Positions 1-64,000 of a stretch of 64,000 nt of DNA are shown here, piece after piece. Origin of the DNA: Armatimonadota bacterium (GTDB taxonomy: Bacteria; Armatimonadota; HRBIN16); NCBI GenBank assembly GCA_040289885.1, contig PSLZ01000006.1, positions 37,211-101,210 of the forward strand, in the 5' to 3' direction. Positions within the stretch are counted from its first letter, which is position 1; each line of letters opens with the position of its first letter. The notes beneath the pieces were generated by a model. That model did not search any database, was not told where the DNA came from, and was given only the letters and a program-made list of their open reading frames with translations. Both the position numbers and the translations under genes were made by a program.

Positions 1-355
1 TCAGCGTGTAGTTGGGGATCATGGTCACCACGCCGGGGATCATCAGGGTGGCAAGGTAAAGGCGAAATATGGTATCGCGCCCCTTCCACCGCAGCCGCGC
101 GAACGCATAAGCAGCCATGGCGCTGGTGAGGCACTGCAGAAAGGTCACCCACGCGGCGATAAACACGCTGTTGAAGTAGTATCGGGCAAAGGGGATCTGC
201 TCGAACACCCGTGCATAGTTTTCAGGATGCCACACGGTGGGCAGAGGGTTGATCTGCTCGACCTCCTCCAGCGGCTTGAAGCTTGCCAGCACCATCCAGA
301 CGAAGGGCGCAAGCGAGGTTAGCGCCATCATCGTTAGCACGAGATGGCTGAACAT
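1..355 (-). CDS. ABC transporter permease, MalG/UgpE-like, partial. The C-terminus runs off the window start.
   Basis: Reverse-strand reading from the ATG at 353-355 gives MFSHLVLTMMALTSLAPFVWMVLASFKPLEEVEQINPLPTVWHPENYARVFEQIPFARYYFNSVFIAAWVTFLQCLTSAMAAYAFARL... This is the typical N-terminus and first transmembrane helix of a binding-protein-dependent permease. The frame stays open past position 1. An in-frame upstream GTG at about 440-442 is an alternative start. It lies immediately downstream of, and co-oriented with, the permease at 571-1542. Confidence 0.65.
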   Translation of the reverse strand, partial: MFSHLVLTMMALTSLAPFVWMVLASFKPLEEVEQINPLPTVWHPENYARVFEQIPFARYYFNSVFIAAWVTFLQCLTSAMAAYAFARLRWKGRDTIFRLYLATLMIPGVVTMIPNYTL

Positions 356-454
356 GCCCTTCAACAAGGAACGCCCACCCCGCCTGCCGGTCGGAGCGAC
401 CTCTGCTCTGCCGAAAACTGCTTGCTGTGCTTCCTCTACCACTTCAGCCTCCGG

Positions 455-560
455 GTAAGAGATTCTTCGCCTTACGGCTCAGAATGATGTCTTTTGTTGT
501 CATGCTGAACGCTAACCCTATTGTCATGCTGAGCGCCAGCTCTGCATCTCGTTTTTGAGA
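455..560. repeat. Copy of an intergenic hairpin-forming repeat family, with units TTCGCCTTACGGCTCAGAATGA / TGTCATGCTGA(A/G)CGC / GCATCTCGTTTTTG.
   Basis: The sequence cttcgccttacggctcagaatgatgtcttttgttgtcatgctgaacgctaaccctattgtcatgctgagcgccagctctgcatctcgtttttgag lies between two permease genes. The same units recur at 2225-2395 and, in inverted orientation, at 63518-63655. There, ctcaaaaacgagatgcagagctggcgctcagcatgac is the exact reverse complement of 519-557. Confidence 0.6.
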
Positions 561-570
561 CTCCTCTCGT

Positions 571-1542
571 CTAGTAGCTGACCTCTTTTACCCCGAACCT
601 CCAGTTGACCAACGTGACCACGAAAATAATGGCGAACAGAATCCACGAAATGGCGGAAGCGTAGCCGATCTGGAACTCCTCGAACGCTTTGGTGTAAATA
701 TAGTAGGTCAACGTGGTCGTGGTGCCGGCGGGACCGCCGCCGGTCATCACCCTCGCCTGCTCGAACCCGCCCTGTAGTCCGCCGATGAAGCTCATTACCA
801 CGATGAAGAAGGTAGTCGGCGCGAGCTGGGGCCAGGTGACATGGCGGAAGACCGACCATTTGCCTGCGCCGTCCAATTGCGCGGCTTCAATCAGCTCCTG
901 TGGCACGTTGGTCAATGCCGCCAGGTACAACAGCATGTTGTTGCCGCCGATGGCGATCCAGATGCCCATGATAATCAGCGCATCGCGGGCACCCAGCCCA
1001 AACTGCTTCATGCTCAGGCGCACCTGCTCCACCTCCAAGCCCAGCAGGTTGGCGGTAGAGAGGAGCCATTCGGGGGCTTTTACCTTCAGCCCCAGTGCCT
1101 CGCTGACCGCGTGGATGGTGGCGTTGATGGGACCGAAATCGGGATTGTACAGCGCCTTCCACAGAATCATCAGCGCCACCCCGCTGGTGATACTTGGCAG
1201 ATAGAACAGCGTGCGGTAGACCACAATGCCCCGCAACCGCTGGCTGAGCAGAACTGCCAGTGCTAGCGAGCCCGCGATGGCTATCGGCATTCCCAGCATC
1301 AGATACAGTGTGTTGATGAAATAGAGCCAGAACTGCTGGTCGCGCATCAGCTCGAGGTAGTTGCCGAAGCCGATCCACTGGAAGGGCACGGTGCGCTGGA
1401 GGTTCCAGTTGGAGAAGCTGACCACCAGCGAGAACAGCACCGGACCCGCCGTAAACACCGCGAAGCCCGCAAAGTTGGGCAGAAGAAACAGCCACGCGAT
1501 GGCACGCTCGTCCGTCGCCTGGCGTCTGGATAGAACGCTCAT
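571..1542 (-). CDS. ABC transporter permease, MalF/UgpA-like.
   Basis: From the ATG at 1540-1542 the translation is MSVLSRRQATDERAIAWLFLLPNFAGFAVFTAGPVLFSLVVSFSNW..., multi-TM, with the EAA-loop signature IEAAQLDGAGKWSVFRHVTWPQLAP. The ORF-track extension to 1710 is an Arg/Gly-rich upstream read-through that overlaps the next gene. The ATG overlaps the stop of the upstream gene (ATGA). Confidence 0.8.
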   Translation of the reverse strand: MSVLSRRQATDERAIAWLFLLPNFAGFAVFTAGPVLFSLVVSFSNWNLQRTVPFQWIGFGNYLELMRDQQFWLYFINTLYLMLGMPIAIAGSLALAVLLSQRLRGIVVYRTLFYLPSITSGVALMILWKALYNPDFGPINATIHAVSEALGLKVKAPEWLLSTANLLGLEVEQVRLSMKQFGLGARDALIIMGIWIAIGGNNMLLYLAALTNVPQELIEAAQLDGAGKWSVFRHVTWPQLAPTTFFIVVMSFIGGLQGGFEQARVMTGGGPAGTTTTLTYYIYTKAFEEFQIGYASAISWILFAIIFVVTLVNWRFGVKEVSY

Positions 1543-2021
1543 AGTTTGTAGCCGAACCGGCGCAGGAGCTGCTTGCGTTCCTGAATGTCCTGCTCGGTCT
1601 CCACCCCTTTGGTCTTGATCCCGTCGATCACGCCCAGCACACCGCGCCCCTGCTCGGTTTCGGCGATGACCACCTGTAAAGGGTTCGCGGTCGCGCAGAA
1701 GACGCGGCACACTTCGGGTACAGCCTTCACCGCATTGAGCACGTTGATGGGGAAACCGTCCTTCAGGAAGATAATGAACACATGCCCTGCCGATAGCAGA
1801 AGGGCATTCTTCTTGGCGAGCTCTATCAGCTCGGCATCGTTGCCGCTATAGCGTACCAACGCGGGTCCCGACGACTCACAGAACGCCAGTCCGAACTTCA
1901 GCGATGGCGCGGAGCCTGCCAGCACCTCGTGCAGGTCCTCCACCGTCTTGATGAAGTGTGACTGCCCCAGGATTAGGTTATAGGCGTTAGGGTTCTCGAT
2001 CTGCACGACATGCAGTTGCAT
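1539..2021 (-). CDS. Adenosine-specific kinase family protein (PF04008-like).
   Basis: 160 aa: MQLHVVQIENPNAYNLILGQSHFIKTVEDLHEVL...GFPINVLNAVKAVPEVCRVFCATANPLQVVIAETEQGRGVLGVIDG...RKQLLRRFGYKL. This matches my recollection of the highly conserved adenosine-specific kinase family. The stop overlaps the permease start. Confidence 0.55.
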   Translation of the reverse strand: MQLHVVQIENPNAYNLILGQSHFIKTVEDLHEVLAGSAPSLKFGLAFCESSGPALVRYSGNDAELIELAKKNALLLSAGHVFIIFLKDGFPINVLNAVKAVPEVCRVFCATANPLQVVIAETEQGRGVLGVIDGIKTKGVETEQDIQERKQLLRRFGYKL

Positions 2022-2224
2022 AACCAGCCCTCCCCTCCTACTGTGAGATGATACCCCTTTTTCGATTCGCGCGGGGTAAGGGGAGTCCTGCTATTCGCTT
2101 GAATAAGCCAGACGTTGACATCATATGCCAGATTGTGATATGGTAAGTCAATCAAGTTGTTTGGAAAAGCCCAGAGTAAACTTCTCTTGCTGATAAAAAG
2201 GCAATACTCGTCATCTCGAAGAGG

Positions 2225-2395
2225 CTCGTTTGGGATCCTTCGCCTTGCGGCTCAGAATGACAGGAAGAGGCGGCTCAGAAGGACGCCATTATTGTCATGC
2301 TGAACGCAGTGAAGCATCTCGTTTTTGTTTGTTGTCATGCTGAGCGCTAGCGAAGCATCTCGTTTGGGGTTCTTCGCCTTACGGCTCAGCACAGT
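2225..2395. repeat. Second and largest copy of the hairpin repeat family, with about 5 units in 170 nt.
   Basis: tccttcgccttgcggctcagaatgacagg...ggcggctcagaagg...tgtcatgctgaacgcagtgaagcatctcgtttttg...tgtcatgctgagcgctagcgaagcatctcgtttgggg...ttcttcgccttacggctcagcacag. It lies between the adenosine-kinase-like gene and the solute-binding protein gene. Confidence 0.6.
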
Positions 2396-3762
2396 TACTG
2401 GGGAACGCGGGCACTTCTGTTGTGAGCTTGCACTAGCGCCTCGTAACGTTTGCGCAGTTCGGGGTCGCGCTGAATCGTCTTCTGAATCTCCGCATTGATC
2501 TGGCGGGCTGCGGTGCGCAGGGCGTCTGCCGCCGACTTCTGATTACTCTTTACCAGGTCCAACTGCTTGTTCAGGATGCGCATGGCGGTCTGCCCGTTCA
2601 CGAAAGGACTGACCTCGTCCGGCACGGCATAGTTCATCGCGTCACGCCAGACGGCGTTAAAGTCCTCTTCGGGGGAGTCGGGGTCGTGCAAGTATCTTTC
2701 AGTGTAGGAGTATTTTTTCACCGGCGCCAGAGCATCCGCCTGATGGTTGATCAGCTCGTTGTACTCTTTGCTAGCGAGGTAGAGCAGAAACTTCAGCGCA
2801 TGCTGTCGGCGGGGGCTGTTGCGGTTGATCAGTGAGGCACGCCCATAACCCCGAAAGAGGCGATAGGGTCCATGCGGCGACTCCACCGCGCCGAGCCTTA
2901 GCCCCTTGTAATTGCGCAGGGTACACAACCACCACCGCCCGCCCAGTGCCATCGCGCCCTTCTTCATGCCGAAGAAGGTGATGGTGCCCGAACCCCATCC
3001 GCCCTGCGTCGCCATCGCCGCCTCTTCCACCGGGCTGGGCATCACCCGGTACTTGTAGATGAGGTCCTGCATGAACTGCACCGCCGAGATCGCCTGGGGG
3101 CTATCGATGATGCACCGCGTCCCGTCGGGGGTGTACAGCCTGCCGCCCCACTGCAGGACAAAGTGATACCAATTCCACCAGTCCATCAGCAAGCCAAACT
3201 GCAGGGTTCTGCCGTTGCGGTCGCGGATGGTCAGCTTTTTCGCCACTTCCAGAAACTCCTGCCAGGTCCAGGGTCCCTTTGGGTAGGGCACACCGTATTT
3301 GTCGAAGATGTCTTTGTGGAACCAGATGGCGTTCACCGCCGCGTTGGTGGGGAAACCGTACACGCGTCCCTCGTGGATGATGTTGGGGTGTACCGCCCGC
3401 CAGACATCGTTTTCGACATCGATGCCCGCTTTTTCCAGCGCGTCGGTCACATCCCACGCAATGCCTGAGCGCACGTAGGCGGATAGCTGGAAGCCGTCAT
3501 AGCAGTCGAAGATGTCCGGTCCCACCCCTGCCAGCGACTGCACGATCACCTTCTCCATGCCCGTGTTGCTGGGGTCCAGCCTCAGGTCGTATTCAGGATG
3601 CAGTTTGTTGAAGAGGGCGATCTGCTCGCGGCGGGCGGGGTTGTCGTCGCTGACCCACACGAGCGGGATTTTACCCTGTGCCGTGTCGCGCGGCTGGATG
3701 CGCCACGCAACCAGCGACAACAGCACCAACACGATGAATGCGCCAGCAAAGAAGTACTTCAT
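2395..3762 (-). CDS. ABC transporter substrate-binding protein (sugar, family 1).
   Basis: 455 aa. N-terminal signal/anchor MKYFFAGAFIVLVLLSLVAW. The overall composition is typical of extracellular solute-binding proteins (W/Y-rich, e.g. LLMDWWNWYHFVLQWGG). An RBS aggag lies upstream. It sits upstream of and co-oriented with the two permeases. Confidence 0.75.
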   Translation of the reverse strand: MKYFFAGAFIVLVLLSLVAWRIQPRDTAQGKIPLVWVSDDNPARREQIALFNKLHPEYDLRLDPSNTGMEKVIVQSLAGVGPDIFDCYDGFQLSAYVRSGIAWDVTDALEKAGIDVENDVWRAVHPNIIHEGRVYGFPTNAAVNAIWFHKDIFDKYGVPYPKGPWTWQEFLEVAKKLTIRDRNGRTLQFGLLMDWWNWYHFVLQWGGRLYTPDGTRCIIDSPQAISAVQFMQDLIYKYRVMPSPVEEAAMATQGGWGSGTITFFGMKKGAMALGGRWWLCTLRNYKGLRLGAVESPHGPYRLFRGYGRASLINRNSPRRQHALKFLLYLASKEYNELINHQADALAPVKKYSYTERYLHDPDSPEEDFNAVWRDAMNYAVPDEVSPFVNGQTAMRILNKQLDLVKSNQKSAADALRTAARQINAEIQKTIQRDPELRKRYEALVQAHNRSARVPQ

Positions 3763-3975
3763 GCTGAGACTCCTGAGGGCATCAGCCGATATACTATTTG
3801 CACTAAGCCTCCGCCATTCCTGTTTCTAGGGATATACTTGGGGGTTCTTGGCTTCGTTCAGAACGTCAGCCCCCGCTCAGCACTCAAGAGCCTCTGGGTT
3901 CCATGAATCGCTTGCTCGTCGCACAGGAAGTGCACCGCTCCGGCGCGAAGATTGTTCCCAACAGGAGGGGAAGGG

Positions 3976-6900
3976 ATGCGACATCTTGGGTGGTGCACCA
4001 TCATGGTTTGTCTGTTTGCCGTGAGCGCGTGTGCGGAACCGACGATCGGCATCCTGCATTTTAGCGAACGACAGCCCACTAACCTCCAACAGGCTATTCG
4101 GGATGCGGTGCCCAGGGCGCAGGTGGTGCTTGTCTCGGTGGATGCGTTCGCGAGCGGTCGTCTGCCTCAAGGGGTATCCCTGCTGGTAGTGCCGGAGGCG
4201 CACCGGCTACCTGCGATGGTGGGCGAACCGCTGCAGGCATGGATTCGCGCGCGCAAAGGGGTGTTGTTCGTTAGCGATGCGATTCCTCTGCAGACATGGC
4301 TCTATCGCGCAAAGACACGCTGGGTAGAGCGACAAGAGGCTCTGCTGGAGCTGGCAACCTGGCGTCCGCTGTGGCAGGGGCAATTCCCGCCCGTCTCCGC
4401 CTGGCTACGCGCGACCAACGCTCCGCACATCGCCACCTCGTGGTCACGGGTGGACACACCGCACGGCACCGGATGGCGCATCACTGTGCCCCAGCTGTCC
4501 GGCTGGTGTACCTACAACCTGCGGATGGAACCGCCGTTCCGCGAGGGCGAAACGCTGATGAGCTTCTGGGCGAAGGGTGACGCCAACACACGTGCCCTGT
4601 CGATAGAGTGGCAGGAGCGGGATGGCTCGCGATGGGTGGCTACCGTTGCGCTGTCTACCGCTTGGCAACGGTTCGCGCTCTCAGCGAGCGACTTTGCCTA
4701 TTGGCCCGATAACCCCTCCAAGGGGCGCGGTGCACCGGGTGACCACCTCCAGCCCCAAAATGCCGTTGGGCTCTCGATTGGGCTGGCGCAAAGCTTTGCC
4801 TCTTACCCGCCGAACACCCCGCTGGAAGCCACGATCGCCGACATCCGCATCGGCAAGATCGCGCAGGTACTACCCGAACCGCCCCGCTTTGTGCTGGAAG
4901 GGATCGCACCGGCATACAAGTTCTATACCGACTCGCGTGGGCGTCCGCGCAGTGTGATGCGCTATTGCGGAGCTGGCATCGGCGGCGAGGCACCCGGCAG
5001 GCGCATCCTCACTCCGCTGGGCGAACGCTGTTGCCTGTTCCTCAGCGCGCAGGGCGATACAGCAGGCGGCTTGTGGGGATGGATCCCCGCATCCGAGGCG
5101 AACGCCCGCAAGCTGGCAACCCTGTTGCACCCCGCGCTGAGAGGTTGGCATCTCCTGCGTGCTGGCACCGCCCAGTTTGGCTTCTGGCTGGGTGAGCCGG
5201 TGCAGTATGGGGCAGAGGTTGCCAACCGGAGCACGCAACCGGTCCACCTGCGCCTGACCGCGCGCCTCTCCTCCCCTGCCAAGCCCGCTATGACCCGAAC
5301 CCTTTCCGTGCACCTGCAGGCTGGTGAACGTCGCCGGGTGCTTTTCCCACCGGGCGCACTGTCCGAAGGCGAGTGGCGCATCGCGGTAACCGCCACAGCG
5401 GATAATGGCGCGCGGGATTCCATCGAGCATTCCTTCCACGTTGTCGGGAGACCGCCGGAGATGCCGTTGATCGAGGTGCGGGAGGGACGGTTCTATCGGG
5501 CTGGCAAGCCGTTCTATGCGCACGGCATCAACTTCTGGCCGCTGTGGATCGCCGGGCAGGAGGAGCCCGGCGAGTACTGGCAATATTGGCTCAGCCCGGG
5601 GCAATATGACCCGTCTGCGGTTGAACGCGCCCTGCGTATCGCCAAGCAGGTGGGGTTTAACGTGCTTTCCGTGCAGTACACGCACCTGTCGCAGGCACCT
5701 CAGCTGGTGGATTTCCTATACCGCGCCAGCCGGCTGGGTATATACGTCAACCTGTTCATCACCGCAGGGCATCCGTTCGGCTTCGATGCCGACACCCTGA
5801 AAGCGCTTATTCAGACAGCGCGCCTTCCGCAATGGGGCAACCTCTTCGCCTACGACATCGCCTGGGAACCCGTCTGGGGCACGCACGCCGAGCGCAAGCG
5901 TTTTGATTCCGCCTGGCGCGCGTGGATTGTCGAGCAGTACGGCTCGATTGAGAACGCGGAGCGGGACTGGGGCTATCACCTACCCCGCGAAGACGGCGAG
6001 GTCACCAATCCGACCGACGAGCAGATACTCAACGATGGCGCGTGGCAAGGCATGGTAGCCGCCTACCGGCGGTTCCTGGATGACCACGTGAACCGGGCTT
6101 ACTGGCGCGTGGTGCGCTTCATCCGGAGCATAGACCCGAGTAGGCTCATCGGCGCACGCACGGGCTACGGCGGCAACGGCAACCCATGGGCAGACATCCG
6201 AATACCCTACGACCTACTAGCGGGCGCGCCGTTTCTGGATTTCGTCTCTCCGGAGGGCTATTCGCTGGCTGAAAACTGGCAGAACTTCCGGGCAGGGGGG
6301 TTCATCACCGCCTACGCCCGCTGGGCAGGCCACGGCAAACCCGTCTTCTGGGCGGAGTTCGGCGCGTCCATCTATCCGCAGACCACCCCCGAGCGCATCG
6401 CCTACCAGCGCAACGTGTACGAGTGGATGTACCGCATGATTGAGGAATCGCGGGCGGATGGCAGTGCGGGCTGGTGGTTCCCGGGCGGATTGCGCGTGGA
6501 CGAGAACAGCGATTTCGGCATCGTCCACCCCGATGGCACCCTGCGCCCCGCGGCGAAGGTCGCTCAACAGTGGGCACAGCGACTGGCACAGATACCCCAA
6601 CAGCCCGACACGCGCGACGTGCACGTGATCACCTTCGACCGCGACCTGCACCCGCGAGGCTTCTCGCAGGTGTGGGCACGCCACCGGCAGGAGTATCTGC
6701 AGGCGGTAGCAGGAGGCAAGCGGGTAGTACTGCGTACCGCGGGCACAGGCACGACCAGCGAGAACGTGCCTCTGGTCGCAGTTGGCGAGGTAGCCTGTAA
6801 CGGCAGTAACCCGCCCAAGTATCTGAACGCGCAAATCCTGCGCATTGAAGCGGTGCACGCGAACGGTGAAACACGCGAAATCGGGCCGGACCAGCCGTTG

Positions 6901-7173
6901 CCTGCAGATACCCTCAGCCTGCGCGTGACCGTCATGAACACCGGGGAAGCGACCTGGCTACCGGCAGGCAAACGCGAGGTAAGCCTGCACACCTCTTGGG
7001 GAGCAGAGGCGCGAATCGAGCAAGCTGTGGCGCGTTACGAACAGGTATCTCTGCAGGTGCCTTTGGCGTCTGGTGCACAAAGCCCCGCGCGGATGCGGAT
7101 GGCGCTGAAGACCGAGGAGGGCAAGATTCTGGGCTTTGGGGAGCAGTGCCTCTTGAAAATAGTATACAAATAA
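3976..7173 (+). CDS. Secreted glycoside hydrolase, clan GH-A (GH5-like TIM barrel), with an N-terminal signal peptide.
   Basis: An ATG at 3976 with RBS aggagggg at 3963-3970 gives MRHLGWCTIMVCLFAVSACAEP (signal). The ORF-track start at 3952 is a TTG. Catalytic-core motifs: GINFWPLW, FNVLSVQYTH, and KPVFWAEFGAS, where the EFG motif is nucleophile-like as in GH5. About 1065 aa. Confidence 0.7.
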   Translation: MRHLGWCTIMVCLFAVSACAEPTIGILHFSERQPTNLQQAIRDAVPRAQVVLVSVDAFASGRLPQGVSLLVVPEAHRLPAMVGEPLQAWIRARKGVLFVSDAIPLQTWLYRAKTRWVERQEALLELATWRPLWQGQFPPVSAWLRATNAPHIATSWSRVDTPHGTGWRITVPQLSGWCTYNLRMEPPFREGETLMSFWAKGDANTRALSIEWQERDGSRWVATVALSTAWQRFALSASDFAYWPDNPSKGRGAPGDHLQPQNAVGLSIGLAQSFASYPPNTPLEATIADIRIGKIAQVLPEPPRFVLEGIAPAYKFYTDSRGRPRSVMRYCGAGIGGEAPGRRILTPLGERCCLFLSAQGDTAGGLWGWIPASEANARKLATLLHPALRGWHLLRAGTAQFGFWLGEPVQYGAEVANRSTQPVHLRLTARLSSPAKPAMTRTLSVHLQAGERRRVLFPPGALSEGEWRIAVTATADNGARDSIEHSFHVVGRPPEMPLIEVREGRFYRAGKPFYAHGINFWPLWIAGQEEPGEYWQYWLSPGQYDPSAVERALRIAKQVGFNVLSVQYTHLSQAPQLVDFLYRASRLGIYVNLFITAGHPFGFDADTLKALIQTARLPQWGNLFAYDIAWEPVWGTHAERKRFDSAWRAWIVEQYGSIENAERDWGYHLPREDGEVTNPTDEQILNDGAWQGMVAAYRRFLDDHVNRAYWRVVRFIRSIDPSRLIGARTGYGGNGNPWADIRIPYDLLAGAPFLDFVSPEGYSLAENWQNFRAGGFITAYARWAGHGKPVFWAEFGASIYPQTTPERIAYQRNVYEWMYRMIEESRADGSAGWWFPGGLRVDENSDFGIVHPDGTLRPAAKVAQQWAQRLAQIPQQPDTRDVHVITFDRDLHPRGFSQVWARHRQEYLQAVAGGKRVVLRTAGTGTTSENVPLVAVGEVACNGSNPPKYLNAQILRIEAVHANGETREIGPDQPLPADTLSLRVTVMNTGEATWLPAGKREVSLHTSWGAEARIEQAVARYEQVSLQVPLASGAQSPARMRMALKTEEGKILGFGEQCLLKIVYK

Positions 7174-7305
7174 TGGTATACTTTATGTGGTATGTCTACA
7201 CGACATGCATCAGTACTGGCGGAGACATGCTGTTGCGGGGCGGCGCGATGGTATCCGCCCCGCTGGGGAGGACTGTTCAGCTTGATACAGGAGGGAGAAA
7301 CGACG

Positions 7306-7824
7306 ATGGCATTCAACTTTAAACGCTACCTGATCAAGGTGCAGGGTGGACGCTACTATCTGCCCGTTTCCGCGCGGCTGGTATGGTTTCGTGAGGAGCA
7401 TCCGAGCTGGCGTGTTGAGACCGAGCCGCTGGAGCTGGACGTGGAGCACGGTATCGCCATCTTTCGGGCGCGGGTGATGGACGAGGACGGCAACGTACTC
7501 GCTACCGGCACCAAGATGGAGACGCGCGAGGGCTTTCCCGACTTCATCGAAAAGGCGGAGACGGGCGCTATCGGTCGTGCGCTGGCGGTTGCGGGTTTTG
7601 GCACACAGTTTGCGCCCGAGCTATCGGAAGGCGGTGTGGCACATCCGGTAGATTCCCCGGTAGGCGCCCTGCGTGAGCGGGAAAAGCCTCGTGACCTGCG
7701 CTGTTCCGACTGCGGCGCGGTCATCACGGAGGGCGTGTACAAGCTTTCGGAAGACCGCTTTGGCCGCCCCCTATGTGCGAACTGTCAGAAGAAGCACACC
7801 CCGCTACCCCAGCAGAAGGTGTAG
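7306..7824 (+). CDS. Rad52/DdrA/Sak-family single-strand annealing protein homolog with a C-terminal topoisomerase-type C4 zinc ribbon.
   Basis: ATG at 7306 with RBS ggaggga: MAFNFKRYLIKVQGGRYYLPVSARLVWFREEHPSWRVETEPL...FIEKAETGAIGRALAVAGFGTQF. The pattern EKAe.gAi.RAL...FG corresponds to the conserved EKArKEAVTDGLKRALRSFG segment of Rad52 and to EAEKGAFSDALKRAAVQFGIG of Deinococcus DdrA. The C-terminus CSDCGAVITEGVYKLSEDRFGRPLCANC is a zinc ribbon. Confidence 0.5.
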   Translation: MAFNFKRYLIKVQGGRYYLPVSARLVWFREEHPSWRVETEPLELDVEHGIAIFRARVMDEDGNVLATGTKMETREGFPDFIEKAETGAIGRALAVAGFGTQFAPELSEGGVAHPVDSPVGALREREKPRDLRCSDCGAVITEGVYKLSEDRFGRPLCANCQKKHTPLPQQKV

Positions 7825-7837
7825 GGTTGGGTCGGTT

Positions 7838-7865
7838 CCCCTCTCCCGCCGCGGCGGGAGAGGGG
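7838..7865. terminator. Bidirectional GC-rich hairpin between convergent genes.
   Basis: cccctctcccgcc gc ggcgggagagggg is a perfect 13-bp stem with a 2-nt loop. It lies between the stop of the Rad52-like gene (7824) and the stop of the 2277-aa gene (7880). Confidence 0.6.
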
Positions 7866-7879
7866 CAAGGCTATAACCG

Positions 7880-10800
7880 CTACGGCACCACTACGTCCGA
7901 GTACAACCTCGGACTAAACGCCTCGAAGAACAGATCGCTGGTACCGCCGCGGGTGCTGTTCCAGAACAGCCATACCTTCGGTTCGAACTCGTCCTTCAGC
8001 GCGAACAGGTTGCTTTCGCTGGTTGCACCGACCAGCGGCACCAATGCCTGCGAGCCTTCAGTGGCTTCGGAGGTCTCATCGATCCAGCGCACCACGCCCA
8101 CTACCGTGCGCGGGTTGGGCTCAGGATTGCCCTGCGCGTCCACACCGACGTAGGTGATGCCGACCAGCTTGCCCTCATCCGCTTCGGTGAAGTAGATGCG
8201 CCCGCGGGCGAAGTCTACCTCCACCGGTCCGACCTCTGCGCTGATACCGTTCACCACCACTCCCGACACATCGGGGCGTCGCTCGCCCTGTCCGTCGGTG
8301 ATGACCGGCGTGTAGACAGGTGTTGGCAGTTGCACCCCCAGGCGCATGGTCTTCGCCACAAACACCTCAGCAGGGGCAGAGCCAGTGGACTTGCGGTAGA
8401 ACAACCACAACCGGTCCACAGGCGGCGACTGGGTCGGGTTATTCAGCGCGGGCAGGATGTACTTCCAGCGCGGGTTCTGCGATTTTTCCAGCCCGCCGGT
8501 GGGTGCACTGTTTGCACCGGCGTAGAAGGCAATGGGTTGTGGCACCGGCACGCCGTCGTTGGGCACGAGCGAGTTCCAGCCGTGGTTAGCTGTCAGGCGC
8601 ATGGCGCGCGGCGTGTAGTCGGCGAAAACCACATCGGTGCGAGCTGGCGCACGGTACGGGAAGGTCACCGTTCCCGCCGATAGGTCGATGACCGCCTGCC
8701 AGTCGATCTGCGTGCGCGCACTGTTGGTATAGCGGGTCAGGTAGAGGATGCCCGTGTTGGAGTCGAACCGCTGGTCGTACCAGTACACGGCGGGATTGCC
8801 TGATTGCTGGATGTCGTTCGCCGCCAGCGGATGCGGGTCGCCCACGCGCCAGATGCGGATGCGGTCGTTTCGCGCCCAGGAGAGGTCGCGCGACATCCAG
8901 ACGTTGGTCGTTCCGATGCGCTGGAGCACCTCTCCGCGTACCGGGGGCAGGTTGACCGGCACCAGCCTGCCGCCGCCTCCCAGCCTGAAGCGGGTGAGCA
9001 GAATCTCATTGGTCTGGCGCGTCTTGGTGGAAGCAGTATAAATGACGTCGATGGCGCCCTGGCGCGGGATGGCCATCGGCTCGAAGGCGTTGGTCACCAC
9101 AGCGGGCACGGGCAACTGCTGATCGCGCGTCCATGCGCTGGGGCTCAGCGGGTTGCCGAGGCAGGCGTTATAGTATATCGTGTAGCGTCCGCTGGCACCG
9201 CTGTACCAGAACATCACGGGCACGCCGCCAACCACCGTGACGCGCGGCTGGAATCGCGGCAGCGCCGCATCGTTGCCCAGCGCAAAGGGCGTTCCGGGCA
9301 CGCCATTCACTATCGGCGCAACGAAGGTCACGTTCTCCACGAGGACGGAGCCATCGCTCTGACGCTTCGCCGCTTGCCCCTGCCACAGCAGGTAGGGCTG
9401 TCCACCCGTCACAAAGAAGGTGGGCGCATAGTGCTTGATGGAGGACGGGATGACCGTGCCCGGCAGGGTGGTAAACAGTTGGCCGTATTTGTCGCGCACC
9501 GCGCTGTTGGTGGGGTCGCGAGGATACTCCACACTGCGTCCGCTCCACCACTGCGTGGGCGAGGCAGGAACCCAGACGCCGCGCTGGGCGTCCCGCGGCA
9601 GAACCGCCACCTGCAGGAACCAGGCGTTACTGCCGGATGGTTGAGTCTCGCGGTAGCTGCCGGTTCCGTCTTCCACCACGCGGTTCCGGCTCCAGTTACT
9701 GCTCCACGCCAGAAGCATGCTGTCCGCGCTCATCAGCGCAGAGGGTTGCACGTTCGCTGCGAGGTAACCCGGCTGTCCGGGCTGAGGCGGAATGCCCTGC
9801 CAGACTGTATCCACCTGTGGCAGAGAGCCGCTGGACGGGGCATTGGTCAGGCGGGACTCGGTGACCGTTACCTTCACCCGCATGGTCGGCTCACTGACCG
9901 GCTGTGCAGGCTCGTTGTTCGCCAGAACGCCGAGTACGTAGGGGTTCCAAGACGCCGCCTCGAAGACGCGAATCAGGTTGCTGTAAGTTCCCGCCGGTGT
10001 GCCCAACGGAACCTGCACGCTGACCAGCGGTTTGGTAGTTGGCACATCGTCGAACGCGCCCCCCGCGGCTTTCGGATAGGGTTTATCGGGGATAGACAGC
10101 ACGGTGGGACTGCTATCCGGGCGTGGTTTGTGCAGGGTATGCATGCCTGGGAAGCCGTTATACTGGGGCGGTCGCATGGTCAGCCACATCGGGTCGTAAA
10201 CGGCGTCGATAGAGGTGAACACGTTCTGCTGGACCACGCTACCGTCCGACCGGCGCACCCAGCCGGCGGTCAGCGCAGGCTTGTGGAAGGTGAAAGTTGG
10301 GTCGCCGATGGGGCTGACCTCCCAGTAGAACGGGTTCACTTGGTCGCTCCTCAGCGTGACGGGCAGAGGGTTCTGGAAGACCGGGTTGCCCCCCGCATCC
10401 AGATAGTCCACCGAGCCGACGGCGCGCACGTTGAGCAGGTTGACGTTACTGAGACTGCGCACCGTGAACGGCTTCCAGAACGGCTTCAGCGCGCGGTACC
10501 ACGGGTCGTTCTGGTAGACGGGGTCGCTGTCCGAGATGGGCGGACGGAATGGGTGCGTTGCTGGGTCGGAATGGATGCCGAAGCCGTGTGGCACCGCTCC
10601 GATATCGATGGTATCCTCCTCCACCCGCAGGCGCATGTCCGGGGGTATCCCCAGCGTCACGCGGAACTCGCGATACGGTTCCTCACGGGTAACCGGCGGC
10701 GTCTGGCGCAGTCCCGGGCCTCCGGGCAGGTCGAGCTGACCGTTGTTGTTCACATCCACGTAGATGCGGATGGGGGTTCGGAAGCGAGTGGCGTATCCGC

Positions 10801-13800
10801 GCGCCGTGAGCGGATTGGTGCCGTCAAAGCCCACCAGGTTAGCGGGCTGGAAACGCGGTACCTGCACCATCACCTCGCTGGTGGTGGGTACCAGCGTCCA
10901 GCTTGTCCAGTCGGGAGCGACACCCACCGGGTCGGTTGGCGGAGCCAGTGCGGCGCCGCGCGAGGAAGCGTAGAGGTCCACTCCGCCTGCCGACACTCGC
11001 ATTGCCCGCTCTGGGATGTCCGGGTAGTCTACGCTGGTGTTAGGAATACTCACCGGCAGGTCGTCCCAGGGCAGGGGGTTAATCACCGCCAGCGAGCCGT
11101 CGTCGTTGTTGTGCCAGGCGAGGTTTGCTCGCGCAACGCGCACCCGGAGCGGGTCTCCACCCAGCAAGGCGACCTTCGAGCGGTCGGCGATCTGGATCAG
11201 CCTGCTACCGCTTGCCCCGTGAGGCACCAGTCCCATCACCACCCAGGCGAGGTTTTTGCCCGCGTTGCCGTTCATGCTCAGCTCTTGCGGCACCGAACTG
11301 CCCACCACAGTCTGCCCGATCCATCCCACTTCGAAGGCGGGGTTGGGGTTGATAGTGCCGTCGGGGTTGAGGACGCGCAGTGCCAGCGGGTGAGCGATGG
11401 TGAACTCGAAATAGGGGTCAGGCGTGCGCTCCAGGGTCATGGTCGCCTGCTGTTGCCCGCCGCCGGTGGTGGTTGTAGCGGTCACGCGCACCGCGGCGGC
11501 GTAGCGTGCGCCGGGCGTCCAGGCATCGCCGTCCTGCGTCGGGACGATGCGGAAGGCATGATACGCCATCCACTTCTGGTTGACGCCCACATCGGTTCCG
11601 TAGGGCACTACGCCCACCGTACGGTTCACCGTGGCGGCGCGACTGCGCAGGCTCAGGGTGACGGAGCGCGCAGGTGGCACCAGCCCCTGCATCCCGTAGG
11701 CGATGACGTAGACCGTATCGCCCCACTCGTAGCCGATTTTGCGCGTGTGCCCTCCCGCGACCACCTCTTCAGGGGTGCGGGTGCGGCGTTGAACGATGTC
11801 GGCATACTCCTCCGCCGTAAAGACCTCCACCTTCAGGTTGGTCAGTTCCGGCGACAGCGAAGCATCCACCAGTTCCGCCCCCGGCGGCTCGCCGGGCGTC
11901 AGGTAGCCGCCCGTTGGTGAGAAGGCGTAAATAATGCCATCGTCTCCAGCGAAATACATCCAGTCGTTTGCCACGGCGGGCGAGGCAAACACCGCCTCTC
12001 CCAGCGTCTGCCAGCCCCAGAGCACGTCGCCGCGCACGTTCAGCAGATTGCCGTTATTGTCCAGTACCTGCCGGAAGGTTCCCGGTCCGCTGTTAAAGGC
12101 ATTGAGCGCGATCACCTTACCGTCCATCAAGCCGAACACGATAGCGGGCAAGGGGAGTGTGCCGGTAGCCGAGCGGCTGGGGATGATCTGGGTGTAGGTG
12201 ATGGACGAGTAGATGGGCGCACCCATCGAGCCGCTGGGGGATGCGACGGGGTTCATCGGGTCGGTGACATCCTGCCACACCAGCACCGTCTTGCCGTCGC
12301 CGGTGCCTTGCGCGTCCAGCGCGTAGACGGTACCGCCCCTGTCGCCAATGAACACCACATCGCGCACGCCCGTAATTGTGTTGACCTGGGGCGCGACCGT
12401 CGGCGAGGAGTAGAGGAAAGGCGCTACCGGGCTCTCATCGCCGGCGGTGCTGACGGGCGGGTTAGCAGCATAGGGCCACACCCACACGCGCTCGGTGCGC
12501 CGGCGTCCGGTGCCCCTCTCCCTCACACAGTATACCCGTCCGTCGGAGGCGGCGAAGTAGACCTTACCGTCGAAGATGGCAGGCGTGGTGGAGATGGGGT
12601 CCAGAGGCAGTTGCTCGTTTAACGCGGGGTCGTTACCCGAAGCAGGCTCGTATTTGCCCGGGTAAATCCAGCGCTCGGTGGTCGTGCCGCCCGAGCCTTC
12701 GGCATCCAGCGCGTACAGGCGTCCGTCCAGGCCGCCGACGAAGATGGTCGGGCCAACGCCGCTGGTGCGGTTATAGGCGGGCGAAGAGACGAAGCCGTTC
12801 ACGATGGCTGGTTTGTCGGCAGAGGGATATATCCAGATTCGGTCGGTCGTGCCGGCATCGTTCGCGTTGAAATCGCCGTTTCCGCTGGCGTCCAGACAGT
12901 ACACACGCCCGTTGGAGTTGGCCACATACACCCGCCAGTCGGGTGAGCCGCTCGTAGCGATGTTGACCACCAACGGCGAGGAGTAGCCAAACGAGCCAAC
13001 GACGGGTCTTTCGTTCAGTGGCTCTTCCGGATACACCCAGTAGGAGAAGGTAGTGCCATCGCCGTTGCCCACCGCGTCCAGCGCGTAGACTTTGCCATCG
13101 TTCGCTGTGAAGAAGACCACCTGTCTGTCGGCAACGGTTCCGCCCGGTAGGCGCATCGGCACGGTTTGCACCACGGGTGTGGAGAAGATGCCGCTGGCGC
13201 CGGTTCCCTGCTCCACAAATCGCACCGCATCGGCGATCACCACGCGCCCTTCGGTGACCTCGCTGGCTTTACGGCAGTAGTTGACCAGTTCCACGTAGTT
13301 GCTCGTGCCCTGCCGCATCCGGTAAGTGCCGAGGCTGAACCACTGTCCACCGGCGGTGTTCTGCGTCTGGTCCAGTTCCACCACCGTGTCGCCGTCTTCG
13401 TGGTGCACGATGTAGCGGGCGACCGTTGTTCGGTTCACGCTACCATCGCTCTGCGGCAGCCAGACGTAGACCGTATATTGTGCCGTTGTTGCGCCGTCAG
13501 AGGGCTGGAGGTCGGGTTGCCAGCGCACGCGCAGCCAGGTGGTGGGATCGGTGCCTCCGGTGACCGTCGCTTGCAGATAGCTGGTGCCGAAGGGATCGGG
13601 CTGGGGGGCAGGTGGAGCGGACCATCCCGGGTCTGCCTGAAAGGTTGGGGCACCGTCGGCGTTGTCCACCGTGACCGCACGTTGACCGGTGACGTTCAGC
13701 GGATAGCGCCAGACCACTCGCCCTGCGTTGTCAAAGCAGTACATCACGCCGATCTCTATGCTAGCGGTGGGGTCATCGGTATCTGGCACGCGCTCGATGC

Positions 13801-14713
13801 GCCCAATGTACACCCTCTGCACCAACTGTCCGGGCGCAACCTGTATCGTCGCCGCGACGGGCGAGGAGTAGAACGCGCCGAGGTCGGGCATGAAGCGCAC
13901 ACCGTCGAACACCACCAGCCGCCCGGCGTCGTCGAAGTGGCCGTCCTCATCGGTGTGGGTGGAGGTGTTGTAGGCGTAGACCTCTACGGGACGACGCCCG
14001 TCAAAGGGAAAGGTCAGGTCACGGCGCAGTTGCGTGCGCTCCCACTTGTTGGTAGTCGAGTTGAAGAGATACGCTGCGCTTCCTGCGCTTCCGAGGCGGA
14101 CCCATCGCCCGCCAGCGGTCTGGTTTATGACTAGGATCACCTCGCCGTAGGTGTTCGTGCCCGTCGGATAGCGCACTTTATAAACCGCTTCGCGCACGTT
14201 GCGGTTGCCTGCCGTGCCGCTGGAGGGGAACCACACGGCGATTTGATAGCGGGTGGGTTTGGCAACAAGCGGGTTGTAGGCGGGGTCGTTGGGATCCAGC
14301 TCGTTCGGGGTGGCGTTGCGCCATCGGACGGTCACCGTTGCGCCGCTGGTGGGGTCATCGGCGTTGCTGGGGTTGACCGCCGTGGCGTAGTCGTAGGAGT
14401 CGCGGAAACCGTCGGTAATGGCGTTGGCATCGGTGATGTTGATAGTGGTCACCGCGCCTTGCAGGACGGTATAATCCCCCGCGCGGTTCAGTCCGTCCCG
14501 GTCTATCTCCAGCGTAATGCCTCTATCTTGCTGGGCGGGCCACCACCAGCGCAGGTATGCCCTGCCCGGACCGGGCTCGGTGCTGAGGTTTGTCGCACCC
14601 GTACGCTGGGGATTGAGGCGGAACATCGGAAAGTCGTCCGCCCACACGATGCCCTGTGTCAATAGCACGCTTCCGATAAGCCATGCCACGAACCAGTTTT
14701 TTGCTATTGCCAT
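7880..14713 (-). CDS. Giant secreted protein (2277 aa) with a PQQ-like seven-bladed beta-propeller. Candidate PilY1-like pilus-associated adhesin.
   Basis: Signal peptide MAIAKNWFVAWLIGSVLLTQGIVWADD. Repeated blade motifs: DGKVYALDAVGNGDGTTFSYWVYP, NGRVYCLDASGNGDFNANDAGTTDRIWIYP, DGRLYALDAEGSGGTTTERWIYP, DGRVYCVRERGTG...VWVWP, GGTVYALDAQGTGDG, DGKVIALNAFNSG, DGIIYAFSPTGG. It is the last gene of the co-directional pilin-like operon. Confidence 0.75.
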   Translation of the reverse strand: MAIAKNWFVAWLIGSVLLTQGIVWADDFPMFRLNPQRTGATNLSTEPGPGRAYLRWWWPAQQDRGITLEIDRDGLNRAGDYTVLQGAVTTINITDANAITDGFRDSYDYATAVNPSNADDPTSGATVTVRWRNATPNELDPNDPAYNPLVAKPTRYQIAVWFPSSGTAGNRNVREAVYKVRYPTGTNTYGEVILVINQTAGGRWVRLGSAGSAAYLFNSTTNKWERTQLRRDLTFPFDGRRPVEVYAYNTSTHTDEDGHFDDAGRLVVFDGVRFMPDLGAFYSSPVAATIQVAPGQLVQRVYIGRIERVPDTDDPTASIEIGVMYCFDNAGRVVWRYPLNVTGQRAVTVDNADGAPTFQADPGWSAPPAPQPDPFGTSYLQATVTGGTDPTTWLRVRWQPDLQPSDGATTAQYTVYVWLPQSDGSVNRTTVARYIVHHEDGDTVVELDQTQNTAGGQWFSLGTYRMRQGTSNYVELVNYCRKASEVTEGRVVIADAVRFVEQGTGASGIFSTPVVQTVPMRLPGGTVADRQVVFFTANDGKVYALDAVGNGDGTTFSYWVYPEEPLNERPVVGSFGYSSPLVVNIATSGSPDWRVYVANSNGRVYCLDASGNGDFNANDAGTTDRIWIYPSADKPAIVNGFVSSPAYNRTSGVGPTIFVGGLDGRLYALDAEGSGGTTTERWIYPGKYEPASGNDPALNEQLPLDPISTTPAIFDGKVYFAASDGRVYCVRERGTGRRRTERVWVWPYAANPPVSTAGDESPVAPFLYSSPTVAPQVNTITGVRDVVFIGDRGGTVYALDAQGTGDGKTVLVWQDVTDPMNPVASPSGSMGAPIYSSITYTQIIPSRSATGTLPLPAIVFGLMDGKVIALNAFNSGPGTFRQVLDNNGNLLNVRGDVLWGWQTLGEAVFASPAVANDWMYFAGDDGIIYAFSPTGGYLTPGEPPGAELVDASLSPELTNLKVEVFTAEEYADIVQRRTRTPEEVVAGGHTRKIGYEWGDTVYVIAYGMQGLVPPARSVTLSLRSRAATVNRTVGVVPYGTDVGVNQKWMAYHAFRIVPTQDGDAWTPGARYAAAVRVTATTTTGGGQQQATMTLERTPDPYFEFTIAHPLALRVLNPDGTINPNPAFEVGWIGQTVVGSSVPQELSMNGNAGKNLAWVVMGLVPHGASGSRLIQIADRSKVALLGGDPLRVRVARANLAWHNNDDGSLAVINPLPWDDLPVSIPNTSVDYPDIPERAMRVSAGGVDLYASSRGAALAPPTDPVGVAPDWTSWTLVPTTSEVMVQVPRFQPANLVGFDGTNPLTARGYATRFRTPIRIYVDVNNNGQLDLPGGPGLRQTPPVTREEPYREFRVTLGIPPDMRLRVEEDTIDIGAVPHGFGIHSDPATHPFRPPISDSDPVYQNDPWYRALKPFWKPFTVRSLSNVNLLNVRAVGSVDYLDAGGNPVFQNPLPVTLRSDQVNPFYWEVSPIGDPTFTFHKPALTAGWVRRSDGSVVQQNVFTSIDAVYDPMWLTMRPPQYNGFPGMHTLHKPRPDSSPTVLSIPDKPYPKAAGGAFDDVPTTKPLVSVQVPLGTPAGTYSNLIRVFEAASWNPYVLGVLANNEPAQPVSEPTMRVKVTVTESRLTNAPSSGSLPQVDTVWQGIPPQPGQPGYLAANVQPSALMSADSMLLAWSSNWSRNRVVEDGTGSYRETQPSGSNAWFLQVAVLPRDAQRGVWVPASPTQWWSGRSVEYPRDPTNSAVRDKYGQLFTTLPGTVIPSSIKHYAPTFFVTGGQPYLLWQGQAAKRQSDGSVLVENVTFVAPIVNGVPGTPFALGNDAALPRFQPRVTVVGGVPVMFWYSGASGRYTIYYNACLGNPLSPSAWTRDQQLPVPAVVTNAFEPMAIPRQGAIDVIYTASTKTRQTNEILLTRFRLGGGGRLVPVNLPPVRGEVLQRIGTTNVWMSRDLSWARNDRIRIWRVGDPHPLAANDIQQSGNPAVYWYDQRFDSNTGILYLTRYTNSARTQIDWQAVIDLSAGTVTFPYRAPARTDVVFADYTPRAMRLTANHGWNSLVPNDGVPVPQPIAFYAGANSAPTGGLEKSQNPRWKYILPALNNPTQSPPVDRLWLFYRKSTGSAPAEVFVAKTMRLGVQLPTPVYTPVITDGQGERRPDVSGVVVNGISAEVGPVEVDFARGRIYFTEADEGKLVGITYVGVDAQGNPEPNPRTVVGVVRWIDETSEATEGSQALVPLVGATSESNLFALKDEFEPKVWLFWNSTRGGTSDLFFEAFSPRLYSDVVVP

Positions 14714-14812
14714 ATGGTCTCCACCCTCACTTCACTCGGCAGTGTGCTCTACATCTTGTTTGACGAAGCGGTTCAGGGATTCGTTCGTGTCGCTCCGCTA
14801 TGCTATCGCCCG

Positions 14813-17800
14813 CTAAAACGGTCTATCCGCGTAGAAGGGCGCGTCGATTCGGTAGGAATCACTGCTGATGACCTCATTGACGTTCGCCCAGCTTTTCACC
14901 CGTCGCGGTGTCCACCACACGATGTCTTCGGGGCTCATGCCATCGGTCAGATAGGTGTGCGGTCCGTCGATCTCGTTCACCACCTGCGTTGCGCCGGGGT
15001 TGTAGTTGCGGGGGTCTATCTCGAATACCTCTCCGCTGAACCGTCCGCTGTCAGGCAAGAGCCCGCGGTAGGCGTTGGTTATCAGGTAGTGCCCGTTTGG
15101 CAGGCGCACTGCGCTCACAGCCCAAAGCGGGATCGCCCGGCTGATGTAAGTATCCACAGGCTGAGGTCCGGTGATGCGGTCACGCAGATGTGTGAGACTG
15201 CGGTAGACCTCATCGGTCAGCCGCCACTTGATGCGCCACTGGTTGGGCGCGAGCCGCTCGAGGTCGAACACGCCTTTATCGGTGGCGAGTACGATGTTAT
15301 AGACGACGGTTCCCGTGGCGCTATCATAGCGCACCGGATACACCTGCACGCTGTTAGGACTGCCGATGGGCACTCGCCTGTTGGAGCCGATGGGTTCGTT
15401 GGGCAGGAGCACCTCGCTGAACGCCTCGGTGATGTCTAGTCCTGCGCCGATGGTACGCACCATCACCGTGCCCCCGACGCCTTCCTCACCGGTGCCGTCC
15501 GGACGCACACGATAGTTCGCCACCGTCGCCACCAGCGTGAACACCGGCGCGCCACCACTGTAACCCGACACGATGCGCTGGATGCCCGTGTAGCGATACT
15601 TGCGCCTCTCCGCACCGCTTGCGCTCGTCCAGAACAGCTGTCGCGCGGCAATGAGCGGTCCAACTGCTCCGGTGGTGGGGTCGGCGACGTAGCGGTCGAT
15701 AACGTCAATCAGCCGCCCGTTGCCCGTGTCGGCAATCAGGTAGTGCACCCAGAACTCCAGGTCCTGCGCGTCCTCGAAGGGATTGAGGCGGTTGCCTCCC
15801 GAGGACTGCTTGGGCACATATTCGGTGTAGACACTCACGTCCTGCGGCTCGCGCAGTTCGTGTGGGTCACCCGGCGTCAGCGGTGCCGGTGGCTTGGTGG
15901 GGTCGGCCAGGTCGAGGCGCGGCGGGTTTTCAAACCGGCGCAGTTCCGCGGTGACGTTGCCGGACCTGTCCACCCACACGATGCGGTTGTTGCCGGTATC
16001 CACCACAAGCATCTCGTTCGCGCTGGTACGGTATACCCTTGCGGGGCGCGCCACAGAAGTGGGCGTGACGCTTATCACCGGCGCGGAGCCACCCGACGCG
16101 GTTCCCCACAGCCTGCTAGCGTCCATGCTCCACGCCACCTTGCCGCCCGGATCCATCTCCAACAAGCGATGGCTATCGGCGATGAGGGTCATCTGGCGTT
16201 CGAACACCTTGATACCCGTGTCGCCTACCGCCGCGAGCAGACCGTTGGATACCGCGACCGCCGCGATGCCCTGGGTGCCCACCTGCGACCGACGCAGTTC
16301 GTTCAACGTGGTAGTTAGCAGGTTCATCAGCGCGGGTCCCCACGTTGCCGGGTTGTTCGGGTCGTAGCCGTAATCGGCGGGCTTGCCCAGAGCGGGCCAC
16401 AGCACGTGGTTCGGCTTATCCGAATCCTGGGTGATAAGGGGCACGTCATCACCCTGCTGGATGCTGGGGTCGGTGGCGGTGGGGTCCGCCGAAACTGCGA
16501 TCACCGTGGAAACCTGCACCCCCGGCGCATCGACCTGGGCAGACAGATAGACCACATTGCCCGCCACCACCGGCGACGCCTTCACCCGCACCGCCGGGAG
16601 GAACATAAACCACTTCAGGTTGCTGTATTGTGAAGGCTGGATAAAGTACTGGCGCGGGGGCTCGCTACCGGCGGTCACTACCACCAGCGTGGGCTGCGAC
16701 AGGCTGAAGGCGAATATCGCGCCGCCACCACCTGAACCGGGCATCATGTTGTTGATGGTAATCACCCCAGCCGGTCGGTTCACGGAGTACTGCGCTGGCT
16801 GGACGTAGGTGTATTGCGATGTGCCTCCTGCACTGCGTATCACGTCCACCTGCCGAATCTGCAGGGTAGCGTTGTTCGGGATGCCAACAGGGTTGCCGTT
16901 TTCATCTCGCAGGCGCAGTTCCACGCGCGGGTTGTTGCTGAACGCCATCAGCACCGTGCCGGGGATCTCCCCGACAGGCGGACCGAAGTTCGCCCGTGCC
17001 TCGGCGACGGCGTAGGTGGTATCGCCGAACACGGCGGGCGGCGCGGTGAACCCGCCCGGATTGATGCCGATATACTCACTGGGGTTCCTCAATGGCGTGC
17101 CAAAGAGCGTGTGCTTGAGCTGCAAAGAGGGTGGCGCTGGCTTAAAATCCGGATATCCGCCATGTAGTTGCCAGCGCCAGCGCATCACCGTCCGGTTGCC
17201 CGGCTGTTCTAGGATAGCGTAGATACTGCCATTATCGGTGGTGTAGATGACGTTATCGGCGGCGTCCAACGCGGGCTGTTCGATGATGGTCTTGCTAGGG
17301 TTGGGCACGATGTCCGCGATGCCCACGCTGGTGCGTACAGGAGTGCCCGGCGACTTGCCCCAGTCGATGAAGTAGTTCATGATGACCACGGGACTGGTTG
17401 CCGGCGGATTGGTGAACTGGATGGTTCCCGCGTTGACCGTCACGCGCGAGTCGGGCAGGTTATACCGGTCTACCAGCGCGAGCGAGCCGTCCGTCTGGCG
17501 ATTGTAGACCCACACCACTGGGTTCAGCGCGGTGTAGGGGCTCGATGGGTCTGCCAGGAAGATATGCAGTTGCCGTCCTTGCGCCCGGGTGACGAAGGTG
17601 CGCTTGTCGTTGTTCGGGTTGCTCAACACCTCGCCTTTTGTGCCCAGCCAGAAGGCGTAGACCGCACTGGTGAGCGTGCCCGTAGTGGAGCTGGGCGCGG
17701 TGGAAACATATGCCATCAGGTCAGAGGCGATGGACCCTTCGCCCGTCTGCCCCCTATCCTGCACATAACCAAGGGTGACACCGCCACGTATCGGTGGGAG

Positions 17801-19351
17801 GTTTGTTCGGGGTTGTATCCAGTCCTGTCCCGAGCTGCCGGAGTTCATCACGTCGCCTGTAGCCGCCCACAGCACGTACAGCCTTCCGTTGTTACCGCCC
17901 GTGCCCGCTTGCAGAGCCGGCACCACGAGCAGTCCTTCCGCCGAAGCGGGAACTGGGACGGTGTCGGTGTCAAACGTGACGGCGTTGGGCAGGGTGCGCT
18001 CCCAGACGAGGTTCGAGCCGTCCGAGAGCCCTGCGATGGGCGAGTTGATGCCGCCGGTGCGAGGAAAGGCGCGATATGCCTGAACCGTGCCGTTTTTCAG
18101 CGTCACCACAACCAGCGCACGCTGGAGCGGGTCGTTGCTGGTGGTAGGGATTTCCACGATCTGCGGGGTGGAAACCGGCTCCGACCCCAGCGGAGCCTCC
18201 CAGATTTCATCGTAGGGCGTGCCTCTTTGCCACAGGTCGGGCAAGCCATCGTCTTCGTTGCCGTCGCCGTCGATATCGCGGCGCGGGTTGGCGTCAAAGC
18301 AGTAGAGGCGCAGTCCACCCAGCGGCGAGGAACCGACCACGAACAGCGCACCGTTGTAAAACACCGGGGCGGAGGCGAACGTGCCCACCGCCTGCAGTCC
18401 GGTCAATCCCCATTTCTCCACCAGAGGCGCGCCGATGTCCTCGAAAGTGCCGGAGCCACGGCGTGCGTTCTTGCGTTGGGCGGTGAACGCCGACGCCCAC
18501 TGCACCACATTGTAGCCAAACTTCAGGTTCGGGGGCGCCGCCGCGGCGAAGTTATCGCTGGCTACAGGCACACCCGGCGGTGCAACCGCTTGACTGAGCG
18601 CGTAGGCGATACCGATGGAGGAGACCACCACCGCGCTGCTCCCGTATTGTCCCGCCACGAGCACCGGTCGGCGATTATCCTGTCGCACCGCGATGGGAGC
18701 CAAGATACCCGGCGCAGGGGGAGCGTTGAGATCCGCGCCAACAGCACTCAGCGAGCCGCGAACGCCCGCTCCCATCTGGTTCAGCTCGCCCACGCGAATC
18801 GGGTAAGGAGCGTTCACCAATGGGTGGGTGGGATAGACCAGCAGACCGTTCGTCAAGCCTTCATTATTGAACTGCAGGTCTAGGAAGAGCGGGGCGCGTG
18901 GGTCGAGGGTATAAGCTGTCTGGTTATCGATCCAGAGCAGACCGCCGGCGTCCACAAACTTGCGCAGTTTTTCGCGCTGTTCGGGGGTAAAGGCAATGGC
19001 ACTGCCCTGTGTGGCGACGACTGCGGCATCGAACTGGCGCAGGTCTTCCATCGAGACCGTGTCTAAGTTGACCACCCAGTAGGGCGCCGTGTTCTTGCGG
19101 CTACCCGGTGCTGCCAGCGGGTTCACAAAATCCCAGCCGGCGGGCTTATAGTCCGTTCGCCGGTCCAGCACATACCACACGAAGGGCGTCAGCACTGGGT
19201 TATTGCCGATTTGTAGCACGCAGACGCGGATCTGCTTGCGCACGGCGGTGTAAGTATAGGCATCGCCCTGGGCGGTGCGCACCAGCCCCAACCAGATGGC
19301 GAAGACGCCAAGCCATATCAGCACAAACGGTCGGTTTCGCATAGCCATCAC
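14813..19351 (-). CDS. Giant secreted protein (1512 aa) with a beta-propeller and a DxDxDG calcium-binding-like loop. Candidate PilY1-like protein.
   Basis: Signal peptide MMAMRNRPFVLIWLGVFAIWLGLVRTAQG. Propeller-like repeats (GALFVVGSSPLGGLRLYCFDA..., GRLYVLWAATGDVMNSG). An acidic loop DIDGDGNEDDGLPD resembles the Ca-binding loop described in PilY1. It sits 99 nt upstream of the 2277-aa gene and 72 nt downstream of the GspK-like gene. Confidence 0.7.
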   Translation of the reverse strand: MMAMRNRPFVLIWLGVFAIWLGLVRTAQGDAYTYTAVRKQIRVCVLQIGNNPVLTPFVWYVLDRRTDYKPAGWDFVNPLAAPGSRKNTAPYWVVNLDTVSMEDLRQFDAAVVATQGSAIAFTPEQREKLRKFVDAGGLLWIDNQTAYTLDPRAPLFLDLQFNNEGLTNGLLVYPTHPLVNAPYPIRVGELNQMGAGVRGSLSAVGADLNAPPAPGILAPIAVRQDNRRPVLVAGQYGSSAVVVSSIGIAYALSQAVAPPGVPVASDNFAAAAPPNLKFGYNVVQWASAFTAQRKNARRGSGTFEDIGAPLVEKWGLTGLQAVGTFASAPVFYNGALFVVGSSPLGGLRLYCFDANPRRDIDGDGNEDDGLPDLWQRGTPYDEIWEAPLGSEPVSTPQIVEIPTTSNDPLQRALVVVTLKNGTVQAYRAFPRTGGINSPIAGLSDGSNLVWERTLPNAVTFDTDTVPVPASAEGLLVVPALQAGTGGNNGRLYVLWAATGDVMNSGSSGQDWIQPRTNLPPIRGGVTLGYVQDRGQTGEGSIASDLMAYVSTAPSSTTGTLTSAVYAFWLGTKGEVLSNPNNDKRTFVTRAQGRQLHIFLADPSSPYTALNPVVWVYNRQTDGSLALVDRYNLPDSRVTVNAGTIQFTNPPATSPVVIMNYFIDWGKSPGTPVRTSVGIADIVPNPSKTIIEQPALDAADNVIYTTDNGSIYAILEQPGNRTVMRWRWQLHGGYPDFKPAPPSLQLKHTLFGTPLRNPSEYIGINPGGFTAPPAVFGDTTYAVAEARANFGPPVGEIPGTVLMAFSNNPRVELRLRDENGNPVGIPNNATLQIRQVDVIRSAGGTSQYTYVQPAQYSVNRPAGVITINNMMPGSGGGGAIFAFSLSQPTLVVVTAGSEPPRQYFIQPSQYSNLKWFMFLPAVRVKASPVVAGNVVYLSAQVDAPGVQVSTVIAVSADPTATDPSIQQGDDVPLITQDSDKPNHVLWPALGKPADYGYDPNNPATWGPALMNLLTTTLNELRRSQVGTQGIAAVAVSNGLLAAVGDTGIKVFERQMTLIADSHRLLEMDPGGKVAWSMDASRLWGTASGGSAPVISVTPTSVARPARVYRTSANEMLVVDTGNNRIVWVDRSGNVTAELRRFENPPRLDLADPTKPPAPLTPGDPHELREPQDVSVYTEYVPKQSSGGNRLNPFEDAQDLEFWVHYLIADTGNGRLIDVIDRYVADPTTGAVGPLIAARQLFWTSASGAERRKYRYTGIQRIVSGYSGGAPVFTLVATVANYRVRPDGTGEEGVGGTVMVRTIGAGLDITEAFSEVLLPNEPIGSNRRVPIGSPNSVQVYPVRYDSATGTVVYNIVLATDKGVFDLERLAPNQWRIKWRLTDEVYRSLTHLRDRITGPQPVDTYISRAIPLWAVSAVRLPNGHYLITNAYRGLLPDSGRFSGEVFEIDPRNYNPGATQVVNEIDGPHTYLTDGMSPEDIVWWTPRRVKSWANVNEVISSDSYRIDAPFYADRPF

Positions 19352-19423
19352 CCTTCTCTCGGCTCAAATCTGCTCGGGATCGATTCCCCGTTCACGCAAG
19401 CGGTGCTAAGGCGGAAAGCCATC

Positions 19424-22120
19424 TCACCTCATCTCCCCCATGTAGAGCAGTCCCGGGCAGACCGGCAGGCGCGGCATCGGGGGCAGTCGCCGCCCGTATT
19501 GATCGACGCGCACCATCCCTGCCGCGGTGAACACCGGGTCGTACTCCATCACCAGGTTATAGCCCATGGGCAGGTTGCGCGTCGGGTCGCGCGGGTCGCG
19601 CAGGTGGAAGGGCGGGATCGGGATACCGGAGTTGCCGAACTGGGGCGGTATCCAGCCCCACTTCTTCAGCCACTCGCCCTGGTCCTGGATTGCCCATGGC
19701 AGGTTTTCGGCTATCGCGCCTCGGATGGTGATGCGGATGTCCAGCGGTTGTCCGTAGAACGGATACATCGGTGTCAGCACGTTGTACATCTGCCGGCGCA
19801 GGTTCTGGTCTACCGAGGACGGGCTGGTGCCGACGGGGAAGGTGTCGCGCGGGTCGGTGTTGAACCACTCGCCGGGCAGAACCACGAACGAGCCCTCCTG
19901 CGCGTACATCAGCGCTTCGATGGCGATGTCCAAGGGCACCACCGCCACCCGGCTCAGATGGTACTCGTTGGCGGGAGCATTGCCCCATCCGCTGTTGACC
20001 TCGAAGGTCAATCGGTTTTCCGCCCCCGGTTGCACGTTCAGCGTGTAATCACTGCGCGGGTTGGTGGGGTGCGTGGGCGGGTTGGTGTTGAAGGGCGCCA
20101 TATTGCGCAGGAGTTCCAGCCCCAGGTGCTCGTAGTTCACGCCCGAAGCGTTGACCAGATAGATGGTCGGCAGTCCCAGCGCATCCGCCAGACCGCCTGG
20201 GAAGCGGTACAGGTCCTCGTCCAGAACGCCGTTGCCGTTGGTATCGTTCACCGGGTAGTTGACATGCAGGAAGATGCTGGTCTGTTCGTTTTCGATAGCC
20301 GCGTGGCGCACCAGCAGTTTCAAGCCGTGCGGCCAGGTGTTGCTGTAGTAGTTGTACAGCGCGATGGCGGACGAGAAGACAAAGGATTGCCGCTGGGTGG
20401 GCAGTAGCGCACGATGCCACGATGGGAACTTCAGAGGCGCGTCCTGCTCGTTCCAGCTGCCTGCCTCCGTGCCCAGTTCGGGGTCGATAAACAGGGTGGT
20501 GTTGAGCACCACGTTCTTTTTCGCCAGCAAGGCAATGGCGCTGGTGTTATCGGGCTGACCGTTCGGCAGGCGTGGCTTCATCAGGTTGCCCTCGATGAAG
20601 ATGTCGCCTCCGGAGACCACTGTCAGCTGTTTGCCCAAGGGGATTATGCCGCGTATGCGCACGTTACCCTCGGCGTAGATGACCCCCGAGAACGGCGTCA
20701 CGAAGGGCAAGCCCACCGCCGGTTTGTTCAGCGACGGGTCCAGCAGGTCTTGCGACAACCGCCCATCCGGCAGATAGGTGCACACCATGGTGACCGCATT
20801 GGTTGGCGCACCGTTGGGAGCACGCCATCGCCCGCGCGTGAGCTGGATGGTAAAGCCAGTGGGGTTCAGGCGGATGATCGCCCCTGGTGGCACGTAGTAG
20901 GGTCCCTGCCAGTTGCGCGAGTCTATCAGTCGCAGGAACTCACTGCGCACGGTGGGACCGCCGAACAGTCCCGGTTCACGCAGGAGGTCGGCGCGGTTGT
21001 TGATGTAGATACCTCTGCCGAAGCCGAACAGCCCGCTATTGCGCCCGCCAACCAGCGCGCCCGAGTTGCGCGTCATGCTCCAGTAGCGGTTGACGTTGGT
21101 GGCAGGGTCGGGCAGGTCGATAACCGGCGGTTCGAGGCGTGTGATAGAGCGTCCGCCGCCGTCCACGCCGACGCCCGTGCGTCCGTCGCGCACGATCCCG
21201 CCATAGGTGTTGAAGGTGACGCTGTTGCTGGGCAGGAGGGGATTATTGTTCACGGTTACCTGCGCTCTGGGCGCGAGCAAGATATCTCCCGCTACCTCCA
21301 GCCGGTCACCGTTTTGCGGGTTCAAGGTAAGCTCCACCCCGCCGTGCCATCGCACGTTGCCGTTGATTCGGATAGGGGCACCGCTGGTGTTACTGCCCCA
21401 TATCAACCGGACGGGCAGGGGGTTGCCGTTGACGTCATGTCCGACGATACCCTCCGGCACGCCCAGTTCCACCACCGCGTTGGCGCGATTGTCCAGATTG
21501 GTCACGAAGCGCAGGTAATCGGTGATTCCCATGGCTTTGTAGGCGACCATCTCGCGCTTCAGCCCGGTGGCGGCGCTGGTGAGCATCGTTGGGTCGTTAG
21601 GGTCAATTCTGCCCACACGCCCGATGGATTCGATCTTTATGAACCGCGAGAGGGGACCCGATTCGGGGTCGTTCGGGTTATAGGGGCGCGGGTTGTAGCT
21701 GACTCGGATCAGCGCACGCCCGTTTTCGAACAGCACCCGGCTGTAGCCCCCACTGGGTCCCGCGGTGGGTGTGCCGCACGGGTTGAGTGTGGTGGACTCG
21801 GTGGGGGCGTACGGGCGGAGCCACGGATAATCCGGGTCGCGGCACTGGTCGGGAGGCAGGTTCGCTGGCACCGGGCGCCAGTCTGCGCCTTCCTCGCTGT
21901 AGGTCAGCTGTTGGTCGGCGTACTGGATGCCTGCTTCCGCGAAGTATTGTGCGTCGGTCACCCTGCCACTGCGTGCGGCGTTTTCCAGGTTGCGCCCGAT
22001 AATCGCCACGAACAGCGCACCCATGAACATCATCACGAACATGACCACCACCGCCACAATCAGCGTTTGACCACGCTGTGTGTGAGTGGAACAGGGTTGT
22101 AACCGTACTGGGCTGTTCAT
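19424..22120 (-). CDS. GspK/PilX-like minor pseudopilin, unusually large (898 aa).
   Basis: N-terminus ...QRGQTLIVAVVVMFVMMFMGALFVAIIGRNLENAARSGRVTDAQYFAEAGIQYAD. It resembles the GspK N-terminal segment (QRG + hydrophobic helix, no Glu+5) followed by A..AEAG. It lies 22 nt downstream of the previous pseudopilin gene. Confidence 0.55.
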   Translation of the reverse strand: MNSPVRLQPCSTHTQRGQTLIVAVVVMFVMMFMGALFVAIIGRNLENAARSGRVTDAQYFAEAGIQYADQQLTYSEEGADWRPVPANLPPDQCRDPDYPWLRPYAPTESTTLNPCGTPTAGPSGGYSRVLFENGRALIRVSYNPRPYNPNDPESGPLSRFIKIESIGRVGRIDPNDPTMLTSAATGLKREMVAYKAMGITDYLRFVTNLDNRANAVVELGVPEGIVGHDVNGNPLPVRLIWGSNTSGAPIRINGNVRWHGGVELTLNPQNGDRLEVAGDILLAPRAQVTVNNNPLLPSNSVTFNTYGGIVRDGRTGVGVDGGGRSITRLEPPVIDLPDPATNVNRYWSMTRNSGALVGGRNSGLFGFGRGIYINNRADLLREPGLFGGPTVRSEFLRLIDSRNWQGPYYVPPGAIIRLNPTGFTIQLTRGRWRAPNGAPTNAVTMVCTYLPDGRLSQDLLDPSLNKPAVGLPFVTPFSGVIYAEGNVRIRGIIPLGKQLTVVSGGDIFIEGNLMKPRLPNGQPDNTSAIALLAKKNVVLNTTLFIDPELGTEAGSWNEQDAPLKFPSWHRALLPTQRQSFVFSSAIALYNYYSNTWPHGLKLLVRHAAIENEQTSIFLHVNYPVNDTNGNGVLDEDLYRFPGGLADALGLPTIYLVNASGVNYEHLGLELLRNMAPFNTNPPTHPTNPRSDYTLNVQPGAENRLTFEVNSGWGNAPANEYHLSRVAVVPLDIAIEALMYAQEGSFVVLPGEWFNTDPRDTFPVGTSPSSVDQNLRRQMYNVLTPMYPFYGQPLDIRITIRGAIAENLPWAIQDQGEWLKKWGWIPPQFGNSGIPIPPFHLRDPRDPTRNLPMGYNLVMEYDPVFTAAGMVRVDQYGRRLPPMPRLPVCPGLLYMGEMR

Positions 22121-22142
22121 TTTGCGTACTCCCCTCCCGCTC

Positions 22143-24002
22143 TCATCGTAACAGGTTGCGCACCCGCACCTGTGTGGTTAGCGACATCAACAGCGGGTCG
22201 CCCGTTGTTGGGTCATACAGCTTGATGCTGATCGCCAGCGTGTATTGCGAGCGCGTCATGTAATCGACCTTCACCACATCGCTTTCGGTGTTCGCCTGCA
22301 CCGCGTAGGTGACGCGCAGAAGGTCGTAGGGTGTGCCATCACCGCGTGTGCCCGACGGTATCTGCCACAGTGCCCAGAACTCCACATAGCCCGTCTGCAG
22401 GGTCGGGTGTCCACTGCTGGGGCCCCGATAGTTGATGCGGTACTGGTTGGCCCCCGGCGTGACGTTCCATGGCACTCGGGTATACGGCACCAGGCGTGGC
22501 TCGGTGCCGGGCGGGGCGGTCTGGTCTGGTCCCCAGATTCGCTCCGAGCCGGGCACGATGGAAACCGACGCCAGCAGTTTCAAGGGGCTTTGCCGGTTGT
22601 TGGACGCGGTGTTATTGATGTCGGGTTCCGACAGGAGCAGGTATCGCCGTCCGCTCTCGTCCACCTGGGTGTTGCGGGCGAGATATTCGAACACCGGTCG
22701 TTCGCCGGGTCGGAACACCGCCACCGCTGGGATGGCGAAGTTAATTGTGCCCGAGCGCGGGTCGATGGTAAACGGCAGGTACGGATAGGGCGCGTCCAGA
22801 GAGCCGGGGTTGCGCTCCCACGAGCCATCCCCCTGCATCCACGGGTCGGGCAGGTTCGAGCAGACTCCTGGGTCCCACGTGCCCTCTTCGTAGCATCCTG
22901 CCGACTGCATCCGCTGATAGGCGGTTATATTGAACCGATAGGCATCGGCCGCGCCGCGTGCAACCACCAGTTCACCACCGAGATTGCCCGTCATATACAC
23001 GGAGGCGAACCCATTGCGGTAGACGGTGACCACGAACGGATAGCTCCATCCGCCCTTCTTGGTGGTATAGGCGGTGGGGACGGCATTGGGCACCTCGTTA
23101 ACTGCGTCGCCCAGTGTGGTGGGCACCGCCGGGTCGTCCGTGACCAGCCCGGGCAGGAACTGGATGAGCGGGGTGACCTGTACGATCTGCCCCTGTTGGT
23201 TATACTGCACGTTCACTAGGTCGATATCTTCCACTTCGGTGACTGGGCGGCTGACCTCCAGCCAGTTCTGCATGTAGGACTTGCCGTTTGGGGCGGGGCT
23301 GGTGTCGTAGAAGAAGCCCGGCTCGTCGATGATCGGCTGTCCGTTCGCATCCAGTTTGAACAATCGGGTGTTGGGCACAAACGCTCCGTTGCCATTGCGC
23401 TCGTACAACACGAACTGGGCGCGCCACAGGATATATGGGTTATCCACCGCCGCGGCGAGCAGTTGCTCGTTGCGGTTGCTGTAGGGCTTGCTGGGGTCGC
23501 GCCGGGCGATGAAGTAGCGCACGATCGTTCGCCCTGCCAGCACCGGCAGAGAAGGCGGTTTGCCCGTTCTGTAGTCTGGCGGCACGTAGTCACTGCCGTC
23601 GGTTGGGTCGGTAACGCCGGTGGCGTTCGGCGTGACACGCTCTGGTGGCACGAAGTCGATCTTGGTATAGGGCAGGTAGAAGGTGACCGGGCTTCCCTGT
23701 CGGTCCACTAAATCGAAGCGCAGGGTAGCGTCGTTCACGGGAGTGCTGGTGGTCAGGGGGTTCAGCACCCGCGAGTTGTCGAACACATAGGCGGCGTCGG
23801 CGATTTCGCGCGCGATGGTTTCCATCAGGTCGCGAGCGGTATCCTGCGCCTGCGCCACCCGCTGGACGCGCCGCGTGAAGTTAAAGCTCTGCAGCATGGG
23901 GCCCAGCAGTAGCCCCAGCATGATGGCGGTAATCGCCATCACCACCAGCAGTTCCACCAGTGTAAACCCTGCCCGGAACCTCATGTTGCCCGTGTCTTTC
24001 AT
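22143..24002 (-). CDS. Prepilin-type N-terminal cleavage/methylation domain protein (pseudopilin-like, 619 aa).
   Basis: ATG at 24000-24002 with RBS aggag: MKDTGNMRFRAG|FTLVELLVVMAITAIMLGLLLGP. This is a class III signal with Gly-1, Phe+1 and Glu+5. The ORF-track start at 24011 is a GTG three codons upstream. The rest is a large Thr/Pro/Asn-rich secreted domain. Confidence 0.75.
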   Translation of the reverse strand: MKDTGNMRFRAGFTLVELLVVMAITAIMLGLLLGPMLQSFNFTRRVQRVAQAQDTARDLMETIAREIADAAYVFDNSRVLNPLTTSTPVNDATLRFDLVDRQGSPVTFYLPYTKIDFVPPERVTPNATGVTDPTDGSDYVPPDYRTGKPPSLPVLAGRTIVRYFIARRDPSKPYSNRNEQLLAAAVDNPYILWRAQFVLYERNGNGAFVPNTRLFKLDANGQPIIDEPGFFYDTSPAPNGKSYMQNWLEVSRPVTEVEDIDLVNVQYNQQGQIVQVTPLIQFLPGLVTDDPAVPTTLGDAVNEVPNAVPTAYTTKKGGWSYPFVVTVYRNGFASVYMTGNLGGELVVARGAADAYRFNITAYQRMQSAGCYEEGTWDPGVCSNLPDPWMQGDGSWERNPGSLDAPYPYLPFTIDPRSGTINFAIPAVAVFRPGERPVFEYLARNTQVDESGRRYLLLSEPDINNTASNNRQSPLKLLASVSIVPGSERIWGPDQTAPPGTEPRLVPYTRVPWNVTPGANQYRINYRGPSSGHPTLQTGYVEFWALWQIPSGTRGDGTPYDLLRVTYAVQANTESDVVKVDYMTRSQYTLAISIKLYDPTTGDPLLMSLTTQVRVRNLLR

Positions 24003-24045
24003 CGGTGCCACTCCTATTTCACCCCTGATATGCTTTCCATTTCTG

Positions 24046-25881
24046 TTATTCCGCTTCGCGCGTCAGAATAGTTTCCACCTCATAGCGTTGCCAGCGATTG
24101 TTCTCCTTCCAGACCACACGAGCCTTAAACGAAGCCCCTTTCACCCCGCGCACCACATAGCCATAACTGTTGTAGGCAGACAGGTCCAGCGAAACCGCTG
24201 TAGGTTTCACGTCGCGAATATCCACATAGCACAGCGGTCGTCCCCCCACGTTCTCGGTACGAGTACTGATGCGCGCTAGCACCCCTCGCATGACGTCCTT
24301 GCCTAGCACGCTGTCGTTATAGAACACCTCGCCGAGGATGACCTGCTTGCCCGCATCGCACACGGGGAAGTAGATGCGCGAGGGAGAGCCGCCGTCCGCG
24401 CCGCCGCCGACGTAAAACTCGCGGTAGCTGAGCAGGTTGCCGTATCGCTCCCGGTACAGCTCGTAGGGCTTCAGCACCTGCACACCCCAGTCGCCGTCCG
24501 CTTGGTAGTAGAAGCGCAGAGTATGCCCCGCCAGCGTGGGGTCCACCACGTTCACGATACCATTACGGTAGTCCACCTGATACGAGCCGGTATCGTCTTG
24601 CCCCACGATGGGGTCGATGATTTGTCCGGTTTGCAGGTCCACCGCCACGAAGTCCGGTTGCTGGCGCACTGGGTCGCCCTGGGGCAGAGCGTTCCAGTTC
24701 ACCCCGCGAATAAGCCCTTCGTAGGTAGTCTGGTCATCCAGTTTATCGCCGCGCTTGCGCAGGAAGCGCAGGTTGAGTTTGACCTCGGTGGGCACGGTAG
24801 GCACTAATCGGTCTTCGCGGATGATGTGCCAGTCCAGCACAGTGTAATCGATATGCGCGGTCAACGGCACCACACCGCGAGCGGTGCGCTCGGTATAGTC
24901 GCGTCCCGCCGGGTTGAACAGGAGCACCCCCACATTGGCGTAGGGACCGATGTTGCCGTAAAGGATTTTGAACTCATAGGGGTCTTGCGACCACGCCTGC
25001 CCCAGCGGGATCAGGCGGAACTCACGGCTGACCAGCTCACTGCCCGGTCGCATCCGCCATCCCGATTCCAGGATGGGCTTGCCATCTGGTCCCGTGTAAC
25101 TACGCAGTTCGATCCGGACTGGCTCTCCCGTCAGCCCCACGACGTTGGGGATGGTCTTGGATACCGATTTGAGCTTCCACCCATCGTTGCCGTCGTAGTA
25201 GTCGTAAGAGATGGTGAAGTCGCGCGCATAGGGCGTCGGGTAGAACCAGAGGACCACGTCATCGAACGCGCCATCGTCGCTGGCATCGTAGTCGATGGCG
25301 TATTGATGTGGACCGCGCAGGGGTGGCGGGGCATCTTCTTGAGCGTTCCACAGCATTCGCACCATCGGTGAGCCGTAGACGTTGAGGTTGTTCAGCCGCC
25401 ACACCTGCGAGACCGGGTCGTAAAGCGGCTGGTCGACAAAGGGACCTGCGCTCAACACGTATACCGAGCCTTGTCCGACCATGGTGGGCACGGGGATAGG
25501 GATACGCACTTTCTCACCAACCACCCGGCGCCAGCGGTTAATGTCTGAGTAGTAATAGGCATCGATTCCCGGAGGCAGTGCGGGCGGCGCCAGGTTATCG
25601 GGGTGTGCGCCAACGTCGATCGCTTCGCCGGTGGTGCCGCCGTCGGAATAGGGCGCCAGCGCGAGGATGCCCGACGGCAGTGCGGTGGCGTTATTCTTCC
25701 ACCGTTCGATCTCCTGCTGAGCCAATCGGCTAGCGAACGAGCGGTTCTCCGCGGCGCGGGTGACAAAGAACCCGCCCGGGAACAGCTTCAGAATCACCAG
25801 AATACCGATGGTCAGCACGGCGATCGCCGCCAGCACCTCGATTAGCGAAAACGCGTAGATGTTTTGTTTTCTACCCATCAT
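24046..25881 (-). CDS. Prepilin-type N-terminal domain protein (pseudopilin-like, 611 aa) with Ala at -1.
   Basis: MMGRKQNIYA|FSLIEVLAAIAVLTIGILVIL has Phe+1 and Glu+5, but Ala rather than Gly before the cleavage site. It lies 34 nt downstream of the pilin-like gene. Confidence 0.7.
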   Translation of the reverse strand: MMGRKQNIYAFSLIEVLAAIAVLTIGILVILKLFPGGFFVTRAAENRSFASRLAQQEIERWKNNATALPSGILALAPYSDGGTTGEAIDVGAHPDNLAPPALPPGIDAYYYSDINRWRRVVGEKVRIPIPVPTMVGQGSVYVLSAGPFVDQPLYDPVSQVWRLNNLNVYGSPMVRMLWNAQEDAPPPLRGPHQYAIDYDASDDGAFDDVVLWFYPTPYARDFTISYDYYDGNDGWKLKSVSKTIPNVVGLTGEPVRIELRSYTGPDGKPILESGWRMRPGSELVSREFRLIPLGQAWSQDPYEFKILYGNIGPYANVGVLLFNPAGRDYTERTARGVVPLTAHIDYTVLDWHIIREDRLVPTVPTEVKLNLRFLRKRGDKLDDQTTYEGLIRGVNWNALPQGDPVRQQPDFVAVDLQTGQIIDPIVGQDDTGSYQVDYRNGIVNVVDPTLAGHTLRFYYQADGDWGVQVLKPYELYRERYGNLLSYREFYVGGGADGGSPSRIYFPVCDAGKQVILGEVFYNDSVLGKDVMRGVLARISTRTENVGGRPLCYVDIRDVKPTAVSLDLSAYNSYGYVVRGVKGASFKARVVWKENNRWQRYEVETILTREAE

Positions 25882-25914
25882 GCCTCCACCGCCTTTCGCC
25901 AGGTGGGTTGGTTG

Positions 25915-26700
25915 TTAGTCCAGGCACCAGAACTTGTTCTGTCCCGCGTTGCTAAAGTTGGGGTCATTGCCCGTCATTTTCTGCTTGATGATGCGCGAGT
26001 CCACCGGTCTAGCCGTTCCGCTGAGTAGAAGCACAATGTCTTTACTGCCCGTGGTGGGTTGACCCGCGCTATCGCAACTGCGGTGGTCGGAGACCCAGGT
26101 CACGATCGTGTTCTCCGGCGGCAGGTTATACTGCAGTTGGCACATATCGTCTAGCGGTCCAGCGGTATTGTTGGTGGGCACGTACGGACGGTACAGGCTG
26201 TAGTGTTGCTCGTACACTCCGCTTCCGGGACAGGTTGTGCCGATGTCCATACTATCGAACAGGTAGTATGGGCGCGTGACCAGGATGCCGTTGATCTCGT
26301 TGACGCGCTGGTTGGGGTTGTTCGGATCAGGCAGTAGCACTTCCACATTCTTCCAGCTCACTTTGTCGTTTATTGGGTTGTTGGGGCTGCGGAAGATATT
26401 GATGTCGCGGATGTACGCCTGATACAGGAAGCTACCTCTGATCCTGTCCGCTGGCACAGGAGCGTTGTTACTGAACTCCACGTAGCCCAACAGCACCTCG
26501 GGATACACGCGGTTGTCCTGTTTGTACATCTTCAGTGCCACCTGTATCTGGTGCAGGTTGGACATTGTGGTGGTGCGGCGTGCCTGTTCGCGCACGGTTG
26601 CCGCTACCGGAAAGATGATGGCGGCGAGCACGGCGATAATGGCTATCACCGTGAGCATCTCCACCATCGTAAACGCGCTGGTGTAAATCCGGTCTCGCAT
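25915..26700 (-). CDS. Pilin-like protein (261 aa) with a prepilin-type N-terminus. Candidate major subunit or first gene of the pilin operon.
   Basis: MRDRIYTSA|FTMVEMLTVIAIIAVLAAIIFPVAATVREQARRTTTMSNLHQIQVALKMYKQD. The N-terminal approximately 60 aa resemble the DUF1559-type prepilin N-terminus of the genes at 35870 and 39892, but no H-X9-DG C-terminus is present. RBS ggaacgagg. Confidence 0.7.
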   Translation of the reverse strand: MRDRIYTSAFTMVEMLTVIAIIAVLAAIIFPVAATVREQARRTTTMSNLHQIQVALKMYKQDNRVYPEVLLGYVEFSNNAPVPADRIRGSFLYQAYIRDINIFRSPNNPINDKVSWKNVEVLLPDPNNPNQRVNEINGILVTRPYYLFDSMDIGTTCPGSGVYEQHYSLYRPYVPTNNTAGPLDDMCQLQYNLPPENTIVTWVSDHRSCDSAGQPTTGSKDIVLLLSGTARPVDSRIIKQKMTGNDPNFSNAGQNKFWCLD

Positions 26701-26719
26701 AGTCGGTCACCTCGTTCCT

Positions 26720-26966
26720 TTCCTGTCGGTTTTGACGACTCCTTTAAGAGCTTTGTTCCCCCTGCTTAAACAGGCTGTCGGTCGGGATCTGCAGTTCTGG
26801 TAATACTTCCGAGCGCACAGTGTCGCCTCTGCCGTAAAGCCCTATCCGTTCCTAGTGCAGGGCTCATGACCGGTTCCCCGTCGATGACTGCACAGGGTTG
26901 GTTGGTCTCCGGCAGGCGGAGCCATTCTTTATATGTCAGCCGTTTTACTGGAGAAGGTAGCGCCAT
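26720..26966 (-). pseudogene. Uma2-family (DUF820) endonuclease remnant. The N-terminal and C-terminal fragments are in different frames.
   Basis: MALPSPVKRLTYKEWLRLPETNQPCAVIDGEPVMSPAL matches the Uma2 N-terminal signature (TyeEyl.LPe....ElIdGel.vMSPa). A +1 frame downstream reads ...GDTVRSEVLPELQIPTDSLFKQ, the typical Uma2 C-terminus. The whole is only about 80 codons, against about 190 aa for intact members. This indicates an internal deletion with a frameshift. Confidence 0.5.
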
Positions 26967-26977
26967 CGGTACGCCTC

Positions 26978-28003
26978 CTATCCTCCTCCTGTAGCCCAAC
27001 GCCAGTAGGCTTCCCACAAACCCAGCACATAGGGCTTACCAATGAGTGCGAGAAGGGTGGAAGCCACGATATAGGGACCGAAGGGAATGGTAGTGATACC
27101 GGGAACGAACTCCTCTTCCTCAAGTGGGGATGCGCTTTTTTTCTGTGGGAAAAGCCACCCCCGCACCCCATCCACCACGAACAGCACCACGTCCAGCGCC
27201 ACCAGCAAAGCCAGGCTGTAGAGTAGCATCTGCGCGAGCGGCTCCGGGGATGCCAATGGAGCCGTGTCAGAAGGTGCGGGTTCAGCGACAGGGTGTTGTT
27301 TGAGGGTAAGCACGACCAGAAGCCCTCCTACCACCGCTCCCAGCGCCACCGCACCCGCGAAAGCCAGCAGAGCGAGCTTGAGCGGAATCATCGCGCCGAT
27401 CGCTCGCGCCAGTTTCACATCTCCAAATCCCAGCGCATCCTTTCGAAACATCACTCGCCCCATCAATGCGATGGTTGCAAACACTGCCGTACACACCACT
27501 GCCCCCACGAGGGCATAGGGCAATCTCCAACCGCCCACCAGCACCCACGCTTGCGGGTCCCCTTCTGCGATGAGCATCAGGTTGCGGGCGATGCCCAACA
27601 CCAGCATAAAAACGTTTAAGCCATCAGGTATCAAGAGATGTTCCAGATCGATGAAAAAGGCAGCGATCAGCGCCGCGGCGAACAGCACGTAGAACAGGGT
27701 ATCCCAGCTCCAGCCGTAGCGCCAGTAAATCCCCCAAAAGAGCAATCCGGTAGTCAGTTCCACCCAGAAATAGCGCCACGAGATGCGCGCTCCGCAGTAA
27801 CGACATCTGCCCCTTTGCCACAAGAAGCTCAGCAGGGGCACCAGGTCTTTTGCGCCCAGCTCGGTCTTGCAGTTCGGGCAGTGGGAGCGTGGTTTGACTA
27901 TCGATAAACCACGCGGGAGGCGGTAGATGAGCACGTTCAGGAAACTGCCTACCACCGCCCCATAGAGAAACACCACCAGCCCGATGTACCAATCTGGCAT
28001 CAC
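26978..28003 (-). CDS. pilD: Prepilin peptidase (A24 family) PilD.
   Basis: An N-terminal zinc-binding CPNC...CRYCG tetra-Cys precedes the multi-TM A24 domain (IDLEHLLIPDGLNVFMLVLGIA, GFGDVKLARAIGAMI). Confidence 0.85.
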   Translation of the reverse strand: MMPDWYIGLVVFLYGAVVGSFLNVLIYRLPRGLSIVKPRSHCPNCKTELGAKDLVPLLSFLWQRGRCRYCGARISWRYFWVELTTGLLFWGIYWRYGWSWDTLFYVLFAAALIAAFFIDLEHLLIPDGLNVFMLVLGIARNLMLIAEGDPQAWVLVGGWRLPYALVGAVVCTAVFATIALMGRVMFRKDALGFGDVKLARAIGAMIPLKLALLAFAGAVALGAVVGGLLVVLTLKQHPVAEPAPSDTAPLASPEPLAQMLLYSLALLVALDVVLFVVDGVRGWLFPQKKSASPLEEEEFVPGITTIPFGPYIVASTLLALIGKPYVLGLWEAYWRWATGGG

Positions 28004-28056
28004 GCGTTGGCTTCTGTCCTCCGCTCTGGCTGGGGGGCGAAACCGCCCCCCAGCGA

Positions 28057-29292
28057 TTATTGTCCGCCAGCGCCGCCTTCCTGCTGGCCGCCCGCAAGGC
28101 TCTGCACCGCGGTAACCAGCGGCAACAGCAAGGAGATGACGATGAAGCCCACCATACCGCCCAGCAGAACGATGAGCACGGGTTCAATCGCGGAGGTGAG
28201 CGCTTGTACGGTGGACTCCACCTCGGACTCGTAGAAGTCCGCCACTTTGGACAGCATCTGGTCGAGCGCACCCGATTCCTCACCGATGGAGATCATATGC
28301 ACCACCATCGGCGGGAACATACCGCTCTTTTCCAATGGCGGTCCGATGCGGTCACCCTCGCGGATGCGGGCACGGGCTTCCATCACCGCCTCGGCGATAA
28401 TCTCGTTCGCCACGGTGCCAGCGACCGTCTCCAGCGCCTGCAGGATGGGCACGCCGGAGCTAAGCAGGGTGCTCAGCGTGCGCGAGAACCGCGCCAGAGC
28501 GATCTTGTGGTTGAGCGGACCGAACACCGGCAGTTTCAGTTTCAGGCGGTCATAGAGTCTGCGTCCGATGCGCGTGCGCACGAACATCCGGAAGGCGATG
28601 ACCACGAGTACCACGACGGCGATCATGACGTACCATCGGCTGGTGAGGAAGTTGCTGAAGTCCATCAGCATCCGCGTCATCACTGGGAACTCTTTGATGC
28701 GCAGGTCTTTATACACGTCAAAGAACTTGGGCAGGATGAAAGTCACCAGCCCGATAACGACCACCAGCGCGACGATCACCACGATGGCGGGGTAGACCAT
28801 CGCGGCGCGCACCTTACGGCGCAGGGCAACGTCGGCTTCGAGGAACGCTGCCAGACGCTGAAGGCTCTCTTCCAGAACGCCGCCCACTTCTCCAGCGCGG
28901 ATCAAGCCGATGAACAGGTTGGAGAACACGTTGGGGTATTTGCTCATCGCCTTGGACAGGGTTTGACCAGCTTCCACTTCCGCCTGGATGTCAACCAGGA
29001 TGCGGCGCAGTTTGGGGCTTTGTGTCTGCTGAGCCAGCACGTCCAGACTGCGCACGATCGAGACGCCCGCATCCTGCATGGTCGAGAACTGGCGGCAGAA
29101 GATCGCCAGGTCGCTGAGTTTAACGCGCCCCCAACCGCCACCGGGTCGCTGAGCACGAATCTGGCGCACTTCGGTGACGGTGAAGCCCTGTTCCTGCAGT
29201 CGCTTGCGCAGGATTTCCGCGCTTTCCGCCTCCGAAGTGCCCGAACGCACCGTGCCCATCGAGTCACGGAAGGTGTAGGCAAAAGTTGGCAT
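28057..29292 (-). CDS. pilC: Type IV pilus assembly platform protein PilC/GspF.
   Basis: 411 aa with a duplicated GspF domain (LAIFCRQFSTMQDAGVSIVRSLDVLAQQT..., ...ARFSRTLSTLLSSGVPILQALETVAGTV...). Confidence 0.85.
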   Translation of the reverse strand: MPTFAYTFRDSMGTVRSGTSEAESAEILRKRLQEQGFTVTEVRQIRAQRPGGGWGRVKLSDLAIFCRQFSTMQDAGVSIVRSLDVLAQQTQSPKLRRILVDIQAEVEAGQTLSKAMSKYPNVFSNLFIGLIRAGEVGGVLEESLQRLAAFLEADVALRRKVRAAMVYPAIVVIVALVVVIGLVTFILPKFFDVYKDLRIKEFPVMTRMLMDFSNFLTSRWYVMIAVVVLVVIAFRMFVRTRIGRRLYDRLKLKLPVFGPLNHKIALARFSRTLSTLLSSGVPILQALETVAGTVANEIIAEAVMEARARIREGDRIGPPLEKSGMFPPMVVHMISIGEESGALDQMLSKVADFYESEVESTVQALTSAIEPVLIVLLGGMVGFIVISLLLPLVTAVQSLAGGQQEGGAGGQ

Positions 29293-29375
29293 TAAGCATC
29301 CCTCCTCTACGAGTAGCGGGTTACGTGTCCGTCACCCTTTACTGACGCACCGCAAGCGGACGCCTGCGGGTCTAT

Positions 29376-30566
29376 TTATCGCCCACGGGCAACCACCGTG
29401 CCCTCGGTCACGGTGGGCGTAATGAGCTTCTTGAGCTCATCGGAGTTCATTGCCCGCGACAGTGCCTCTTCGAGTGTAATCCAGCCCTTCATGTACAGGT
29501 CGCGCAGGGACTGGTCCATCGTTTGCATCCCCACGTTCGCGCTGGTCTGGATGACCGAGGTGATCTGGTGTGCCTTGTTTTCGCGGATGAGGTTTCGGAT
29601 CGCCGGGGTAGCGATCATCACCTCAACGGCGGGCACACGTCCCGGTTGTCCCGCGCGCGGCAACAGTTGCTGGCAGATAACCGCCTGGATGCTGTTGGAC
29701 AGTTGGATACGGATCTGCTCCTGCTGTCCGGGCGGGAACACGTCCACTATCCGGTCGATGGTGGTAGCGGCGCTGTTGGTGTGCAGGGTTGCCAGCACCA
29801 GGTGTCCGGTTTCCGCCGCGGTGATTGCCAGCGCGATAGTTTCGGGGTCCCGCATTTCGCCCACAAGGATCACGTCCGGGTCTTCGCGCAGGACCGCCCG
29901 CAGGGCGTTGTGGAACGATTTGGTATCCTGCCCCAGTTCGCGCTGGTTAATGATGCTGAAGCGGTGCGTGTGCAGGTATTCGATAGGGTCTTCGATGGTG
30001 ACGATATGCACGCTCCGCTCCATATTGATCTGGTTAATCATCGCCGCCTGGGTGGTGGATTTACCCGAGCCGGTGGGACCGGTCACGATGATCAGTCCGC
30101 GAGGCAGGCGGGTAAGCTCTTCCAGCACCGGGGGCAGGTTCAGTTCGCGAATAGTGGGGATGCGGGTCGGAATCAGTCGGAACGCTGCGGCGACCGCTCC
30201 CCTATCGCGGTATACGTTCACACGGAACCGCGCCATTTTGCCCAGCGAGTAGGAGAAGTCCAGCTCCAAAGTGCTCTCGAACCGCTGGATCTGTTCGTCG
30301 GTCAGGATATCGTACATCAACCGCTGGGTATCCTGCGGGGTCGCTTTTTCATAATTGGTGGGGATTAACCTGCCGTCCACGCGGATAACGGGCGGTATGC
30401 CTGCGCACAGATGCAGGTCGGACGCTCCTTTTTCCACGACGATGCGCAGGAGGTCATCGATATGGGCATCTTCCAGACTGCGCGGGCGCACTGCTGCCGC
30501 CGCGGAGGTGGCGGATGGTTGCCCCCCGATGGTTGGTTCGATATCGAACTGCGTCGTCTGCTCCAC
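29376..30566 (-). CDS. pilT: Twitching-motility retraction ATPase PilT.
   Basis: ASDLHL..., Walker A GPTGSGKST, and a PilT-type signature around VAAQRLLP; here LATLHTNSAATTIDRIVDVFPP...AVICQQLLP. Confidence 0.85.
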   Translation of the reverse strand: MEQTTQFDIEPTIGGQPSATSAAAAVRPRSLEDAHIDDLLRIVVEKGASDLHLCAGIPPVIRVDGRLIPTNYEKATPQDTQRLMYDILTDEQIQRFESTLELDFSYSLGKMARFRVNVYRDRGAVAAAFRLIPTRIPTIRELNLPPVLEELTRLPRGLIIVTGPTGSGKSTTQAAMINQINMERSVHIVTIEDPIEYLHTHRFSIINQRELGQDTKSFHNALRAVLREDPDVILVGEMRDPETIALAITAAETGHLVLATLHTNSAATTIDRIVDVFPPGQQEQIRIQLSNSIQAVICQQLLPRAGQPGRVPAVEVMIATPAIRNLIRENKAHQITSVIQTSANVGMQTMDQSLRDLYMKGWITLEEALSRAMNSDELKKLITPTVTEGTVVARGR

Positions 30567-30591
30567 GGAAACTTCTGCCTCCTTTGAGTGA

Positions 30592-32361
30592 TTAGTGTCC
30601 TGCGGTGAAGACCACGCGCATCACTTCGTCCGGCGTGGTAACGCCTTCGAGCACCTTCAGCAAGCCGTCTTCGCGCAGTTCATGCATACCGTTCGCCTTA
30701 GCGGCGTCGCGGATGTCTGCCAGAGGCGCACGTCGGACGATCAGCTCCGCGATTTCGTCGTTCACGCGCATCAGTTCGAAGATACCGATACGTCCGCGGA
30801 AGCCGGTGTATCGGCACGCTTCACAGCCTCGCCCGCGCCACAGGGTGACCATCTGGTTGGGATGTTCGGGACGGAAGCCGAAGCGCCTCAGGTCCGCGGC
30901 AGGCACTTCATAAGGCTCTTTGCAGTGCGGGCAGAGGCGTCGTGCCAGACGCTGTGCCAACACGCCGATGACGGTCGCCGAGATCAGGTAAGGCTCCACG
31001 CCCATATCCACCATACGGATCGCCGCAGACGGGGCGTCGTTTGTGTGCAGGGTGGTCAAGACCAGGTGTCCCGTCAGCGAGGCTTCGATGGCGATTTCGG
31101 CGGTTTCCAAGTCGCGCATCTCACCGACCATGATGATGTCCGGGTCCTGGCGCAGGAAGGAGCGGAGAGCGTTGGCGAAGGTTAAGCCCGCTTTACGGTT
31201 GACCTGCACCTGGCTGATGCCCGGCAGTTGGTACTCCACCGGATCCTCAATGGTGATGATGTTCTTCTCGATGGAGTTCAGTTTGTGCAGGACGGAGTAC
31301 TGGGTGGTGGTCTTGCCCGAACCGGTTGGACCGGTAGAGAGCACCATGCCGTTGGGCTGAACCACCAGTTCCTCGAGTTGCGCCTGCACTTCGGGGGTGA
31401 ATCCCAGTTTCTCCAGGCCGATGAGGATGCTGGTCTTGTCCAGGATGCGCATCACGATCTTCTCGCCCATGCCGGAGCTCAGGTGCACCGGGATGGAGGA
31501 GACGCGCAGGTCGTAGTCTTTGCCTTCCACCCGGATAGGGATACGCCCATCCTGCGGGAGGCGTCGCTCGGCGATGTTCATCTCCGCCATGATCTTGTAG
31601 CGCGAGATGAGCGGAGCCTGGATGTATTTGGGCAGGGTCATGATTTCGTGGAGCACGCCGTCAATGCGGTAGCGGATGCGCACGCCGCGCTCTTGGGGTT
31701 CGACATGAATATCGGAGGCGCGCTCCTTCACCGCCTGCTGGATGATCGTATTGGCGATGCGCACGATGGGCGCCTCTTCCGCCACGCGGGCGGCGCTTTC
31801 CACATCCTCCTCGTCCACGTTCATGCCCACACCGACTTGCGCGATGTCGGCTTTGATTTGCGCCATCATTCCCCCGCCCACCGGTGCGGCAGCTGCTTGC
31901 GTCTCCTGTTCGGGCGCCCTGCCTACCACCGACTGGTAGGCGCGGTTAATGGCATCCTCGATGGCGTCTGCTGCTGCCAGTGCGGGGCGAATCGTGCACC
32001 GCGACACCAGCCGCAGGTCATCGAACGCCAACACGTTGTTCACGTCCGCCATCGCCACGGTCAGCACGTTGCCGTCTTTGAGGATGGGCACGACCTTGTG
32101 CTGGCGAGCAATTCGCTCAGGGACAACATTCACCGCGCTGGGGTCAATGGTGAAGGTGTTGAGGTCCACAAAGGGAACCCCCAGCTCCTGCGCACGCGCT
32201 TCTGCCACCTGTGCAGGCGTTGCCCACTGGTTCTCGACGAGTATCCTGCCCAGCTCTCCGCCCGAACTGCGGTGGATTTTCTGTGCCTGCTCCAGCTGTT
32301 CGCGCGTGATGTAGCCTCGCTCGACCAGGTATTCGCCTAGGCTTTTTCTTACCGTTGCCAT
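30592..32361 (-). CDS. pilB: Type IV pilus assembly ATPase PilB/GspE.
   Basis: 589 aa. N-terminal GSPII domain (MATVRKSLGEYLVERGYITREQLEQAQ), Walker A GPTGSGKTTT, and a tetra-Cys CPHC...CEAC. Confidence 0.85.
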   Translation of the reverse strand: MATVRKSLGEYLVERGYITREQLEQAQKIHRSSGGELGRILVENQWATPAQVAEARAQELGVPFVDLNTFTIDPSAVNVVPERIARQHKVVPILKDGNVLTVAMADVNNVLAFDDLRLVSRCTIRPALAAADAIEDAINRAYQSVVGRAPEQETQAAAAPVGGGMMAQIKADIAQVGVGMNVDEEDVESAARVAEEAPIVRIANTIIQQAVKERASDIHVEPQERGVRIRYRIDGVLHEIMTLPKYIQAPLISRYKIMAEMNIAERRLPQDGRIPIRVEGKDYDLRVSSIPVHLSSGMGEKIVMRILDKTSILIGLEKLGFTPEVQAQLEELVVQPNGMVLSTGPTGSGKTTTQYSVLHKLNSIEKNIITIEDPVEYQLPGISQVQVNRKAGLTFANALRSFLRQDPDIIMVGEMRDLETAEIAIEASLTGHLVLTTLHTNDAPSAAIRMVDMGVEPYLISATVIGVLAQRLARRLCPHCKEPYEVPAADLRRFGFRPEHPNQMVTLWRGRGCEACRYTGFRGRIGIFELMRVNDEIAELIVRRAPLADIRDAAKANGMHELREDGLLKVLEGVTTPDEVMRVVFTAGH

Positions 32362-32491
32362 CGCTCTCTCACCCCGTCTCGTCGTTTCGGTCCCACTTGG
32401 TGCTTCTCGCGCCAGAAGCGGGTGTGCCTTGAATGATTCCTCAATTCACCAGACAAGCGATTATAGCACGATCGCGCAAGACTCGCAACCT

Positions 32492-33367
32492 CTACACCAC
32501 CTGTTCTGCAAACTCCATGCCAAGCGCTTTACGCACCACTTGTTCCATCACATCCACTGGAGGATATTGTCCCGTCCACAACCGAAACGATTCCGCGCCC
32601 TGATACACCAGCATCTTTACGCCGTTGATGGTGCTACATCCTCTTTTTTGCGCTTCGCGCAGTAACCGGCTGACCGGCGGATTGTAAATCAGGTCATACA
32701 CCAGCATATCCGGGTGCAGTCCCTCCAGCGGGATGGGTGGCATCTCTTCCACGCGAGGGTACAGCCCCAGTGGGGTGGTGTTCACCAGCACCCGCGCCCT
32801 CTGCATGGCGTGTACCACCGCGGGGTCGGTGTACTGCAGGGCATGTGCTTCCGCTCCCAGTTCCCACAACATCTGCGCCGCCCGGTCGCGGTGGCGGCTG
32901 ACGACTGTCACCTTTGCGCCAGCCTGAATGAGCGCGTTGGCTACCGCCCGTGCCGACCCGCCCGTGCCCAGCACCACCACTTCTAAATCCTCATCGATGG
33001 ACAAACGCTCTGACTCCAGCGAGCGCAGGAATCCGATGCCGTCGGTGCTGGTGCCGTAGAGTGTACCGTCCTCGCGGCGGCACACGGTATTGACCGCGCC
33101 GATCTGTTTAGCCACCTCGCTCAGGTCATCCATCAGCGGGGGGATGAGCTCTTTCAGCGGTACCGTGATGTTGGCGCCGCGAAAGCTCATGGCACGCAGT
33201 CCAGCCACCGCCTCCTGCACGTACTCGGGTGGGGTGAGCAGGGGCACGTAGATCCAGTCCATATTCAACGCTTCGAACGCCGCGTTGTGCATGGCTGGCG
33301 AGAGGCTATGCTCTACCGGATAGCCCATCACACCCACCACCTGTGTCCGCCCAGTAATTACCCTCAC
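32492..33367 (-). CDS. aroE: Shikimate dehydrogenase.
   Basis: VVGVMGYPVEHSLSPAMHNAAFEALNMDWIYVPL... and VVLGTGGSARAV. Confidence 0.85.
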   Translation of the reverse strand: MRVITGRTQVVGVMGYPVEHSLSPAMHNAAFEALNMDWIYVPLLTPPEYVQEAVAGLRAMSFRGANITVPLKELIPPLMDDLSEVAKQIGAVNTVCRREDGTLYGTSTDGIGFLRSLESERLSIDEDLEVVVLGTGGSARAVANALIQAGAKVTVVSRHRDRAAQMLWELGAEAHALQYTDPAVVHAMQRARVLVNTTPLGLYPRVEEMPPIPLEGLHPDMLVYDLIYNPPVSRLLREAQKRGCSTINGVKMLVYQGAESFRLWTGQYPPVDVMEQVVRKALGMEFAEQVV

Positions 33368-33382
33368 GAACCGACCCCCCCT

Positions 33383-33946
33383 TTATTTCTTTGACGTCAG
33401 GACAGTTCCTGCGGTTCCCGCGCTCTGTGTTAACACACCAGCCCGTCGATAGAGCCATAGTAAAGTTCGCTCTAAAAGGCGGCTTACCTTCGTACCGAGG
33501 AACTCGTGCCGTGCCATCGGCGCGACTAGGATGGTGCGCATACCCATCCGGTTGCCGCCCCAAACGTCGGTGAATATCTGGTCGCCGATCATGACCGCCT
33601 GTTGGGCTGTTGCGTTCAGCCGTTGCAGTGCCTGGCGCAACCCATATCGGCGCGGTTTAAAGGCTTTGGGCACGTAGGCGATGTCCAGTTCCTTTGCCAG
33701 TATCTCCAGCCTGCGCCGGCGGCGGGTATTGGACACCAGGCACAGGCGCAAGCCCGCTCCCTTCATCGCCTGAATCCACCGGCGCACCGGCTCGGGCACG
33801 TCTAGTTTCTGCCAAGGCACCAGGGTGTTGTCCAGGTCCAGTAGAACCGCCTGAATGCCCTGTTGTTTCAGGCTTGCCGGGTCAATATCGGTCACGCTGG
33901 AGACGACCTCATCGGGGCACCAGCGTAGCCAGCCTTGTTTGTTCAT
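33383..33946 (-). CDS. YqeG-family HAD phosphatase.
   Basis: VLLDLDNTLVPW (the HAD DxD motif), ...LVSN..., ...MIGDQIFTDVWGGN. Confidence 0.7.
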   Translation of the reverse strand: MNKQGWLRWCPDEVVSSVTDIDPASLKQQGIQAVLLDLDNTLVPWQKLDVPEPVRRWIQAMKGAGLRLCLVSNTRRRRRLEILAKELDIAYVPKAFKPRRYGLRQALQRLNATAQQAVMIGDQIFTDVWGGNRMGMRTILVAPMARHEFLGTKVSRLLERTLLWLYRRAGVLTQSAGTAGTVLTSKK

Positions 33947-34965
33947 GGTATCGCTCGCGCTCGCTCTGCGCGCGCCCGTGCCACAGCCATATGATGCTCC
34001 TGTAAGGTGCGCGTGAAGATGTGACTGCCGTCTGGACGCGCGACGTAATACAGATAGTCTACTTTCGCCGGGCGAAGCGCCGCTTCGATACAGGCGATTC
34101 CCGGATTGGCAATCGGTCCCGGCGGTAGCCCTCTGCGTCTGTATGTATTATAATCGGAATCTACTTGCAAGTCACGATATAGCACGCGCGGCTTGTGTCT
34201 GCCCAGCGCGTAGAGCACGGTAGCGTCGATCTCCAGGTTCATGCCCCGCTTCAAGCGGTTGTGGATGACGGCGGAGATTAGGGGGCGGTCTTCGGGTACT
34301 TTCGCCTCGCGCTCGATGAGGGAAGCAATGGTCAGAATCTGGTGAAAACGGAAGCCCGACCGTTCGATTTCGGCACGATATTTCTGGTAGACCTCTCGTT
34401 CCAGCAGGGAGAGCATGCTCTGGATCGCTTGGCGTGCGCCGGTGCCTCTGGGAAAGCGATAGGTGTTGGGGAAGAGGTAGCCTTCCAGATTCTTGGGCAG
34501 GGGGAAGGCAGCTCGGAACGAGTCGCCTTCGGCGGTTGCCAAGCGCAGGAACTCTTCCGAGCGCGCCACACCGCGCTCTTGTAGCACGCGCGCAATCTGG
34601 CGAAGGGTGTAACCCTCTGGGATGGTGACCCAGCTGGTTGCCACGCGTCCTTCGGCGATGGTTCGCGCGATCTGCAAAGGGGACATGCTCGGGCGCAGTT
34701 CATACTGTCCCGGCTGGAGGCGGTCGCCCCAGCCCTTCCAGCGCACCACCCATTCGAACGCCCACGCCCGGCGGATGATGCCCATCTGCTGGAGTTTGTG
34801 TGCTATCTGACGGGCGTTCATGCCCGGCGTGATGCGCACCAACTGCAGTGCGCCCCTACCCACAGGCTGAAACTGCCACCAGAGCCATCCACCGGCTATC
34901 AGCAGTATCAGCACTACCACCCCGACAACGACCAGCCATTTAACCCGAATCCAACTGGGCATCAC
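33943..34965 (-). CDS. mltG: Endolytic murein transglycosylase MltG (YceG family).
   Basis: N-terminal TM WLVVVGVVVLILLIAGGWLWW, and the YceG core EGYLFPNTYRF..., IASLIEREAKVPEDRPLISAVIHNRLKRGMNLEIDATV. Confidence 0.8.
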   Translation of the reverse strand: MMPSWIRVKWLVVVGVVVLILLIAGGWLWWQFQPVGRGALQLVRITPGMNARQIAHKLQQMGIIRRAWAFEWVVRWKGWGDRLQPGQYELRPSMSPLQIARTIAEGRVATSWVTIPEGYTLRQIARVLQERGVARSEEFLRLATAEGDSFRAAFPLPKNLEGYLFPNTYRFPRGTGARQAIQSMLSLLEREVYQKYRAEIERSGFRFHQILTIASLIEREAKVPEDRPLISAVIHNRLKRGMNLEIDATVLYALGRHKPRVLYRDLQVDSDYNTYRRRGLPPGPIANPGIACIEAALRPAKVDYLYYVARPDGSHIFTRTLQEHHMAVARARAERARAIP

Positions 34966-35389
34966 GGTTCTCCTTCGCGCCGCGCTGAGCGAGGTATCTT
35001 TCTAGTATCAGCGCCGCTGCAACCGCATCGACCTTCTGCCGACGCCGTTCGCGCCGCACCTCCGCCTCCCTCATGCGCCGATCCGCCTCCACCGTGCTGA
35101 GTCGCTCGTCCATCAGCGCAATTGGCACGTTCAACACGGCGCGTAGGTGCGCCACGAAAGCCTGTACTTTGTGCACCGCCTGCGCCTGCTCGCCGCGCAA
35201 AGTGCGGGGCTGTCCCACCACCACTTCGCCGGCCGCATGCTGACGTAGCATCTGCGCGATGCGCTCCACGTCTTTGGCGATGCTCTCGCGCTCGATGACG
35301 GTCAACGGCTGGGCGATGGTTGCGGTTTCGTCGCTGAGCGCTACGCCGATGCGTCGTTCTCCGATATCCAGTGCCAGTATCCGTGTCAT
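34940..35389 (-). CDS. ruvX: Putative pre-16S rRNA nuclease / Holliday-junction resolvase-like RuvX (YqgF).
   Basis: MTRILALDIGERRIGVALSDETATIAQPLTVI... It overlaps the mltG start by 26 nt. Confidence 0.8.
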   Translation of the reverse strand: MTRILALDIGERRIGVALSDETATIAQPLTVIERESIAKDVERIAQMLRQHAAGEVVVGQPRTLRGEQAQAVHKVQAFVAHLRAVLNVPIALMDERLSTVEADRRMREAEVRRERRRQKVDAVAAALILERYLAQRGAKENRDAQLDSG

Positions 35390-35705
35390 TAGTTCTCTGT
35401 CGTATTGTACCGCACGGGGATCGGGATAGCAACAGCGGTCAGGCGGGGGAATGGGGGGTTGACAGGCAGGGGGCGAGTGTTATCGTGAATGTGGCTTCTT
35501 GAAGCCAGAGGTTACTCAACAAGGCAGAATATACTTAACTTAAAAATGACGCCTAGGGAAGCACGTCGTTGTGTATGGGTTCAGTTGTTGTTGTGGAATG
35601 TGGGTATGGCGGTGTGTTTTTGTGTATGGTATGTGCTGGGGGTAAGTGATGGGTCGCTGGTGGGCAGTTCAAGAATTTTTTTCTCGAACACCCTCGAAAG
35701 TGCTT

Positions 35706-35735
35706 GACACCCTCAGCCGAGCGGAGTATACTTAG
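35706..35735 (+). promoter_or_regulatory. Sigma70-type promoter upstream of the H-X9-DG prepilin-like gene.
   Basis: cTTGACAccctcagccgagcggagTATACTta is a consensus -35, a 17-nt spacer and a near-consensus -10. It lies about 135 nt upstream of the ATG at 35870. Confidence 0.4.
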
Positions 35736-35869
35736 GCTAAATATCTATGCAAAAGGAGGTGGTGTGGGTTACAGGATAAGTAGGTGTCCGCATGAGATTT
35801 ACTTTTTTCCATGGCGCAACGGTTCGTAAACCAATTTCATCACTTTACAAACAAGAAGGAGGGTGCCAC

Positions 35870-36718
35870 ATGAAACGACATGGTTTTACGCTCATCGAGC
35901 TGCTGGTGGTTATCGCGATCATCGCGATCCTGGCGGCGATTCTGTTCCCGGTGTTCGCACAGGCACGCGAGAAGGCGCGACAGGCAAGCTGTCTCAGCAA
36001 CACCAAACAGCTAGGGCTTGCGTGGGCGATGTACGTGCAGGACTACGACGAGCGCACCACACCCGCAAAGGTTTGTAATCACACGTACTCGGGTGCCAAT
36101 CCGGTTCCCGGACGTTACCTGTGCTGGGGGGCGCGAACAGACTACAACTGGAACTGGGATTGTGGGGCGCCATATGCTGGCTGGTACGACTTGCTGGCAC
36201 CCTACATGAAGAACTACGGCATCCTGCGCTGTCCCTCCAACCCGAACCGTGGCTACTATCCTTATGACAGCGCAGGTAACCCTACCGCCGAGACCGCACC
36301 TGGGGGCAGTTGGGAAAACTTGAGGAATACCTACGCGGTGAACTTCTATGCGGTGGCGACGAATATCATCTGGAACCTCGCGTCCACCAGGAGCTGCTAT
36401 GCCAACTGGGACGGCCGGGGTGCGAACATCGCGAAGTTCTCCGCTCCCGCCAGCCTCATCGCTATCGTGGAGGCGTACGGCACCTGCCCGGATATCCGCA
36501 ACGTGGTTACCAATGTGGACTGCTCCGCGCACAACCGAGGCTCCAACTACATCTTCGCAGATGGGCACGCCAAGTGGATGCGGATCGTCGCCACGCTGGC
36601 ACCGGAGAACCTTTGGGTGGATGCTTCTGAGCCGGATGGGCGCGCCTGTGTGGCTAACGCCTATATGAATCGGCTGACCTCCGACTCCCGTACCAGCACC
36701 CAGTGCCTCGGTCAGTGA
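35870..36718 (+). CDS. DUF1559 'H-X9-DG' protein with a prepilin-type N-terminal cleavage/methylation domain.
   Basis: RBS ggaggg then ATG: MKRHG|[57 protein letters not shown]-terminus [16 protein letters not shown] (H-X9-DG). It is paralogous to 39071-39892. Confidence 0.85.
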
Positions 36719-36728
36719 GGGGGCAGGG

Positions 36729-36941
36729 ATGAGCAAGCGGGCTGTTTCGTTTCCGTCTGGCGTCTGGGTTGCGCTCATCGTCGTCTGCGTGCTCATCGTC
36801 GTCGGTCTGCTGTGGCTGTATCAGGAGCGCTCCTCAAGGTTGGCGACGGAAGCCTTCCGGCGCGGGGCGGAGGAAGAGTCCTATCGGGAAGGCGAACTGG
36901 GGCATCTGCCGGGACAGGTACCCGTTCGCACTGCGCGGTAG
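36729..36941 (+). CDS. Small membrane protein (70 aa), hypothetical.
   Basis: It starts 11 nt after the preceding stop with RBS gggggcaggg: MSKRAVSFPSGVWVALIVVCVLIVVGLLWLYQE..., a single TM. Confidence 0.35.
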   Translation: MSKRAVSFPSGVWVALIVVCVLIVVGLLWLYQERSSRLATEAFRRGAEEESYREGELGHLPGQVPVRTAR

Positions 36942-37129
36942 CATTGACTGGGCGGCTCTCTCTTCACATTCTGGCGAAGAGGGAGTCGCCTGCTGTGAAT
37001 GTTTTTCGATCCCACCTCAAAATCGCTTGACAAACTGGTAGCAAGCACAGTCCGAGAGGAGAAACGACACGGCGCGGAGAAGAATAACCACACAGAGACT
37101 CGCGCGCGTTCGCCGATGGAGGGATCTCA

Positions 37130-38572
37130 ATGCACAAAATCTCACGACGCCGTTTTCTGCAAGATTCGTTAGCACTGCTCACGGTCACCGCGCTTCCCCT
37201 GCCAGTGCACGCTTCTGTGCAGGTCGCCCGCAGGCAAAGCGGTCCGAACGACCGGATCGGCGCTGCGGTCATCGGCTTCAATGGGCAGGGCAAAAGCCAC
37301 ATCCGGCAACTGCTCGCCCAACCCGATGTGGACCTGGTGGCGCTGTGCGACGTGGATGAAGCGGTCTGGCCTATCGGCTTGAAGATGGTGGAAGATGCCG
37401 GCAGCCCCAAACCCAAAACCTATCAGGACCTGCGCAAACTGCTGGAGGACAAGGACGTAGACGTGGTGACCATCGCCACGCCCAACCACTGGCACGCGCT
37501 GGCAGCCATCTGGGCGATGATGGCGGGCAAGGACGTTTACGTGGAGAAGCCCACCAGTCATAACGTCTGGGAAGGGCGGCGCACCGTGCAAATCGCCCGG
37601 CAACTGGGGCGCATCTGCCAGAGTGGCACACAAATCCGCTCCTCCGAGGGCATCCGGCAAGCCATGCAGTATCTGCACGAGGGCAAGCTGGGCAAAGTGT
37701 ACCTGGCGCGCGGACTGTGTTACAAGCGACGCGATTCCATCGGCAAAGTGCCCGCTTCGCCAGAGCCACCGGCTACGGTGGACTACGACATCTGGCTGGG
37801 ACCCGCGCCCAAAAAGCCGGTCATGCGCCAGCGGTTCCACTACGATTGGCACTGGTTCTGGGACTATGGCAACGGCGACCTGGGCAACCAGGGTGTGCAT
37901 CAGATGGACATCGCGCGTTGGGGGCTGAACAAGAACACTTTACCCAACAAGGTACTGGGGCTGGGCGGAAGGTTCGGCTACGAGGATGATGGCGAGACGC
38001 CCAACACCGAACTCGTCTTCTGCGACTACGGCGACTGCCAGCTGATTTTTGAGGTGCGCGGGCTGGAGACTCCAGACCTGAAGGGCGTGAAGGTGGGTAA
38101 CATCTTCTACGGCGAGAAGGGCATTATGGTCATCCCCAGCTACAGCCAGGCGATCGTGTTTGACAACGATGGCAACAAGGTCGCCGAGTTTAGCGCGGGA
38201 GGCGACCACATGCGCAACTTCCTGGATGCCGTGCGCAGCCGCAAATACACCGACCTACACGCTGACATCGAAGAAGGGCATCTGTCCAGCGCGCTATGCC
38301 ATCTGGGTAACGTTTCCTACCGGCTGGGCGATCTGGTGCCCTTTGACAAGCAGACCAAAGCCTTTGGGGACAACAAGGAAGCATACGAGACCTTTGCCCG
38401 CTTCGAGGAGCATCTTGCCGCGAACAACGTGGTGCTGAAAGAGACAAAATATCGGCTGGGGCGCGAACTACACCTCGACACCACCCATGAGACCTGCGAA
38501 CACAATTCGCAGGCGAACCGGCTTCTCACTCGCGAATACCGCAAGCCCTATGTGGTGCCGGAGAAGGTGTAA
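37130..38572 (+). CDS. Gfo/Idh/MocA-family NAD(P)-dependent oxidoreductase with a TAT signal (GH109-like architecture).
   Basis: MHKISRRRFLQDSLALLTVTALPLPVHA is a twin-arginine signal. Rossmann motif IGAAVIGFNGQGKSH and ...VYVEKP. Confidence 0.8.
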   Translation: MHKISRRRFLQDSLALLTVTALPLPVHASVQVARRQSGPNDRIGAAVIGFNGQGKSHIRQLLAQPDVDLVALCDVDEAVWPIGLKMVEDAGSPKPKTYQDLRKLLEDKDVDVVTIATPNHWHALAAIWAMMAGKDVYVEKPTSHNVWEGRRTVQIARQLGRICQSGTQIRSSEGIRQAMQYLHEGKLGKVYLARGLCYKRRDSIGKVPASPEPPATVDYDIWLGPAPKKPVMRQRFHYDWHWFWDYGNGDLGNQGVHQMDIARWGLNKNTLPNKVLGLGGRFGYEDDGETPNTELVFCDYGDCQLIFEVRGLETPDLKGVKVGNIFYGEKGIMVIPSYSQAIVFDNDGNKVAEFSAGGDHMRNFLDAVRSRKYTDLHADIEEGHLSSALCHLGNVSYRLGDLVPFDKQTKAFGDNKEAYETFARFEEHLAANNVVLKETKYRLGRELHLDTTHETCEHNSQANRLLTREYRKPYVVPEKV

Positions 38573-38607
38573 ACGGCACTTCCCTGCTCTCTCTACGGAC
38601 GGGGTGG

Positions 38608-38823
38608 TCAGCGGGCGGTCTGTCCACTGCCCGTGGAGGGGGCAGGAGTGCCTCCGCCAGGCGGTCCCATTCGCTGGGACTTGGGGAGCATGTACCCCGT
38701 GTAGTAGCCAGGGGGTGGAGGCTCCTCCCGTTGAACCTGGTGGCGGAGGAACAGCGCCACACCAACCAACACCAGCCCCACAAGGAGCAGGATAGCGATG
38801 TTTTTGCTGTTGGTGCCTGACAT
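38608..38823 (-). CDS. Small membrane-anchored protein (71 aa), paralog of 38884-39066.
   Basis: MSGTNSKNIAILLLVGLVLVGVALFL...PPPPGYYTGYMLPKSQRMGPPGGG. It shares the motif GYY.G.MLPKSQR.GP with the upstream small lipoprotein. Confidence 0.45.
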   Translation of the reverse strand: MSGTNSKNIAILLLVGLVLVGVALFLRHQVQREEPPPPGYYTGYMLPKSQRMGPPGGGTPAPSTGSGQTAR

Positions 38824-38883
38824 CTCTACTCCCCGAGAGATAGGTTTGCACCCCGTAGGGTAACCTGCGGGGTGCTGGTGAGT

Positions 38884-39066
38884 CTACTGCGTAGCCCCTT
38901 GAGCGGGGCCTCCAGTTCGCTGACTCTTCGGAAGCATGGGTCCCTCGTAATACCCCTGGGCTTGAGGCTCCTCTTTCTTGCCGCAGGCACTTAGACCCAC
39001 CGCCAGAGGAACCAGCCACAGCAGGCTAAGCACGAGCAGAACCCTTTTCGCGATGCCTCTTCGCAT
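38884..39066 (-). CDS. Small lipoprotein (61 aa).
   Basis: MRRGIAKRVLLVLSLLWLVPLAVGLSAC|GKKEEPQAQGYYEGPMLPKSQRTGGPAQGATQ has a lipobox LSAC. It starts 5 nt after the stop of the H-X9-DG gene. The ORF-track ORF 38884-39285 is an over-extension into the upstream gene. Confidence 0.5.
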   Translation of the reverse strand: MRRGIAKRVLLVLSLLWLVPLAVGLSACGKKEEPQAQGYYEGPMLPKSQRTGGPAQGATQ

Positions 39067-39070
39067 GAGA

Positions 39071-39892
39071 TTACTCCATCGAGAAGGTGAAGTAGCGCTC
39101 GTAGTACACGGTCTGCCCGTTCTCGACGGTGGTTGCCAGATAGCGCTCCGGGTTGCGCTTGATGTTCTTGGCGTGACCATCCAGGAAGGTGAAGTTCGCG
39201 CCGTCCTGGTGGATCTTTTGCGACTCGCAACCGATGGTGATGACCACGTAGGTCGGACCCTTGTCCAGGAACGTGATGCCATCACCGATCAGGATGGTCT
39301 CTGCGGGCCGCTTGATCTCGGGCATGTAGCGGGTCAGCCCACCCCTGTCTGGCGGATAGCAGAGGCTACCAGCGAAGTGGTAGTAGGGGTTCTCCGGCGT
39401 GCCCGCACCGTCGCGTGTTGCCTGATGGAACACGATGCCGTAATGCGCGAACACCTGGGTGGGGGGCCAGTAAGGATCCATCTCACCCGGATAGCAGTCG
39501 GGCATGTTCACGCCTTCCATGTAGCGTTCCTGGCTCCACGAAGGACATCGGTGCAAGCCCTGCGGCTGACCACCCACGGTGTAGGTTCTGCCGGCGTCTG
39601 GCGGCACCAGGGTGCTCTTGATGTAGGGATGAAGCAGTCCAAACCAGAACCGCTCGTTGAGGGGCTGCCCGGGATACTCACGGATCTTGTACCAGGGTAC
39701 GATGGCTTCATCGTAGTCCTGGGCGTACATCAGGATCGCCGTGCCGAACTGCTTGGAGTTGGACAGGCACGACGATTTGCGCGCAGCTTCCCGCGCCTGA
39801 GAGAAAACAGGGAACAGGATCGCTGCCAGAATGGCGATAATCGCTATCACCACCAGCAGCTCGATGAGTGTGAAAGCATGTCGCTTCATCAC
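39071..39892 (-). CDS. DUF1559 'H-X9-DG' protein with a prepilin-type N-terminus, paralog of 35870-36718.
   Basis: MMKRHA|[57 protein letters not shown]-terminus [16 protein letters not shown]. Confidence 0.85.
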
Positions 39893-40128
39893 TGGTTTTT
39901 CCCTCCTGACCTTGGATTGGATTTATGTTAAACGCTTATGCGTCTAACATTCTCTGCTTACGTATTCCCAAATGGGAATAGGATTACTTTTTATGCGCAG
40001 ATTGCCTGCTATCGCTACTTCCCATCTGTTAAGTGTATTTTATCCTGTGGCGCCGACATTGTCAAGACTTTAACCCCGCCTCCACGCTGTTTTTTCGAAA
40101 TTTGCTTGCAGATTCCAGCAAGAATCAG

Positions 40129-40155
40129 GGGCATGGTGGATACGCCATGCCCCCG
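40129..40155. terminator. GC-rich hairpin downstream of the dockerin-protein gene.
   Basis: ggggcatgg tggatacgc catgcccc is a 9-bp perfect stem. It sits immediately 3' of the minus-strand stop at 40167. No U-tract is present. Confidence 0.35.
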
Positions 40156-40166
40156 TGGTTACAAAC

Positions 40167-41348
40167 TTACTCGTCACCGATAGCGCCAAAGTTCCGGACA
40201 AGGATGCCGAAGTCGAACAGGGTCACCTCTTCATCCCCGTCCAGGTCGGCATCGGGGTTCCAGTTCCCATCCCCAGGTATACTGCCAAACGCGGACACCA
40301 ACCGCCCAAAGTCAAACAGGGTCACCTCGTTATCGCCGTCGATGTCGCCGTTGGTCAGCACCACGTCCACGCCAGTAACATCTGCATTGGGAACCGTCAC
40401 CGGGGTAACAACCCTCAGCCAGTGGCTGGCTTTGAAGGCGAACTCATAGTCCCCCGGCTCGACATCGTTGAGCACATAGCGTCCCTCGCTGTCCAGGTTC
40501 ACGCTCTCGGAGCGCACGACGTTTCCGCCCCGGCGCAGTTCCACGGTCACCGGCACCTGAGTGATGTCGCCTTGGAAATCGCTCAGCGTCACGGTTCCGC
40601 TAACTGCAAAGCCTGGCGGCAGAATGTCATGAAGCACACCCACGTATACGATGTCGGCATCGTAGCGGGTGGTCTGATAGGGCTGGTTGGGCGTGTCGGA
40701 AAGCGGTCCTTGCAGGGGCACGAAGCCGCTACCGCCCCCCAAAATCACGTTACCTTGCCCGCTGGGGTTGTTAACGCGGTCGACTTCGATCAGGTTCGCG
40801 ATGAGGATGGCGTCGATGCTCTCCCCCTCTGCAATCCCAAAGTCGTCCAGATTGAAGGCGGTGGCAAAGACCAGGTAGCTCATGGTGTAGGTATCGGCGA
40901 ACTCATAGCGCCATGGGCTGAACGTGGTGGAGCCCTTCTTGCGCACCGCCACCATGAAGCCCTCGGGCGCGTAGATCGAGCCGACCTCGTAGACCACGAG
41001 ATCCTCGCCGGGCAGGTTGGGCAGGCGCATTCCCTCCCAGTCCACCAGGATTATCTTTCGCGTGATGGAATCGCCCAACTGCACATAGCGGGGATTACCG
41101 GTCGGGTTGGAGCCGGTTATCAACCAGCCGATCGTCTTGGTTCGGTCGAAGTCGGTGTCCCTCAGGAACTCCGAGTCGCCGAAGCTAAACTGGGTCACCT
41201 GCGGTGGGTCAAAGGGCAGTGCGCGCTTGGCCCCGTTGCTGGCGTTCCAGGTGTATCCGCCCACGCTGTAGGTCTGCGCAAAGACGGGTTGCAAAGCCAC
41301 AAGCGCCACCAGCGCGAATACCGTCATCCATCGGGATGAAAACATCAT
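40167..41348 (-). CDS. Secreted protein with a C-terminal type I dockerin repeat pair.
   Basis: RBS aggagg then MMFSSRWMTVFALVALVALQPVFAQ (signal). C-terminus TNGDIDGDNEVTLFDFGRLVSAFG...NPDADLDGDEEVTLFDFGILVRNFG is two dockerin Ca-binding repeats. The ORF-track extension to 41528 is upstream read-through. Confidence 0.7.
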   Translation of the reverse strand: MMFSSRWMTVFALVALVALQPVFAQTYSVGGYTWNASNGAKRALPFDPPQVTQFSFGDSEFLRDTDFDRTKTIGWLITGSNPTGNPRYVQLGDSITRKIILVDWEGMRLPNLPGEDLVVYEVGSIYAPEGFMVAVRKKGSTTFSPWRYEFADTYTMSYLVFATAFNLDDFGIAEGESIDAILIANLIEVDRVNNPSGQGNVILGGGSGFVPLQGPLSDTPNQPYQTTRYDADIVYVGVLHDILPPGFAVSGTVTLSDFQGDITQVPVTVELRRGGNVVRSESVNLDSEGRYVLNDVEPGDYEFAFKASHWLRVVTPVTVPNADVTGVDVVLTNGDIDGDNEVTLFDFGRLVSAFGSIPGDGNWNPDADLDGDEEVTLFDFGILVRNFGAIGDE

Positions 41349-41546
41349 GATGTACCTCCTTTCGCGTATGCAAGAGCTCTCCATCACACCTATTATGCAA
41401 GAATCGTGCCAAAACCCTGCCTTTTGCGGATTTCGGCGAAAACAATGGTAATAATAACGGTTTTGAAAACGAAGATACAATCCTGCGAGATGTCCGGTGT
41501 ACGCTCCGGTTCCGAGTGGTAAATGCATACGTACCCGAACAAAGTA

Positions 41547-41555
41547 TGCTATACT
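41547..41555 (+). promoter_or_regulatory. Extended -10 element (TGcTATACT) upstream of hslVU.
   Basis: tatgcTATACTaag lies 35 nt upstream of the hslV ATG. No convincing -35 is present. Confidence 0.3.
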
Positions 41556-41589
41556 AAGAGATGGGGGAGACCTCCGCAGGAGAGATACT

Positions 41590-42123
41590 ATGACCTGGCA
41601 TCATACCACCGTCGTTGCCGTGCGCCGCGATGGACAGGTTGCCATCGCCGCCGACGGGCAGGTAACCTACAGCGACACCATACTAAAGCACACCGCGCGC
41701 AAAATCCGTCGCATGTACCACGACAGGGTTATAGCGGGTTTCGCGGGTGCGGTTGCGGACGCTCAGGCACTTGCCGACCGTTTTGAGGCGAAGCTGGAAG
41801 CTACCAGCGGCAACCTGCGCCGCGCCGCCGTCGAGTTCGCCAAAGAGTGGCGTACCGACCGCATCCTGCGACGCCTCGAGGCGATGATGATTGTGGCGGA
41901 CCACGAAGACCTCCTGCTCGTGTCCGGCGATGGCAACGTCATCGAGCCTGACGATAACGTGCTTGCGATCGGCAGTGGTGGTCCATATGCCGCGGCGGCA
42001 GCACGCGCGTTGATGCGCCATACGCCGCTGAGCGCTAAAGAGATCGCCATGGAAGCCATGCGTATCGCGGCGGAGCTGTGCGTGTATACCAACGACCGAA
42101 TACAGTACGAGTGCATCGAATGA
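41590..42123 (+). CDS. hslV: ATP-dependent protease subunit HslV.
   Basis: [61 protein letters not shown]..., with the N-terminal catalytic Thr. Confidence 0.85.
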
Positions 42124-42140
42124 GCGCGCTAAAGGAGCAT

Positions 42141-43577
42141 ATGATGGAAGAGCACCTCACCCCTCAGCGGATTGTGGAGGAGCTGGACAGGTATATCATC
42201 GGTCAGCAGAAAGCGAAGCGGGCGGTAGCGATCGCCCTGCGCAACCGGTATCGGCGCAGACAACTGCCAGAAGACCTGCGCGAGGAGGTCATCCCCAAAA
42301 ACATCCTGATGATCGGTCCCACCGGGGTGGGCAAGACCGAGATCGCTCGGCGTATCGCTCTGCTCGTGAAAGCCCCCTTCCTGAAGGTGGAGGCGACCAA
42401 GTTCACGGAGGTGGGCTACGTCGGGCGGGACGTGGACTCGATGATTCGCGACTTGGTGCGGACCGCGGTGCGGATGGTGGAAGCGGAAAAGATGCAGGAG
42501 GTGCAGGAGCGTGCTCAGGAGCTCGCGCTAGAGCGTATCGTAGACCGCCTGATGCCCCGGCGTACCCGCCGCCCGATACGAGGGGGCACCGGCACCCCGT
42601 TCGAATCGCTCCTGCGCGCCCTCTATGAGGAAGATGAAGAGGAAGAGGAGGAGCCCACCTCGCTGGCGGAAAAGGAGCGACGCGAACGCGAGAACCGCAT
42701 GCGCGCGAAACTGCTGGAGCGCGTCCGCAGCGGCGCCATGGACGACGTAAAGATAGAGATAGAGGTCGACCAGTCCGCTCCGCCCATGCCGTTCGTGCAG
42801 GTGTTTGGTCCTCAGGGCATGGAGGAGATGGGGTTAGACCTGCCCGACATGCTGAGGGGCATGATGGGCGGACGCCGGCGCACCACGCAGGTCACCATCC
42901 GCGAGGCGAAGCAGACACTCGCGCAGGAGGTCGCCCGCGAACTGATTGACCGCGAGCAGGTGATCAGCGAAGCCATTCGTCGTACGGAGGAGAGCGGGAT
43001 CATCTTTCTGGACGAGCTGGACAAGATCGCCGGTCGCGAGCAGGGGCACGGTCCCGATGTGTCCCGCGAAGGCGTCCAGCGTGACCTCCTGCCCATCATC
43101 GAAGGCTCGACGGTCATGACCAAGTTCGGCGCGGTGCGCACCAACCATATTCTGTTCATCGCGGCGGGTGCGTTTCACGTCTCCAAGCCCAGCGACCTGA
43201 TCCCCGAACTACAAGGGCGTCTGCCCATCCGCGTGGAGCTGGACAGTCTGACCGAGCACGATTTCGTGCGCATTCTCACCGAGCCGCAGAACGCGCTGGT
43301 GAAACAATACAAGGCACTGCTGGCGACGGAAGGGGTACAGTTAGAGTTCACCGAGCACGCCATCCGTGAAGTGGCGGCGGTGGCTGCCCAGGTGAATGCC
43401 ACCAGTGAGAACATCGGTGCCCGCCGCCTACACACGATCATGGAGCGCGTGCTAGAAGACATCTCCTTCCGCGCCACCGAGCTGAGCGGTCAAACGGTGA
43501 CCATTACCGCCGAGTACGTGCGCGAACGGTTGGCGGACATCTTGCGTAGCGAGGACCTAAGCCGGTATATCCTGTAA
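42141..43577 (+). CDS. hslU: ATP-dependent protease ATPase subunit HslU.
   Basis: RBS aaaggag. [42 protein letters not shown]. Walker [14 protein letters not shown]. Acidic I-domain. Confidence 0.85.
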
Positions 43578-43614
43578 AAAACCTCAACGACGAGGATAGA
43601 GGGAGGAGACAACG

Positions 43615-44541
43615 ATGAAAGTCAGTGTCATTGGTGGAGGTGGGCGTGTCGGTTCGAACACGCTGTACGCTTTGCAGTTGGGCGGGATCGCCAAGGAGCT
43701 CGTGGTCGTGGACGTTGCCCGTGAGCTCGCGGAAGGCGAAGCGCTGGACCTGCGTCATGGAGCCTCGTTGACGGCATCCCAGAAGATTTACGCCGGTGGG
43801 ATGGATGCGGTCGCCGGCTCCGACATCGTGATCATCACCGCGGGACTGCGCCGCAAACCCGATGAGAGCCGTCTCGAGCTGATCAATCGCAACGTCTCCC
43901 TGTTCCGCGGCATCCTGCAGGAACTGCGTGCGATTTCCCTGCCGGAACATGCAGTGCTGCTAGTGGTGTCTAATCCGGTGGATATCCTCACCTACATTGC
44001 GGTCAAGGAGTTCACCTTGCCCGCGCGCCAGATTATCGGACTGGGTACGGTGCTGGATACCACGCGGTTCCGCTCCTTGCTGGCGGAGCACTTTGGCGTT
44101 GCCGCCACCGACGTAAAGGCGTTGATACTGGGCGAGCACGGCGACAGCATGGTGCCGATATGGTCTACCGCAACCGCCAACGGCGTGCCCTTGCAAAGCC
44201 TGCCAAACTACAGCGCCGAGAAGATGCAGGAGATTTTCGAGTTCACTAAAAAGAGCGGCGCAGAGGTGATTCGGCTCAAGGGTGGCGCAGGCTATGCGGT
44301 AGGCATCGCCATTCGCGAGGTGGTTCATGCGCTGTTGCTCGACACCCGGCAGATACTGCCTGTTTCCACCCTGCAGACGGGGCTGTACGGCATCGAGGAT
44401 GTATGCCTGAGCGTGCCCACCGTGGTGGGACGCGTCGGGGTGGAGAAGCAGATTGAGATGAAACTGGCTGACGAAGAATTGCAGGCATTGCGTCGGTCGG
44501 CGCAGGTGCTCAAAGAGACGCTGGCGCAGGTGATGGCATAA
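43615..44541 (+). CDS. mdh: LDH-family malate dehydrogenase (lactate/malate dehydrogenase superfamily).
   Basis: MKVSVIGGGGRVGSNTLYAL..., catalytic LGEHGDS. The substrate-specificity position in ITAGLRRKPDESR is Arg, which is MDH-like; LDH has Gln there. Confidence 0.7.
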   Translation: MKVSVIGGGGRVGSNTLYALQLGGIAKELVVVDVARELAEGEALDLRHGASLTASQKIYAGGMDAVAGSDIVIITAGLRRKPDESRLELINRNVSLFRGILQELRAISLPEHAVLLVVSNPVDILTYIAVKEFTLPARQIIGLGTVLDTTRFRSLLAEHFGVAATDVKALILGEHGDSMVPIWSTATANGVPLQSLPNYSAEKMQEIFEFTKKSGAEVIRLKGGAGYAVGIAIREVVHALLLDTRQILPVSTLQTGLYGIEDVCLSVPTVVGRVGVEKQIEMKLADEELQALRRSAQVLKETLAQVMA

Positions 44542-44652
44542 ACGACGCTACCTTGGAGGGCGAGAAGATTGACTCGCCCTCCCGACAAAAAATTAGTATC
44601 GGTAAACGGTGCAAACGCTTCTGCCGATAATGTCTTTGGTAATGATTGCAAG

Positions 44653-45426
44653 ATGAGCAGGCTTTTGATGAGCATCAATGAGGTCAAACAGCTCGTTATC
44701 GAGGCAGGTAGACTGGCTCAGCGTCTGGCTGAGGACTTTACGCTGGAAACCAAGAGTGACTCCTCTTTTGTAACCAACGCCGATCGCGCGGTGGAAAGCT
44801 ACTTGCGCGAACATTTGGCACAACTTCTGCCCGAGGCGGGCTTCTTCGGCGAGGAAGAAGGGTTCACCAACCGCCATGCACGCCTCCTGTGGGCGATTGA
44901 CCCCATCGATGGAACCAGCAACTTCGTGTTCGGCATCCCGCTATGGGGGGTTTCGGTGGCGCTGATAGAGGACGAGAGTATCCGGCTAGGCGTGATCTTC
45001 CTGCCCGTGCTGAACGAGGTCTACTGGGCAGAAAAGGGCGCGGGAGCATACCTGAACGACCAGCCCATCAGAGCGGTGGATAGCGAGGAGTTCACTTCTG
45101 AGGACGTCATCTGTTACGCTAGCGATGCGGTCGACGCGGACCTCCTGCGCATCATGCCTGGCAGACCGCGTTGTTTCGGCAGTGCGGTGGTGAAGCTGGC
45201 GTGGACGGCGGCCGGGCGCGTGCGAGGTGCACTCTCGCTGGGCAGGTTGTACGACCTGGCGGCGGGGCTGTTGATATGCCACGAAGCGGGTTGCCAAACG
45301 CGCTACCTGTCGGGCGAAGAGTGGTACCTGAAACACCTAACTGGCGGAGCGGCTCTGCGCGAGCCGATTCTCACCGCGCCACCACGCACCATGCAGGCAA
45401 TCTTCCGCCTGCTACACAAGGTATAA
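44653..45426 (+). CDS. Inositol monophosphatase family protein.
   Basis: WAIDPIDGTSNFVFGIPLWGVSVAL is the IMPase motif. The start is uncertain; the ORF is open from 44569. Confidence 0.65.
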   Translation: MSRLLMSINEVKQLVIEAGRLAQRLAEDFTLETKSDSSFVTNADRAVESYLREHLAQLLPEAGFFGEEEGFTNRHARLLWAIDPIDGTSNFVFGIPLWGVSVALIEDESIRLGVIFLPVLNEVYWAEKGAGAYLNDQPIRAVDSEEFTSEDVICYASDAVDADLLRIMPGRPRCFGSAVVKLAWTAAGRVRGALSLGRLYDLAAGLLICHEAGCQTRYLSGEEWYLKHLTGGAALREPILTAPPRTMQAIFRLLHKV

Positions 45427-45437
45427 AAAGGGGACAA

Positions 45438-47906
45438 ATGATGGGTTGTGAAGAACTGAAGCAGACTTTTGAGAATACCCCCGATGTCCAACGCTCGCTG
45501 TGCTGGCACATTCGGTATTCGCTGGGCAAGCCCGGCGACGACCTTTGTATGCATGATCTGTTCACCGCCGTCGCGCTGACGGTGCGCAACCGTATCCTCG
45601 ACCTGATGCTGGAAACCGAAAATCGCTATCAACAGCAGGACGCCAAGCGATTATACTACCTCTCGCTGGAGTACCTCATCGGGCGTTCGCTGACCAACAA
45701 CCTGATCAACCTGGGGCTATACGACCTGTTCCGGGATGCCTTGCTGGAACAGGGTATCGACCTGGAGGAGCTGGAGGAGTACGAGAGCGATGCCGCGCTG
45801 GGCAACGGTGGATTGGGTAGGCTCGCTGCCTGTTTCCTCGACTCGCTAGCGACCCTGGGCATGCCCGGCTATGGATACGGCATTAACTATGAGTACGGCA
45901 TCTTCAAGCAGGAGATCCATCATGGCTATCAGCACGAAAAGCCCGACAAGTGGCTCAAGGGGATGTCGCCCTGGCTCATCGAGCGATACGACGAGCGTTG
46001 CTTCATCCCCGTTTACGGGCGCATCGAGCACTCGGTGGACAGCAACGGGCACTATCAGCCCCGCTGGGTGGATTGGAAGTTGATCGTGGGTGTGCCGTAC
46101 GATATGCCCATCGTGGGATACGGTGGGAGAACGGTCAACGTCCTGCGTCTCTTTTCGGCGCGATCGTATCACGAGTTTGACATGCAGATATTCAACAGCG
46201 GTGATTACATCAGCGCGGTAGAGCAAAAGATCGCCTCGGAGACCATTTCCAAAGTGCTATATCCTTCGGACTCGGTGGCGGTGGGGAAGGAACTGCGCCT
46301 GACACAGGAGTACTTTCTGGTCGCCTGTGCCCTGCGCGACGTGGTACGCCGCTACATCAAACAGCACGAGACCTTCGACGCCTTCCCTCAAAAGGCGGCG
46401 ATCCAGCTCAACGACACACATCCCGCCCTTGCCATCGCGGAGCTGATGCGCATTCTGGTGGACGAGAACCGCCTTCCCTGGGAACAGGCGTGGCAGATCA
46501 CCGAGCAGACCTTCGGCTACACCAACCACACGCTGATGCCTGAGGCCCTGGAGAAGTGGCCCGTGCACCTGATGGAACGGCTTCTGCCACGCCACCTGCA
46601 GATCATCTACGAAATTAACCGGCGGTTCCTGGAGCATGTGGCATGGCTTTACCCGGGCGATCACGAGAAACTGCGCCGCGTTTCCATCATCGAAGAGGGT
46701 GAGCACAAGCAGGTGCGTATGGCAAATCTTGCCATCGTTGGCAGTCATTCGGTGAACGGTGTCTCCGAACTGCACAGCCGCCTGATCACCACCTCGCTCG
46801 TGCCTGAGTTCTACGAGCTGTTCCCCCACAAGTTCAACAATAAAACCAATGGCGTGACCCCGCGACGCTGGCTCAAACAGGCAAACCCGCGGCTGAGCCA
46901 GCTGATCGACGCAACCATCGGCGAGGGGTGGGTGACCAATCTGCAGGAACTGCACGCTCTGGAGCCTTTTGCTGAGGACGCCGGGTTCCAGCACGCCTTT
47001 CGCCAGGTCAAACAGATCAACAAACTGCGTCTAGCCCATCTTATCCGTGAAACCACAGGGCTACAAGTACCAGCAGACAGCCTGTTCGACGTGCAGGTGA
47101 AGCGCATTCATGAGTACAAGCGCCAGCTGCTGAACGTGCTCCACATCATCTACAACTACCTGCGCATTGTGGAGGACCATGAGTACCCCCTCGTGCCGCG
47201 CACGTTCATCTTTGCTGGTAAAGCCGCCCCCGGCTACTGGGCGGCGAAGAGCATCATCAAGTTGATTAACAACGTTGCAACCGTTATCAACCATGACCAC
47301 CGTGCCCGCGACTACCTGCACGTGGTGTTCCTGCCCGACTATCGCGTGTCGCTGGCGGAGGTCATTATTCCTTCTGCCGACTTAAGCGAGCAGATCTCCA
47401 CCGCAGGCATGGAGGCATCGGGAACTGGCTGTATGAAGTTCGCATTGAACGGCGCGCTGACCATCGGCACGCTGGACGGGGCAAACATCGAAATTCGCGA
47501 GGAGGTAGGCGCGGAGAACATCTACATCTTCGGACACACCGCCGAGCAGATCCGTGAGATGCGCCGCAACGGCAGTTACGACCCCCGAGCCCTCTACGAA
47601 GCGAACCCCGACATCAAGCGCGTGATGGATACTTTTTTGACCGACCTGTTCTGCCCCCACGAGCCGGGATTGTTCCGCTGGATTTTCGATAGCTTGGTGC
47701 ATCACGGGGATTACTACCTCCACCTAGCAGACCTGCCGTCCTACATCCAGACCCAGCAACGGGCTTCGCAGGAGTACCGTCAGCCGGAAGTCTGGACGCG
47801 CAAGGCGATTTTGAGCGTGGCACGCATGGGCAAGTTCTCCAGCGACCGCACGGTCAGCGAATACGCGCGCGACATCTGGCACATCCGACCGGTGCCCCGC
47901 AAATAG
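45438..47906 (+). CDS. glgP: Glycogen/starch phosphorylase.
   Basis: About 822 aa. LSLEYLIGRSL, GNGGLGRLAACFLDS, and the PLP site EISTAGMEASGTGCMKFALNGALTIGTLDGANIEI. Confidence 0.9.
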   Translation: MMGCEELKQTFENTPDVQRSLCWHIRYSLGKPGDDLCMHDLFTAVALTVRNRILDLMLETENRYQQQDAKRLYYLSLEYLIGRSLTNNLINLGLYDLFRDALLEQGIDLEELEEYESDAALGNGGLGRLAACFLDSLATLGMPGYGYGINYEYGIFKQEIHHGYQHEKPDKWLKGMSPWLIERYDERCFIPVYGRIEHSVDSNGHYQPRWVDWKLIVGVPYDMPIVGYGGRTVNVLRLFSARSYHEFDMQIFNSGDYISAVEQKIASETISKVLYPSDSVAVGKELRLTQEYFLVACALRDVVRRYIKQHETFDAFPQKAAIQLNDTHPALAIAELMRILVDENRLPWEQAWQITEQTFGYTNHTLMPEALEKWPVHLMERLLPRHLQIIYEINRRFLEHVAWLYPGDHEKLRRVSIIEEGEHKQVRMANLAIVGSHSVNGVSELHSRLITTSLVPEFYELFPHKFNNKTNGVTPRRWLKQANPRLSQLIDATIGEGWVTNLQELHALEPFAEDAGFQHAFRQVKQINKLRLAHLIRETTGLQVPADSLFDVQVKRIHEYKRQLLNVLHIIYNYLRIVEDHEYPLVPRTFIFAGKAAPGYWAAKSIIKLINNVATVINHDHRARDYLHVVFLPDYRVSLAEVIIPSADLSEQISTAGMEASGTGCMKFALNGALTIGTLDGANIEIREEVGAENIYIFGHTAEQIREMRRNGSYDPRALYEANPDIKRVMDTFLTDLFCPHEPGLFRWIFDSLVHHGDYYLHLADLPSYIQTQQRASQEYRQPEVWTRKAILSVARMGKFSSDRTVSEYARDIWHIRPVPRK

Positions 47907-47922
47907 CCCCGCCGAAAATCGC

Positions 47923-48669
47923 TTACAGGTCGTAGGAGTAGTAGAGCGCTACGCCAACCTTGCGGGCGTAGGCTTCGGCGTCGGGCTCGGAGATCATGTG
48001 CGTGACCAGCACGGGAAACAGCCGGGGATACACTCCCTCCAGCGCGCTCAGCGTGCGCCGCAAGAAACGAGCGATATCGTTCTTGGAGAGTTGCGCCTTG
48101 CTCTCTCCTACAATGGCCACCGTCTCGCCGTCGCGTGTGCCCGTGCCAAACAGGTTGACCTCGATATCGCGTCCCGTTCTGTCGCGCACGAACTGGCGCT
48201 TCAGTTTGCCCTGCACCTGGATGCCGTAATCGTGAAGCAGGAGCTGCGGCAGCTTCTTGAGTGCTTCGTTCTCCAGCACATACCCGAAGGATTGCGACAT
48301 CCCGCCAACCTGCTTCTGCAGGTCTTTGTGCGATTTTGCCAGCTCCTGCACCTCTTTTGCCAGTCTAGTGACCTGCTCTTCGGTGCGGCGTTGCGCCTCT
48401 GCCAGTTCGCGGAAGCGCGCATCGGTCTCTAAGCGGCTTTCTGCCAACTGCTCCTCGATACGCCGAGCGAACTGGCGCCATTCGTCCGCCAGGTTGTCGA
48501 TCCTGCGCTCCAGCAGGTCCAGCCTTTGCAAAACGAGGCTCTCGTGCAGGCGTTCGTAAACCGATAGCATCACCTGCCCCAGCTTCTCGGCTACCGGCTT
48601 TTCGAACACACTGCTCAGTTCCTCAATCACTTCTCTCAGGTCGAGCATACACCGCACCTCTCTCTGCAC
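47923..48669 (-). CDS. Hypothetical protein with an N-terminal coiled coil and a C-terminal PD-(D/E)xK-like domain.
   Basis: Heptad-rich N-terminus (LQRLDLLERRIDNLADEWRQFARRIEEQ...). C-terminus RDIEVNLFG...IVGESK...D fits a D-x(n)-E-x-K nuclease-fold pattern. Confidence 0.4.
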   Translation of the reverse strand: MQREVRCMLDLREVIEELSSVFEKPVAEKLGQVMLSVYERLHESLVLQRLDLLERRIDNLADEWRQFARRIEEQLAESRLETDARFRELAEAQRRTEEQVTRLAKEVQELAKSHKDLQKQVGGMSQSFGYVLENEALKKLPQLLLHDYGIQVQGKLKRQFVRDRTGRDIEVNLFGTGTRDGETVAIVGESKAQLSKNDIARFLRRTLSALEGVYPRLFPVLVTHMISEPDAEAYARKVGVALYYSYDL

Positions 48670-48708
48670 TCATTATACCGCCGGAGATACAGGGGCAGCA
48701 ACGGGCAC

Positions 48709-50166
48709 TTACTCCACGCGCAGTTCCGTTCCGCCGAAGCGCAGGATATCTCCTACCTGTACCGCCCTTTGCTGAACGGGTTGTCCGTTGACGAAACTGC
48801 CGTTCCGGGAGCCTTCGTCGATGAGCACCCACTGCGTGCCCTGACGCTCCAGCCGCGCGTGCCGACGGCTGACGGTGGGGTCAAAATCTATCAGCACATC
48901 GCGCCCCACCTCCCTGCCGATGGTAACGACGTCGCCGCGCAGGGGGAACACCGCGCCCGCCTTCGCCCCACTCAACATCACCAGCCGCGAGGGCATCGTG
49001 CCAGGGGCAGGCGAGACAGCTGGCGGTGGCGATGCCGTAGAGGATGGTAACGCAATGGGCTGTGGCGATACACCCGACACCACACTGCAGGCGCATTGCC
49101 CCGTTACGGGGTCCTTCCGCTCACCGCAGTAGGGGCACAGGTAGTCGGGCATCGGTGGACGAGACAAGAGCTTCTCCTCTCGCTCCATTGCCTCACGCAC
49201 GAGCGAGCGTGTGGCTTTCTCGAAGAATTGCAGGCGCATGGAGCCGATCTGGATGAGGTCACTATCCTTCAGCTTCGCCTGGCGGACAGGTTGACCGTTC
49301 AGCAGGACGCCCGCCGGCGTCCCCAGGTCCTGCAAGTAGTAGCCATCTTGCATCCGGACGATTCGGGCATGTTGCGGGGCGATCTGCGGGTCGCCAAACA
49401 GGGGGATGTCGGCGTACTCGTCGCTTCCAATGAGGCACACCGGCTTGTCCACCGGGTACTCTTTGCCCTCGTTACGCCCCAGGATCATCCGCACCCATGC
49501 CGCCTTCAACGCCTCCTGCACCAGCGCGATAAAGAACCCGATGCTTGCTCCCAGCACGGGAAAACCCACCGCTCGTCCGGGCGCACCGACCTCCACGCGC
49601 CCGTCTTGTCCAGCCGCCGCCAAGTACATCGGGGCAAAGAGCAGGGTGAAAATCTGGAAGGCGATGCCTCCTAGCGCACCGCCGATGGTGCCCCCGATGG
49701 TGCTGTGCCACCAGCGTTTCACCGACCCTGTGACCACGCCCACCGCCGCGCCGATGCCCGCTCCGAAAAACATCCAGCCCAGCGTGCGCGGCACGATGTC
49801 GGTTACAAAACCTATCGGTGTCGGTTGACTGCCCGCGCCCACAGGGTTGCCCAACAGCATGCTCAGCGAGCCATACACAAGGTTGCCGAGGAACAACGCA
49901 ATCATCGCGCCGGGCAGACCGATCAGCGCAGACAACAGCCCCCTGCGCACCGCCTGAGCCGGCAGTCCTCGTGTCAGGCTGTCTGCCATGCCCAGCCAGA
50001 AGCCATAACACGCGCCCAGAATCAACGACAGCCACACGGTCTGCCGGACGGTCTCCGCCGGGTTGAGCAACATCGCCTGATGGTCGATCACTGGCTCCTG
50101 GATCACAAAGGCGATCGCCCCGCCAATGCCACCCAGCAATAAGCCCAGCAGAAGCTTGCCAAACAT
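48709..50166 (-). CDS. Polytopic membrane protein with two FHA domains and a zinc ribbon.
   Basis: N-terminal multi-TM Gly-rich domain. FHA domain 1 (...KPVCLIGSDEYADIPL...HARIVRMQDGYYLQDLGTPAGVLLNGQPV). CPYCGERKDPVTGQCACS. C-terminal FHA domain (VVTIGREVGRDVLIDFDPTVSRRHARLERQGTQWVLIDEGSRNGSFVNGQPV). Confidence 0.7.
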   Translation of the reverse strand: MFGKLLLGLLLGGIGGAIAFVIQEPVIDHQAMLLNPAETVRQTVWLSLILGACYGFWLGMADSLTRGLPAQAVRRGLLSALIGLPGAMIALFLGNLVYGSLSMLLGNPVGAGSQPTPIGFVTDIVPRTLGWMFFGAGIGAAVGVVTGSVKRWWHSTIGGTIGGALGGIAFQIFTLLFAPMYLAAAGQDGRVEVGAPGRAVGFPVLGASIGFFIALVQEALKAAWVRMILGRNEGKEYPVDKPVCLIGSDEYADIPLFGDPQIAPQHARIVRMQDGYYLQDLGTPAGVLLNGQPVRQAKLKDSDLIQIGSMRLQFFEKATRSLVREAMEREEKLLSRPPMPDYLCPYCGERKDPVTGQCACSVVSGVSPQPIALPSSTASPPPAVSPAPGTMPSRLVMLSGAKAGAVFPLRGDVVTIGREVGRDVLIDFDPTVSRRHARLERQGTQWVLIDEGSRNGSFVNGQPVQQRAVQVGDILRFGGTELRVE

Positions 50167-50169
50167 GGC

Positions 50170-51456
50170 TCACACTTCCCATCGGAAGAAGGTGGCGCCG
50201 ATCTGTATCTCGTCGCCCGGACGCAGAGCCTGTTCGGTGACACGCACCCCGTTCACCCACGTGCCGTTCGAAGAGCCTTCGTCGCGGATGACCCACTGGT
50301 CACCCTGCTTTAGCAGGCGGGCATGCCGACGGCTGACGGTGTTATCCCGGTCCAACTGCACCGTATTACCCACCTCGCGCCCGATGCTTGCCTCTGCGCC
50401 AGCGATTTCGAAGATGGTGCCGCCGTACGCGCCGCGCGCCCCTACCAGGCGCGGGTTGGTTGCTACTGCGGTCGCCGTTGGAGCCGATGCCCCTGCGGAT
50501 GCAGGAGCCACCGAGCAGGCGCAACTCCCCGTGACGGGGTCTATTGGCTGACCGCAGAAGGGGCAATGCCCTTCGGGGACCTGCACCGGAGGTTTGGCGG
50601 AGGCGGGCTTCGCTGGCTCGGGTATGGGAGGCTGTTGTGCCATTTCGATGCCCAACTTCTTCAGCGCATCGGGAATGGTCAACTGCTTGCGCTTCCAGAT
50701 GCGATATCCGCTATAGATCAGCCCTGCCAGCACCAGAAGACCGAGCAAAGTGTTCACCACAGGAAACGGACGCGACACCGGGGCGGGGGTCGGCTTCACA
50801 GGTTGCGTGGCGGATGTGGGCGTGAGGGGAGCGGTCTCCAGCACCGGCGCACCGCTGGAGATGACCATCGTCAGGGTTACAACTGGGTTGGCACGCTCTG
50901 CCTTGATCTCCGCCTCCTGCGAGGCAGTGAGGTTGTTGCCGTAGTTCACCAACACGCTGACCTTACCCAGTTTCACCCGCTCCAGCGACACGATGCCGTT
51001 CTGCGACGGCTCTAGCAGGGCAGTGTGGATGGTATTGTTGGCATCGGTGAGCATCACAAACGCCGCGGCGATGGGCTTGTCCTCTGGCGTCTGCAGTCTC
51101 ACCTGCACGCGCATGGCATACTGGAACGCATCAGGCGTTACGGTGACGGTGGTGTCGTTGGGCTTGAGGGTAATCAGCGCCAGGTTGCCGTATTTGGTAT
51201 CGTACACACCCACTCGCGCGCCTTCCAGCGTTTTATCGGCGGTGTCGGCAAATCGCTTCTTCAGGGAGCCGATGTCCAGCTCCACTTTCCCCGCCACGCT
51301 CTCGTTGGGCGGCAAGAAGACGGTTCGTCCGTTCGCCGACTCCAGCCACACCAGATATTTGCCTTCGCTGGGTACGTTCACCGTGACCTTGTCGGGCAAA
51401 GACCACGCCGCGGTGGTGATGAAGAACAGGCAGACCAACCATGCATATCGCCTCAT
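50170..51456 (-). CDS. Secreted/membrane protein with a zinc ribbon and a C-terminal FHA domain, paralog of 48709-50166.
   Basis: RBS aggaggaggg then MRRYAWLVCLFFITTAAWS (signal). TM LLGLLVLAGLIYSGY. HCPFCGQPIDPVTGSCACS. FHA domain EASIGREVGNTVQLDRDNTVSRRHARLLKQGDQWVIRDEGSSNGTWVNG. Confidence 0.7.
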   Translation of the reverse strand: MRRYAWLVCLFFITTAAWSLPDKVTVNVPSEGKYLVWLESANGRTVFLPPNESVAGKVELDIGSLKKRFADTADKTLEGARVGVYDTKYGNLALITLKPNDTTVTVTPDAFQYAMRVQVRLQTPEDKPIAAAFVMLTDANNTIHTALLEPSQNGIVSLERVKLGKVSVLVNYGNNLTASQEAEIKAERANPVVTLTMVISSGAPVLETAPLTPTSATQPVKPTPAPVSRPFPVVNTLLGLLVLAGLIYSGYRIWKRKQLTIPDALKKLGIEMAQQPPIPEPAKPASAKPPVQVPEGHCPFCGQPIDPVTGSCACSVAPASAGASAPTATAVATNPRLVGARGAYGGTIFEIAGAEASIGREVGNTVQLDRDNTVSRRHARLLKQGDQWVIRDEGSSNGTWVNGVRVTEQALRPGDEIQIGATFFRWEV

Positions 51457-51467
51457 GTTTCCCTCCT

Positions 51468-51521
51468 CCTGTGCCAAGCTATGCCTCTAACATTCCTGTG
51501 CCAAGCTATGCCTCTAACATT
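51468..51521. repeat. Perfect tandem duplication of a 27-nt unit (cctgtgccaagctatgcctctaacatt x2).
   Basis: It spans the junction between the nnr stop codon (inside unit 2) and the RBS of the FHA gene. Confidence 0.8.
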
Positions 51522-53058
51522 GTTGTATCGCCTTCGGCAGGTAGCGAATGATGTCACCCGCGATCAAGCCCGCCTGACCGGTCTCCTCTACCGCGAGGTC
51601 GCCCGCCAACCCATGTAGATATACGCCAGCCACCGCGCCCTGTTCGCCGTCCAGACCCTGCGCCAGCAGTCCAGCGATGGTACCTGTCAGGGCATCCCCG
51701 CTACCGCCGGTTGCCATCCCCGCGTTGCCGGTGGGGTTCACCCAGATTCTGCCCTCTGGAGTGGCGACTACCGTGCGCGCGCCCTTCAGCACCACCACCG
51801 CACCGAACCGATCCGCCGCGCAACGCGCCATCTCTAGCCGGTTCGCCTGCACGTCTGCCGTACTGGTGTTCATCAGTCGTGCCATCTCGCCCGGATGCGG
51901 GGTCAGCACCAGTGGCGTCTGCTGTAAGGGAAGGATGTCCGGTTCCTGGGCGATGCAGTTCAGTGCGTCGGCGTCGATCACGCACGGCACCCGCGCCTCC
52001 TTGAGCAGTTCCCGTAGAGCCTCGCGAGCAGGCAGGCGGGTGCTCCAGCCCGGCCCGATAGCCAGCACGTTCGCGCGCTCCAGAAGCGGCTTCAATCGGC
52101 TGACGGATTGCCTGCACAGACACCCCTCTGGTGCCTCGGGCAGAGGATGTACCATCGCTTCGCGCAGGCTACCTGCCGCGGCGGTGTAGATGCTATGCGG
52201 AACCGCCACGGAACAGAGCCCCGCTCCTACCCGCAGGGCGGATTCCGCCGCCATCATCGGTGCGCCTGCCAGCCCTACCGAACCACCTATCACCAGCACA
52301 TGCCCGAAGTGCCCTTTGTGCGCATGGGGCGGGCGGGCAGGTAGCCACCGGCGTATCTGCTCCCGTGTTATCAGACGCCGGGCAATGTTCGCGCGTTCCA
52401 CCTCCACCGCAGGGATGCCGATGTCTGCCACCACCAGTTCACCCGCGTACTCCGCGCCGGGATGAACCGCCAGCCCGACCTTCATCGCGCCGAAGGTGAT
52501 CGTGAGCGTGGCACGGATGGCACGACCGCACACCGCGCCGGTATCGGCGTCGATGCCCGAAGGCACGTCTACCGCCACCACCGGCACCGGACAACTCTGG
52601 AAGAATCCGATGACCTCCCCGATAAGGCCTCGCACTTCGCCCGTGACGCCGATGCCCAACAGGGCGTCCACGACCAGGTCCCAATCGGCTCTGCCCCAGA
52701 GGTGAGCGAGGTCTTCCGCGTTCTGCAGGGGACGAACGATGCCCAGCTTCTGTGCGATGTGCAGATTGGTTCGGGCGTCGCCGGTCACCTTTTCGGGGTC
52801 GCCAGCCAGCGCCACCAGCACCTCTGCACCCCGTTGCATGGCGTGACGCGCCACCACCATGCCGTCGCCGCCGTTGTTGCCCGTGCCGCACAGCACCAGC
52901 ACCCGCTTGCCCTGCCACCCGCCAAACCGCTGTTCGGCGTGATTGACCACCTGCAGGCCCGCGTTTTCCATCAGGAGCAAGCCGGGAATGCCGTACTGCT
53001 CGATGGCGATGCGGTCCATCTGGCGCATTTGCTCGGCGGTTACCAGCACCGGTAGCAT
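51514..53058 (-). CDS. nnr: Bifunctional NAD(P)H-hydrate epimerase / ADP-dependent dehydratase.
   Basis: YjeF N-terminus (LVLCGTGNNGGDGMVVARH) plus a C-terminal carbohydrate-kinase domain (HKGHFGHVLVIGGS..., ...LKGARTVVA). Confidence 0.85.
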   Translation of the reverse strand: MLPVLVTAEQMRQMDRIAIEQYGIPGLLLMENAGLQVVNHAEQRFGGWQGKRVLVLCGTGNNGGDGMVVARHAMQRGAEVLVALAGDPEKVTGDARTNLHIAQKLGIVRPLQNAEDLAHLWGRADWDLVVDALLGIGVTGEVRGLIGEVIGFFQSCPVPVVAVDVPSGIDADTGAVCGRAIRATLTITFGAMKVGLAVHPGAEYAGELVVADIGIPAVEVERANIARRLITREQIRRWLPARPPHAHKGHFGHVLVIGGSVGLAGAPMMAAESALRVGAGLCSVAVPHSIYTAAAGSLREAMVHPLPEAPEGCLCRQSVSRLKPLLERANVLAIGPGWSTRLPAREALRELLKEARVPCVIDADALNCIAQEPDILPLQQTPLVLTPHPGEMARLMNTSTADVQANRLEMARCAADRFGAVVVLKGARTVVATPEGRIWVNPTGNAGMATGGSGDALTGTIAGLLAQGLDGEQGAVAGVYLHGLAGDLAVEETGQAGLIAGDIIRYLPKAIQQC

Positions 53059-53061
53059 CGC

Positions 53062-53796
53062 TTACCCCTCCTGGCGCCGGGCGATGATGGTTCGCACCCG
53101 CTCGAGGTCTTCTTCGGTGTCCACGCCGATAGATGTCTGCTCCACGCGCACCATGCGGATGCGGTAGCCGTTCTCCAGCACACGCAGTTGTTCCAGCATC
53201 TCCATCTGCTCGAGTGGGGTCGGCTCCCACGAGGCGTACTGCAGAAGGAACTCGCGCCGGTAGGCGTAGATGCCCAGATGCTTATACACGATGGCGGGGG
53301 CAGATGGGTCACGCGGATAGGGAATGCGCGCGCGTGAAAAGTAGAGGGCATTGCCCACTTTGTCGACCACCACCTTCACCGCCGTGGGTTTGTCTTTCTC
53401 CTCCTCAGTGGCAGGGCACATCAGACTGCCCATGGGGAGCGAAGGGTCTTCCATCAGCGGGCGCACCACGGCATCGATGTTCTCTGGCGGCATCAGCGGT
53501 TCGTCGCCCTGGATGTTGACGATAACCTCTGCGTTCAGTGATTGCGCGACCTCTGCCAGTCGCTCGGTGCCGGAGCGGTGTCGCGGCGACGTAAGCACGG
53601 CGATGCCGCCAAAACCGCGTACCACCTCCGCGATTTGTTCATCGGGGGTGGCAACCAACACCTCGCTAAGTGTCTTTGCCTGTTTGGCATTGTGCCACAC
53701 CCACCATATCATCGGCTTGCCCACGATATCCAGCAGTGGCTTGTTGGGTAGACGAACCGCCGCCAGGCGCGCGGGAATGATGCCGACAACCTCCAT
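53062..53796 (-). CDS. kdsB: 3-deoxy-manno-octulosonate cytidylyltransferase (CMP-Kdo synthetase).
   Basis: RBS ggaggg then MEVVGIIPARLAAVRLPNKPLLDIVGKPMI... and IVNIQGDEPL. Confidence 0.8.
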   Translation of the reverse strand: MEVVGIIPARLAAVRLPNKPLLDIVGKPMIWWVWHNAKQAKTLSEVLVATPDEQIAEVVRGFGGIAVLTSPRHRSGTERLAEVAQSLNAEVIVNIQGDEPLMPPENIDAVVRPLMEDPSLPMGSLMCPATEEEKDKPTAVKVVVDKVGNALYFSRARIPYPRDPSAPAIVYKHLGIYAYRREFLLQYASWEPTPLEQMEMLEQLRVLENGYRIRMVRVEQTSIGVDTEEDLERVRTIIARRQEG

Positions 53797-53954
53797 GTGC
53801 CTGTGCCTCCCTCCTGCGTCTGGGTATATGCTTCTCACAGCAATCATTCGCCAGACAGCACACGCTCACCTTGCGAGGCACGTAGGTCGCTTCTCTGCGG
53901 GGGATAGTGCACAGAAAAAGCGGGAACTTTTTGAACAGCGAAAATCGTCTTATT

Positions 53955-53986
53955 ATTTGAAAGTTATCAAATTATGGAAATATCAT
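53955..53986 (+). promoter_or_regulatory. AT-rich promoter/operator for the arsR-merA operon.
   Basis: TTGAAA-18 nt-TATCAT is sigma70-like. It overlaps an imperfect palindrome atttgaaagttatcaaat, a candidate ArsR/SmtB operator. It lies 15 nt upstream of the RBS ggaggtg. Confidence 0.4.
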
Positions 53987-54000
53987 ATGGAGGTGCAAAG

Positions 54001-54453
54001 ATGAGCAAGATGAAAGCACAAAACCAGCGAAGCCGTCAAATCCCGCTTTGCGAAATCTACAACCCGGATACTCGCAGGGCTGAGCGGGTTCGCGCCCTTT
54101 TGCCTGATGAAGAAAGTCTTCACGACACAGCACGTGTGCTCAAAGCCTGTGCCGATCCGGCACGTGTGAAAATCCTCTACGCGCTAGGGGAGTCGGAGCT
54201 ATGCGTGTGTGAGCTAGCGCATCTATTGGGGCTTTCTATGCCCACAGTTTCTTATCACTTGCGGATACTAGACCAGGCGAAACTCATCGAGTATCGCAAG
54301 CAAGGCAGACTGGTCTTTTATCGCTTGCGGGATGAGTGCCTGACCCAGCGCGTGCAGCAACTAGTGGAGCTTTTTCGGAAAGACAGATCACCAGAGCAAC
54401 CCCAAATACTCCAGGAATCTCAAATCACTGAGCAGCCCATCTTGAGGAGGTAG
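54001..54453 (+). CDS. ArsR/SmtB-family metalloregulator.
   Basis: ARVKILYALGESELCVCELAHLLGLSMPTVSYHLRILDQAKLIEYRKQGRLVFYRL is a winged helix-turn-helix with a CVC metal site. Confidence 0.8.
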   Translation: MSKMKAQNQRSRQIPLCEIYNPDTRRAERVRALLPDEESLHDTARVLKACADPARVKILYALGESELCVCELAHLLGLSMPTVSYHLRILDQAKLIEYRKQGRLVFYRLRDECLTQRVQQLVELFRKDRSPEQPQILQESQITEQPILRR

Positions 54454-54460
54454 CACAAAG

Positions 54461-56494
54461 ATGTTCAAGAGGCTGTTTTCCCTTCGCCGGAGCGTCTGGT
54501 CCGGAACATGGGCAGGATTGGGTGCAGTAGGGTCGGCTCTGCTCGCGTCGAGCTGCTGCACTCTGCCCATGTTATTGGGTCTGTTAGGGGCAGGGAGTGT
54601 AAGCATCAGCAACACTCTACTTCCGTACCGTCCTTACTTCATCGGGCCGACCCTTGTTTTGCTATCGGTCGCTTTCTACCTGACCTATCGTAAACCTCGA
54701 AAGACGCCGAACCCGGGGCAGGCAGCGGACGACAGTTGCGGTTGCGAGTCCGTGGAAGTTTGTTGCACGAGGAGTACAGGGGTTACTCGCCTCAGCAGAG
54801 CCGTTCTCTGGACAGCGACCGCTGTGGTGCTGGCTTCGCTCCTGTATCCCTATTACCCCTATCTTAAGAAGGGCTGGCAACCTACCATCAAGAAGCCAAT
54901 AAGTTCCGCTGCCTCGCGGCACACCCTCTCATTTCGCATTGAGGGCATGGATTGTGCCGCCTGCGCTTCTCATATCGAGCAAGCTCTGCGGCAGGTGCCG
55001 GGTGTGGAGAACGCCCAGGTGGACTTTGAATCGGGCATCGCATCAGTGGAATGGAGTGCTAGACCTCAGTCTCGTGTGATACCGGCAGAAAAAGAAACGG
55101 AGTTCGACCTGATGGTGATCGGGGGCGGTTCGGCAGGGTTCGAGGCTGCCATCAAAGCGGCAGAACTGGGCGCTCGAGTTGCTCTTGTTGAGGCGGGGAC
55201 TATTGGAGGTACCTGCGTGAACATCGGTTGTGTACCCTCCAAGACCCTGATCAAGGCGGCCGAAGTCTGCTATCGCGCGGCTTATCCGCACTTCGAAGGC
55301 TTGCCCATTTGCCCGACCCCAACCGACTGGCCGCGCGTGGTGCAACAGAAAGACGCTCTGGTAACCGCCCTTCGAGAGGATAAATATGTCCATGTGCTGG
55401 ATATTTATCCGGCCATCCGTTTGCTTCGTGGCAGGGCGCGCCTGACCAGCGAACGCACTGTCGAGGTCGACGGTGTTGCCTACCATCCTGACAAGATTAT
55501 CCTAGCAACCGGTTCCCATCCTTGGGTGCCACCGATCCCCGGCTTGAACGAGGCGGGGTATCTAGATAGCACTGATGTACTCAGCCTATCCACCCTGCCT
55601 GAATCCATGATAGTTGTTGGTGGAGGGGCTATCGGGCTAGAGCTGGAGCAACTTCTACACCGCTTTGGAGTGCAGGTGACAATCTTGGAGGGGCTTCCCT
55701 TCGTGGCGGGATTCACAGAACCAGAGATTAGCGAAGCGTTGACGCTTTATTTAGAAGAGGAAGGCATTCGCATCTGCACTAACGTGCGGATTCAACACGT
55801 CGAGCGCAAAGAGGGACGCTATTACGTCAAGACCCTCAGAGACGGTGAAACAGAGGTGTGTACCGCCGAGCAACTGCTAGTTGCAACGGGGCGACGCCCT
55901 ACTACCACAGGGCTCGGGCTGGAGAACGCCGGGGTGCAGATAGGGCAACGGGGGGAGATCCTCGTTAACGAATACCTGCAAACGAACAATCCCCATATCT
56001 ACGCCGCGGGCGATTGTATCGGCGACCCGATGTATGTTTATGTGGCGGCATACGCGGGTGGTTTAGCCGCTGAAAACGCCTTAACTGGAGCAGGGCGTGT
56101 ATATGACCTGAGCGCATTGCCTCACGTGGTTTTCACCGACCCTCAGGTTGCCAGCGTAGGGCTGACGGAAAGACAAGCGCAAGACAAGGGCTATCGGGTC
56201 AAGACTTCGACCCTACCTCTCAAGAATGTACCGCGCGCCATTGTGTCGCGGGATACCCGCGGGCTAATCAAACTGGTTGCCGAGGCGGACACGGAACGCC
56301 TTCTCGGGGCACACATACTCAGCGTTGAAGCAGGCGAGGTTGTGCAGGAAGCGGTGCTAGCAGTTCGCTTCCGTCTGAGCCTCAAGGACATCGTGGAGAC
56401 GTTCCATCCCTATCTGACTATGGTGGAAGGTATCAAACTGGCAGCCCTCACTTTCGAGAAAGATGTGTCCCGACTGTCTTGCTGTGCTACATAG
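54461..56494 (+). CDS. merA: Mercuric reductase fused to an N-terminal MerT-like membrane transporter domain and an HMA (MerP/NmerA-like) domain.
   Basis: Residues 1-140 carry three TM helices, with a vicinal Cys pair in TM1 (SSCCTLPMLLGLL) and a Cys cluster in the TM2-TM3 loop (DDSCGCESVEVCC), the MerT arrangement. Then an HMA domain LSFRIEGMDCAACASHIEQAL. Then FAD/NAD oxidoreductase with redox-active GGTCVNIGCVPSK and the C-terminal Cys pair ...SCCAT. Confidence 0.8.
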   Translation: MFKRLFSLRRSVWSGTWAGLGAVGSALLASSCCTLPMLLGLLGAGSVSISNTLLPYRPYFIGPTLVLLSVAFYLTYRKPRKTPNPGQAADDSCGCESVEVCCTRSTGVTRLSRAVLWTATAVVLASLLYPYYPYLKKGWQPTIKKPISSAASRHTLSFRIEGMDCAACASHIEQALRQVPGVENAQVDFESGIASVEWSARPQSRVIPAEKETEFDLMVIGGGSAGFEAAIKAAELGARVALVEAGTIGGTCVNIGCVPSKTLIKAAEVCYRAAYPHFEGLPICPTPTDWPRVVQQKDALVTALREDKYVHVLDIYPAIRLLRGRARLTSERTVEVDGVAYHPDKIILATGSHPWVPPIPGLNEAGYLDSTDVLSLSTLPESMIVVGGGAIGLELEQLLHRFGVQVTILEGLPFVAGFTEPEISEALTLYLEEEGIRICTNVRIQHVERKEGRYYVKTLRDGETEVCTAEQLLVATGRRPTTTGLGLENAGVQIGQRGEILVNEYLQTNNPHIYAAGDCIGDPMYVYVAAYAGGLAAENALTGAGRVYDLSALPHVVFTDPQVASVGLTERQAQDKGYRVKTSTLPLKNVPRAIVSRDTRGLIKLVAEADTERLLGAHILSVEAGEVVQEAVLAVRFRLSLKDIVETFHPYLTMVEGIKLAALTFEKDVSRLSCCAT

Positions 56495-56613
56495 GTCTCG
56501 GCACGGTGTTTGGGAAAACGCGCCATTGGGCGTTATATGGAGCCTAGCGGTGTCAGCACGCAGTGCGGCAAACAGCCGGCACGCGGGCAACTGCCCAAGA
56601 CGACCACAGCCGG

Positions 56614-58086
56614 CTACAGACTGCGGATAAACCGCTCCGCTTCTTTCTCGTAGGTGCGGAAGGGGTTGCGCAGTTCCAGCTGCCGCCCCTTGTCCACGTA
56701 GACCATATCCCAGTCCACGATATACGCCCGGTTGCGCGAGGCAAGCAGGTGCTGAATCGCTCGGCTACGCCCATAGGCGCGCGTGTTGTCTGGCGGGTTG
56801 ATGGTGGCGTTCTGGATGTCCTCGTCGGTGACGAGGCGTTGAATCAGCCCCGCCTCCACCAGCCCGTAGTATAGCCCGCGTGACGGGTCGGTGTTGTGGT
56901 ACTCCATGTCGAGGCTGAACATGATGTCGTCGTGCCAGCTCAGCCCCTCTTGCTGACGGAAGGTATCCAGCAGTTTGCGCTTCGCCACCCAGTCTAGGCG
57001 GTCATCCAGGCTCATGGGGTCCAGCTCCAGCGCATCCAGCACATATTCCCACTCACGCAGGGTCCAGTCGGTATCCGCATCGCGCCCGGCGAGGTGCTCC
57101 TTGGCGGTCTGCAGGTAGATACGCTGGAGGTCTACCGCGCGGATGGTGGAGCCGTCGTGCCGGCGCACCACCCATTTCCATTTCGGGTCGCGGCTCACGG
57201 AGCGCAGAGCCTCCAGCGGGTCGGCAAGGCGCACATCGGGCTTAATGAGATTGCGCTCCAGCAGGTCAAGCACCAGGCTGGTGGTGCCGATCTTGAGTGC
57301 AGTAGCGTATTCGCTCATGTTGCCCTCGCCGAACAGGATGTGCAGGCGATGCATGCTGTTATACGAATAGTAGCTGTCCCACTTGGGGTTGATGATGGCG
57401 CGGTTAAAGCGCACGCGCGAGGAGATGGTCTTCACGATGTGGTCAGCGCGTTGGGAGAGCTGGAAATCCACCGTAGGGTCGATCTCCACCGCGTAGAACC
57501 GGCTGACCCACACGTAGTCCATCTCGTGCTCACCGAGGTCCATGATGTTGTTAGAGAAGTCGTTGTAGTTGAGGCGATGTCCGCCCACGCGCCCCGACCC
57601 GGCGAAAATCTGTCGCGTGACCAGAAACGGCAGAAGGTTATACAGGGAGTCCAGGAAGTAGCGGTCTTCGATGCTGACCAGGTAGTTCTCGTGACAGCCG
57701 AAGGTGTGCCCGCCGAAGTGGTCTACCGCATTGTTATAGAACGAGACCCTGTCCTGCCATCCCAAAGCCTGCAGGGCTTCCTGCAGGATGCGTTGACCGG
57801 CTTTCTCATGCGCCACGATGTCGGCGAGGCGCGAGCACTCGGGGGTGGCGTACTCCTCGTGGTCTCCCACAGCGTCGATGTACAGTCGCCCCCCATTGAC
57901 CAGGAAGCCACCGCCGCGTGCTGGCTCGAAGGCAAAATCCCGGCTGTGCAGGTCAATCAGCCCCCGGCGCAGGCGGTAGAACACGCAGTCCTTGACCTTT
58001 TCCACCACCCGCTCGGGTCTGCCCACGCTCTCGTCTCGCACGAGGCATCCGAACTCTGTTTCAATACCGAAGATACGGTTTTCCAT
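56614..58086 (-). CDS. pafA: Pup--protein ligase PafA.
   Basis: MENRIFGIETEFG...NGGRLYIDAVGDHEEYATPECSRLADIVAHEKAG... is the PafA/Dop carboxylate-amine ligase fold. It is shorter than the dop paralog and lacks the WDY...DARGF Dop loop. It sits in the canonical position downstream of prcA. Confidence 0.75.
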   Translation of the reverse strand: MENRIFGIETEFGCLVRDESVGRPERVVEKVKDCVFYRLRRGLIDLHSRDFAFEPARGGGFLVNGGRLYIDAVGDHEEYATPECSRLADIVAHEKAGQRILQEALQALGWQDRVSFYNNAVDHFGGHTFGCHENYLVSIEDRYFLDSLYNLLPFLVTRQIFAGSGRVGGHRLNYNDFSNNIMDLGEHEMDYVWVSRFYAVEIDPTVDFQLSQRADHIVKTISSRVRFNRAIINPKWDSYYSYNSMHRLHILFGEGNMSEYATALKIGTTSLVLDLLERNLIKPDVRLADPLEALRSVSRDPKWKWVVRRHDGSTIRAVDLQRIYLQTAKEHLAGRDADTDWTLREWEYVLDALELDPMSLDDRLDWVAKRKLLDTFRQQEGLSWHDDIMFSLDMEYHNTDPSRGLYYGLVEAGLIQRLVTDEDIQNATINPPDNTRAYGRSRAIQHLLASRNRAYIVDWDMVYVDKGRQLELRNPFRTYEKEAERFIRSL

Positions 58087-58165
58087 AGACCTGCACCTCC
58101 GCGATAGCGATTTCCGAATAGGTTTCGTCAAGTATGACGTCGCGAGCCGCCGCCCCCACCTCCAT

Positions 58166-58185
58166 CCTCCCCGCGGGCGGGGAGG
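58166..58185. other. Perfect 9-bp GC hairpin in the prcA-pafA spacer.
   Basis: cctccccgc gg gcggggagg. It lies between the prcA stop (58237) and the pafA start (58086). Confidence 0.5.
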
Positions 58186-58236
58186 AGGTTTTGGGCTCGG
58201 TATCTGCCTTGCCCTCCGGCTCCGTCGTTGGGCGCA

Positions 58237-59007
58237 TCATACTGGCAGAGCGGGACGGACTTCCTCTTCCTTCAGCAAACGGAACTTGCGCTCCCGCTTG
58301 GTGAAGCGGTCCAGAATCGCCGCCTCGACCTGCAGTTCCTCCATCTGTTCTTTCAGGAAGGCTACGATGCGTTCCTCGCTCAGGCTGTGCGCTCCCTCTT
58401 CCTCTATCTGCGCCTCGGTTGCCCACAATCTGCCAACCGCCCACGCACGCAGGGCACGCTGTATCGCCGTCTGTAGGTCGGGCATGCCTTCGGCATCTTC
58501 GGGAACGAGCTGGCGCACCATCTGCTCTTCGGCTTCGGGAGTGCCTGCCAATGCCGCTGCCCAGTTGAGCGACACGAACTCGCCGTCGTAATTCAGCGTG
58601 TAGAACAGGTCCTCTTCGGGCTTTCTGCCCATCTCGGCGAACAGCGCACGCACCACAAACGGCGCATTCAGCACGTCCCCAAACGCCCGCTTCACCCCCG
58701 GGCTGATAGCGAAACCGACCACCCGCTGGATGGTCACATCATCGGGACTGCGGGCGTAACCCTCCTGATGCGCGAAATCGATCGCCCCCACGCGGATGAT
58801 CTCCAGGTCGCTCTGGTTGCCCAGCCCCGCGAACATCAGCCGGTCGTAAATCTCGAATATCTTGCGCTGGGTGCGGCGGAGCGTTAGAAGCAGTACCCCG
58901 CCGTCGTAGCTGATGCCGGCGACGGGACTACCGTCTCTGAGCCGCTCCTCGATATATTCCGTGCGATGGCGCACGCTTTCGTTGAAATCGTAAGGGGTAT
59001 AAACCAT
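58237..59007 (-). CDS. prcA: Proteasome alpha subunit.
   Basis: MVYTPYDFNESVRHRTEYIEERLRDGSPVAGISYDGGVLLLTLRR... Confidence 0.85.
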   Translation of the reverse strand: MVYTPYDFNESVRHRTEYIEERLRDGSPVAGISYDGGVLLLTLRRTQRKIFEIYDRLMFAGLGNQSDLEIIRVGAIDFAHQEGYARSPDDVTIQRVVGFAISPGVKRAFGDVLNAPFVVRALFAEMGRKPEEDLFYTLNYDGEFVSLNWAAALAGTPEAEEQMVRQLVPEDAEGMPDLQTAIQRALRAWAVGRLWATEAQIEEEGAHSLSEERIVAFLKEQMEELQVEAAILDRFTKRERKFRLLKEEEVRPALPV

Positions 59008-59112
59008 TCTCCGGTTCTTCCTCCCGACCTCTGCCCCGTCTCTTCCGCCTAAAGCGGAAGGAAGCCCCTTGCTTGCGGTAGGAACGGGGGAGGTGCTGTT
59101 GTCAAGGGTGGT

Positions 59113-59895
59113 TTACAGTTTCAGGTTCTTTCTGATTTCAGCCAGTTGCTCTTCGCTGATTTCCAATATTCCATCGGCGGTAACGGCTCGCGCGATGGGC
59201 AGTACCTTCTCGATGCCCGCCGTTGCCGAGTCGAGGTCGGCGGCGATGTCCAGCAACAGCAAAGACTCGCGCAGAGCCTCTTCTATCGTCATCTCGTGGA
59301 AGGGTCCCTTCGTCTTCAGGATATAGTCGAACACGCCCCGGATACGCTCGGAGCCAGAGCCAGCCGCGCCGAACTCCACGCTCTCGAAGCGCGCGCCCAT
59401 GCCGTCGTAGAAGAAGATGCGCCCTTCGCCGCGCTCGAGGTCATAAGCGGAGACCACTGGGATGAACATGCCGATCCCTTGCAGAGCCATGCTGAGGTTG
59501 CCCGCCAACGCGCGCGATACCTCCGCCAGTTTGCCCTCCAGGCTCATCTCCTGCAGTTGGGTGCGTGCATAGTATTTGAACGAGTGCTGGAGGTAACGCA
59601 CAATCTCCATCGCCCGCGCGTAGGAGCCTGCGATGGCGATCAGCGTGTAGTCGTCCAGGGGCAGAATCTTCTCCGCGCGGTCGTACATAATGGCGTTGGC
59701 TGAGGTGGCGCGCCGGTCACCGACGTTGAGCACCCCCTCCCGGTACTTCAGCGCGATGACGGTGGTACCATGCGTTTCGCGCAAAGATACCTGAGCGTGT
59801 TGCGCGGGAACAGGTTCCGGTTCCCGCCACAGCCCGCGCGCCCGCAACAGCGTCATGAAGTCGCCGCTGGTGTTAGCGTTCAGAGGTTCACCCAC
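59113..59895 (-). CDS. prcB: Proteasome beta subunit with propeptide.
   Basis: GTG start. The propeptide ends ...RETHG|TTVIALKYREGVLNVGDRRATS, with the catalytic Thr. Confidence 0.85.
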   Translation of the reverse strand: MGEPLNANTSGDFMTLLRARGLWREPEPVPAQHAQVSLRETHGTTVIALKYREGVLNVGDRRATSANAIMYDRAEKILPLDDYTLIAIAGSYARAMEIVRYLQHSFKYYARTQLQEMSLEGKLAEVSRALAGNLSMALQGIGMFIPVVSAYDLERGEGRIFFYDGMGARFESVEFGAAGSGSERIRGVFDYILKTKGPFHEMTIEEALRESLLLLDIAADLDSATAGIEKVLPIARAVTADGILEISEEQLAEIRKNLKL

Positions 59896-59898
59896 GGT

Positions 59899-60087
59899 CT
59901 ACTCTCCACTACGCTGGCGATATCGTCGCGCCTGGTCGGGGTCCACCCGCTTCATCCGCTTCAGCAGGTCGTTGACGTCCGGTCGGCTGACCTTCGGCGT
60001 GGTGGGTCCCCCTTCCTCGCCGCCCTTGCGGGTGATCGGGTCGGAAGGAATGGTTCGGGTTAATCGGTCATCTGCTTGCCACTGCAT
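59899..60087 (-). CDS. pup: Prokaryotic ubiquitin-like protein Pup, an atypical variant ending -SGE.
   Basis: 62 aa, low-complexity: MQWQADDRLTRTIPSDPITRKGGEEGGPTTPKVSRPDVNDLLKRMKRVDPDQARRYRQRSGE. It has a DDLL..M helix-like segment and a C-terminal Glu, and sits exactly between dop and prcB. Its first 28 nt overlap the dop 3' end. Confidence 0.6.
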   Translation of the reverse strand: MQWQADDRLTRTIPSDPITRKGGEEGGPTTPKVSRPDVNDLLKRMKRVDPDQARRYRQRSGE

Positions 60088-61631
60088 GGCTGGTTTCCTC
60101 CTTCTGCTTCATGCTTGCGCGAGGCGTGCAGTTCGCGAAAGGTGTTGACGAACTCGGTGAGATTGTGCACCTTCGCTAGTTTCTGGATCTTTTGCGGCAC
60201 GCGCTGGGTCACCCACTCGCGCAGGTCTAAGGTAACCACCTGCTCGCCGAAGGTGAGTATCACCCGGCTCCAGGTGATACCGCTGATCGCCTGCGCGTAG
60301 CGCTCCACCAGCGTGCCCCGCACCCACGCCCGGGTGCTGGTCGGCGGATGAAGCATCGCGCGCTCGATATCTTTATCTGTTACTACGCGCCTCACCGCTC
60401 CCATTTGTTCCAGACCCGCGAACAGCCCGTCTTGCGGGTCTATACTATGATACGCCAAATCCAGGCTTTGCACAAGAGGTTCTTTCCATGTGACGCCCTC
60501 GCTTTGGATGAACTGCTCCAGCAAGAGCCGCTTGGCGACCCAGTCCAGGCTATCCGCCAACGCTTGCGGGTCGCGCTCGAGGGCGTCCAAAGTGCTCTCC
60601 CACGCCAGCAACAGCCACTGCGTTTCGGTGTTAGTGTGTGCAAACCTCTGCTGGGCTTCGCGCAGGTACAGACGCTGTATCTCGACAGCAGGCACTCTGC
60701 GTCCATCCTCTAGCTCCACTTCCCACTTCCAGTCGGGGTCGCGCGAGAGCCGGCGGATGGTTTCCACCGGGTTGCGAACGGCGATGCCCGGTTGCCAGCC
60801 CGTTTCGATTATCTCTGTCACAAGGCGGGTTGCACCCACCTTCAGTGCGGTGGCGTACTCGCTCATGTTGGCGTCGCCGCAGATCACGTGTAGTCTACGG
60901 TAGCGTGAAGGGGTGGCATGAGGTTCGTCGCGCGTGTTGATAATCGGTCGCTGGTAGAGGGTGTCCACGCTCGCTTCCACCGAGAAGAAGTCCGCCCGTT
61001 GGGAGATCTGGTAGGGCACATCGCCGAAAACGCCGGGGGTTTCCACCCCCACCTTGCCTGCCCCCGCATACAGGATGCGCGTGACGAAGAAGGGCATCAT
61101 GCCGCGGATGATCTGCTCGAAGGGCACACTGCGGCGCATCAGGTAGCCCTCATGACAGCCGTAGCTGGCGCCGTGGAAATCGGTGTTGTTCTTGTAGATA
61201 TGCACCTTCAGCCCTGTGCGCTTCATGTACTCTTGCGCGCAGTGCCAGACGATGCGCTCGCCTGCACGGTCATGTGCCACCAGCTCGCGCAGGCTGACGC
61301 ATTCGGGGGTGGAGTACTCAGGATGCCCGTGGTCGTTGTAGAGGCGCGCGCCGTTGGGTAGCACACGGTCACTACGGGTCTCTCCCGACAGGTTCGCGGT
61401 GGAGGTTCCTTCAGCGTCGTACTGAGCGTCCACGGGGTCGGTCTGCAGGTACTCCACGTGGAAGCCGCGAGCGTCCTTGCGCGGGTCCTCCCGCCGATAG
61501 TCCCAAGAGGTGGCAAAGGCAGAGGCGGAGTAGCCGCGCACCACCTCTGCCGCTTCGAACACCAGCTCTGAGGGGTTTTTGCCCTCGATATACAGTCCGT
61601 ATTCCGTCTCCAGCCCAACCAGACGCTGCAT
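60060..61631 (-). CDS. dop: Depupylase/deamidase Dop.
   Basis: MQRLVGLETEYG. A Dop-specific loop SWDYRREDPRKDARGFHVEY matches, from my recollection of the Mtb sequence, Dop WDYEVESPLRDARGF. LPNGARLYNDHGHPEYSTPEC and YKNNTDFHGASYGCHEGYLM. Confidence 0.8.
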   Translation of the reverse strand: MQRLVGLETEYGLYIEGKNPSELVFEAAEVVRGYSASAFATSWDYRREDPRKDARGFHVEYLQTDPVDAQYDAEGTSTANLSGETRSDRVLPNGARLYNDHGHPEYSTPECVSLRELVAHDRAGERIVWHCAQEYMKRTGLKVHIYKNNTDFHGASYGCHEGYLMRRSVPFEQIIRGMMPFFVTRILYAGAGKVGVETPGVFGDVPYQISQRADFFSVEASVDTLYQRPIINTRDEPHATPSRYRRLHVICGDANMSEYATALKVGATRLVTEIIETGWQPGIAVRNPVETIRRLSRDPDWKWEVELEDGRRVPAVEIQRLYLREAQQRFAHTNTETQWLLLAWESTLDALERDPQALADSLDWVAKRLLLEQFIQSEGVTWKEPLVQSLDLAYHSIDPQDGLFAGLEQMGAVRRVVTDKDIERAMLHPPTSTRAWVRGTLVERYAQAISGITWSRVILTFGEQVVTLDLREWVTQRVPQKIQKLAKVHNLTEFVNTFRELHASRKHEAEGGNQPCSGKQMTD

Positions 61632-61641
61632 GGGTTACCGC

Positions 61642-63342
61642 CTAGACGATGTTGCGTCGGCTTGCAGATTGCCGTTCGCGGTCCTGCGGGCGAATGGGGC
61701 GTACGTCCGCCACGTTGTCCGGCTCGTAGTCCAGCAGTTTCAGCCAGTCCTCCTGCGAGTCGGACTTGGGGAAGATTTCGCTCTCCTTGTACTCCGTGCG
61801 GATAGCCATCTGCAGGTCCGCTAGCGAGATACCGCTGTCCTCGGCGCACTCGATGGCGCGTTTGATGGCGTAGTCCTTCGCCCGGTCCACTACCGACTTC
61901 AGCAGGGCGCCGCTGACCAGGTCGCGCCAGTAAAGCGTCTCCACCGAGCCGTTGCGCAGATACACCTGCACGAACTCGGTTTCGGGATGCTTGCGCCACA
62001 GGTATTCGATGGCGCCCTCCAGCAGTGCCTCGCGCGCCGCCTCTTCCGAGCCGTGTTCGTGCACTGTCGCCGGGTCCAGCGGGATATTGGGATGCAGGTA
62101 GATCGCCAGAATGTCCCGCGATGCCCGCTTGTCCGGACGTGCCACCTTCACTTTGCGGTCGATGCGTCCGGGGCGCAGTACGGCGGGGTCGATGTAGTCA
62201 GGGCGGTTGGAGGTGAGCATCACCACCACGTTCTCCAGCGACACCAGCCCGTCCATCTCGGCGCAGAATTGCGGCACCACCGTGTTCGAGATGTGCGTGA
62301 ACCTGCCCGAGTTACGCACGCGCAGGATGGACTCGGCTTCGTCGATGAAGATGAAGACCAGATGCCCTTCGCGTGCCTTTTCGCGGGCGGCGGCGAAGAT
62401 TTCACGCACCATGCGCTCGCTCTCGCCCAGCCACATGTTCAATATCTTGGGACCGCTGATGTACATGAAGTACTCGCGCACATCGCGGTTGAGTTGCTTG
62501 CGGTATTCGTGGGTCAGATTGTAAGCGGTGGCTTTGCCGATCAGCGTCTTCCCACAGCCGGGGGGACCGTAGAGCAGGATGCCCTTGATCGGCTGTTTCT
62601 CGAACTTGCGGAACAGCTCGGGATGGAGCAGTGGCAGTTCGATAGTATCACGGATGACTCGGATGGCTTCTTCCTGCCCGCCGATGGCGCTCCAGGGGAT
62701 TTCGGGAACCTCTTCGAAGTAGTAGTCGCGTGCCTCACGCTGGGCGAAGTGCTCCAGAGCTACTTTCAAGTTCGGCTCCATGCGCACCTCATCGCCCGGC
62801 TTGATGGTCACGTCCGCCAGTTCGTGTCCGCGCAGGACCAGCCGTCCCGACATGCCCTGGGGGTCGGATGCCACGCGCAATCGCCCGTCCTCCAGGACCT
62901 CCTGCACTTTGACGATAGGTCCCTGGGGATGATACCCTAGGTCACCCACTACGGCGAAAGCCTCGTTGATGCGCACGCGTGTGCCCACCTTAAGCGTGCT
63001 GGCGTCCATTTGGGGATCGATGTTCGCATAGTACTCGGTGTCGCCAACTGCGATCATGGCAATGCCTTCGGCGGGCGAGCCTAAATACACGCCGATACGG
63101 TTCGCCGGAGAGGTGAGCTTTTCATAGACCTGCTCGTACTCCTGCAGTGCCTTTTGCGCCTCTTGAAACTGTTTCTCGTCCACCTCCAGCTGATGGCGTA
63201 ACAACAGCAGGTAGTTGAGGAGCCGAGCGTCCTGCGGTGGACGAGCGCGGAGGATTTCGTCAAGGAGCGTTAGCGCACGCAGGGAGGTCTCCGGCGGCTG
63301 GAACTCTGCGTATTTGTCTTCGTCATAGCGGTCGCGCTTCAT
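61642..63342 (-). CDS. arc: Proteasome-associated AAA ATPase ARC/Mpa.
   Basis: N-terminal coiled coil, OB-fold region, Walker A GPPGCGKTLIGKA, ...IFIDEAE... The C-terminus ends ...RERQSASRRNIV, with no GQYL. Confidence 0.85.
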   Translation of the reverse strand: MKRDRYDEDKYAEFQPPETSLRALTLLDEILRARPPQDARLLNYLLLLRHQLEVDEKQFQEAQKALQEYEQVYEKLTSPANRIGVYLGSPAEGIAMIAVGDTEYYANIDPQMDASTLKVGTRVRINEAFAVVGDLGYHPQGPIVKVQEVLEDGRLRVASDPQGMSGRLVLRGHELADVTIKPGDEVRMEPNLKVALEHFAQREARDYYFEEVPEIPWSAIGGQEEAIRVIRDTIELPLLHPELFRKFEKQPIKGILLYGPPGCGKTLIGKATAYNLTHEYRKQLNRDVREYFMYISGPKILNMWLGESERMVREIFAAAREKAREGHLVFIFIDEAESILRVRNSGRFTHISNTVVPQFCAEMDGLVSLENVVVMLTSNRPDYIDPAVLRPGRIDRKVKVARPDKRASRDILAIYLHPNIPLDPATVHEHGSEEAAREALLEGAIEYLWRKHPETEFVQVYLRNGSVETLYWRDLVSGALLKSVVDRAKDYAIKRAIECAEDSGISLADLQMAIRTEYKESEIFPKSDSQEDWLKLLDYEPDNVADVRPIRPQDRERQSASRRNIV

Positions 63343-63517
63343 CTGTCATCCTCCCCTGCCACCCGACGCGAGTCGATAGCCGTCAGGTGCGTATTGATTA
63401 TACCCGAACGGTACATCTTTCGGAAGCCCTTTTTGCCCGCAGAAAACAGAGAATCGCTAAATGACTGGAAAAATTGGCGTGTGCCGGCTCGGCATCCGCC
63501 TCGCCCTCCAGTTTCTC

Positions 63518-63655
63518 GTCACCCTGATCGTCAGCGAAGGGTCTCTTTCTTTCGTCACCCTGAGCGCCAGCGAAGGGTCTCTTTCTTTCGTCACCCTGAG
63601 CGCCAGCGAAGGGGCTCAAAAACGAGATGCAGAGCTGGCGCTCAGCATGACGTGA
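63518..63655. repeat. Three tandem copies of a 36-nt unit (gtcaccctgagcgccagcgaagggtctctttctttc; the first copy is degenerate), followed by the inverted-orientation copy of the hairpin repeat family.
   Basis: Copies at 63518-63553 (gtcaccctgatcgtcagc... variant), 63554-63589 and 63590-63615 (truncated). Then ctcaaaaacgagatgcagagctggcgctcagcatgac, the reverse complement of 519-557. No spacers separate the units, so this is not a CRISPR array. Confidence 0.75.
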
Positions 63656-63768
63656 TGAGCCGTTACCCCGCGGGCGCGCAGAGGGCACGGACACCGGGCA
63701 CAGGCAATGCGTCCTAGGCTCCAAACCCCCGCCAGCCAAAATTTTTCAAAAAATTTTTCACCACACCC

Positions 63769-63798
63769 CCAAAACCCCTTGACAAATCCTCCTCACTA
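63769..63798 (+). promoter_or_regulatory. Sigma70-like promoter for the downstream secreted-protein gene.
   Basis: cTTGACAaatcctcctcactactgcTATCCTgtg has a consensus -35, an 18-nt spacer and a weak -10. Confidence 0.3.
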
Positions 63799-63893
63799 CT
63801 GCTATCCTGTGACTAACAGCACAGCTCCCGCACGAATGGGAAAGACCGTCAGCAAGGTTTCTCAACAATACCAACAGGAGGGTGCTACATACG

Positions 63894-64000
63894 ATGAAAC
63901 GAACGCGCTTTCTGCGCACGCTGGCAACGGTGTGCATGGTCAGCCTCACGGTGCAGAGGACTGCGCCGCTGTTCGCCTCTCCCGCTGTGCGGTGGGGGTG
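63894..64000 (+). CDS. Secreted protein, N-terminal fragment. It continues beyond the window.
   Basis: RBS caggaggg then MKRTRFLRTLATVCMVSLTVQRTAPLFASPAVRWG..., a signal-peptide-like sequence. Confidence 0.5.
   Translation, partial: MKRTRFLRTLATVCMVSLTVQRTAPLFASPAVRWG

Follow-up and report, generated by a model that had tools for sequence, protein, structure and literature searches.

The window, the whole 64,000-nucleotide stretch that was analysed, carries two very large adjacent genes, A and B, behind a run of pilus genes. All features described here lie on the minus strand (-) unless marked (+). ORF A (14813..19351) begins with GTG and encodes a predicted secreted multi-propeller protein of 1512 aa. 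ORF B (7880..14713) begins with ATG and encodes a predicted secreted multidomain protein of 2277 aa. A is separated by 72 nt (19352-19423) from the upstream gene, termed X, and B by 99 nt (14714-14812) from A, exactly the spacers given in a preliminary description that placed both genes behind pseudopilin genes on one strand. Folding of the A-B spacer (14714-14812) gave no stable RNA structure. A strong hairpin is found only after B: it is GC-rich with a 12-bp core stem (7833..7879; -46 kcal/mol, z -2.5), lies 15 nt past the B stop codon and is a probable operon end. The gene beyond B (7192..7824(+)) is convergent, and B is therefore the last operon gene within the window. We consider it very likely that A and B are co-transcribed with the pilin genes. 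Sequence comparison confirms both as real genes rather than chance ORFs of high-GC DNA: A has 79 and B has 29 full-length relatives, at 25-91% identity, and a profile of the A C-terminal domain recovers 396 cluster representatives at E<=1e-30.

Upstream, on the same strand, the gene order is pilB-pilT-pilC-pilD, one pilin and three giant minor pilins. The first four encode a PilB-type assembly ATPase with MshEN and T2SSE domains (30592..32361; Pfam T2SSE 455 bits, MshEN 74 bits), a 396-aa PilT-type retraction ATPase (29376..30566; Pfam T2SSE 167 bits), a PilC/GspF platform protein (28057..29292; two Pfam T2SSF repeats, 220 bits) and a PilD prepilin peptidase (26978..28003; Pfam A24_N_bact 124 bits, Peptidase_A24 56 bits). 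Relatives carry a T2SSE gene of ~380 aa at the PilT position. The next protein, of 261 aa, is probably the major pilin or pseudopilin (25915..26700; leader ...SA/FTMVE, the slash marking the leader boundary; Pfam N_methyl, DUF1559 and T2SSG; weak NCBIfam GspG match). It is followed by giant minor pilins of 611 aa (24046..25881; leader ...YA/FSLIE; N_methyl match, weak PilV match) and 622 aa (22143..24011; leader ...AG/FTLVE; N_methyl 28.9 bits, weak HpsC and GspH matches), both of which keep E5. X (19424..22120), an 898-aa pilin-like protein, lacks E5; its hydrophobic N-terminus, RGQ/TLIVAVVV, was read from the sequence. By position, X would be the equivalent of PilX, PilK or GspK. Its earlier label of 'GspK-like' agrees with this position and the missing E5 but finds no support in the profile searches: X has no Pfam, NCBIfam or PDB-profile match, and beyond its N-terminus and position no similarity to GspK, PilX or PilK was detectable. 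X has more than 279 relatives and is present in 218 species genomes; among the best 80 of the 218, the phylum-labelled genomes are nearly all Armatimonadota. Pseudopilin genes are likewise grouped with one for a very large protein of undefined function in the Verru_Chthon cassette (TIGR02596-02600) and in cyanobacterial HpsA-D. The minor pilins of the window match Verru_Chthon cassette proteins B, C and D as well as HpsB and HpsC weakly, all far under the family cut-offs, and an NCBIfam scan gave no match of A, B or X to either set of families.

The arrangement is conserved well beyond this window. We kept 80 loci from different species genomes, and the ratios count loci with enough sequence. 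Of the Armatimonadota species loci, 67 of 68 have A directly after X, and 41 of 53 have B after A. About a fifth of lineages lack B beside A; some of them carry a gene for a WbsX-like glycan enzyme with an NPCBM_assoc domain in the position after A. Protein look-ups at seven loci recovered the order aroE-pilB-pilT-pilC-pilD-pilin-~600-~620-~900-A-B in every case, with overlapping start and stop codons at X/A or A/B in two of them (L001 and L002). In L001, B leads directly into pilM and four small genes, then an STN-domain protein and a secretin; in L002, it is followed by pilM and four small ORFs up to the contig end. A and B therefore sit inside the pilus gene cluster, and their earlier description as terminal genes holds for the window but not generally. 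The pilMNO-Q genes are absent from the 64-kb window and from two further relative loci (L003 and L004). The phylum-wide gene order makes a strong case that A and B are functionally linked to the pilus machine.

Signal peptides had been noted in both proteins, and by eye they appear to be of Sec type. In A, residues 1-29 (19265..19351) end in ...RTAQG/D, which is not a prepilin leader, and in the family consensus a variable N-terminal stretch is followed by an AxA motif. A consists of a DUF4159-like domain, an irregular PQQ-like propeller with a DxDxDGxxD loop and a six-bladed NHL propeller. The first of these (residues 114-286; 18494..19012) matches Pfam PF13709 at 23 bits, just below the 25.9-bit cut-off, and 27 of 31 family members have the same match. 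The PQQ-like region (residues ~305-1000; 16352..18439; boundaries approximate) holds inserted beta-rich segments. It has weak profile matches to BamB and methanol dehydrogenase, PQQ_2 is found in 6 of 31 relatives, and in Foldseek searches with the A model it is matched by Cake10, YxaL and multi-propeller proteins. The blade motif G.vYALDA.G.G...W.YP, previously assigned to both proteins, is clear in the eight blades of B but loose in A, with about five degenerate matches. The loop DIDGDGNEDDG, also noted before, lies at residues 359-369 after a blade strand; its first nine residues, DIDGDGNED (359-367; 18251..18277), fit D-x-[DN]-x-[DN]-G-x-x-D, a pattern that 52 of 68 family members share at this site. 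The NHL-type propeller (residues ~1029-1481; 14909..16267) has its nearest matches in the NHL/YWTD six-bladed class; TolB-type propellers rank lower in the same list. A ends in a conserved peptide, RIDAPFYADRPF (residues 1501-1512; 14816..14851), whose PVFADRR-type motif occurs in 131 of 142 representatives, fixed at the end behind a variable linker. Pfam scans of A and 31 relatives detected no catalytic family, and the NCBIfam scan of A was empty.

We compared A and B with PilC/PilY1, the type IVa tip adhesins (PF05567/IPR008707; structure 3HX6), to which they had been likened. Like these, A is a large non-pilin protein with predicted Sec export, and its gene comes immediately behind that of the last minor pilin, which lacks E5. 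Also shared are a beta-propeller bearing a DxDxDGxxD loop, a conserved extreme C-terminus and variable additional domains. A loop of this type binds Ca in PilY1, where the importance of the motif has been stated (PMC13190605). PilC is 108-110 kDa; A is about 1.3-1.5x and B about 2x PilC/PilY1 size, in line with the earlier remark that they are larger than described PilY1 proteins. The relationship itself was not borne out at protein, family-profile or fold level. PF05567 is absent from the window proteins and, at E<=0.01, matches 0/31 A-type and 0/20 B-type relatives; no PF05567 protein occurs in any locus examined, the window included. Family profiles of A and B searched against PDB sequences match NHL, BamB and PQQ proteins, with no PilY1 chain among the matches listed, and the models, Foldseek searches and PDB profiles show no specific structural relationship. 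In A the loop sits in a central, PQQ-like propeller, the C-terminal propeller is six-bladed NHL, and two giant proteins stand here in tandem. That either protein should be a genuine but extremely diverged PilY1/PilC homologue, with a propeller no longer recognisable, we regard as very improbable, even though gene position, Ca-loop type, large size and Sec leader are shared.

The C-terminus of A permits a further comparison. PilC/PilY1 and MshQ are anchored through their last ~10-12 residues, and the PilC tail modelled alone is disordered. In the monomer model of A, in contrast, the linker has low confidence (pLDDT 53-57) but the last 10 residues form a short strand at pLDDT 86, which suggests that the tail docks in cis. 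The tail may do no more than close the NHL propeller as its final strand, so that a PilY1-style plug role is a candidate.

B combines a pair of Golvesin_C domains with a PQQ/BamB-like propeller of eight blades, a beta-rich middle and a sialidase/GH43-like propeller. Its putative signal peptide (residues 1-25; 14639..14713; ...IVWA/DD) precedes a first Golvesin_C-like domain (residues ~100-276; 13886..14416; two Pfam Golvesin_C stretches, boundaries approximate). The second (residues 347-500; 13214..13675; PF25275 90 bits against a 31.6-bit cut-off) is inserted between propeller blades 1 and 2, and residues 101-209 align to 373-463 as an internal duplication (E 4e-6). Blade 1 lies at ~310-346 and blades 2-8 at ~505-945 (11879..13201), with blade motifs at 322, 540, 602, 664, 725, 794, 865 and 926; profile matches are Cake9 (2e-79), 3HXJ (2e-24) and BamB (1e-14), and PQQ_2 is found in 18 of 20 relatives. 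There is also a DxNxNGxxD calcium-loop-like motif, DVNNNGQLD (residues 1320-1328; 10730..10756), in which D1320 and G1325 do not vary within the family. The C-terminal propeller region (residues ~1649-2271; 7901..9769; model pLDDT 76.5) ends in a PD40-like WSSTRxGxxDLY blade and is of sialidase/GH32/GH43 fold type. Its Foldseek matches, to GH32, GH43, GH117 and sialidases (E 2e-7 to 4e-5), are low-TM and generic, with target TM mostly 0.26-0.43. It contains no Asp-box motif, and B and 20 relatives have no glycosidase Pfam match.

Some B relatives carry the database name BamB. Residues ~505-945 match BamB and PQQ-like eight-bladed propellers (3HXJ, quinoprotein dehydrogenases) at profile level, but NCBIfam gives B sub-threshold BamB matches only, at 27.7 bits against a 285-bit cut-off, which rules out orthology. 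B also differs from BamB in its 2277 aa, in a Sec leader without a lipobox, and in a propeller that holds an inserted Golvesin_C and is surrounded by four further regions. The propeller types bear on whether A and/or B might be a periplasmic or outer-membrane scaffold of the BamB, TolB or NHL kind, serving secretin assembly or alignment rather than the tip. Domains such as the NHL/YWTD propeller of A are often scaffolds, and in L001 and L002 the genes immediately precede pilM, the run in L001 extending to the secretin. We consider this quite unlikely: on sequence reading neither protein has a lipobox or membrane anchor, in size and in their multi-domain, adhesin-like architecture they do not resemble known alignment-complex proteins, and A is coupled tightly to X, not to pilMNO-Q, which the window, L003 and L004 lack.

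A and B could instead be cargo, or cell-surface glycan-active proteins, rather than components of the filament, exported in the manner of a type II secretion system, as pullulanase PulA is encoded beside the pul genes. The carbohydrate-module-like Golvesin_C and the glycosidase-like best folds of B, the GspG/DUF1559-like 261-aa pilin and the occasional WbsX-like enzyme after A are compatible with this. The conserved cluster includes PilT, however, and classical type II systems are not known to have a PilT-type retraction ATPase. The lack of a catalytic family in A and of Asp-box or glycosidase Pfam matches in B, and the generic nature of the B fold matches, also weigh against it. Because A comes after X in 67/68 loci, in some of them with overlapping codons, a stoichiometric partner fits better than cargo, and we regard the cargo reading as fairly unlikely.

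MshQ of the Vibrio cholerae MSHA pilus is, by analogy, the best precedent for a PilY1 slot taken by a non-homologous protein. It has ~1200 residues and is not a PilY1 homologue; its gene stands right behind those of PilIJK-type minor pilins, and its C-terminus is predicted to bind the PilK homologue by beta-strand addition (PMC13533445). No family match links MshQ to A or B when they are compared through NCBIfam families. We lean, by a modest degree, towards A as a non-homologous PilY1/MshQ-like partner of the tip minor pilin, with B as a variable glycan-binding accessory; A would be the most likely stand-in for PilY1. The operon context, X-A-B synteny, absence of PF05567 proteins from the loci examined, Sec-type rather than prepilin leaders, conserved DxDxDGxxD loop and fixed C-terminal peptide of A speak for this reading. 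Against it stand the missing PilY1 relationship, the cis-docked tail, the lack of GspK/PilX/PilK similarity in X, the absence of B beside A in some lineages, and masses of ~160 kDa (A) and ~245 kDa (B), bulky loads for secretin passage.

On the favoured partner-and-accessory reading, A and B would be Sec-exported non-pilin accessories of a type IVa-pilus-like machine conserved across Armatimonadota. A, as obligate partner of the E5-less X in the PilX/PilK/GspK position, would most likely enter the priming complex of minor pilins in the periplasm, as PilY1/PilC or MshQ do elsewhere, help to start the fibre and then travel outwards at the pilus tip, where its calcium-loop and NHL propellers may form an adhesive or sensing head. 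B would be a second passenger, more variable than A, whose Golvesin_C domains and PQQ-like and sialidase/GH43-like propellers suggest glycan binding and possibly glycan cleavage on or close to the pilus.

Two giant open reading frames lie on the minus strand of the window, exactly where the preliminary description had placed them: A, a secreted multi-propeller protein of 1512 residues with a GTG start (14813–19351), and B, a secreted multidomain protein of 2277 residues with an ATG start (7880–14713). Upstream of the giants on the same strand are pilB (30592–32361), pilT (29376–30566), the platform gene pilC (28057–29292) and pilD (26978–28003), followed by a GspG/DUF1559-like pilin of 261 residues, two giant prepilins of 611 and 622 residues, and X, a pilin-like protein of 898 residues. 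The short spacers previously described, 72 nt between X and A and 99 nt between A and B, are indeed present, and no stable RNA fold was found in the A–B spacer (z +1.3). A 12-bp GC hairpin begins 15 nt past the stop codon of B, and the next gene in the window is convergent. A scan of positions 7100–27090 for consensus promoters and terminators gave counts no better than chance and is therefore uninformative on operon structure. Based on the spacers, the unstructured A–B gap, the hairpin and the convergent gene, we predict that A and B are likely co-transcribed with the upstream pilin genes. At the other end of the cluster, aroE (32492–33367) lies directly upstream of pilB, as it does in two related loci (L006 and L007). 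A second, isolated prepilin-like gene (308 residues, N_methyl and DUF1559) is found about 3.4 kb past pilB on the opposite strand (35792–36718, plus).

By sequence comparison, A and B are real genes. A has 79 relatives of 1400–1790 residues and B has 29 of 2100–2350 residues, all aligned over their full length, with identities of 25–91% across the two sets together. All relatives with a taxon name belong to the Armatimonadota (Chthonomonadaceae, Fimbriimonas, Capsulimonadales). At E ≤ 1e-30, an exhaustive profile search with the C-terminal domain of A returned 396 cluster representatives, of which the top 150 share one architecture, in which the domain closes at the last residue of the protein. 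A 1038-residue ORF antisense to B (8804–11920, plus strand) was rejected as a high-GC shadow ORF, and several similar shadow ORFs occur antisense to A, X and the pilins. Long antisense ORFs are a usual artefact of high GC content.

Several other genes in the window merit mention. A single ORF of 677 residues (54461–56494, plus strand) joins MerT and an HMA domain to a MerA-type pyridine-nucleotide-disulphide oxidoreductase, an apparent mercury transporter-reductase fusion. A Pup-ligase family protein (56614–58131, minus strand) and a proteasomal AAA ATPase with Mpa/ARC-like OB domains (61642–63342, minus strand) indicate a Pup-proteasome system in this genome. Adjacent proteins of 485 and 435 residues (48709–51477, minus strand) carry C-terminal FHA / YscD-cytoplasmic-like domains. 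In a protein of 453 residues (40167–41528, minus strand), a CarboxypepD_reg domain precedes a type I dockerin, a domain unusual outside cellulosome-forming Firmicutes.

The strongest result of the analysis is the synteny of the giants with pilus genes. All seven loci obtained from protein look-ups share the order aroE-pilB-pilT-pilC-pilD-pilin, followed by genes for proteins of about 600, 620 and 900 residues, A and B; two of these loci have overlaps of 1–4 nt between X and A or between A and B. In one locus, L001, the run immediately after B is pilM, four small genes, genes for an STN-domain protein and a secretin, and then aroK-aroB; in another, L002, the contig breaks off after B, pilM and four small ORFs. 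The giants had been described as terminal in the operon, which holds in the window, with its hairpin and convergent gene, but not in L001 and L002, where pilM comes next. Because the genes from pilM to the secretin can follow B, the giants lie within the pilus cluster and are not an add-on at its end. We leave only a small remainder of probability to the idea that A and B have no functional link to pili. The block from pilM to the secretin, then aroK-aroB, lies at positions 16550–24274 of L001, which comes from a Fimbriimonadales genome; the pilMNOPQ-aroK-aroB linkage of Pseudomonas matches this arrangement.

Scanning one genome per species with an alignment of the X family identified 218 genomes. 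Among the best 80, all records with a phylum label are Armatimonadota except one 'Sedimentisphaerales' MAG, and many are labelled only 'bacterium'. The ORFs of these 80 loci were scored with HMMs, counting X-to-A pairs where at least 1 kb of sequence lies downstream and A-to-B pairs where at least 3 kb does. X is immediately succeeded by A in 67 of 68 loci, and A by B in 41 of 53. In loci lacking B, the position after A is taken by a WbsX-like glycan enzyme with an NPCBM_assoc domain (four to five loci), a HemN-like radical-SAM gene (three loci: L040, L046 and L056) or a giant unassigned ORF (two loci). ORFs of 911–959 residues take the place of B in L051, L059, L060, L066 and L070; those scanned (L051, L059 and L070) contain the WbsX-like domain PF14307, with a weak NPCBM_assoc match in L051 and L070, and from ORF size alone we infer the same for L060 and L066. 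Given these counts and the varied gene in the slot of B, A is the constant partner of X, and B accompanies A frequently but can be replaced. The MAG contig labelled Sedimentisphaerales (Planctomycetota; L041, DATKWR010000502.1) has the complete X-A-B module that is characteristic of Armatimonadota and is probably mis-binned, or else reflects lateral transfer.

A and B had been proposed to be PilY1-like tip adhesins. Recent papers define PilC/PilY1 proteins by five features: a leader for Sec export, an N-terminal part that varies, a C-terminal IPR008707/PF05567 propeller, a Ca site in this propeller and a C-terminal plug. The proposed homology is not borne out: PF05567 is absent from A and B at E ≤ 0.1 and, at E ≤ 0.01, from all of the 31 relatives of A and 20 relatives of B that were scanned. 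When the family profiles were compared with all PDB sequences at E ≤ 10, no PilY1 chain was among the matches listed (for B, the best 60 of 63). The resemblance of A and B to PilY1 is the generic one common to all propellers, the propeller of B being compared by sequence only. On these profile results, it is highly improbable that the giants are true PilY1 proteins that have diverged to an extreme degree. At E ≤ 0.1, the NCBIfam models for Verru_Chthon cassette protein A and HpsA match none of the three proteins A, B and X. Membership in a Verru_Chthon cassette protein A, HpsA or MshQ-type NCBIfam model was excluded for A and X, for which the scan was empty, and for B, for which it returned sub-threshold BamB matches only.

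What A shares with PilC/PilY1 is position and general build. Both giants have a Sec-type, non-prepilin leader; A is encoded with minor pilins, directly after a PilX/PilK-type gene, in the window, in the seven look-up loci and in nearly all of the species loci counted; and one of its propellers carries a putative calcium-binding motif of the DxDxDGxxD type. Work published in 2026 reports that PilC/PilY1 license pilus assembly and remain at the tip via a tiny C-terminal strand, as does MshQ by prediction, and suggests that unidentified tip subunits can be found by their position after a PilK-type pilin. A giant non-pilin protein in this position is already known, from PilY1 and from MshQ, a protein of the MSHA pilus of Vibrio cholerae.

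X is the last pilin gene ahead of A. Class-III leaders with Glu5 are present in all three pilins (SA/FTMVE, YA/FSLIE and AG/FTLVE); the N-terminus of X, RGQ/TLIVAVVVMFVMM, is pilin-like and hydrophobic, and Glu5 is absent. Such an N-terminus is a hallmark of GspK/PilX-type tip pilins. X thus resembles GspK/PilX/PilK in the absence of Glu5 and in being the final pilin before a non-pilin partner, but differs in sequence: it matches no Pfam or NCBIfam model at all, T2SSK, PilX_N and GspK included, and its profile finds nothing meaningful among PDB sequences, including the solved GspK/PilK structures. The three minor pilins (19424–25881, minus strand) are themselves giant, at 611, 622 and 898 residues, and these sizes are conserved across Armatimonadota; minor pilins usually have about 150–300 residues.

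The Sec leaders of A (residues 1–29) and B (residues 1–25) were assigned by inspection. Each has a basic n-region, a hydrophobic core and a cleavage site (AQG/D in A, VWA/D in B), and the prepilin motif G/FxxxE is absent from both N-termini. A then contains a DUF4159-like domain (residues ~114–286; 23 bits, with matches in 27 of 31 relatives). Profile, Pfam and Foldseek matches define an irregular PQQ-like propeller region with beta-rich insertions at residues ~305–1000: profile matches to BamB and methanol dehydrogenase are weak, PQQ_2 is found in 6 of 31 relatives, and Foldseek identifies Cake10, YxaL and tetrathionate hydrolase. The DIDGDGNEDDG loop noted earlier is present at residues 359–369 and fits D-x-[DN]-x-[DN]-G-x-x-D, a motif found at the matching position in 52 of 68 relatives; DIDGDGNED (359–367) is putative calcium-binding motif 1. 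Unlike in PilC/PilY1, this loop sits in the central propeller, and the C-terminal propeller is without it. The latter is a six-bladed NHL-repeat propeller, with profile matches to Pizza6, Brat and TRIM NHL (E 1e-8 to 1e-3) and PF01436 (NHL repeat) in 4 of 31 relatives. A confident structure model of residues 313–1512, built on 68 sequences (mean pLDDT 85.8, pTM 0.82), is akin as a whole to multi-propeller proteins such as CPSF160 and DDB1. A single-sequence search of PDB sequences with A gave no match.

B contains two Golvesin_C stretches (PF25275, 90.3 bits against a 31.6-bit cut-off), a duplication confirmed as an internal repeat; the domain is found in 15 of 20 relatives. The second copy is inserted between blade 1 and blades 2–8 of a clear eight-bladed PQQ/BamB-like propeller (blade motifs at 322, 540, 602, 664, 725, 794, 865 and 926). 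Profile E-values of 2e-24 to 3HXJ and about 1e-14 to BamB point to affinities with BamB and PQQ enzymes, and a single-sequence search of PDB sequences identified designer propellers only. B is unlike BamB itself, a lipoprotein of about 390 residues (TIGR03300), in scoring 27.7 bits against a 285-bit cut-off, in its 2277 residues and in having no lipobox; the label BamB on some relatives of B is hereby corrected. We consider it quite unlikely that A or B is a periplasmic or outer-membrane scaffold of the machine.

The model of B residues 1078–2277 (pLDDT 76.5) consists of beta-rich domains. It spans a conserved DxNxNGxxD loop (residues 1320–1328) and ends in a C-terminal propeller region (residues ~1649–2271). 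The best Foldseek matches of this propeller are GH32, GH43 and GH117 enzymes and sialidases (E 2e-7 to 4e-5), with low target TM scores, mostly 0.26–0.43. An active sialidase was considered as a possible role, for which the model offers these low-TM matches only; B has no Asp-box motifs, and neither B nor the 20 relatives scanned have a glycosidase (GH) Pfam match. Residues R1908, D1984, D2010, Y2033, R2039, R2101, R2124, E2233 and R2255 are (near-)invariant (B ~1900–2277; 7883–9000, minus strand), an Arg/Tyr/Glu/Asp set that we take to be reminiscent of a sialidase-type active site. We find it unlikely that A and B are T2SS-like cargo or surface glycan-active proteins.

In the window A ends in RIDAPFYADRPF, a conserved peptide fixed at the C-terminus with the family consensus ...RGLxxPVFADRR. 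The core P-x-[FYSAIL]-[AS]-x-[RK] falls in the C-terminal 14 residues of 131 of the 142 representatives, mostly with one residue beyond it. The linker tethering the peptide varies in length among relatives and is modelled with low confidence (pLDDT 53–57). A conserved, position-fixed terminal peptide is reminiscent of the PilC/PilY1 plug and of that predicted for MshQ. According to recent papers, the PilC/PilY1 plug comprises 10–12 C-terminal residues that add a strand to PilK/PilX and are disordered when modelled alone. In contrast, the last 10 residues of A are confidently modelled in the monomer (pLDDT 86) as a short strand, and thus appear docked in cis; they may merely form the closing strand of the NHL propeller. 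For this reason a PilC-type plug in A is treated as a hypothesis and not counted as evidence. In B, the last six residues are disordered in the model and the tail past a conserved PRF varies in sequence and length; because of this variability, and because B is not universal, a plug there would rank below one in A.

Beyond gene order and domain content, we infer each step of the following mechanism. A would be exported by Sec and, at the inner-membrane platform, encounter the complex of minor pilins (611, 622 and X); it would help prime filament assembly and then ride the tip through the secretin. At the tip, its Ca-loop propeller and NHL propeller may act in adhesion or sensing, making A an analogue of PilY1 or MshQ without homology to them. 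B would probably be a further surface protein that is associated with the pilus or depends on it, with glycan binding, or possibly glycan cleavage, as its role. We lean, with modest confidence, towards this reading as a whole, with A as a PilY1/MshQ-like tip partner and B as its probably glycan-binding companion. In a more speculative form, which we regard as doubtful, A would be an Armatimonadota-wide pilus priming/tip family, unrelated to PilY1 and new to the literature, whose terminal peptide switches from cis docking to beta-strand addition onto the giant PilX-like X, and B a pilus-displayed glycan-binding or -cleaving module. No description of A or B was found in literature on pili or PilY1 in Armatimonadota/Armatimonadetes, on Golvesin or on DUF4159; the Fimbriimonas genome paper gives PilB, C, D, Q, M and T and 79 PulG-like genes only. 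If true, the speculative form would mean that the 'plug' licensing mechanism also operates in a Terrabacteria phylum, via a non-homologous protein, and interest in A would be higher should its C-terminal peptide turn out to act as a plug in trans.

The phylum Armatimonadota is little studied and for the most part uncultured; its cultured members have fimbriae. The locus supplies them with a conserved candidate tip module, by sequence without homology to the known adhesin PilC/PilY1: three giant minor pilins, a partner of about 1500 residues and, usually, a second protein of 2100–2800 residues. If confirmed, it would mean that a different propeller protein has independently taken on the role of PilY1, and it would provide a handle on how Armatimonadota attach to surfaces or polysaccharides.

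Follow-up and report, generated by a model that had tools for sequence, protein, structure and literature searches.

The locus lies in a 64-kb stretch of Armatimonadota DNA (64,000 nucleotides, here called the window) whose host is nearest to 'Bacterium HR16' and Chthonomonadia Ch118. All genes of the unit are encoded on the minus strand. In the direction of reading, pilB for the extension ATPase (589 aa, 30592..32361), pilT for the retraction ATPase (396 aa, 29376..30566), pilC for the inner-membrane platform protein (411 aa, 28057..29292) and pilD for the prepilin peptidase/N-methyltransferase (341 aa, 26978..28003) are followed, after a gap of 277 bp, by genes for prepilin-type proteins of 261 aa (25915..26700), 611 aa (24046..25881), 622 aa (22143..24011) and 898 aa (19424..22120). 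This series had been listed in an earlier note on the same DNA, and its coordinates and lengths proved exact; ruvX, mltG, yqeG and aroE, said to lie upstream and to be co-directional, were indeed seen on the same strand. The unit runs past base 19424, where the note had ended it, to base 7880 and includes two more genes of the same strand, encoding Sec-exported proteins of 1512 aa (14813..19351) and 2277 aa (7880..14713). The intergenic gaps are 72 bp between the 898-aa and 1512-aa genes and 99 bp between the 1512-aa and 2277-aa genes. Together, the six products of the cassette, from the 261-aa to the 2277-aa protein, amount to ~676 kDa as encoded. In the gap between aroE and pilB, a promoter-like site (32460..32488, minus strand; TTGCGA-17-TATAAT, extended TG) matches at 10 of 12 positions, a consensus match only. 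Six promoter-like sites were found in the region against 3.2 +/- 1.6 in shuffles, and promoter function is weakly predicted for this one.

Family membership of PilB is certain. The protein matched PF00437 (T2SSE) with 455.5 bits in a Pfam search, Walker A (GPTGSGKT) and CxxC...CxxC motifs are visible in its translation, and its N-terminus carries an MshEN domain (PF05157, 74.5 bits) with a c-di-GMP motif (NF053729, 59.6 bits against a cut-off of 38). The full-length match to TIGR02538 (PilB) reached 646 bits, just below the equivalog cut-off of 675.65, and that to TIGR02533 (GspE) reached 611 bits, likewise just below its equivalog cut-off; these scores would leave the choice between PilB and GspE subtype undecided. 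PilT was assigned by TIGR01420 (PilT/PilU family; 512.5 bits against a cut-off of 319.1, spanning 2-343 of 343), and its gene adjoins pilB here and in every related locus with pilB. PilC matched PF00482 (T2SSF) twice with 219.8 bits, above the Pfam cut-off. Its best NCBIfam match was the Thermus-type PilC NF052607 (413 bits), followed by the Myxococcus-type PilC (404 bits) and GspF (391.5 bits), all three below their equivalog cut-offs. In PilD, PF06750 (A24_N, 123.7 bits) and PF01478 (Peptidase_A24, 56.3 bits) both exceeded the Pfam cut-offs, and the translation shows FIDLEH..LIPD and GFGDVK, which we take to be the catalytic aspartate motifs. PilM, PilN, PilO, PilP and secretin domains were found in none of the 29 other ORFs of the window that were scanned against Pfam, in agreement with the lack of pilMNOPQ claimed before.

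The four proteins encoded after pilD begin with prepilin-like N-termini (slash at the cleavage site): SA/FTMVE in the 261-aa protein, YA/FSLIE in the 611-aa protein, AG/FTLVE in the 622-aa protein (canonical AG/FTLVELLVV) and RG/QTLIV, without Glu5, in the 898-aa protein. The cleavage motif is kept, together with Glu5, in 59/60 orthologues of the 261-aa, 64/65 of the 611-aa and 60/65 of the 622-aa family. In the 898-aa family it is kept in 72/79, and position +5 is I, V, L or M and never Glu among the 79 orthologues. Over the four families, the class III signal motif is present in 255 of 269 orthologues. Since it is conserved across orthologues at 25-40% identity, the prepilin-like N-termini are not due to chance, and the large proteins can be regarded as genuine prepilin-type subunits, as had been supposed. 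Matches of the large pilins to pilin families in sequence are confined to the first 30 to 80 residues. In AF2 models, from which the 622-aa protein was left out, a pilin alpha1 helix of 50-60 residues is packed on a beta sheet.

The 261-aa protein, in the FimU/GspH position, is the only small pilin of the cassette, with a median length of 269 aa in its family. It matched GspG (TIGR01710; E 6.6e-12, residues 9-98) below the cut-off and PF07596 with 23.6 bits against a cut-off of 23.3, over residues 36-73 only, and it shares 36% identity over 122 aa with a DUF1559 paralogue at 35792-36718. Besides the 261-aa protein, two DUF1559 prepilins are encoded in the window. As to the C-terminal H-X9-DG motif of DUF1559 prepilins, many orthologues carry '..LFLDGH..' at their end, where the copy in the window reads '..LLLSGT..'. 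By sequence, the protein looks like a diverged relative of DUF1559/GspG-type pilins. The 611-aa minor pilin carries an all-beta extension of ~540 residues. The 622-aa protein (family median 636 aa) was recognised by PF07963 with 28.9 bits, above the cut-off, and its N-terminus matched HpsC, Verru_Chthon protein C and GspH, all below cut-off; the profile of its family matched solved pilins in the alpha1-N segment only. The globular parts of the 622-aa and 611-aa families are unrelated, as hhalign aligned only 64 N-terminal columns. By position and N-terminal matches only, the 611-aa protein would correspond to PilV/GspI and the 622-aa protein to PilW/GspJ.

For the 898-aa protein, no family match was found in Pfam or NCBIfam, and the profile of its family (40 members) gave no match at E <= 1 to PDB sequences, ComZ included. 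Its AF2 model is almost all beta past residue 74. The model predicts a GspK-like pilin domain without Glu5, joined to a large ice-binding-protein-like beta-solenoid, together with beta-sandwich domains like CBM35/36/6; parts resemble accessory domains of glycoside hydrolases. GspK, XcpX, ComZ and S. sanguinis PilA were its structural neighbours. Judged by this model, the protein is a PilX/GspK/ComZ-like capping pilin and a member of the described ComZ/cyanobacterial PilX class of beta-solenoid tip pilins (PMC6561018; bioRxiv 10.64898/2026.02.12.705559). The locus had not been recognised as a described system; this stands for the six-gene module, for which no published description and no paper on the locus were found, but not for its largest pilin. 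In this class the insertion sits between the last two strands, and the extreme C-terminus thereby rejoins the pilin sheet. The 898-aa protein has a last strand (891-895) modelled with confidence (pLDDT 83-92), and its final 20 residues are conserved, which would point to completion of the sheet in cis rather than in trans.

Signal peptides are visible in both the 1512-aa and the 2277-aa protein. In the family of the former, which occupies the pilY1 position, 15 of 17 orthologues matched DUF4159, three matched NHL and two PQQ_2, and the family profile matched NHL propellers of the PDB (Pizza, Brat) at positions 1063-1174. A DxDxDG loop at 359 (DIDGDGNED) is nearly invariant, and the C-terminal tail 'QP[ST]xADR' is conserved. 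The 2277-aa protein matched PF25275 (Golvesin_C) twice (90.3 bits against a cut-off of 31.6) and also has a long region lacking an assigned domain. Its family comprises 391 cluster representatives of 2100-3280 aa, with a profile matching PQQ/BamB propellers of the PDB at 490-852 (3hxj, E 1.4e-26; BamB, ~1e-10) and a highly conserved C-terminus, 'VNEGQxxAFKDPxxxKVWVFWxSTRxGxxDxYYETISPxFY', followed by 5-8 variable residues. The giant propeller proteins of the earlier note were thus borne out, as NHL-type repeats in the 1512-aa family and a BamB/PQQ-type propeller in the 2277-aa family. Domains resembling carbohydrate modules occur in the cassette as Golvesin_C in the 2277-aa protein and as the CBM35/36/6-like domains of the 898-aa protein. 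Like the PilC/PilY1 adhesins, both giants have a Sec signal, are very large and are encoded after a pilK/pilX homologue. PF05567 (PilC/PilY1) gave no match in either of them at E <= 0.1 in Pfam, and no PilY1 chain was among the PDB matches of the two family profiles.

The gene order 261-611-622-898-1512-2277 was identical in all related loci with enough flank, in a synteny set of 80 loci and 186 species hits, nearly all from Armatimonadota, at 25-40% identity. In most lineages pilB-T-C-D lies immediately upstream of the cassette, while in one subgroup of the Fimbriimonadales the cassette is found among housekeeping genes, away from pilBTCD. In three loci (L084, L086 and L088, the last being the cultured Fimbriimonas ginsengisoli, CP007139.1) the 2277-aa gene is followed by pilM, three small genes, a gene for an STN protein, the secretin gene, aroK and aroB. 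In L087 the 2277-aa gene lies apart from the pilin genes and pilM follows it, and in L089 (HR15) the stretch from pilM to the secretin gene is located 5 kb further downstream. PilM, which is widespread in Armatimonadota, and the secretin of these relatives scored 130 bits (PF11104) and 127 bits (PF00263). A pilMNOPQ-aroK-aroB synteny is typical of T4aP systems. As relatives carry the genes from pilM to secretin, aroK and aroB right after the cassette, a complete type IVa pilus set is indicated, and the lack of pilMNOPQ from the window does not support a non-canonical filament. F. ginsengisoli is non-motile, bears fimbriae and has 79 PulG-like genes (PMC4072686).

Taken together, we consider a retractile pilus of type IVa, in which an ordinary machine carries an oversized tip module, to be the probable (about 0.7) product of the locus. 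The machine would be that of a canonical type IVa pilus, with only the tip module unusual. The conserved class III signals suggest that the 261-, 611-, 622- and 898-aa proteins would each have a short leader removed by PilD. On the PilC platform, the 611- and 622-aa subunits would join the 898-aa protein in a priming complex, as gene order, motifs and predicted fold suggest. Without Glu5 the 898-aa protein would take the apex position, like GspK, PilX and ComZ, and the 261-aa GspG/DUF1559-type pilin would come next, either as adapter or as shaft subunit. PilB, with its predicted c-di-GMP-binding MshEN domain, would extend the fibre and PilT would retract it, as expected from their families, while the envelope conduit would be supplied by PilMNOP and the PilQ secretin, whose genes presumably lie outside the window in this genome. 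With their beta-solenoid, CBM-like and beta-sandwich domains, the three giant pilins could form a large adhesive head, and the Sec-exported 1512-aa and 2277-aa propeller proteins are most likely PilY1-like tip-associated adhesins, possibly docking via their conserved C-terminal tails. This role of the two giants is the weakest step of the scheme. In a published precedent, a C-terminal beta-strand licenses the tip complex; it is supplied in cis by PilK homologues that carry large insertions, or in trans by large proteins whose genes come right after pilK (PMC13533445). The 898-aa protein, having a conserved terminal strand of its own, may need no partner strand, which would leave the two giants without a known docking mode. 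The pilus probably serves to attach the cell to surfaces or particles rich in polysaccharide. Of the ideas put forward before, that of a pilus carrying very large subunits as decoration agrees best with the evidence, these being placed at the tip and not along the shaft.

The gene order had been described as unusual. However, a pilin followed by PilV-, PilW- and PilX/GspK-like proteins and a large Sec-exported propeller protein is the standard order of fimU-pilV-pilW-pilX-pilY1 (PilHIJK with PilC/PilY1) and gspH-I-J-K, and MSHA mshDOPQ has the same order. Shared with the PilY1 module are the Glu5 pilins, the cap without Glu5 and a huge Sec-exported propeller protein with a short conserved C-terminal tail. 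The cassette differs from it in lacking PF05567/IPR008707, its propellers being of the NHL and BamB/PQQ types, in having two giants instead of one and pilins three to four times larger, and in a cap with its own conserved terminal strand. By adding a beta-strand, with a C-terminal plug of roughly 10-12 residues, a protein of the PilC/PilY1 type can complete the sheet of PilK, and MshQ (~1200 aa) has been proposed as a PilK plug by position alone (PMC13533445; bioRxiv 10.64898/2026.09.18.752573). Modular type IV pilins are known from S. sanguinis PilB and PilC, CofB and GspK, and in a survey by InterPro signatures the largest case had 860 aa (PMC8179133). In contrast to these, the modules found here carry no signature, and three consecutive core subunits are enlarged instead of one accessory pilin. 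The Verru_Chthon cassette A-D of Verrucomicrobiota (TIGR02596-TIGR02600) is likewise a multi-gene prepilin-type cassette and includes very large members. The N-termini of the 261-, 611- and 622-aa proteins matched its proteins D, B and C weakly over the first 40-60 residues (21.8 vs 70, 19.5 vs 51.4 and 24.4 vs 256.5 bits), in agreement with the positional order, and the 898-aa protein did not match protein A in NCBIfam. As all scores were below the NCBIfam cut-offs and protein A gave no match, membership in this cassette was rejected.

The pilus genes could instead build a T2SS-like or Hps-like pseudopilus, a short periplasmic piston with the giants or a polysaccharide as exported cargo, which we regard as unlikely. 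It draws on GspE and GspF scores (611 and 391.5 bits) nearly equal to those of the pilus models, on the GspG-like 261-aa pilin, on the encoded bulk of the tip, which speaks against secretin passage, and on the N-terminus of the 622-aa protein, which is nearest to HpsC (E 3.7e-8), a pseudopilin of polysaccharide secretion from the cyanobacterial hps set (HpsA/PilX_EPS-PilV_EPS). The matches to HpsB and HpsC, however, are N-terminal only, at 33 bits against a cut-off of 200. A T2SS has no retraction ATPase, whereas pilT lies directly beside pilB in every locus with pilB. The neighbour of the cassette in relatives is PilM and not GspL/GspM, and no GspC, GspL or GspM domain was found in the window. 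Fimbriae are visible on F. ginsengisoli, and a strict 1:1 synteny of two 'cargo' genes throughout the phylum would be unusual for T2SS substrates. The insert of the 898-aa protein resembles beta-solenoids, unlike the alpha-helical domain in the pilin sheet of GspK. A T2SS-like exporter for DUF1559 proteins, another idea of the earlier note, is not supported, in view of the pilT gene and of the prepilin N-termini of these proteins, by which they would be cleaved by PilD and become subunits of the filament or the membrane instead of cargo. On the other side, a generic Armatimonadetes system was reassigned to T2SS by Denise et al. 2019, many T2SS substrates have beta-propeller platforms (PMC13533445), and an expanded cyanobacterial PilX (HpsA) is encoded in a polysaccharide secretion locus. 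HpsA exceeds 1280 aa, has extra undefined domains and has been proposed as a polysaccharide adhesin, and cyanobacteria are generally without a PilY1 homologue (bioRxiv 10.64898/2026.02.12.705559). Compared with the cyanobacterial sets, the PilV- and PilW-like subunits also reach ~600 aa here and two non-pilin giants are added. In the searches made, the six-gene module was found almost only in Armatimonadota.

Quite unlikely is a Thermus-type competence pilus for DNA uptake, in which the 898-aa ComZ-like cap would be a DNA receptor and would not serve adhesion. The best PilC match is of the Thermus type, and the layout of the cassette is similar to T. thermophilus pilA1-pilA2-pilA3-comZ(-pilA4). 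The Thermus partners, however, are small (PilA1 156, PilA2 193, PilA3 233 and ComZ 554 aa, against 261, 611, 622 and 898 aa here), the search of PDB sequences, including ComZ (6qvi), revealed no similarity in sequence, and the DNA-binding lysines of ComZ could not be mapped on the 898-aa protein. The latter has additional CBM-like beta-sandwiches, and the two conserved giants with propellers and carbohydrate modules are without Thermus counterpart. Neither comEA, comEC nor dprA was found in the window, and a DNA-uptake role is not indicated. The fold itself does not predict function, as solenoid PilX proteins of cyanobacteria occur in both motility and competence pili. Hardly credible, finally, are ordinary secreted or membrane-anchored enzymes with chance prepilin-like N-termini beside pilus genes: the short N-terminal pilin matches, the lack of a family match for the 898-aa protein and the likeness of its model to CBMs and glycoside-hydrolase accessory domains would fit, but the conserved cleavage motifs with Glu5, its absence throughout the 898-aa family, the long alpha1 helices on a sheet, the pilin-type structural neighbours, the H-I-J-K-like order throughout the phylum and profile searches detecting no catalytic domain bring this reading close to refuted.

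The Armatimonadota are a widespread and little cultured phylum, in which the genus Fimbriimonas was named for its fimbriae; to our knowledge, almost nothing is known about the surface structures of these bacteria. The results assign to such fimbriae a concrete set of genes that is complete and has a six-gene tip module. In current pilus models, assembly is primed by a trimer of PilI, PilJ and PilK and licensed by a terminal beta-strand, and the whole tip has to pass the secretin; the module is an extreme test of these models. A secretin of known size would hardly pass ~676 kDa at one tip, and it is doubtful that all six products form one tip organelle. If they did, this tip would far exceed any known of a type IV pilus and be too bulky for a conventional secretin channel, and a novel assembly route would follow, for instance with the giants added beyond the outer membrane or with a secretin that is gated or wider than usual. 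A retractile pilus would then also be put to a novel use, that of grabbing polysaccharides, in a whole phylum of carbohydrate scavengers. The presence throughout the phylum of PilV- and PilW-type subunits of ~600 aa with two partners of 160-250 kDa indicates how large a cargo the conserved pilin scaffold can bear. The ComZ/cyanobacterial PilX beta-solenoid cap is extended to a third phylum of Terrabacteria, which supports this cap type being old there. The proteins of the six-gene module are mostly annotated as 'hypothetical', and a practical gain is a reliable annotation for several hundred such giant proteins.

The gene coordinates and lengths of the pilus locus agreed exactly with those of the earlier note, and all of the genes concerned lie on the minus strand. 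Downstream of ruvX (35389-34940), and of mltG, yqeG and aroE which extend up to 32492, are found pilB (32361-30592, 589 aa), pilT (30566-29376, 396 aa), pilC (29292-28057, 411 aa) and pilD (28003-26978, 341 aa). After a gap of 277 bp follow four prepilin-type genes encoding proteins of 261 aa (26700-25915), 611 aa (25881-24046), 622 aa (24011-22143) and 898 aa (22120-19424), and then the genes of two giant proteins of 1512 aa (19351-14813) and 2277 aa (14713-7880). Within this six-gene cassette the spacing is only 22 to 99 bp and the gene next downstream of the 2277-aa gene is convergent, so the unit runs about 11.5 kb past the end flagged previously. The gene order had been called unusual; it equals that of fimU-pilV-pilW-pilX-pilY1 and gspH-I-J-K, with a pilin, a PilV-like and a PilW-like protein, a cap devoid of Glu5 and a large Sec-exported propeller protein.

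Across the whole window the gathering score was reached by none of the Rfam families, among them the c-di-GMP riboswitches, and a terminator scan gave a result no better than shuffles. Within the 53 bp that separate pilC from pilD is a G+C-rich hairpin of 11 perfectly paired bp (GCTGGGGGGCG-aaac-CGCCCCCCAGC, 28029-28054), with no clear T-run after it on the coding strand. The gap between pilD and the 261-aa gene contains a short ORF on the minus strand (26849-26965; MALPSPVKRLTYKEWLRLPETNQPCAVIDGEPVMSPAL and a stop), which we take to resemble the truncated N-terminus of a Uma2/DUF820-type endonuclease; it may be the trace of an old insertion where pilBTCD and the pilin cassette meet.

The 898-aa family comprises at least 279 members, all of 860-1000 aa and almost all without a name; public names are inconsistent, several members being annotated as 'PulJ/GspJ' or 'GspH family'. 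A genome scan revealed relatives in 186 species-representative genomes, and nearly all of the best 80 are labelled Armatimonadota (Fimbriimonadia, Chthonomonadales, HRbin15/16). One cassette-bearing contig among these 80 (DATKWR010000502.1) carries the label Sedimentisphaerales (Planctomycetota), perhaps through mis-binning or as a rare case outside Armatimonadota. The window shows 91-93% identity to 'Bacterium HR16' and Chthonomonadia Ch118. The order and orientation 261-611-622-898-1512-2277 were the same in every locus with enough flank among the 80 related loci, and in most lineages pilB-pilT-pilC-pilD is located directly upstream of the cassette, with aroE often ahead of it. In one Fimbriimonadales subgroup, which lacks adjoining pilBTCD genes, the cassette stands alone, and a search for pilMNOPQ upstream of it found housekeeping genes only. 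This stand-alone cassette and the 277-bp gap after pilD suggest that the six genes form an operon of their own.

The earlier note had reported no pilMNOPQ genes in the window and proposed a non-canonical filament. The first statement was confirmed, as the 29 further window ORFs that were scanned contained no PilM, PilN, PilO, PilP, secretin, GspC, GspL or GspM domains. The second was not upheld, since look-ups of distant homologues of the 2277-aa protein located a PilM-to-secretin block adjoining the cassette in relatives. In two related loci, L084 and L086, PilM (PF11104, 130 bits) comes directly after the 2277-aa homologue and is succeeded by three small genes; then, after a short STN-domain protein in L084, come a secretin (PF00263, 127 bits), aroK and aroB. 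In a third (L087), pilM and three small genes come right after the 2277-aa homologue, up to the contig end. The layout recurs in Fimbriimonas ginsengisoli Gsoil 348, a cultured type strain, whose genome encodes proteins of 1535 and 2429 aa followed by PilM, four small genes, a secretin, aroK and aroB. 'Bacterium HR15' has the block from pilM to the secretin on the same contig, 5 kb farther along. The F. ginsengisoli genome was reported to encode PilB, C, D, Q and M together with six PilT genes and 79 PulG-like genes, and the organism is non-motile and bears fimbriae (PMC4072686). The ancestral layout was likely aroE-pilBTCD-[six-gene cassette]-pilMNOPQ-aroKB, with pilMNOPQ probably moved elsewhere in the lineage of the window. 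Shikimate-pathway genes occur on both sides of the pilus region, aroE upstream of pilB and aroK/aroB downstream. On the downstream side of the pilus genes, three distant Armatimonadota (L084, L086 and F. ginsengisoli, CP007139.1, 2591011-2612327) share the arrangement secretin, aroK, aroB, small ORF, PASTA Ser/Thr kinase. In 'Bacterium HR15' (BEHR01000003.1, 10001-11302) the PilM orthologue is publicly annotated as 'Cell division protein FtsA'.

Profile searches against Pfam and NCBIfam gave 455 bits for the pilB product on T2SSE; with the PilB model (646 bits) and the GspE model (611 bits) it fell slightly short of the equivalog cut-offs, and an MshEN-type c-di-GMP-binding motif scored above cut-off. 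PilT passed its family cut-off comfortably (512 versus 319), PilC contains two T2SSF domains with the Thermus-type PilC as its nearest model, and PilD shows the two prepilin-peptidase domains. We infer, at a probability of about 0.7, a retractile pilus of type IVa together with a tip-complex core, all functional statements here being based on sequence, predicted structure and synteny. The hypertrophied tip of this pilus is probably glycan-binding. A T2SS- or Hps-like pseudopilus with the giants as cargo would agree with the scores, which do not clearly separate PilB and PilC from GspE and GspF, and with Denise et al. 2019, who assigned an Armatimonadetes system to the T2SS; the conserved pilT and the PilM widespread across Armatimonadota nevertheless argue for a type IVa pilus, and we regard the pseudopilus as unlikely. 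A competence pilus like that of Thermus ranks just behind it as another improbable reading. What sets these two readings apart from the type IVa pilus is chiefly the function assigned, rather than the kind of parts involved. An exporter of the T2SS type for DUF1559 proteins, also suggested earlier, was rejected because these proteins are prepilins themselves. Two further DUF1559-type prepilins are encoded near the locus, at 35792-36718 (plus strand) and 39071-39892 (minus strand), and either could supply shaft subunits; the first is 36% identical to the 261-aa cassette pilin over 122 residues.

The N-termini of the four pilins read SA/FTMVE (261 aa), YA/FSLIE (611 aa), AG/FTLVE (622 aa) and RG/QTLIV (898 aa). 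Among orthologues from the 80 related loci the cleavage motif is kept in 59 of 60, 64 of 65, 60 of 65 and 72 of 79 sequences, respectively, at an overall identity of 25-40%. Position -1 is mostly Gly in the orthologues and Ala in two of the four pilins of the window's lineage. Glu5 is retained in the 261-, 611- and 622-aa families, while position +5 in the 898-aa family is occupied only by I, V, L or M; absence of Glu5 is a mark of the apical subunit, as in GspK and PilX (cyanobacterial PilX preprint, 2026). AlphaFold2 models built from the family alignments were confident for both proteins modelled: the 898-aa protein (pLDDT 83.3, pTM 0.85) has a helix at 16-74 and then a four-strand sheet, and the 611-aa protein (pLDDT 86.4, pTM 0.83) a helix at 12-62 and thereafter beta strands only. 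Given the conserved motifs, the Glu5 pattern and the alpha1 helix with sheet in the models, enzymes with hydrophobic N-termini by chance were set aside, a resemblance that we consider highly improbable, and the large proteins are genuinely of prepilin type, as first proposed.

Profile searches of Pfam, NCBIfam and PDB matched no more of the pilins than their first 30-80 residues (the alpha1-N segment) and found nothing for the 898-aa protein. A common origin of the 611- and 622-aa families was rejected, as hhalign aligned 64 N-terminal columns only; the two extensions are therefore not duplicates of each other. Membership in the Verru_Chthon or Hps families was likewise rejected on scores far below the cut-offs. 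ComZ consists of a GspK-like pilin domain with an inserted solenoid resembling ice-binding proteins, and a tip location was argued for it (PMC6561018); all cyanobacterial PilX proteins are reported to have the ComZ architecture, with an expanded HpsA subfamily (2026 preprint). On the predicted structure, the 898-aa protein would be a larger member of this ComZ/cyanobacterial PilX class, although profile searches detected no sequence similarity to ComZ. The PilI-PilJ-PilK trimer primes assembly after a terminal beta-strand completes the PilK sheet, and this strand comes in trans from PilC/PilY1, a role also predicted for MshQ, or in cis from PilK homologues that carry large insertions, e.g. GspK, CpaL and ComZ (PMC13533445; bioRxiv 10.64898/2026.09.18.752573). 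A confident, conserved strand at the C-terminal end of the 898-aa protein (891-895), seen in the model and the alignment, fits the cis type of sheet completion.

Both giants carry Sec signal peptides and conserved C-terminal tails, and either might dock in trans. In the 1512-aa family, 15 of 17 members have a DUF4159 domain, and the family is further marked by propeller repeats of the NHL type, a near-invariant DxDxDG loop (DIDGDGNED at 359) and a C-terminal 'QP[ST]xADR' tail. The 2277-aa family (391 cluster representatives, 2100-3280 aa) has a BamB/PQQ-type propeller at about 490-852 and ends in the highly conserved 'VNEGQxxAFKDPxxxKVWVFWxSTRxGxxDxYYETISPxFY' followed by a few variable residues; two Golvesin_C modules were found in the 2277-aa protein itself. 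A C-terminal propeller suspected in the latter from 'WxFW...G..D.YY' was dropped, with only three copies over 600 residues. No PilC/PilY1 domain was matched in either giant by Pfam and PDB profile searches. The giants may be tip-bound, a placement we make tentatively and at somewhat below an even chance. The encoded tip module amounts to about 676 kDa in total, which is hard to square with transit through a secretin of known size.

The pilus machine and the solenoid cap are already known, as are modular pilins, the largest noted before being 860 aa (PMC8179133). New are the conserved six-gene module nearly confined to Armatimonadota, the likewise ~600-aa subunits in the PilV and PilW positions, the two giant non-PilY1 propeller proteins as fixed partners, and the tie of the cassette to pilMNOPQ and the Fimbriimonas fimbriae. 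No description of the module was found in the literature on Armatimonadetes/Armatimonadota pili and on DUF1559.

Elsewhere in the window, a Pup-proteasome cluster occupies 56614-63342 on the minus strand. Two of its genes (56614-58131 and 60060-61631) belong to the Pup-ligase family; a proteasome subunit is encoded at 59113-59895, adjoining an unassigned 256-aa ORF (58237-59007), and 61642-63342 encodes an AAA ATPase of the Mpa/ARC type with OB domains. Separate from this cluster, an HslV-like proteasome-family subunit followed by an overlapping HslU-like AAA ATPase is encoded at 41497-43577 (plus strand). Tandem proteins of 485 and 435 aa with C-terminal FHA domains, two matches in the first, are located at 48709-51477 (minus strand). 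At 53974-56494 (plus strand), a MerT-like membrane segment is joined in a single 677-aa ORF to an HMA metal-binding domain and a pyridine-nucleotide disulphide oxidoreductase; this ORF, preceded by an ArsR-family regulator, looks like a MerT-MerA fusion.

Follow-up and report, generated by a model that had tools for sequence, protein, structure and literature searches.

In the canonical mercury-resistance operon, merR-merT-merP-merA (Tn501/Tn21), uptake of Hg(II) is followed by its reduction, with the metal passing along a relay of cysteines. MerT is described as a tri-spanning protein with C76 and C82 at the cytoplasmic face (PMC5500634, PMC5715351), and MerA (structures 1zk7 and 5x1y) combines an N-terminal NmerA domain with a catalytic core that carries a CxxxxC motif and a C-terminal CC pair. 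Several variants of this scheme are on record. In the curated MerTP family (NF033556), MerT is joined to an HMA domain, and about half of the best MerT-profile matches in our searches had this MerT-HMA architecture. In MerB-MerA (MerBA) fusions, which recur in several taxa, NmerA is replaced on one polypeptide by another mer protein, the soluble cytoplasmic enzyme MerB (PMC11227200). ArsR-type regulators were counted in 22 of 272 mer operons (Boyd & Barkay 2012, PMC3466566), with further precedent elsewhere (PMC11672702), and in Streptomyces lividans and Saccharolobus solfataricus a winged-helix ArsR repressor gene heads the operon. Hence ArsR control of mer operons and MerTP fusions are both already known. 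Our search of the literature for natural MerT-MerA or MerT-MerP fusions returned only MerB-MerA fusions and 'merTP' used as an operon string.

Here we analyzed a window of 64,000 nucleotides from an Armatimonadota contig (PSLZ01000006.1), which contains a locus with the uptake-then-reduction logic and the cysteine relay elements of the canonical operon. Unlike that operon, it has no MerR and no separate MerP, its ArsR-type regulator gene is codirectional with the structural genes, and the two structural genes that the cassette once had are now fused. We think it probable that the locus is an arsR-merTP-merA cassette in which merTP and merA became fused through a 341-bp deletion, most likely leaving the operon impaired. 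The cassette is small and was probably acquired horizontally; its GC content is 0.49–0.59, compared to 0.60–0.67 in the flanks. The features discussed below are as follows.

53955..53972, no strand assigned: candidate ArsR operator, palindrome ATTTGAAAGTTATCAAAT, an ATTTGA-N6-TCAAAT inverted repeat
53957..53986, plus strand: sigma-70-like promoter match, TTGAAA, 18-nt spacer, TATCAT (10/12 positions), overlapping the palindrome
54001..54453, plus strand: ArsR/SmtB-family regulator, 150 aa, CadC-like (NF033788, PF01022, Shine-Dalgarno sequence, structure match)
54444..54450, plus strand: ribosome-binding site GAGGAGG of the fused ORF, overlapping the arsR stop codon (anti-SD duplex –12.8 kcal/mol)
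54461..54871, plus strand: MerT domain, residues 1–137 (PF02411, 19-protein alignment, AlphaFold helices, comparison with sister contig L002)
54872..55067, plus strand: lysine-rich linker (KKGWQPTIKKPISSAASR), then truncated merTP HMA (HMA profile coverage, collinearity with L002)
55067..55068, plus strand: deletion junction (blastn against L002, junction inspection)
55068..56494, plus strand: remnant of the MerA inter-domain linker and the complete catalytic core, residues 204–677 (TIGR02053, solved structures)
55142..55156, plus strand: FAD-binding helix with polymorphic radical substitutions (119 homologues, contig comparison)
55646..55648, plus strand: G396E, affecting the small residue at +4 of the NADPH-binding fingerprint GxGxxGxxxG/A (homologue column)

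The fused ORF (54461–56494, plus strand) encodes 677 aa, and each feature that a sequence-only reading had described in it was recovered at its coordinates. From the N-terminus, a MerT domain is followed by a lysine-rich linker, an HMA domain with GMDCAACA and the MerA core. The cysteine map comprises C32-C33 within the first hydrophobic helix, four loop cysteines (C93/C95/C101/C102) between helices 2 and 3, the motif G162-MDCAACA, the redox-active pair C252/C257 (coded at 55214–55231) and the C-terminal pair C674/C675 (56480–56485). Together with the Pfam and NCBIfam matches, this map bears out the earlier claim that a MerT-like N-terminus, GMDCAACA and a MerA core share one ORF.

PF02411 (MerT) matches residues 21–132 at 36.2 bits, against a Pfam cut-off of 32.9; the intact MerTP of the sister contig, described below, scores 41.4 bits. 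The suggested alignment with MerT sequences, done here with 19 MerT proteins, identifies the N-terminal domain as a genuine homologue: C32, C33, P36, Y56-R57-P58-Y59, W117 and P130 are invariant, C95 is nearly so, and C93, C101 and C102 are additional. Helices were placed at about 19–44 (containing C32-C33), 60–76 and 115–135, and AlphaFold gives helices at 2–41, 47–76 and 110–136. The MerA core matches TIGR02053 over residues 215–676 at 572.5 bits (NCBIfam cut-off 454.45) and the Pfam pyridine-nucleotide-disulphide oxidoreductase domains over residues 215–661, with MerA structures 5x1y and 1zk7 as the nearest solved structures. Like Tn501/Tn21 MerA, it has a complete core, CxxxxC and the C-terminal CC. 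It differs from that protein in being attached to a membrane protein, in having neither NmerA nor its own start, and in carrying G396E and A228E.

Between these two parts, the metal-binding domain proved to be truncated. The Pfam HMA match spans residues 158–202, with the PF00403 motif GMxCxxC present as G162-MDCAAC, and covers profile positions 2–46 of 62; coverage is 2–61 of 62 for both the sister MerTP (P0142) and the sister MerA. What is left, residues 154–201, comprises strand 1, GMDCAAC, helix 1 and strands 2 and 3; without helix 2 and strand 4, the beta-alpha-beta-beta-alpha-beta fold is incomplete. AlphaFold assigns this segment pLDDT values of 84–94, which largely reflect the alignment.

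A sister contig, L002, explains how this ORF came about. L002 is 97% identical to the window and has the same gene order, with two separate genes in place of the fusion. Its merTP (P0142) encodes a 236-aa fusion of MerT with a complete HMA domain, and its merA is a normal gene with its own GGAGG, ATG and NmerA domain. P0142 has the three-helix MerT, linker and complete HMA of NF033556 and covers 4–182 of the 186 profile positions, although at 104.6 bits it falls below the equivalog cut-off of 180 and is a distant relative. Relative to that family, the HMA of the window is cut after strand 3 and runs into MerA, and the linker is unusually basic. In blastn comparisons, L002 1–5434 aligns with window 49607–55067 at 97.05% identity and L002 5776–6544 with window 55068–55836 at 98.8% identity; the 341 bp of L002 between these matches (5435–5775) are missing from the window.

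Up to 55067 the DNA runs collinear with L002 merTP, and the Q203 codon (CAG) takes its first base from merTP codon 203 and its other two from merA codon 81 (bases 2–3). The deletion took out merTP codons 203–236, the signals for merA translation and codons 1–81 of merA, i.e. the final third of the HMA of merTP, GGAGG-N-ATG and all of NmerA. NmerA and the merA start signals are accordingly missing from the window. The reading frame was restored across the junction by chance, and inspection of 55067/55068 revealed neither a flanking repeat nor microhomology. The two-gene arrangement of L002 is the ancestral state, and the fused ORF arose in one strain by a recent 341-base deletion that joined neighbouring mercury-resistance genes. 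Because the final third of the merTP HMA was lost, the metal-binding domain of the fusion is a remnant of that HMA, not NmerA.

The ancestral arrangement has two HMA-coding segments ∼340 bp apart, and coverage, judged from contig names, is ∼9–11×. Both invite the thought that the fusion is an assembly artefact, a collapse between the two HMA-coding regions. We give this next to no credence. The longest repeat common to both regions is ≤9 nt, the junction is blunt with no shared sequence, and SPAdes-style ENA contigs (three assemblies), a Logan contig and an NCBI MAG all have this identical junction. These observations led us to reject assembly collapse. Four further contigs (L001, L003–L005), which come from four separate assemblies and are 99.94–99.97% identical to the window, carry the deletion, as does a protein of the NCBI Armatimonadota MAG. 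Within the population sampled, the deletion allele appears to be fixed.

The fusion is confined to this single near-clonal population and is not found in the 97%-identical sister. No recurrence in independent lineages with complete domains, as would be expected of an evolved fusion family, was seen. An ORF scan of 160 other MerT loci revealed none (0/160) with MerT and MerA in one ORF. Nor was a MerT-MerA fusion among the matches listed in searches with the N-terminal domain, with profiles and against 1.84 billion representatives, a weak negative because the query's own protein was also unlisted (word-index limits, 50% clustering); the ORF scan is the firmer test of rarity. The closest MerA homologues, 119 of 119, are proteins of ∼554 aa with NmerA and their own translation start, and without MerT.

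A further question is where translation of the fused product begins. The NCBI pipeline annotated the MAG protein (MER3473169.1) as 515 aa with first residues MDCAACA, i.e. it chose M163 as the start, and a weak GGAG lies 9 nt upstream of M218. If either start were used, MerA would be made separately in the cytoplasm, and the long ORF would be an annotation curiosity. We regard this as very improbable. Genuine starts in this genome have GGAGG, with SD duplex energies of –10.6 to –12.8 kcal/mol, and the true merA start in L002 (–11.5 kcal/mol) fits this pattern, but its ribosome-binding site and ATG are deleted here. M163 has essentially no SD (–1.5 kcal/mol) and falls inside strand 1/loop of the HMA. 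At M218 (–6.1 kcal/mol), initiation would cost the FAD-binding fold part of its first strand. Separate translation of MerA was rejected on the basis of these poor SD sequences and the loss of the true start signals with the deleted segment, and the search for an internal start with its own RBS, which the sequence-only reading had named as a refuting condition, yielded no strong site within the window. One practical consequence is that the NCBI start call conceals the entire MerT part.

The product would be a chimera of MerT, two thirds of an HMA domain and the MerA core, translated solely from the merT start. This raises the issue of topology. In the MerT-HMA proteins analyzed, the mean number of K+R is 6–6.5 in loop 2, compared to 1.0 in the linker after helix 3. 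Because this family-wide bias puts loop 2 in the cytoplasm, the C-terminus of MerT is predicted to lie outside, where an NADPH/FAD enzyme would be misplaced. The MerA core would then be drawn to the periplasmic side, away from FAD/NADPH, or else the third helix would fail to insert; either outcome would most likely leave the operon impaired. In this lineage, the linker after helix 3 has five K/R, the extreme of 73 MerT-HMA proteins, and helix 3 is only marginally hydrophobic. Owing to these two features, the C-terminal part could stay cytoplasmic, which would remove the topology objection. Because the intact MerTP of the sister contig has this linker too, we rejected a scenario in which the basic linker arose after the deletion as a means of holding MerA inside. 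When a separate MerP-like ORF was used as a proxy for the compartment of the HMA, one was found at 5 of 27 fused loci versus 25 of 66 unfused loci, a weak trend in the expected direction.

Substitutions in the cofactor-binding motifs are also relevant. G396, which is glycine in L002, is replaced by glutamate in the window; among the 119 homologues this column contains A (72), G (42) and T (5). In the FAD-binding helix, A228E (codon 55142–55144, base difference at 55143) affects a column that is A in 115 of 119 homologues (97%), and other contigs of the same population carry K232E (codon 55154–55156, base difference at 55154), where the homologues have K (115/119) or R (4/119). With G396E and A228E, the FAD and NADPH dinucleotide-binding fingerprints of the window MerA are not intact. 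Judged from the homologue columns, these changes resemble what relaxed selection on a defunct reductase would produce. Comparison of the window with L002 gives dN/dS values of 0.21 for the MerT part and 0.27 for the MerA part, no higher than in the flanking genes yjeF (0.22) and arsR (0.26); the overall ranges are 0.21–0.27 for the mer genes and 0.04–0.26 for the flanks, based on too few changes to decide. Decay is thus suggested by a handful of substitutions and not by dN/dS, and G396E may predate or postdate the deletion. The window MerT also differs from that of L002 by L63P in helix 2. NmerA itself is reportedly dispensable except under thiol depletion, a finding ascribed to Ledwidge et al. 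in 2005.

Taken at face value, the fused ORF would represent a new way to channel Hg(II) from transporter to reductase. One could picture a working membrane-tethered mercuric reductase, in which MerT imports Hg(II) and the cytoplasmic cysteines pass the metal to the C-terminal pair of the attached MerA, although we judge this unlikely. It is similarly doubtful that MerA stays cytoplasmic by virtue of the third helix or the lysine-rich linker, with the deletion tolerated or even favoured. Several observations do count against impairment: the fusion is in frame, every catalytic cysteine is kept, and the ribosome-binding site is strong, with no strong internal start to compete. The allele is present in several assemblies, dN/dS is not raised, and the unusually basic linker and marginally hydrophobic helix 3 are compatible with a cytoplasmic MerA. 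MerB-MerA provides a natural precedent for N-terminal replacement of NmerA (PMC11227200). However, MerB is soluble and its fusions recur, whereas here the partner is a membrane transporter with a predicted extracytoplasmic C-terminus, and only one near-clonal population has the fusion.

Other evidence argues against a working fusion. The separate genes of the sister strain point to a deletion in one lineage, the HMA is truncated, and the family-level charge bias puts the C-terminus outside. G396E replaces the canonical small residue in the NADPH fingerprint, with A228E and K232E in the FAD helix, and a second example was found neither in the 160 loci nor among the matches listed. That the deletion accidentally yielded a working membrane-anchored reductase, the basic linker keeping everything past helix 2 or 3 cytoplasmic, we likewise judge unlikely; if true, it would mean that a natural one-polypeptide uptake-and-reduction machine had been caught at its origin. 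A damaged operon is the more likely interpretation than a new molecular design. The proposal that transport and reduction had evolved onto one polypeptide gives way to the sister strain with its separate merTP and merA: the evidence instead points to an ordinary arsR-merTP-merA cassette with a deletion allele at the level of the strain. Fusions seen in single genomes should not, on this example, be taken as designs. The allele nonetheless provides a natural construct with which to probe the topology of the MerT C-terminus and tethered hand-off from MerT to MerA.

The regulatory half of the cassette is of an ordinary kind and probably intact. As the sequence-only reading had it, the regulator is of the ArsR/SmtB rather than the MerR type: arsR matches NF033788 at 94.1 bits (cut-off 55) and PF01022 at 63.7 bits, and encodes a winged helix-turn-helix protein. 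The gene begins with the ATG of position 54001, which has a GGAGG upstream (–10.6 kcal/mol), and not with that of position 53974. The nearest solved structure is CadC (1u2w, E 4e-19). C17, C68 and C70 of the window ArsR align with C7, C58 and C60 of pI258 CadC, which form its alpha3N site, whereas CadC C11 has no counterpart, leaving a three-cysteine site. This triad is kept in 15/15 ArsR proteins adjoining merT. The repressor, with its C17/C68/C70 site, would bind the palindrome over the promoter and be released by Hg(II).

The palindrome ATTTGAAAGTTATCAAAT (extended form TTATTTGAAAG|TTATCAAATTA) also held up as a candidate operator, and from its sequence and position its assignment to ArsR is credible. 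It is the sole match in the 64 kb (0.01 expected by chance), is unchanged in L002 and overlaps the promoter-like site. The promoter assignment is shaky and the transcription start uncertain, because the –10 element ends 2 nt before the GGAGG at 53989–53993. The palindrome resembles those found upstream of merT-adjacent ArsR-type genes in other phyla; the half-site spacing at other ArsR-merT loci is 8, compared to 6 in the window (ATTTGA/TCAAAT). In several phyla, ArsR regulators of the CadC-like, three-cysteine clade adjoin merT or merTP and share a conserved palindromic candidate operator, which would make them a defined target for studies of Hg(II) sensing by ArsR-family proteins, the chemistry of which has been described as unresolved (PMC11672702). 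Near the starts of merT-adjacent ArsR-type genes (14 loci), perfect palindromes of the form TTTNA-N6/8-TN'AAA are enriched ∼170-fold.

Between kdsB and a Pup-ligase-like gene, the window carries a cassette of two co-directional genes:

53062-53847, minus strand: kdsB, left neighbour of the cassette
54001 (likely ATG start, GGAGG upstream): first gene, ArsR/SmtB regulator, 150 aa
54461-56494, co-directional with the ArsR gene: second gene, MerT-HMA-MerA ORF, 677 aa
54866-54919: linker KKGWQPTIKKPISSAASR after MerT helix 3, 5 K/R
56614-58131, minus strand: Pup-ligase-like gene, right neighbour of the cassette

The 677-aa ORF is genuine, and its domains were assigned correctly from the sequence alone. 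Pfam recognises MerT (residues 21-132; 36.2 bits against a cut-off of 32.9) followed by HMA (residues 158-202), and the MerA core occupies residues 215-676 (NCBIfam TIGR02053, 572.5 bits; cut-off 454.45). Alignment with 19 MerT proteins shows that the family-invariant residues C32, C33, P36, YRPY and W117 are kept, and every cysteine named in the sequence-only reading is present. The HMA domain is there but not whole. Its match ends at profile position 46 of 62, and hence the last helix and strand are absent, leaving a remnant with three of the four strands and one of the two helices. AlphaFold models this remnant confidently (pLDDT 84-94), which mostly mirrors the supplied alignment. GC content drops from 0.60-0.67 in the flanks to 0.49-0.59 in the cassette, as would fit acquisition by horizontal transfer. 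No further merA, merT, merR or arsR homologues were found in the 64-kb window.

A sister contig (L002) matches the window in gene order (FHA, yjeF, kdsB, arsR) and encodes P0142, a 236-aa MerTP whose MerT part is identical to that of the query and which ends in a complete HMA domain. A separate gene starting MIHRVRVALRVEGMTCDGCARHV follows with a 4-nt overlap and encodes a normal NmerA-MerA. L002 positions 1-5434 correspond to window 49607-55067 (97.05% identity) and 5776-6544 to window 55068-55836 (98.8%); the 341 bp of L002 between these blocks are missing from the window. On the merTP side, the lost DNA encodes HMA helix 2, strand 4 and the tail. On the merA side, it includes the ribosome-binding site GGAGG (-11.5 kcal/mol), the ATG and codons 1-81, that is, the whole NmerA and most of the linker. 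In L002 merTP and merA are read in different frames; as 341 leaves a remainder of 2 on division by 3, the deletion joins them in frame, with codon Q203 a hybrid of the two genes.

We considered assembly collapse as the cause of the fusion. This is very unlikely, since the junction shows neither repeat nor microhomology, the longest stretch shared by the two HMA-coding regions is at most 9 nt, and the identical blunt junction recurs in four other contigs, drawn from ENA and Logan assemblies, whose identity to the window is 99.94-99.97%. Both HMA domains of L002 span profile positions 2-61 of 62, and P0142 matches positions 4-182 of 186 in NF033556 'MerTP', a curated MerT-HMA family. Given that NmerA is found in every MerA homologue and that MerT-HMA is a curated family, the two-gene state is ancestral and the window deletion derived. 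That the fused ORF arose by deletion is close to certain.

Among the 120 best full-length matches, a MerT domain occurs only in the query's own cluster; the rest are MerA proteins of about 554 aa in which NmerA precedes MerA, none more than about 69% identical. The query's 90% cluster has four sequences, including a near-identical 677-aa variant, P0142 and an NCBI protein of 515 aa (MER3473169.1, Armatimonadota MAG) whose start at M163 reflects a start-call choice. Running P0142 against genome and metagenome contig collections identified 160 loci with relatives. When their ORFs were screened by phmmer, 94 loci proved to have a MerT-like ORF, and in none of the 160 were MerT and the MerA core joined in one ORF, by motif or by phmmer. 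Representative and profile searches turned up numerous MerT-HMA fusions, each about 200 aa long, and, among the matches listed, no MerT-MerA fusion; the query's own protein was likewise unlisted, so this result is weighted lightly. No natural MerT-MerA fusion was found in the literature; MerB-MerA fusions are known (PMC11227200). The 'triple fusion', read earlier as placing transport and reduction on one polypeptide, is a one-lineage, deletion-derived chimera of the known operon type arsR-merTP-merA.

The sequence-only reading had raised the alternative that MerA is translated separately from an internal start. Genuine starts in this genome carry GGAGG (-10.6 to -12.8 kcal/mol), compared to -1.5 for M163 and -6.1 for M218. 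Both candidates are poor, and thus MerA, if made at all, is part of the 677-aa chain. The 515-aa NCBI record MER3473169.1 (P0140, equivalent to window 54947-56494) starts at M163, inside the HMA motif, which hides the MerT part and makes the fusion invisible there.

Published descriptions of MerT give it three membrane spans and a second cysteine pair that faces the cytoplasm (PMC5500634, PMC5715351), an arrangement that puts the C-terminus outside. Among the analysed MerT and MerT-HMA proteins, the loop between helices 2 and 3 has 6-6.5 K+R on average, versus 0.4-1.0 after helix 3, and linker K/R is two or fewer in 70 of 73 MerT-HMA proteins (0-1 in most). Together these suggest that the fused HMA is a MerP equivalent on the outer face, in which case the MerA core that follows would be separated by the membrane from its cofactors FAD and NADPH. 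The linker of this lineage, also found in the intact sister protein, is the extreme of the 73, and helix 3 is marginally hydrophobic only. The basic linker leaves the side of the membrane of the fused HMA in question here, and a cytoplasmic C-terminus is possible in such an outlier.

Judged against L002 and 119 homologues, G396E replaces the small residue at +4 of the NADPH fingerprint GxGxxGxxxG/A, a column of A, G or T only, and A228E lies in the FAD-binding helix, in a column that is 97% Ala. The window also has L63P in MerT helix 2 relative to L002. The deletion population is near-clonal (15 single-base differences over about 19 kb), and two of the 15, A228E and K232E, lie 11 nt apart in the FAD helix. 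A228E is absent from L001, and K232E, in a column wholly Lys or Arg, is found in L003-L005 (all contigs with the same deletion). The pattern looks like relaxed constraint, though the numbers are small; dN/dS values are unremarkable (MerA part 0.27, MerT part 0.21, flanking genes 0.04-0.26). The chimera is probably impaired. We lean, with some reserve, towards a true impairment of reductase function, and consider it unlikely that the chimera works as a tethered reductase.

The regulator assignment holds: the protein matches NF033788 (94.1 bits; cut-off 55) and PF01022 (63.7 bits), and gene callers on identical contigs also pick ATG 54001. A palindrome at 53955-53972 occurs once in 64 kb (0.01 expected by chance) and is overlapped by a promoter-like match (TTGAAA, 18-nt spacer, TATCAT), whose -10 element abuts the ribosome-binding site, making the transcription start uncertain. 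The proposed operator and ArsR-type control are supported, but the regulation is of a known kind: in the Boyd and Barkay survey, 22 of 272 mer operons begin with a regulator of ArsR type (PMC3466566). Such regulators repress mer genes in Saccharolobus solfataricus and Streptomyces lividans (PMC3466566); for the Streptomyces protein, the metal chemistry has been called unresolved (PMC11672702).

Across the 95 loci that have a MerT-like ORF (L002 and the 94 from the scan), an ArsR-type gene lies within 2.5 kb of merT/merTP in 15, mostly directly upstream, and a MerR-type gene is nearby in 38. An N-terminal-arm cysteine and a helix 3 CxC are common to all 15 ArsR proteins. The nearest solved structure to the window ArsR is CadC (1u2w, E 4e-19), whose C7, C58 and C60 align with C17, C68 and C70; the predicted site would have three thiolates and could suit Hg(II). 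Related palindromes (TATTTnAG-N6-CTnAAATA) closely precede the ArsR-type genes of loci from KSB1, Bacteroidota and others; loci with an upstream palindrome are L007, L013, L016, L019, L024, L028, L031, L105, L107 and L120. Perfect TTTNA-N6/8-TN'AAA palindromes number 2.7 per kb near ArsR-type starts versus 0.016 elsewhere in the same loci, an enrichment of about 170-fold upstream of the clade's arsR-type genes. Half-sites are spaced by 8 in the other ArsR-merT loci, whereas those of the window are spaced by 6. This CadC-like three-cysteine clade adjoins merT/merTP in several phyla and could form a defined subfamily of ArsR proteins that sense Hg(II), for which no dedicated family model exists.

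In other Armatimonadota the order is arsR-merA-merTP, as in L006 (Abditibacterium MAG) and L011 (Armatimonadota MAG, with a second merA), and their upstream inverted repeats differ and are nested, e.g. CGTTGAATGATTCAACG. MerTP fusions are very common in metagenomes (protein-search matches P0143-P0399) and often labelled 'copper chaperone CopZ' by the source. P0157, P0169, P0173 and P0176 (420-471 aa) have an additional N-terminal domain of about 190 aa, and P0152 and P0325 carry PF19803 or PF18423.

Other features of the window are:

5471-5797, plus strand: ORF of about 109 aa with an HMA-like G[MIL]xCxxC motif, possibly by chance
48709-51477, minus strand: neighbouring genes for two FHA-domain proteins (485 aa; about 428 aa)
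56614-63000, minus strand: UBact-proteasome gene cluster
58237-59007 and 59113-59895, minus strand: proteasome subunits of this cluster
59899-60087, minus strand: UBact protein, 62 aa (PF20513)
63516-63617: 36-bp tandem repeat, 2.8 copies, 95% matches, adjoining a 64-aa ORF call

The UBact cluster also holds two Pup-ligase-like genes and an AAA ATPase, and fits a non-actinobacterial (Armatimonadota) origin. Both FHA proteins have hydrophobic N-terminal parts and CPxCG...CxC zinc-ribbon-like motifs ahead of their FHA domains.
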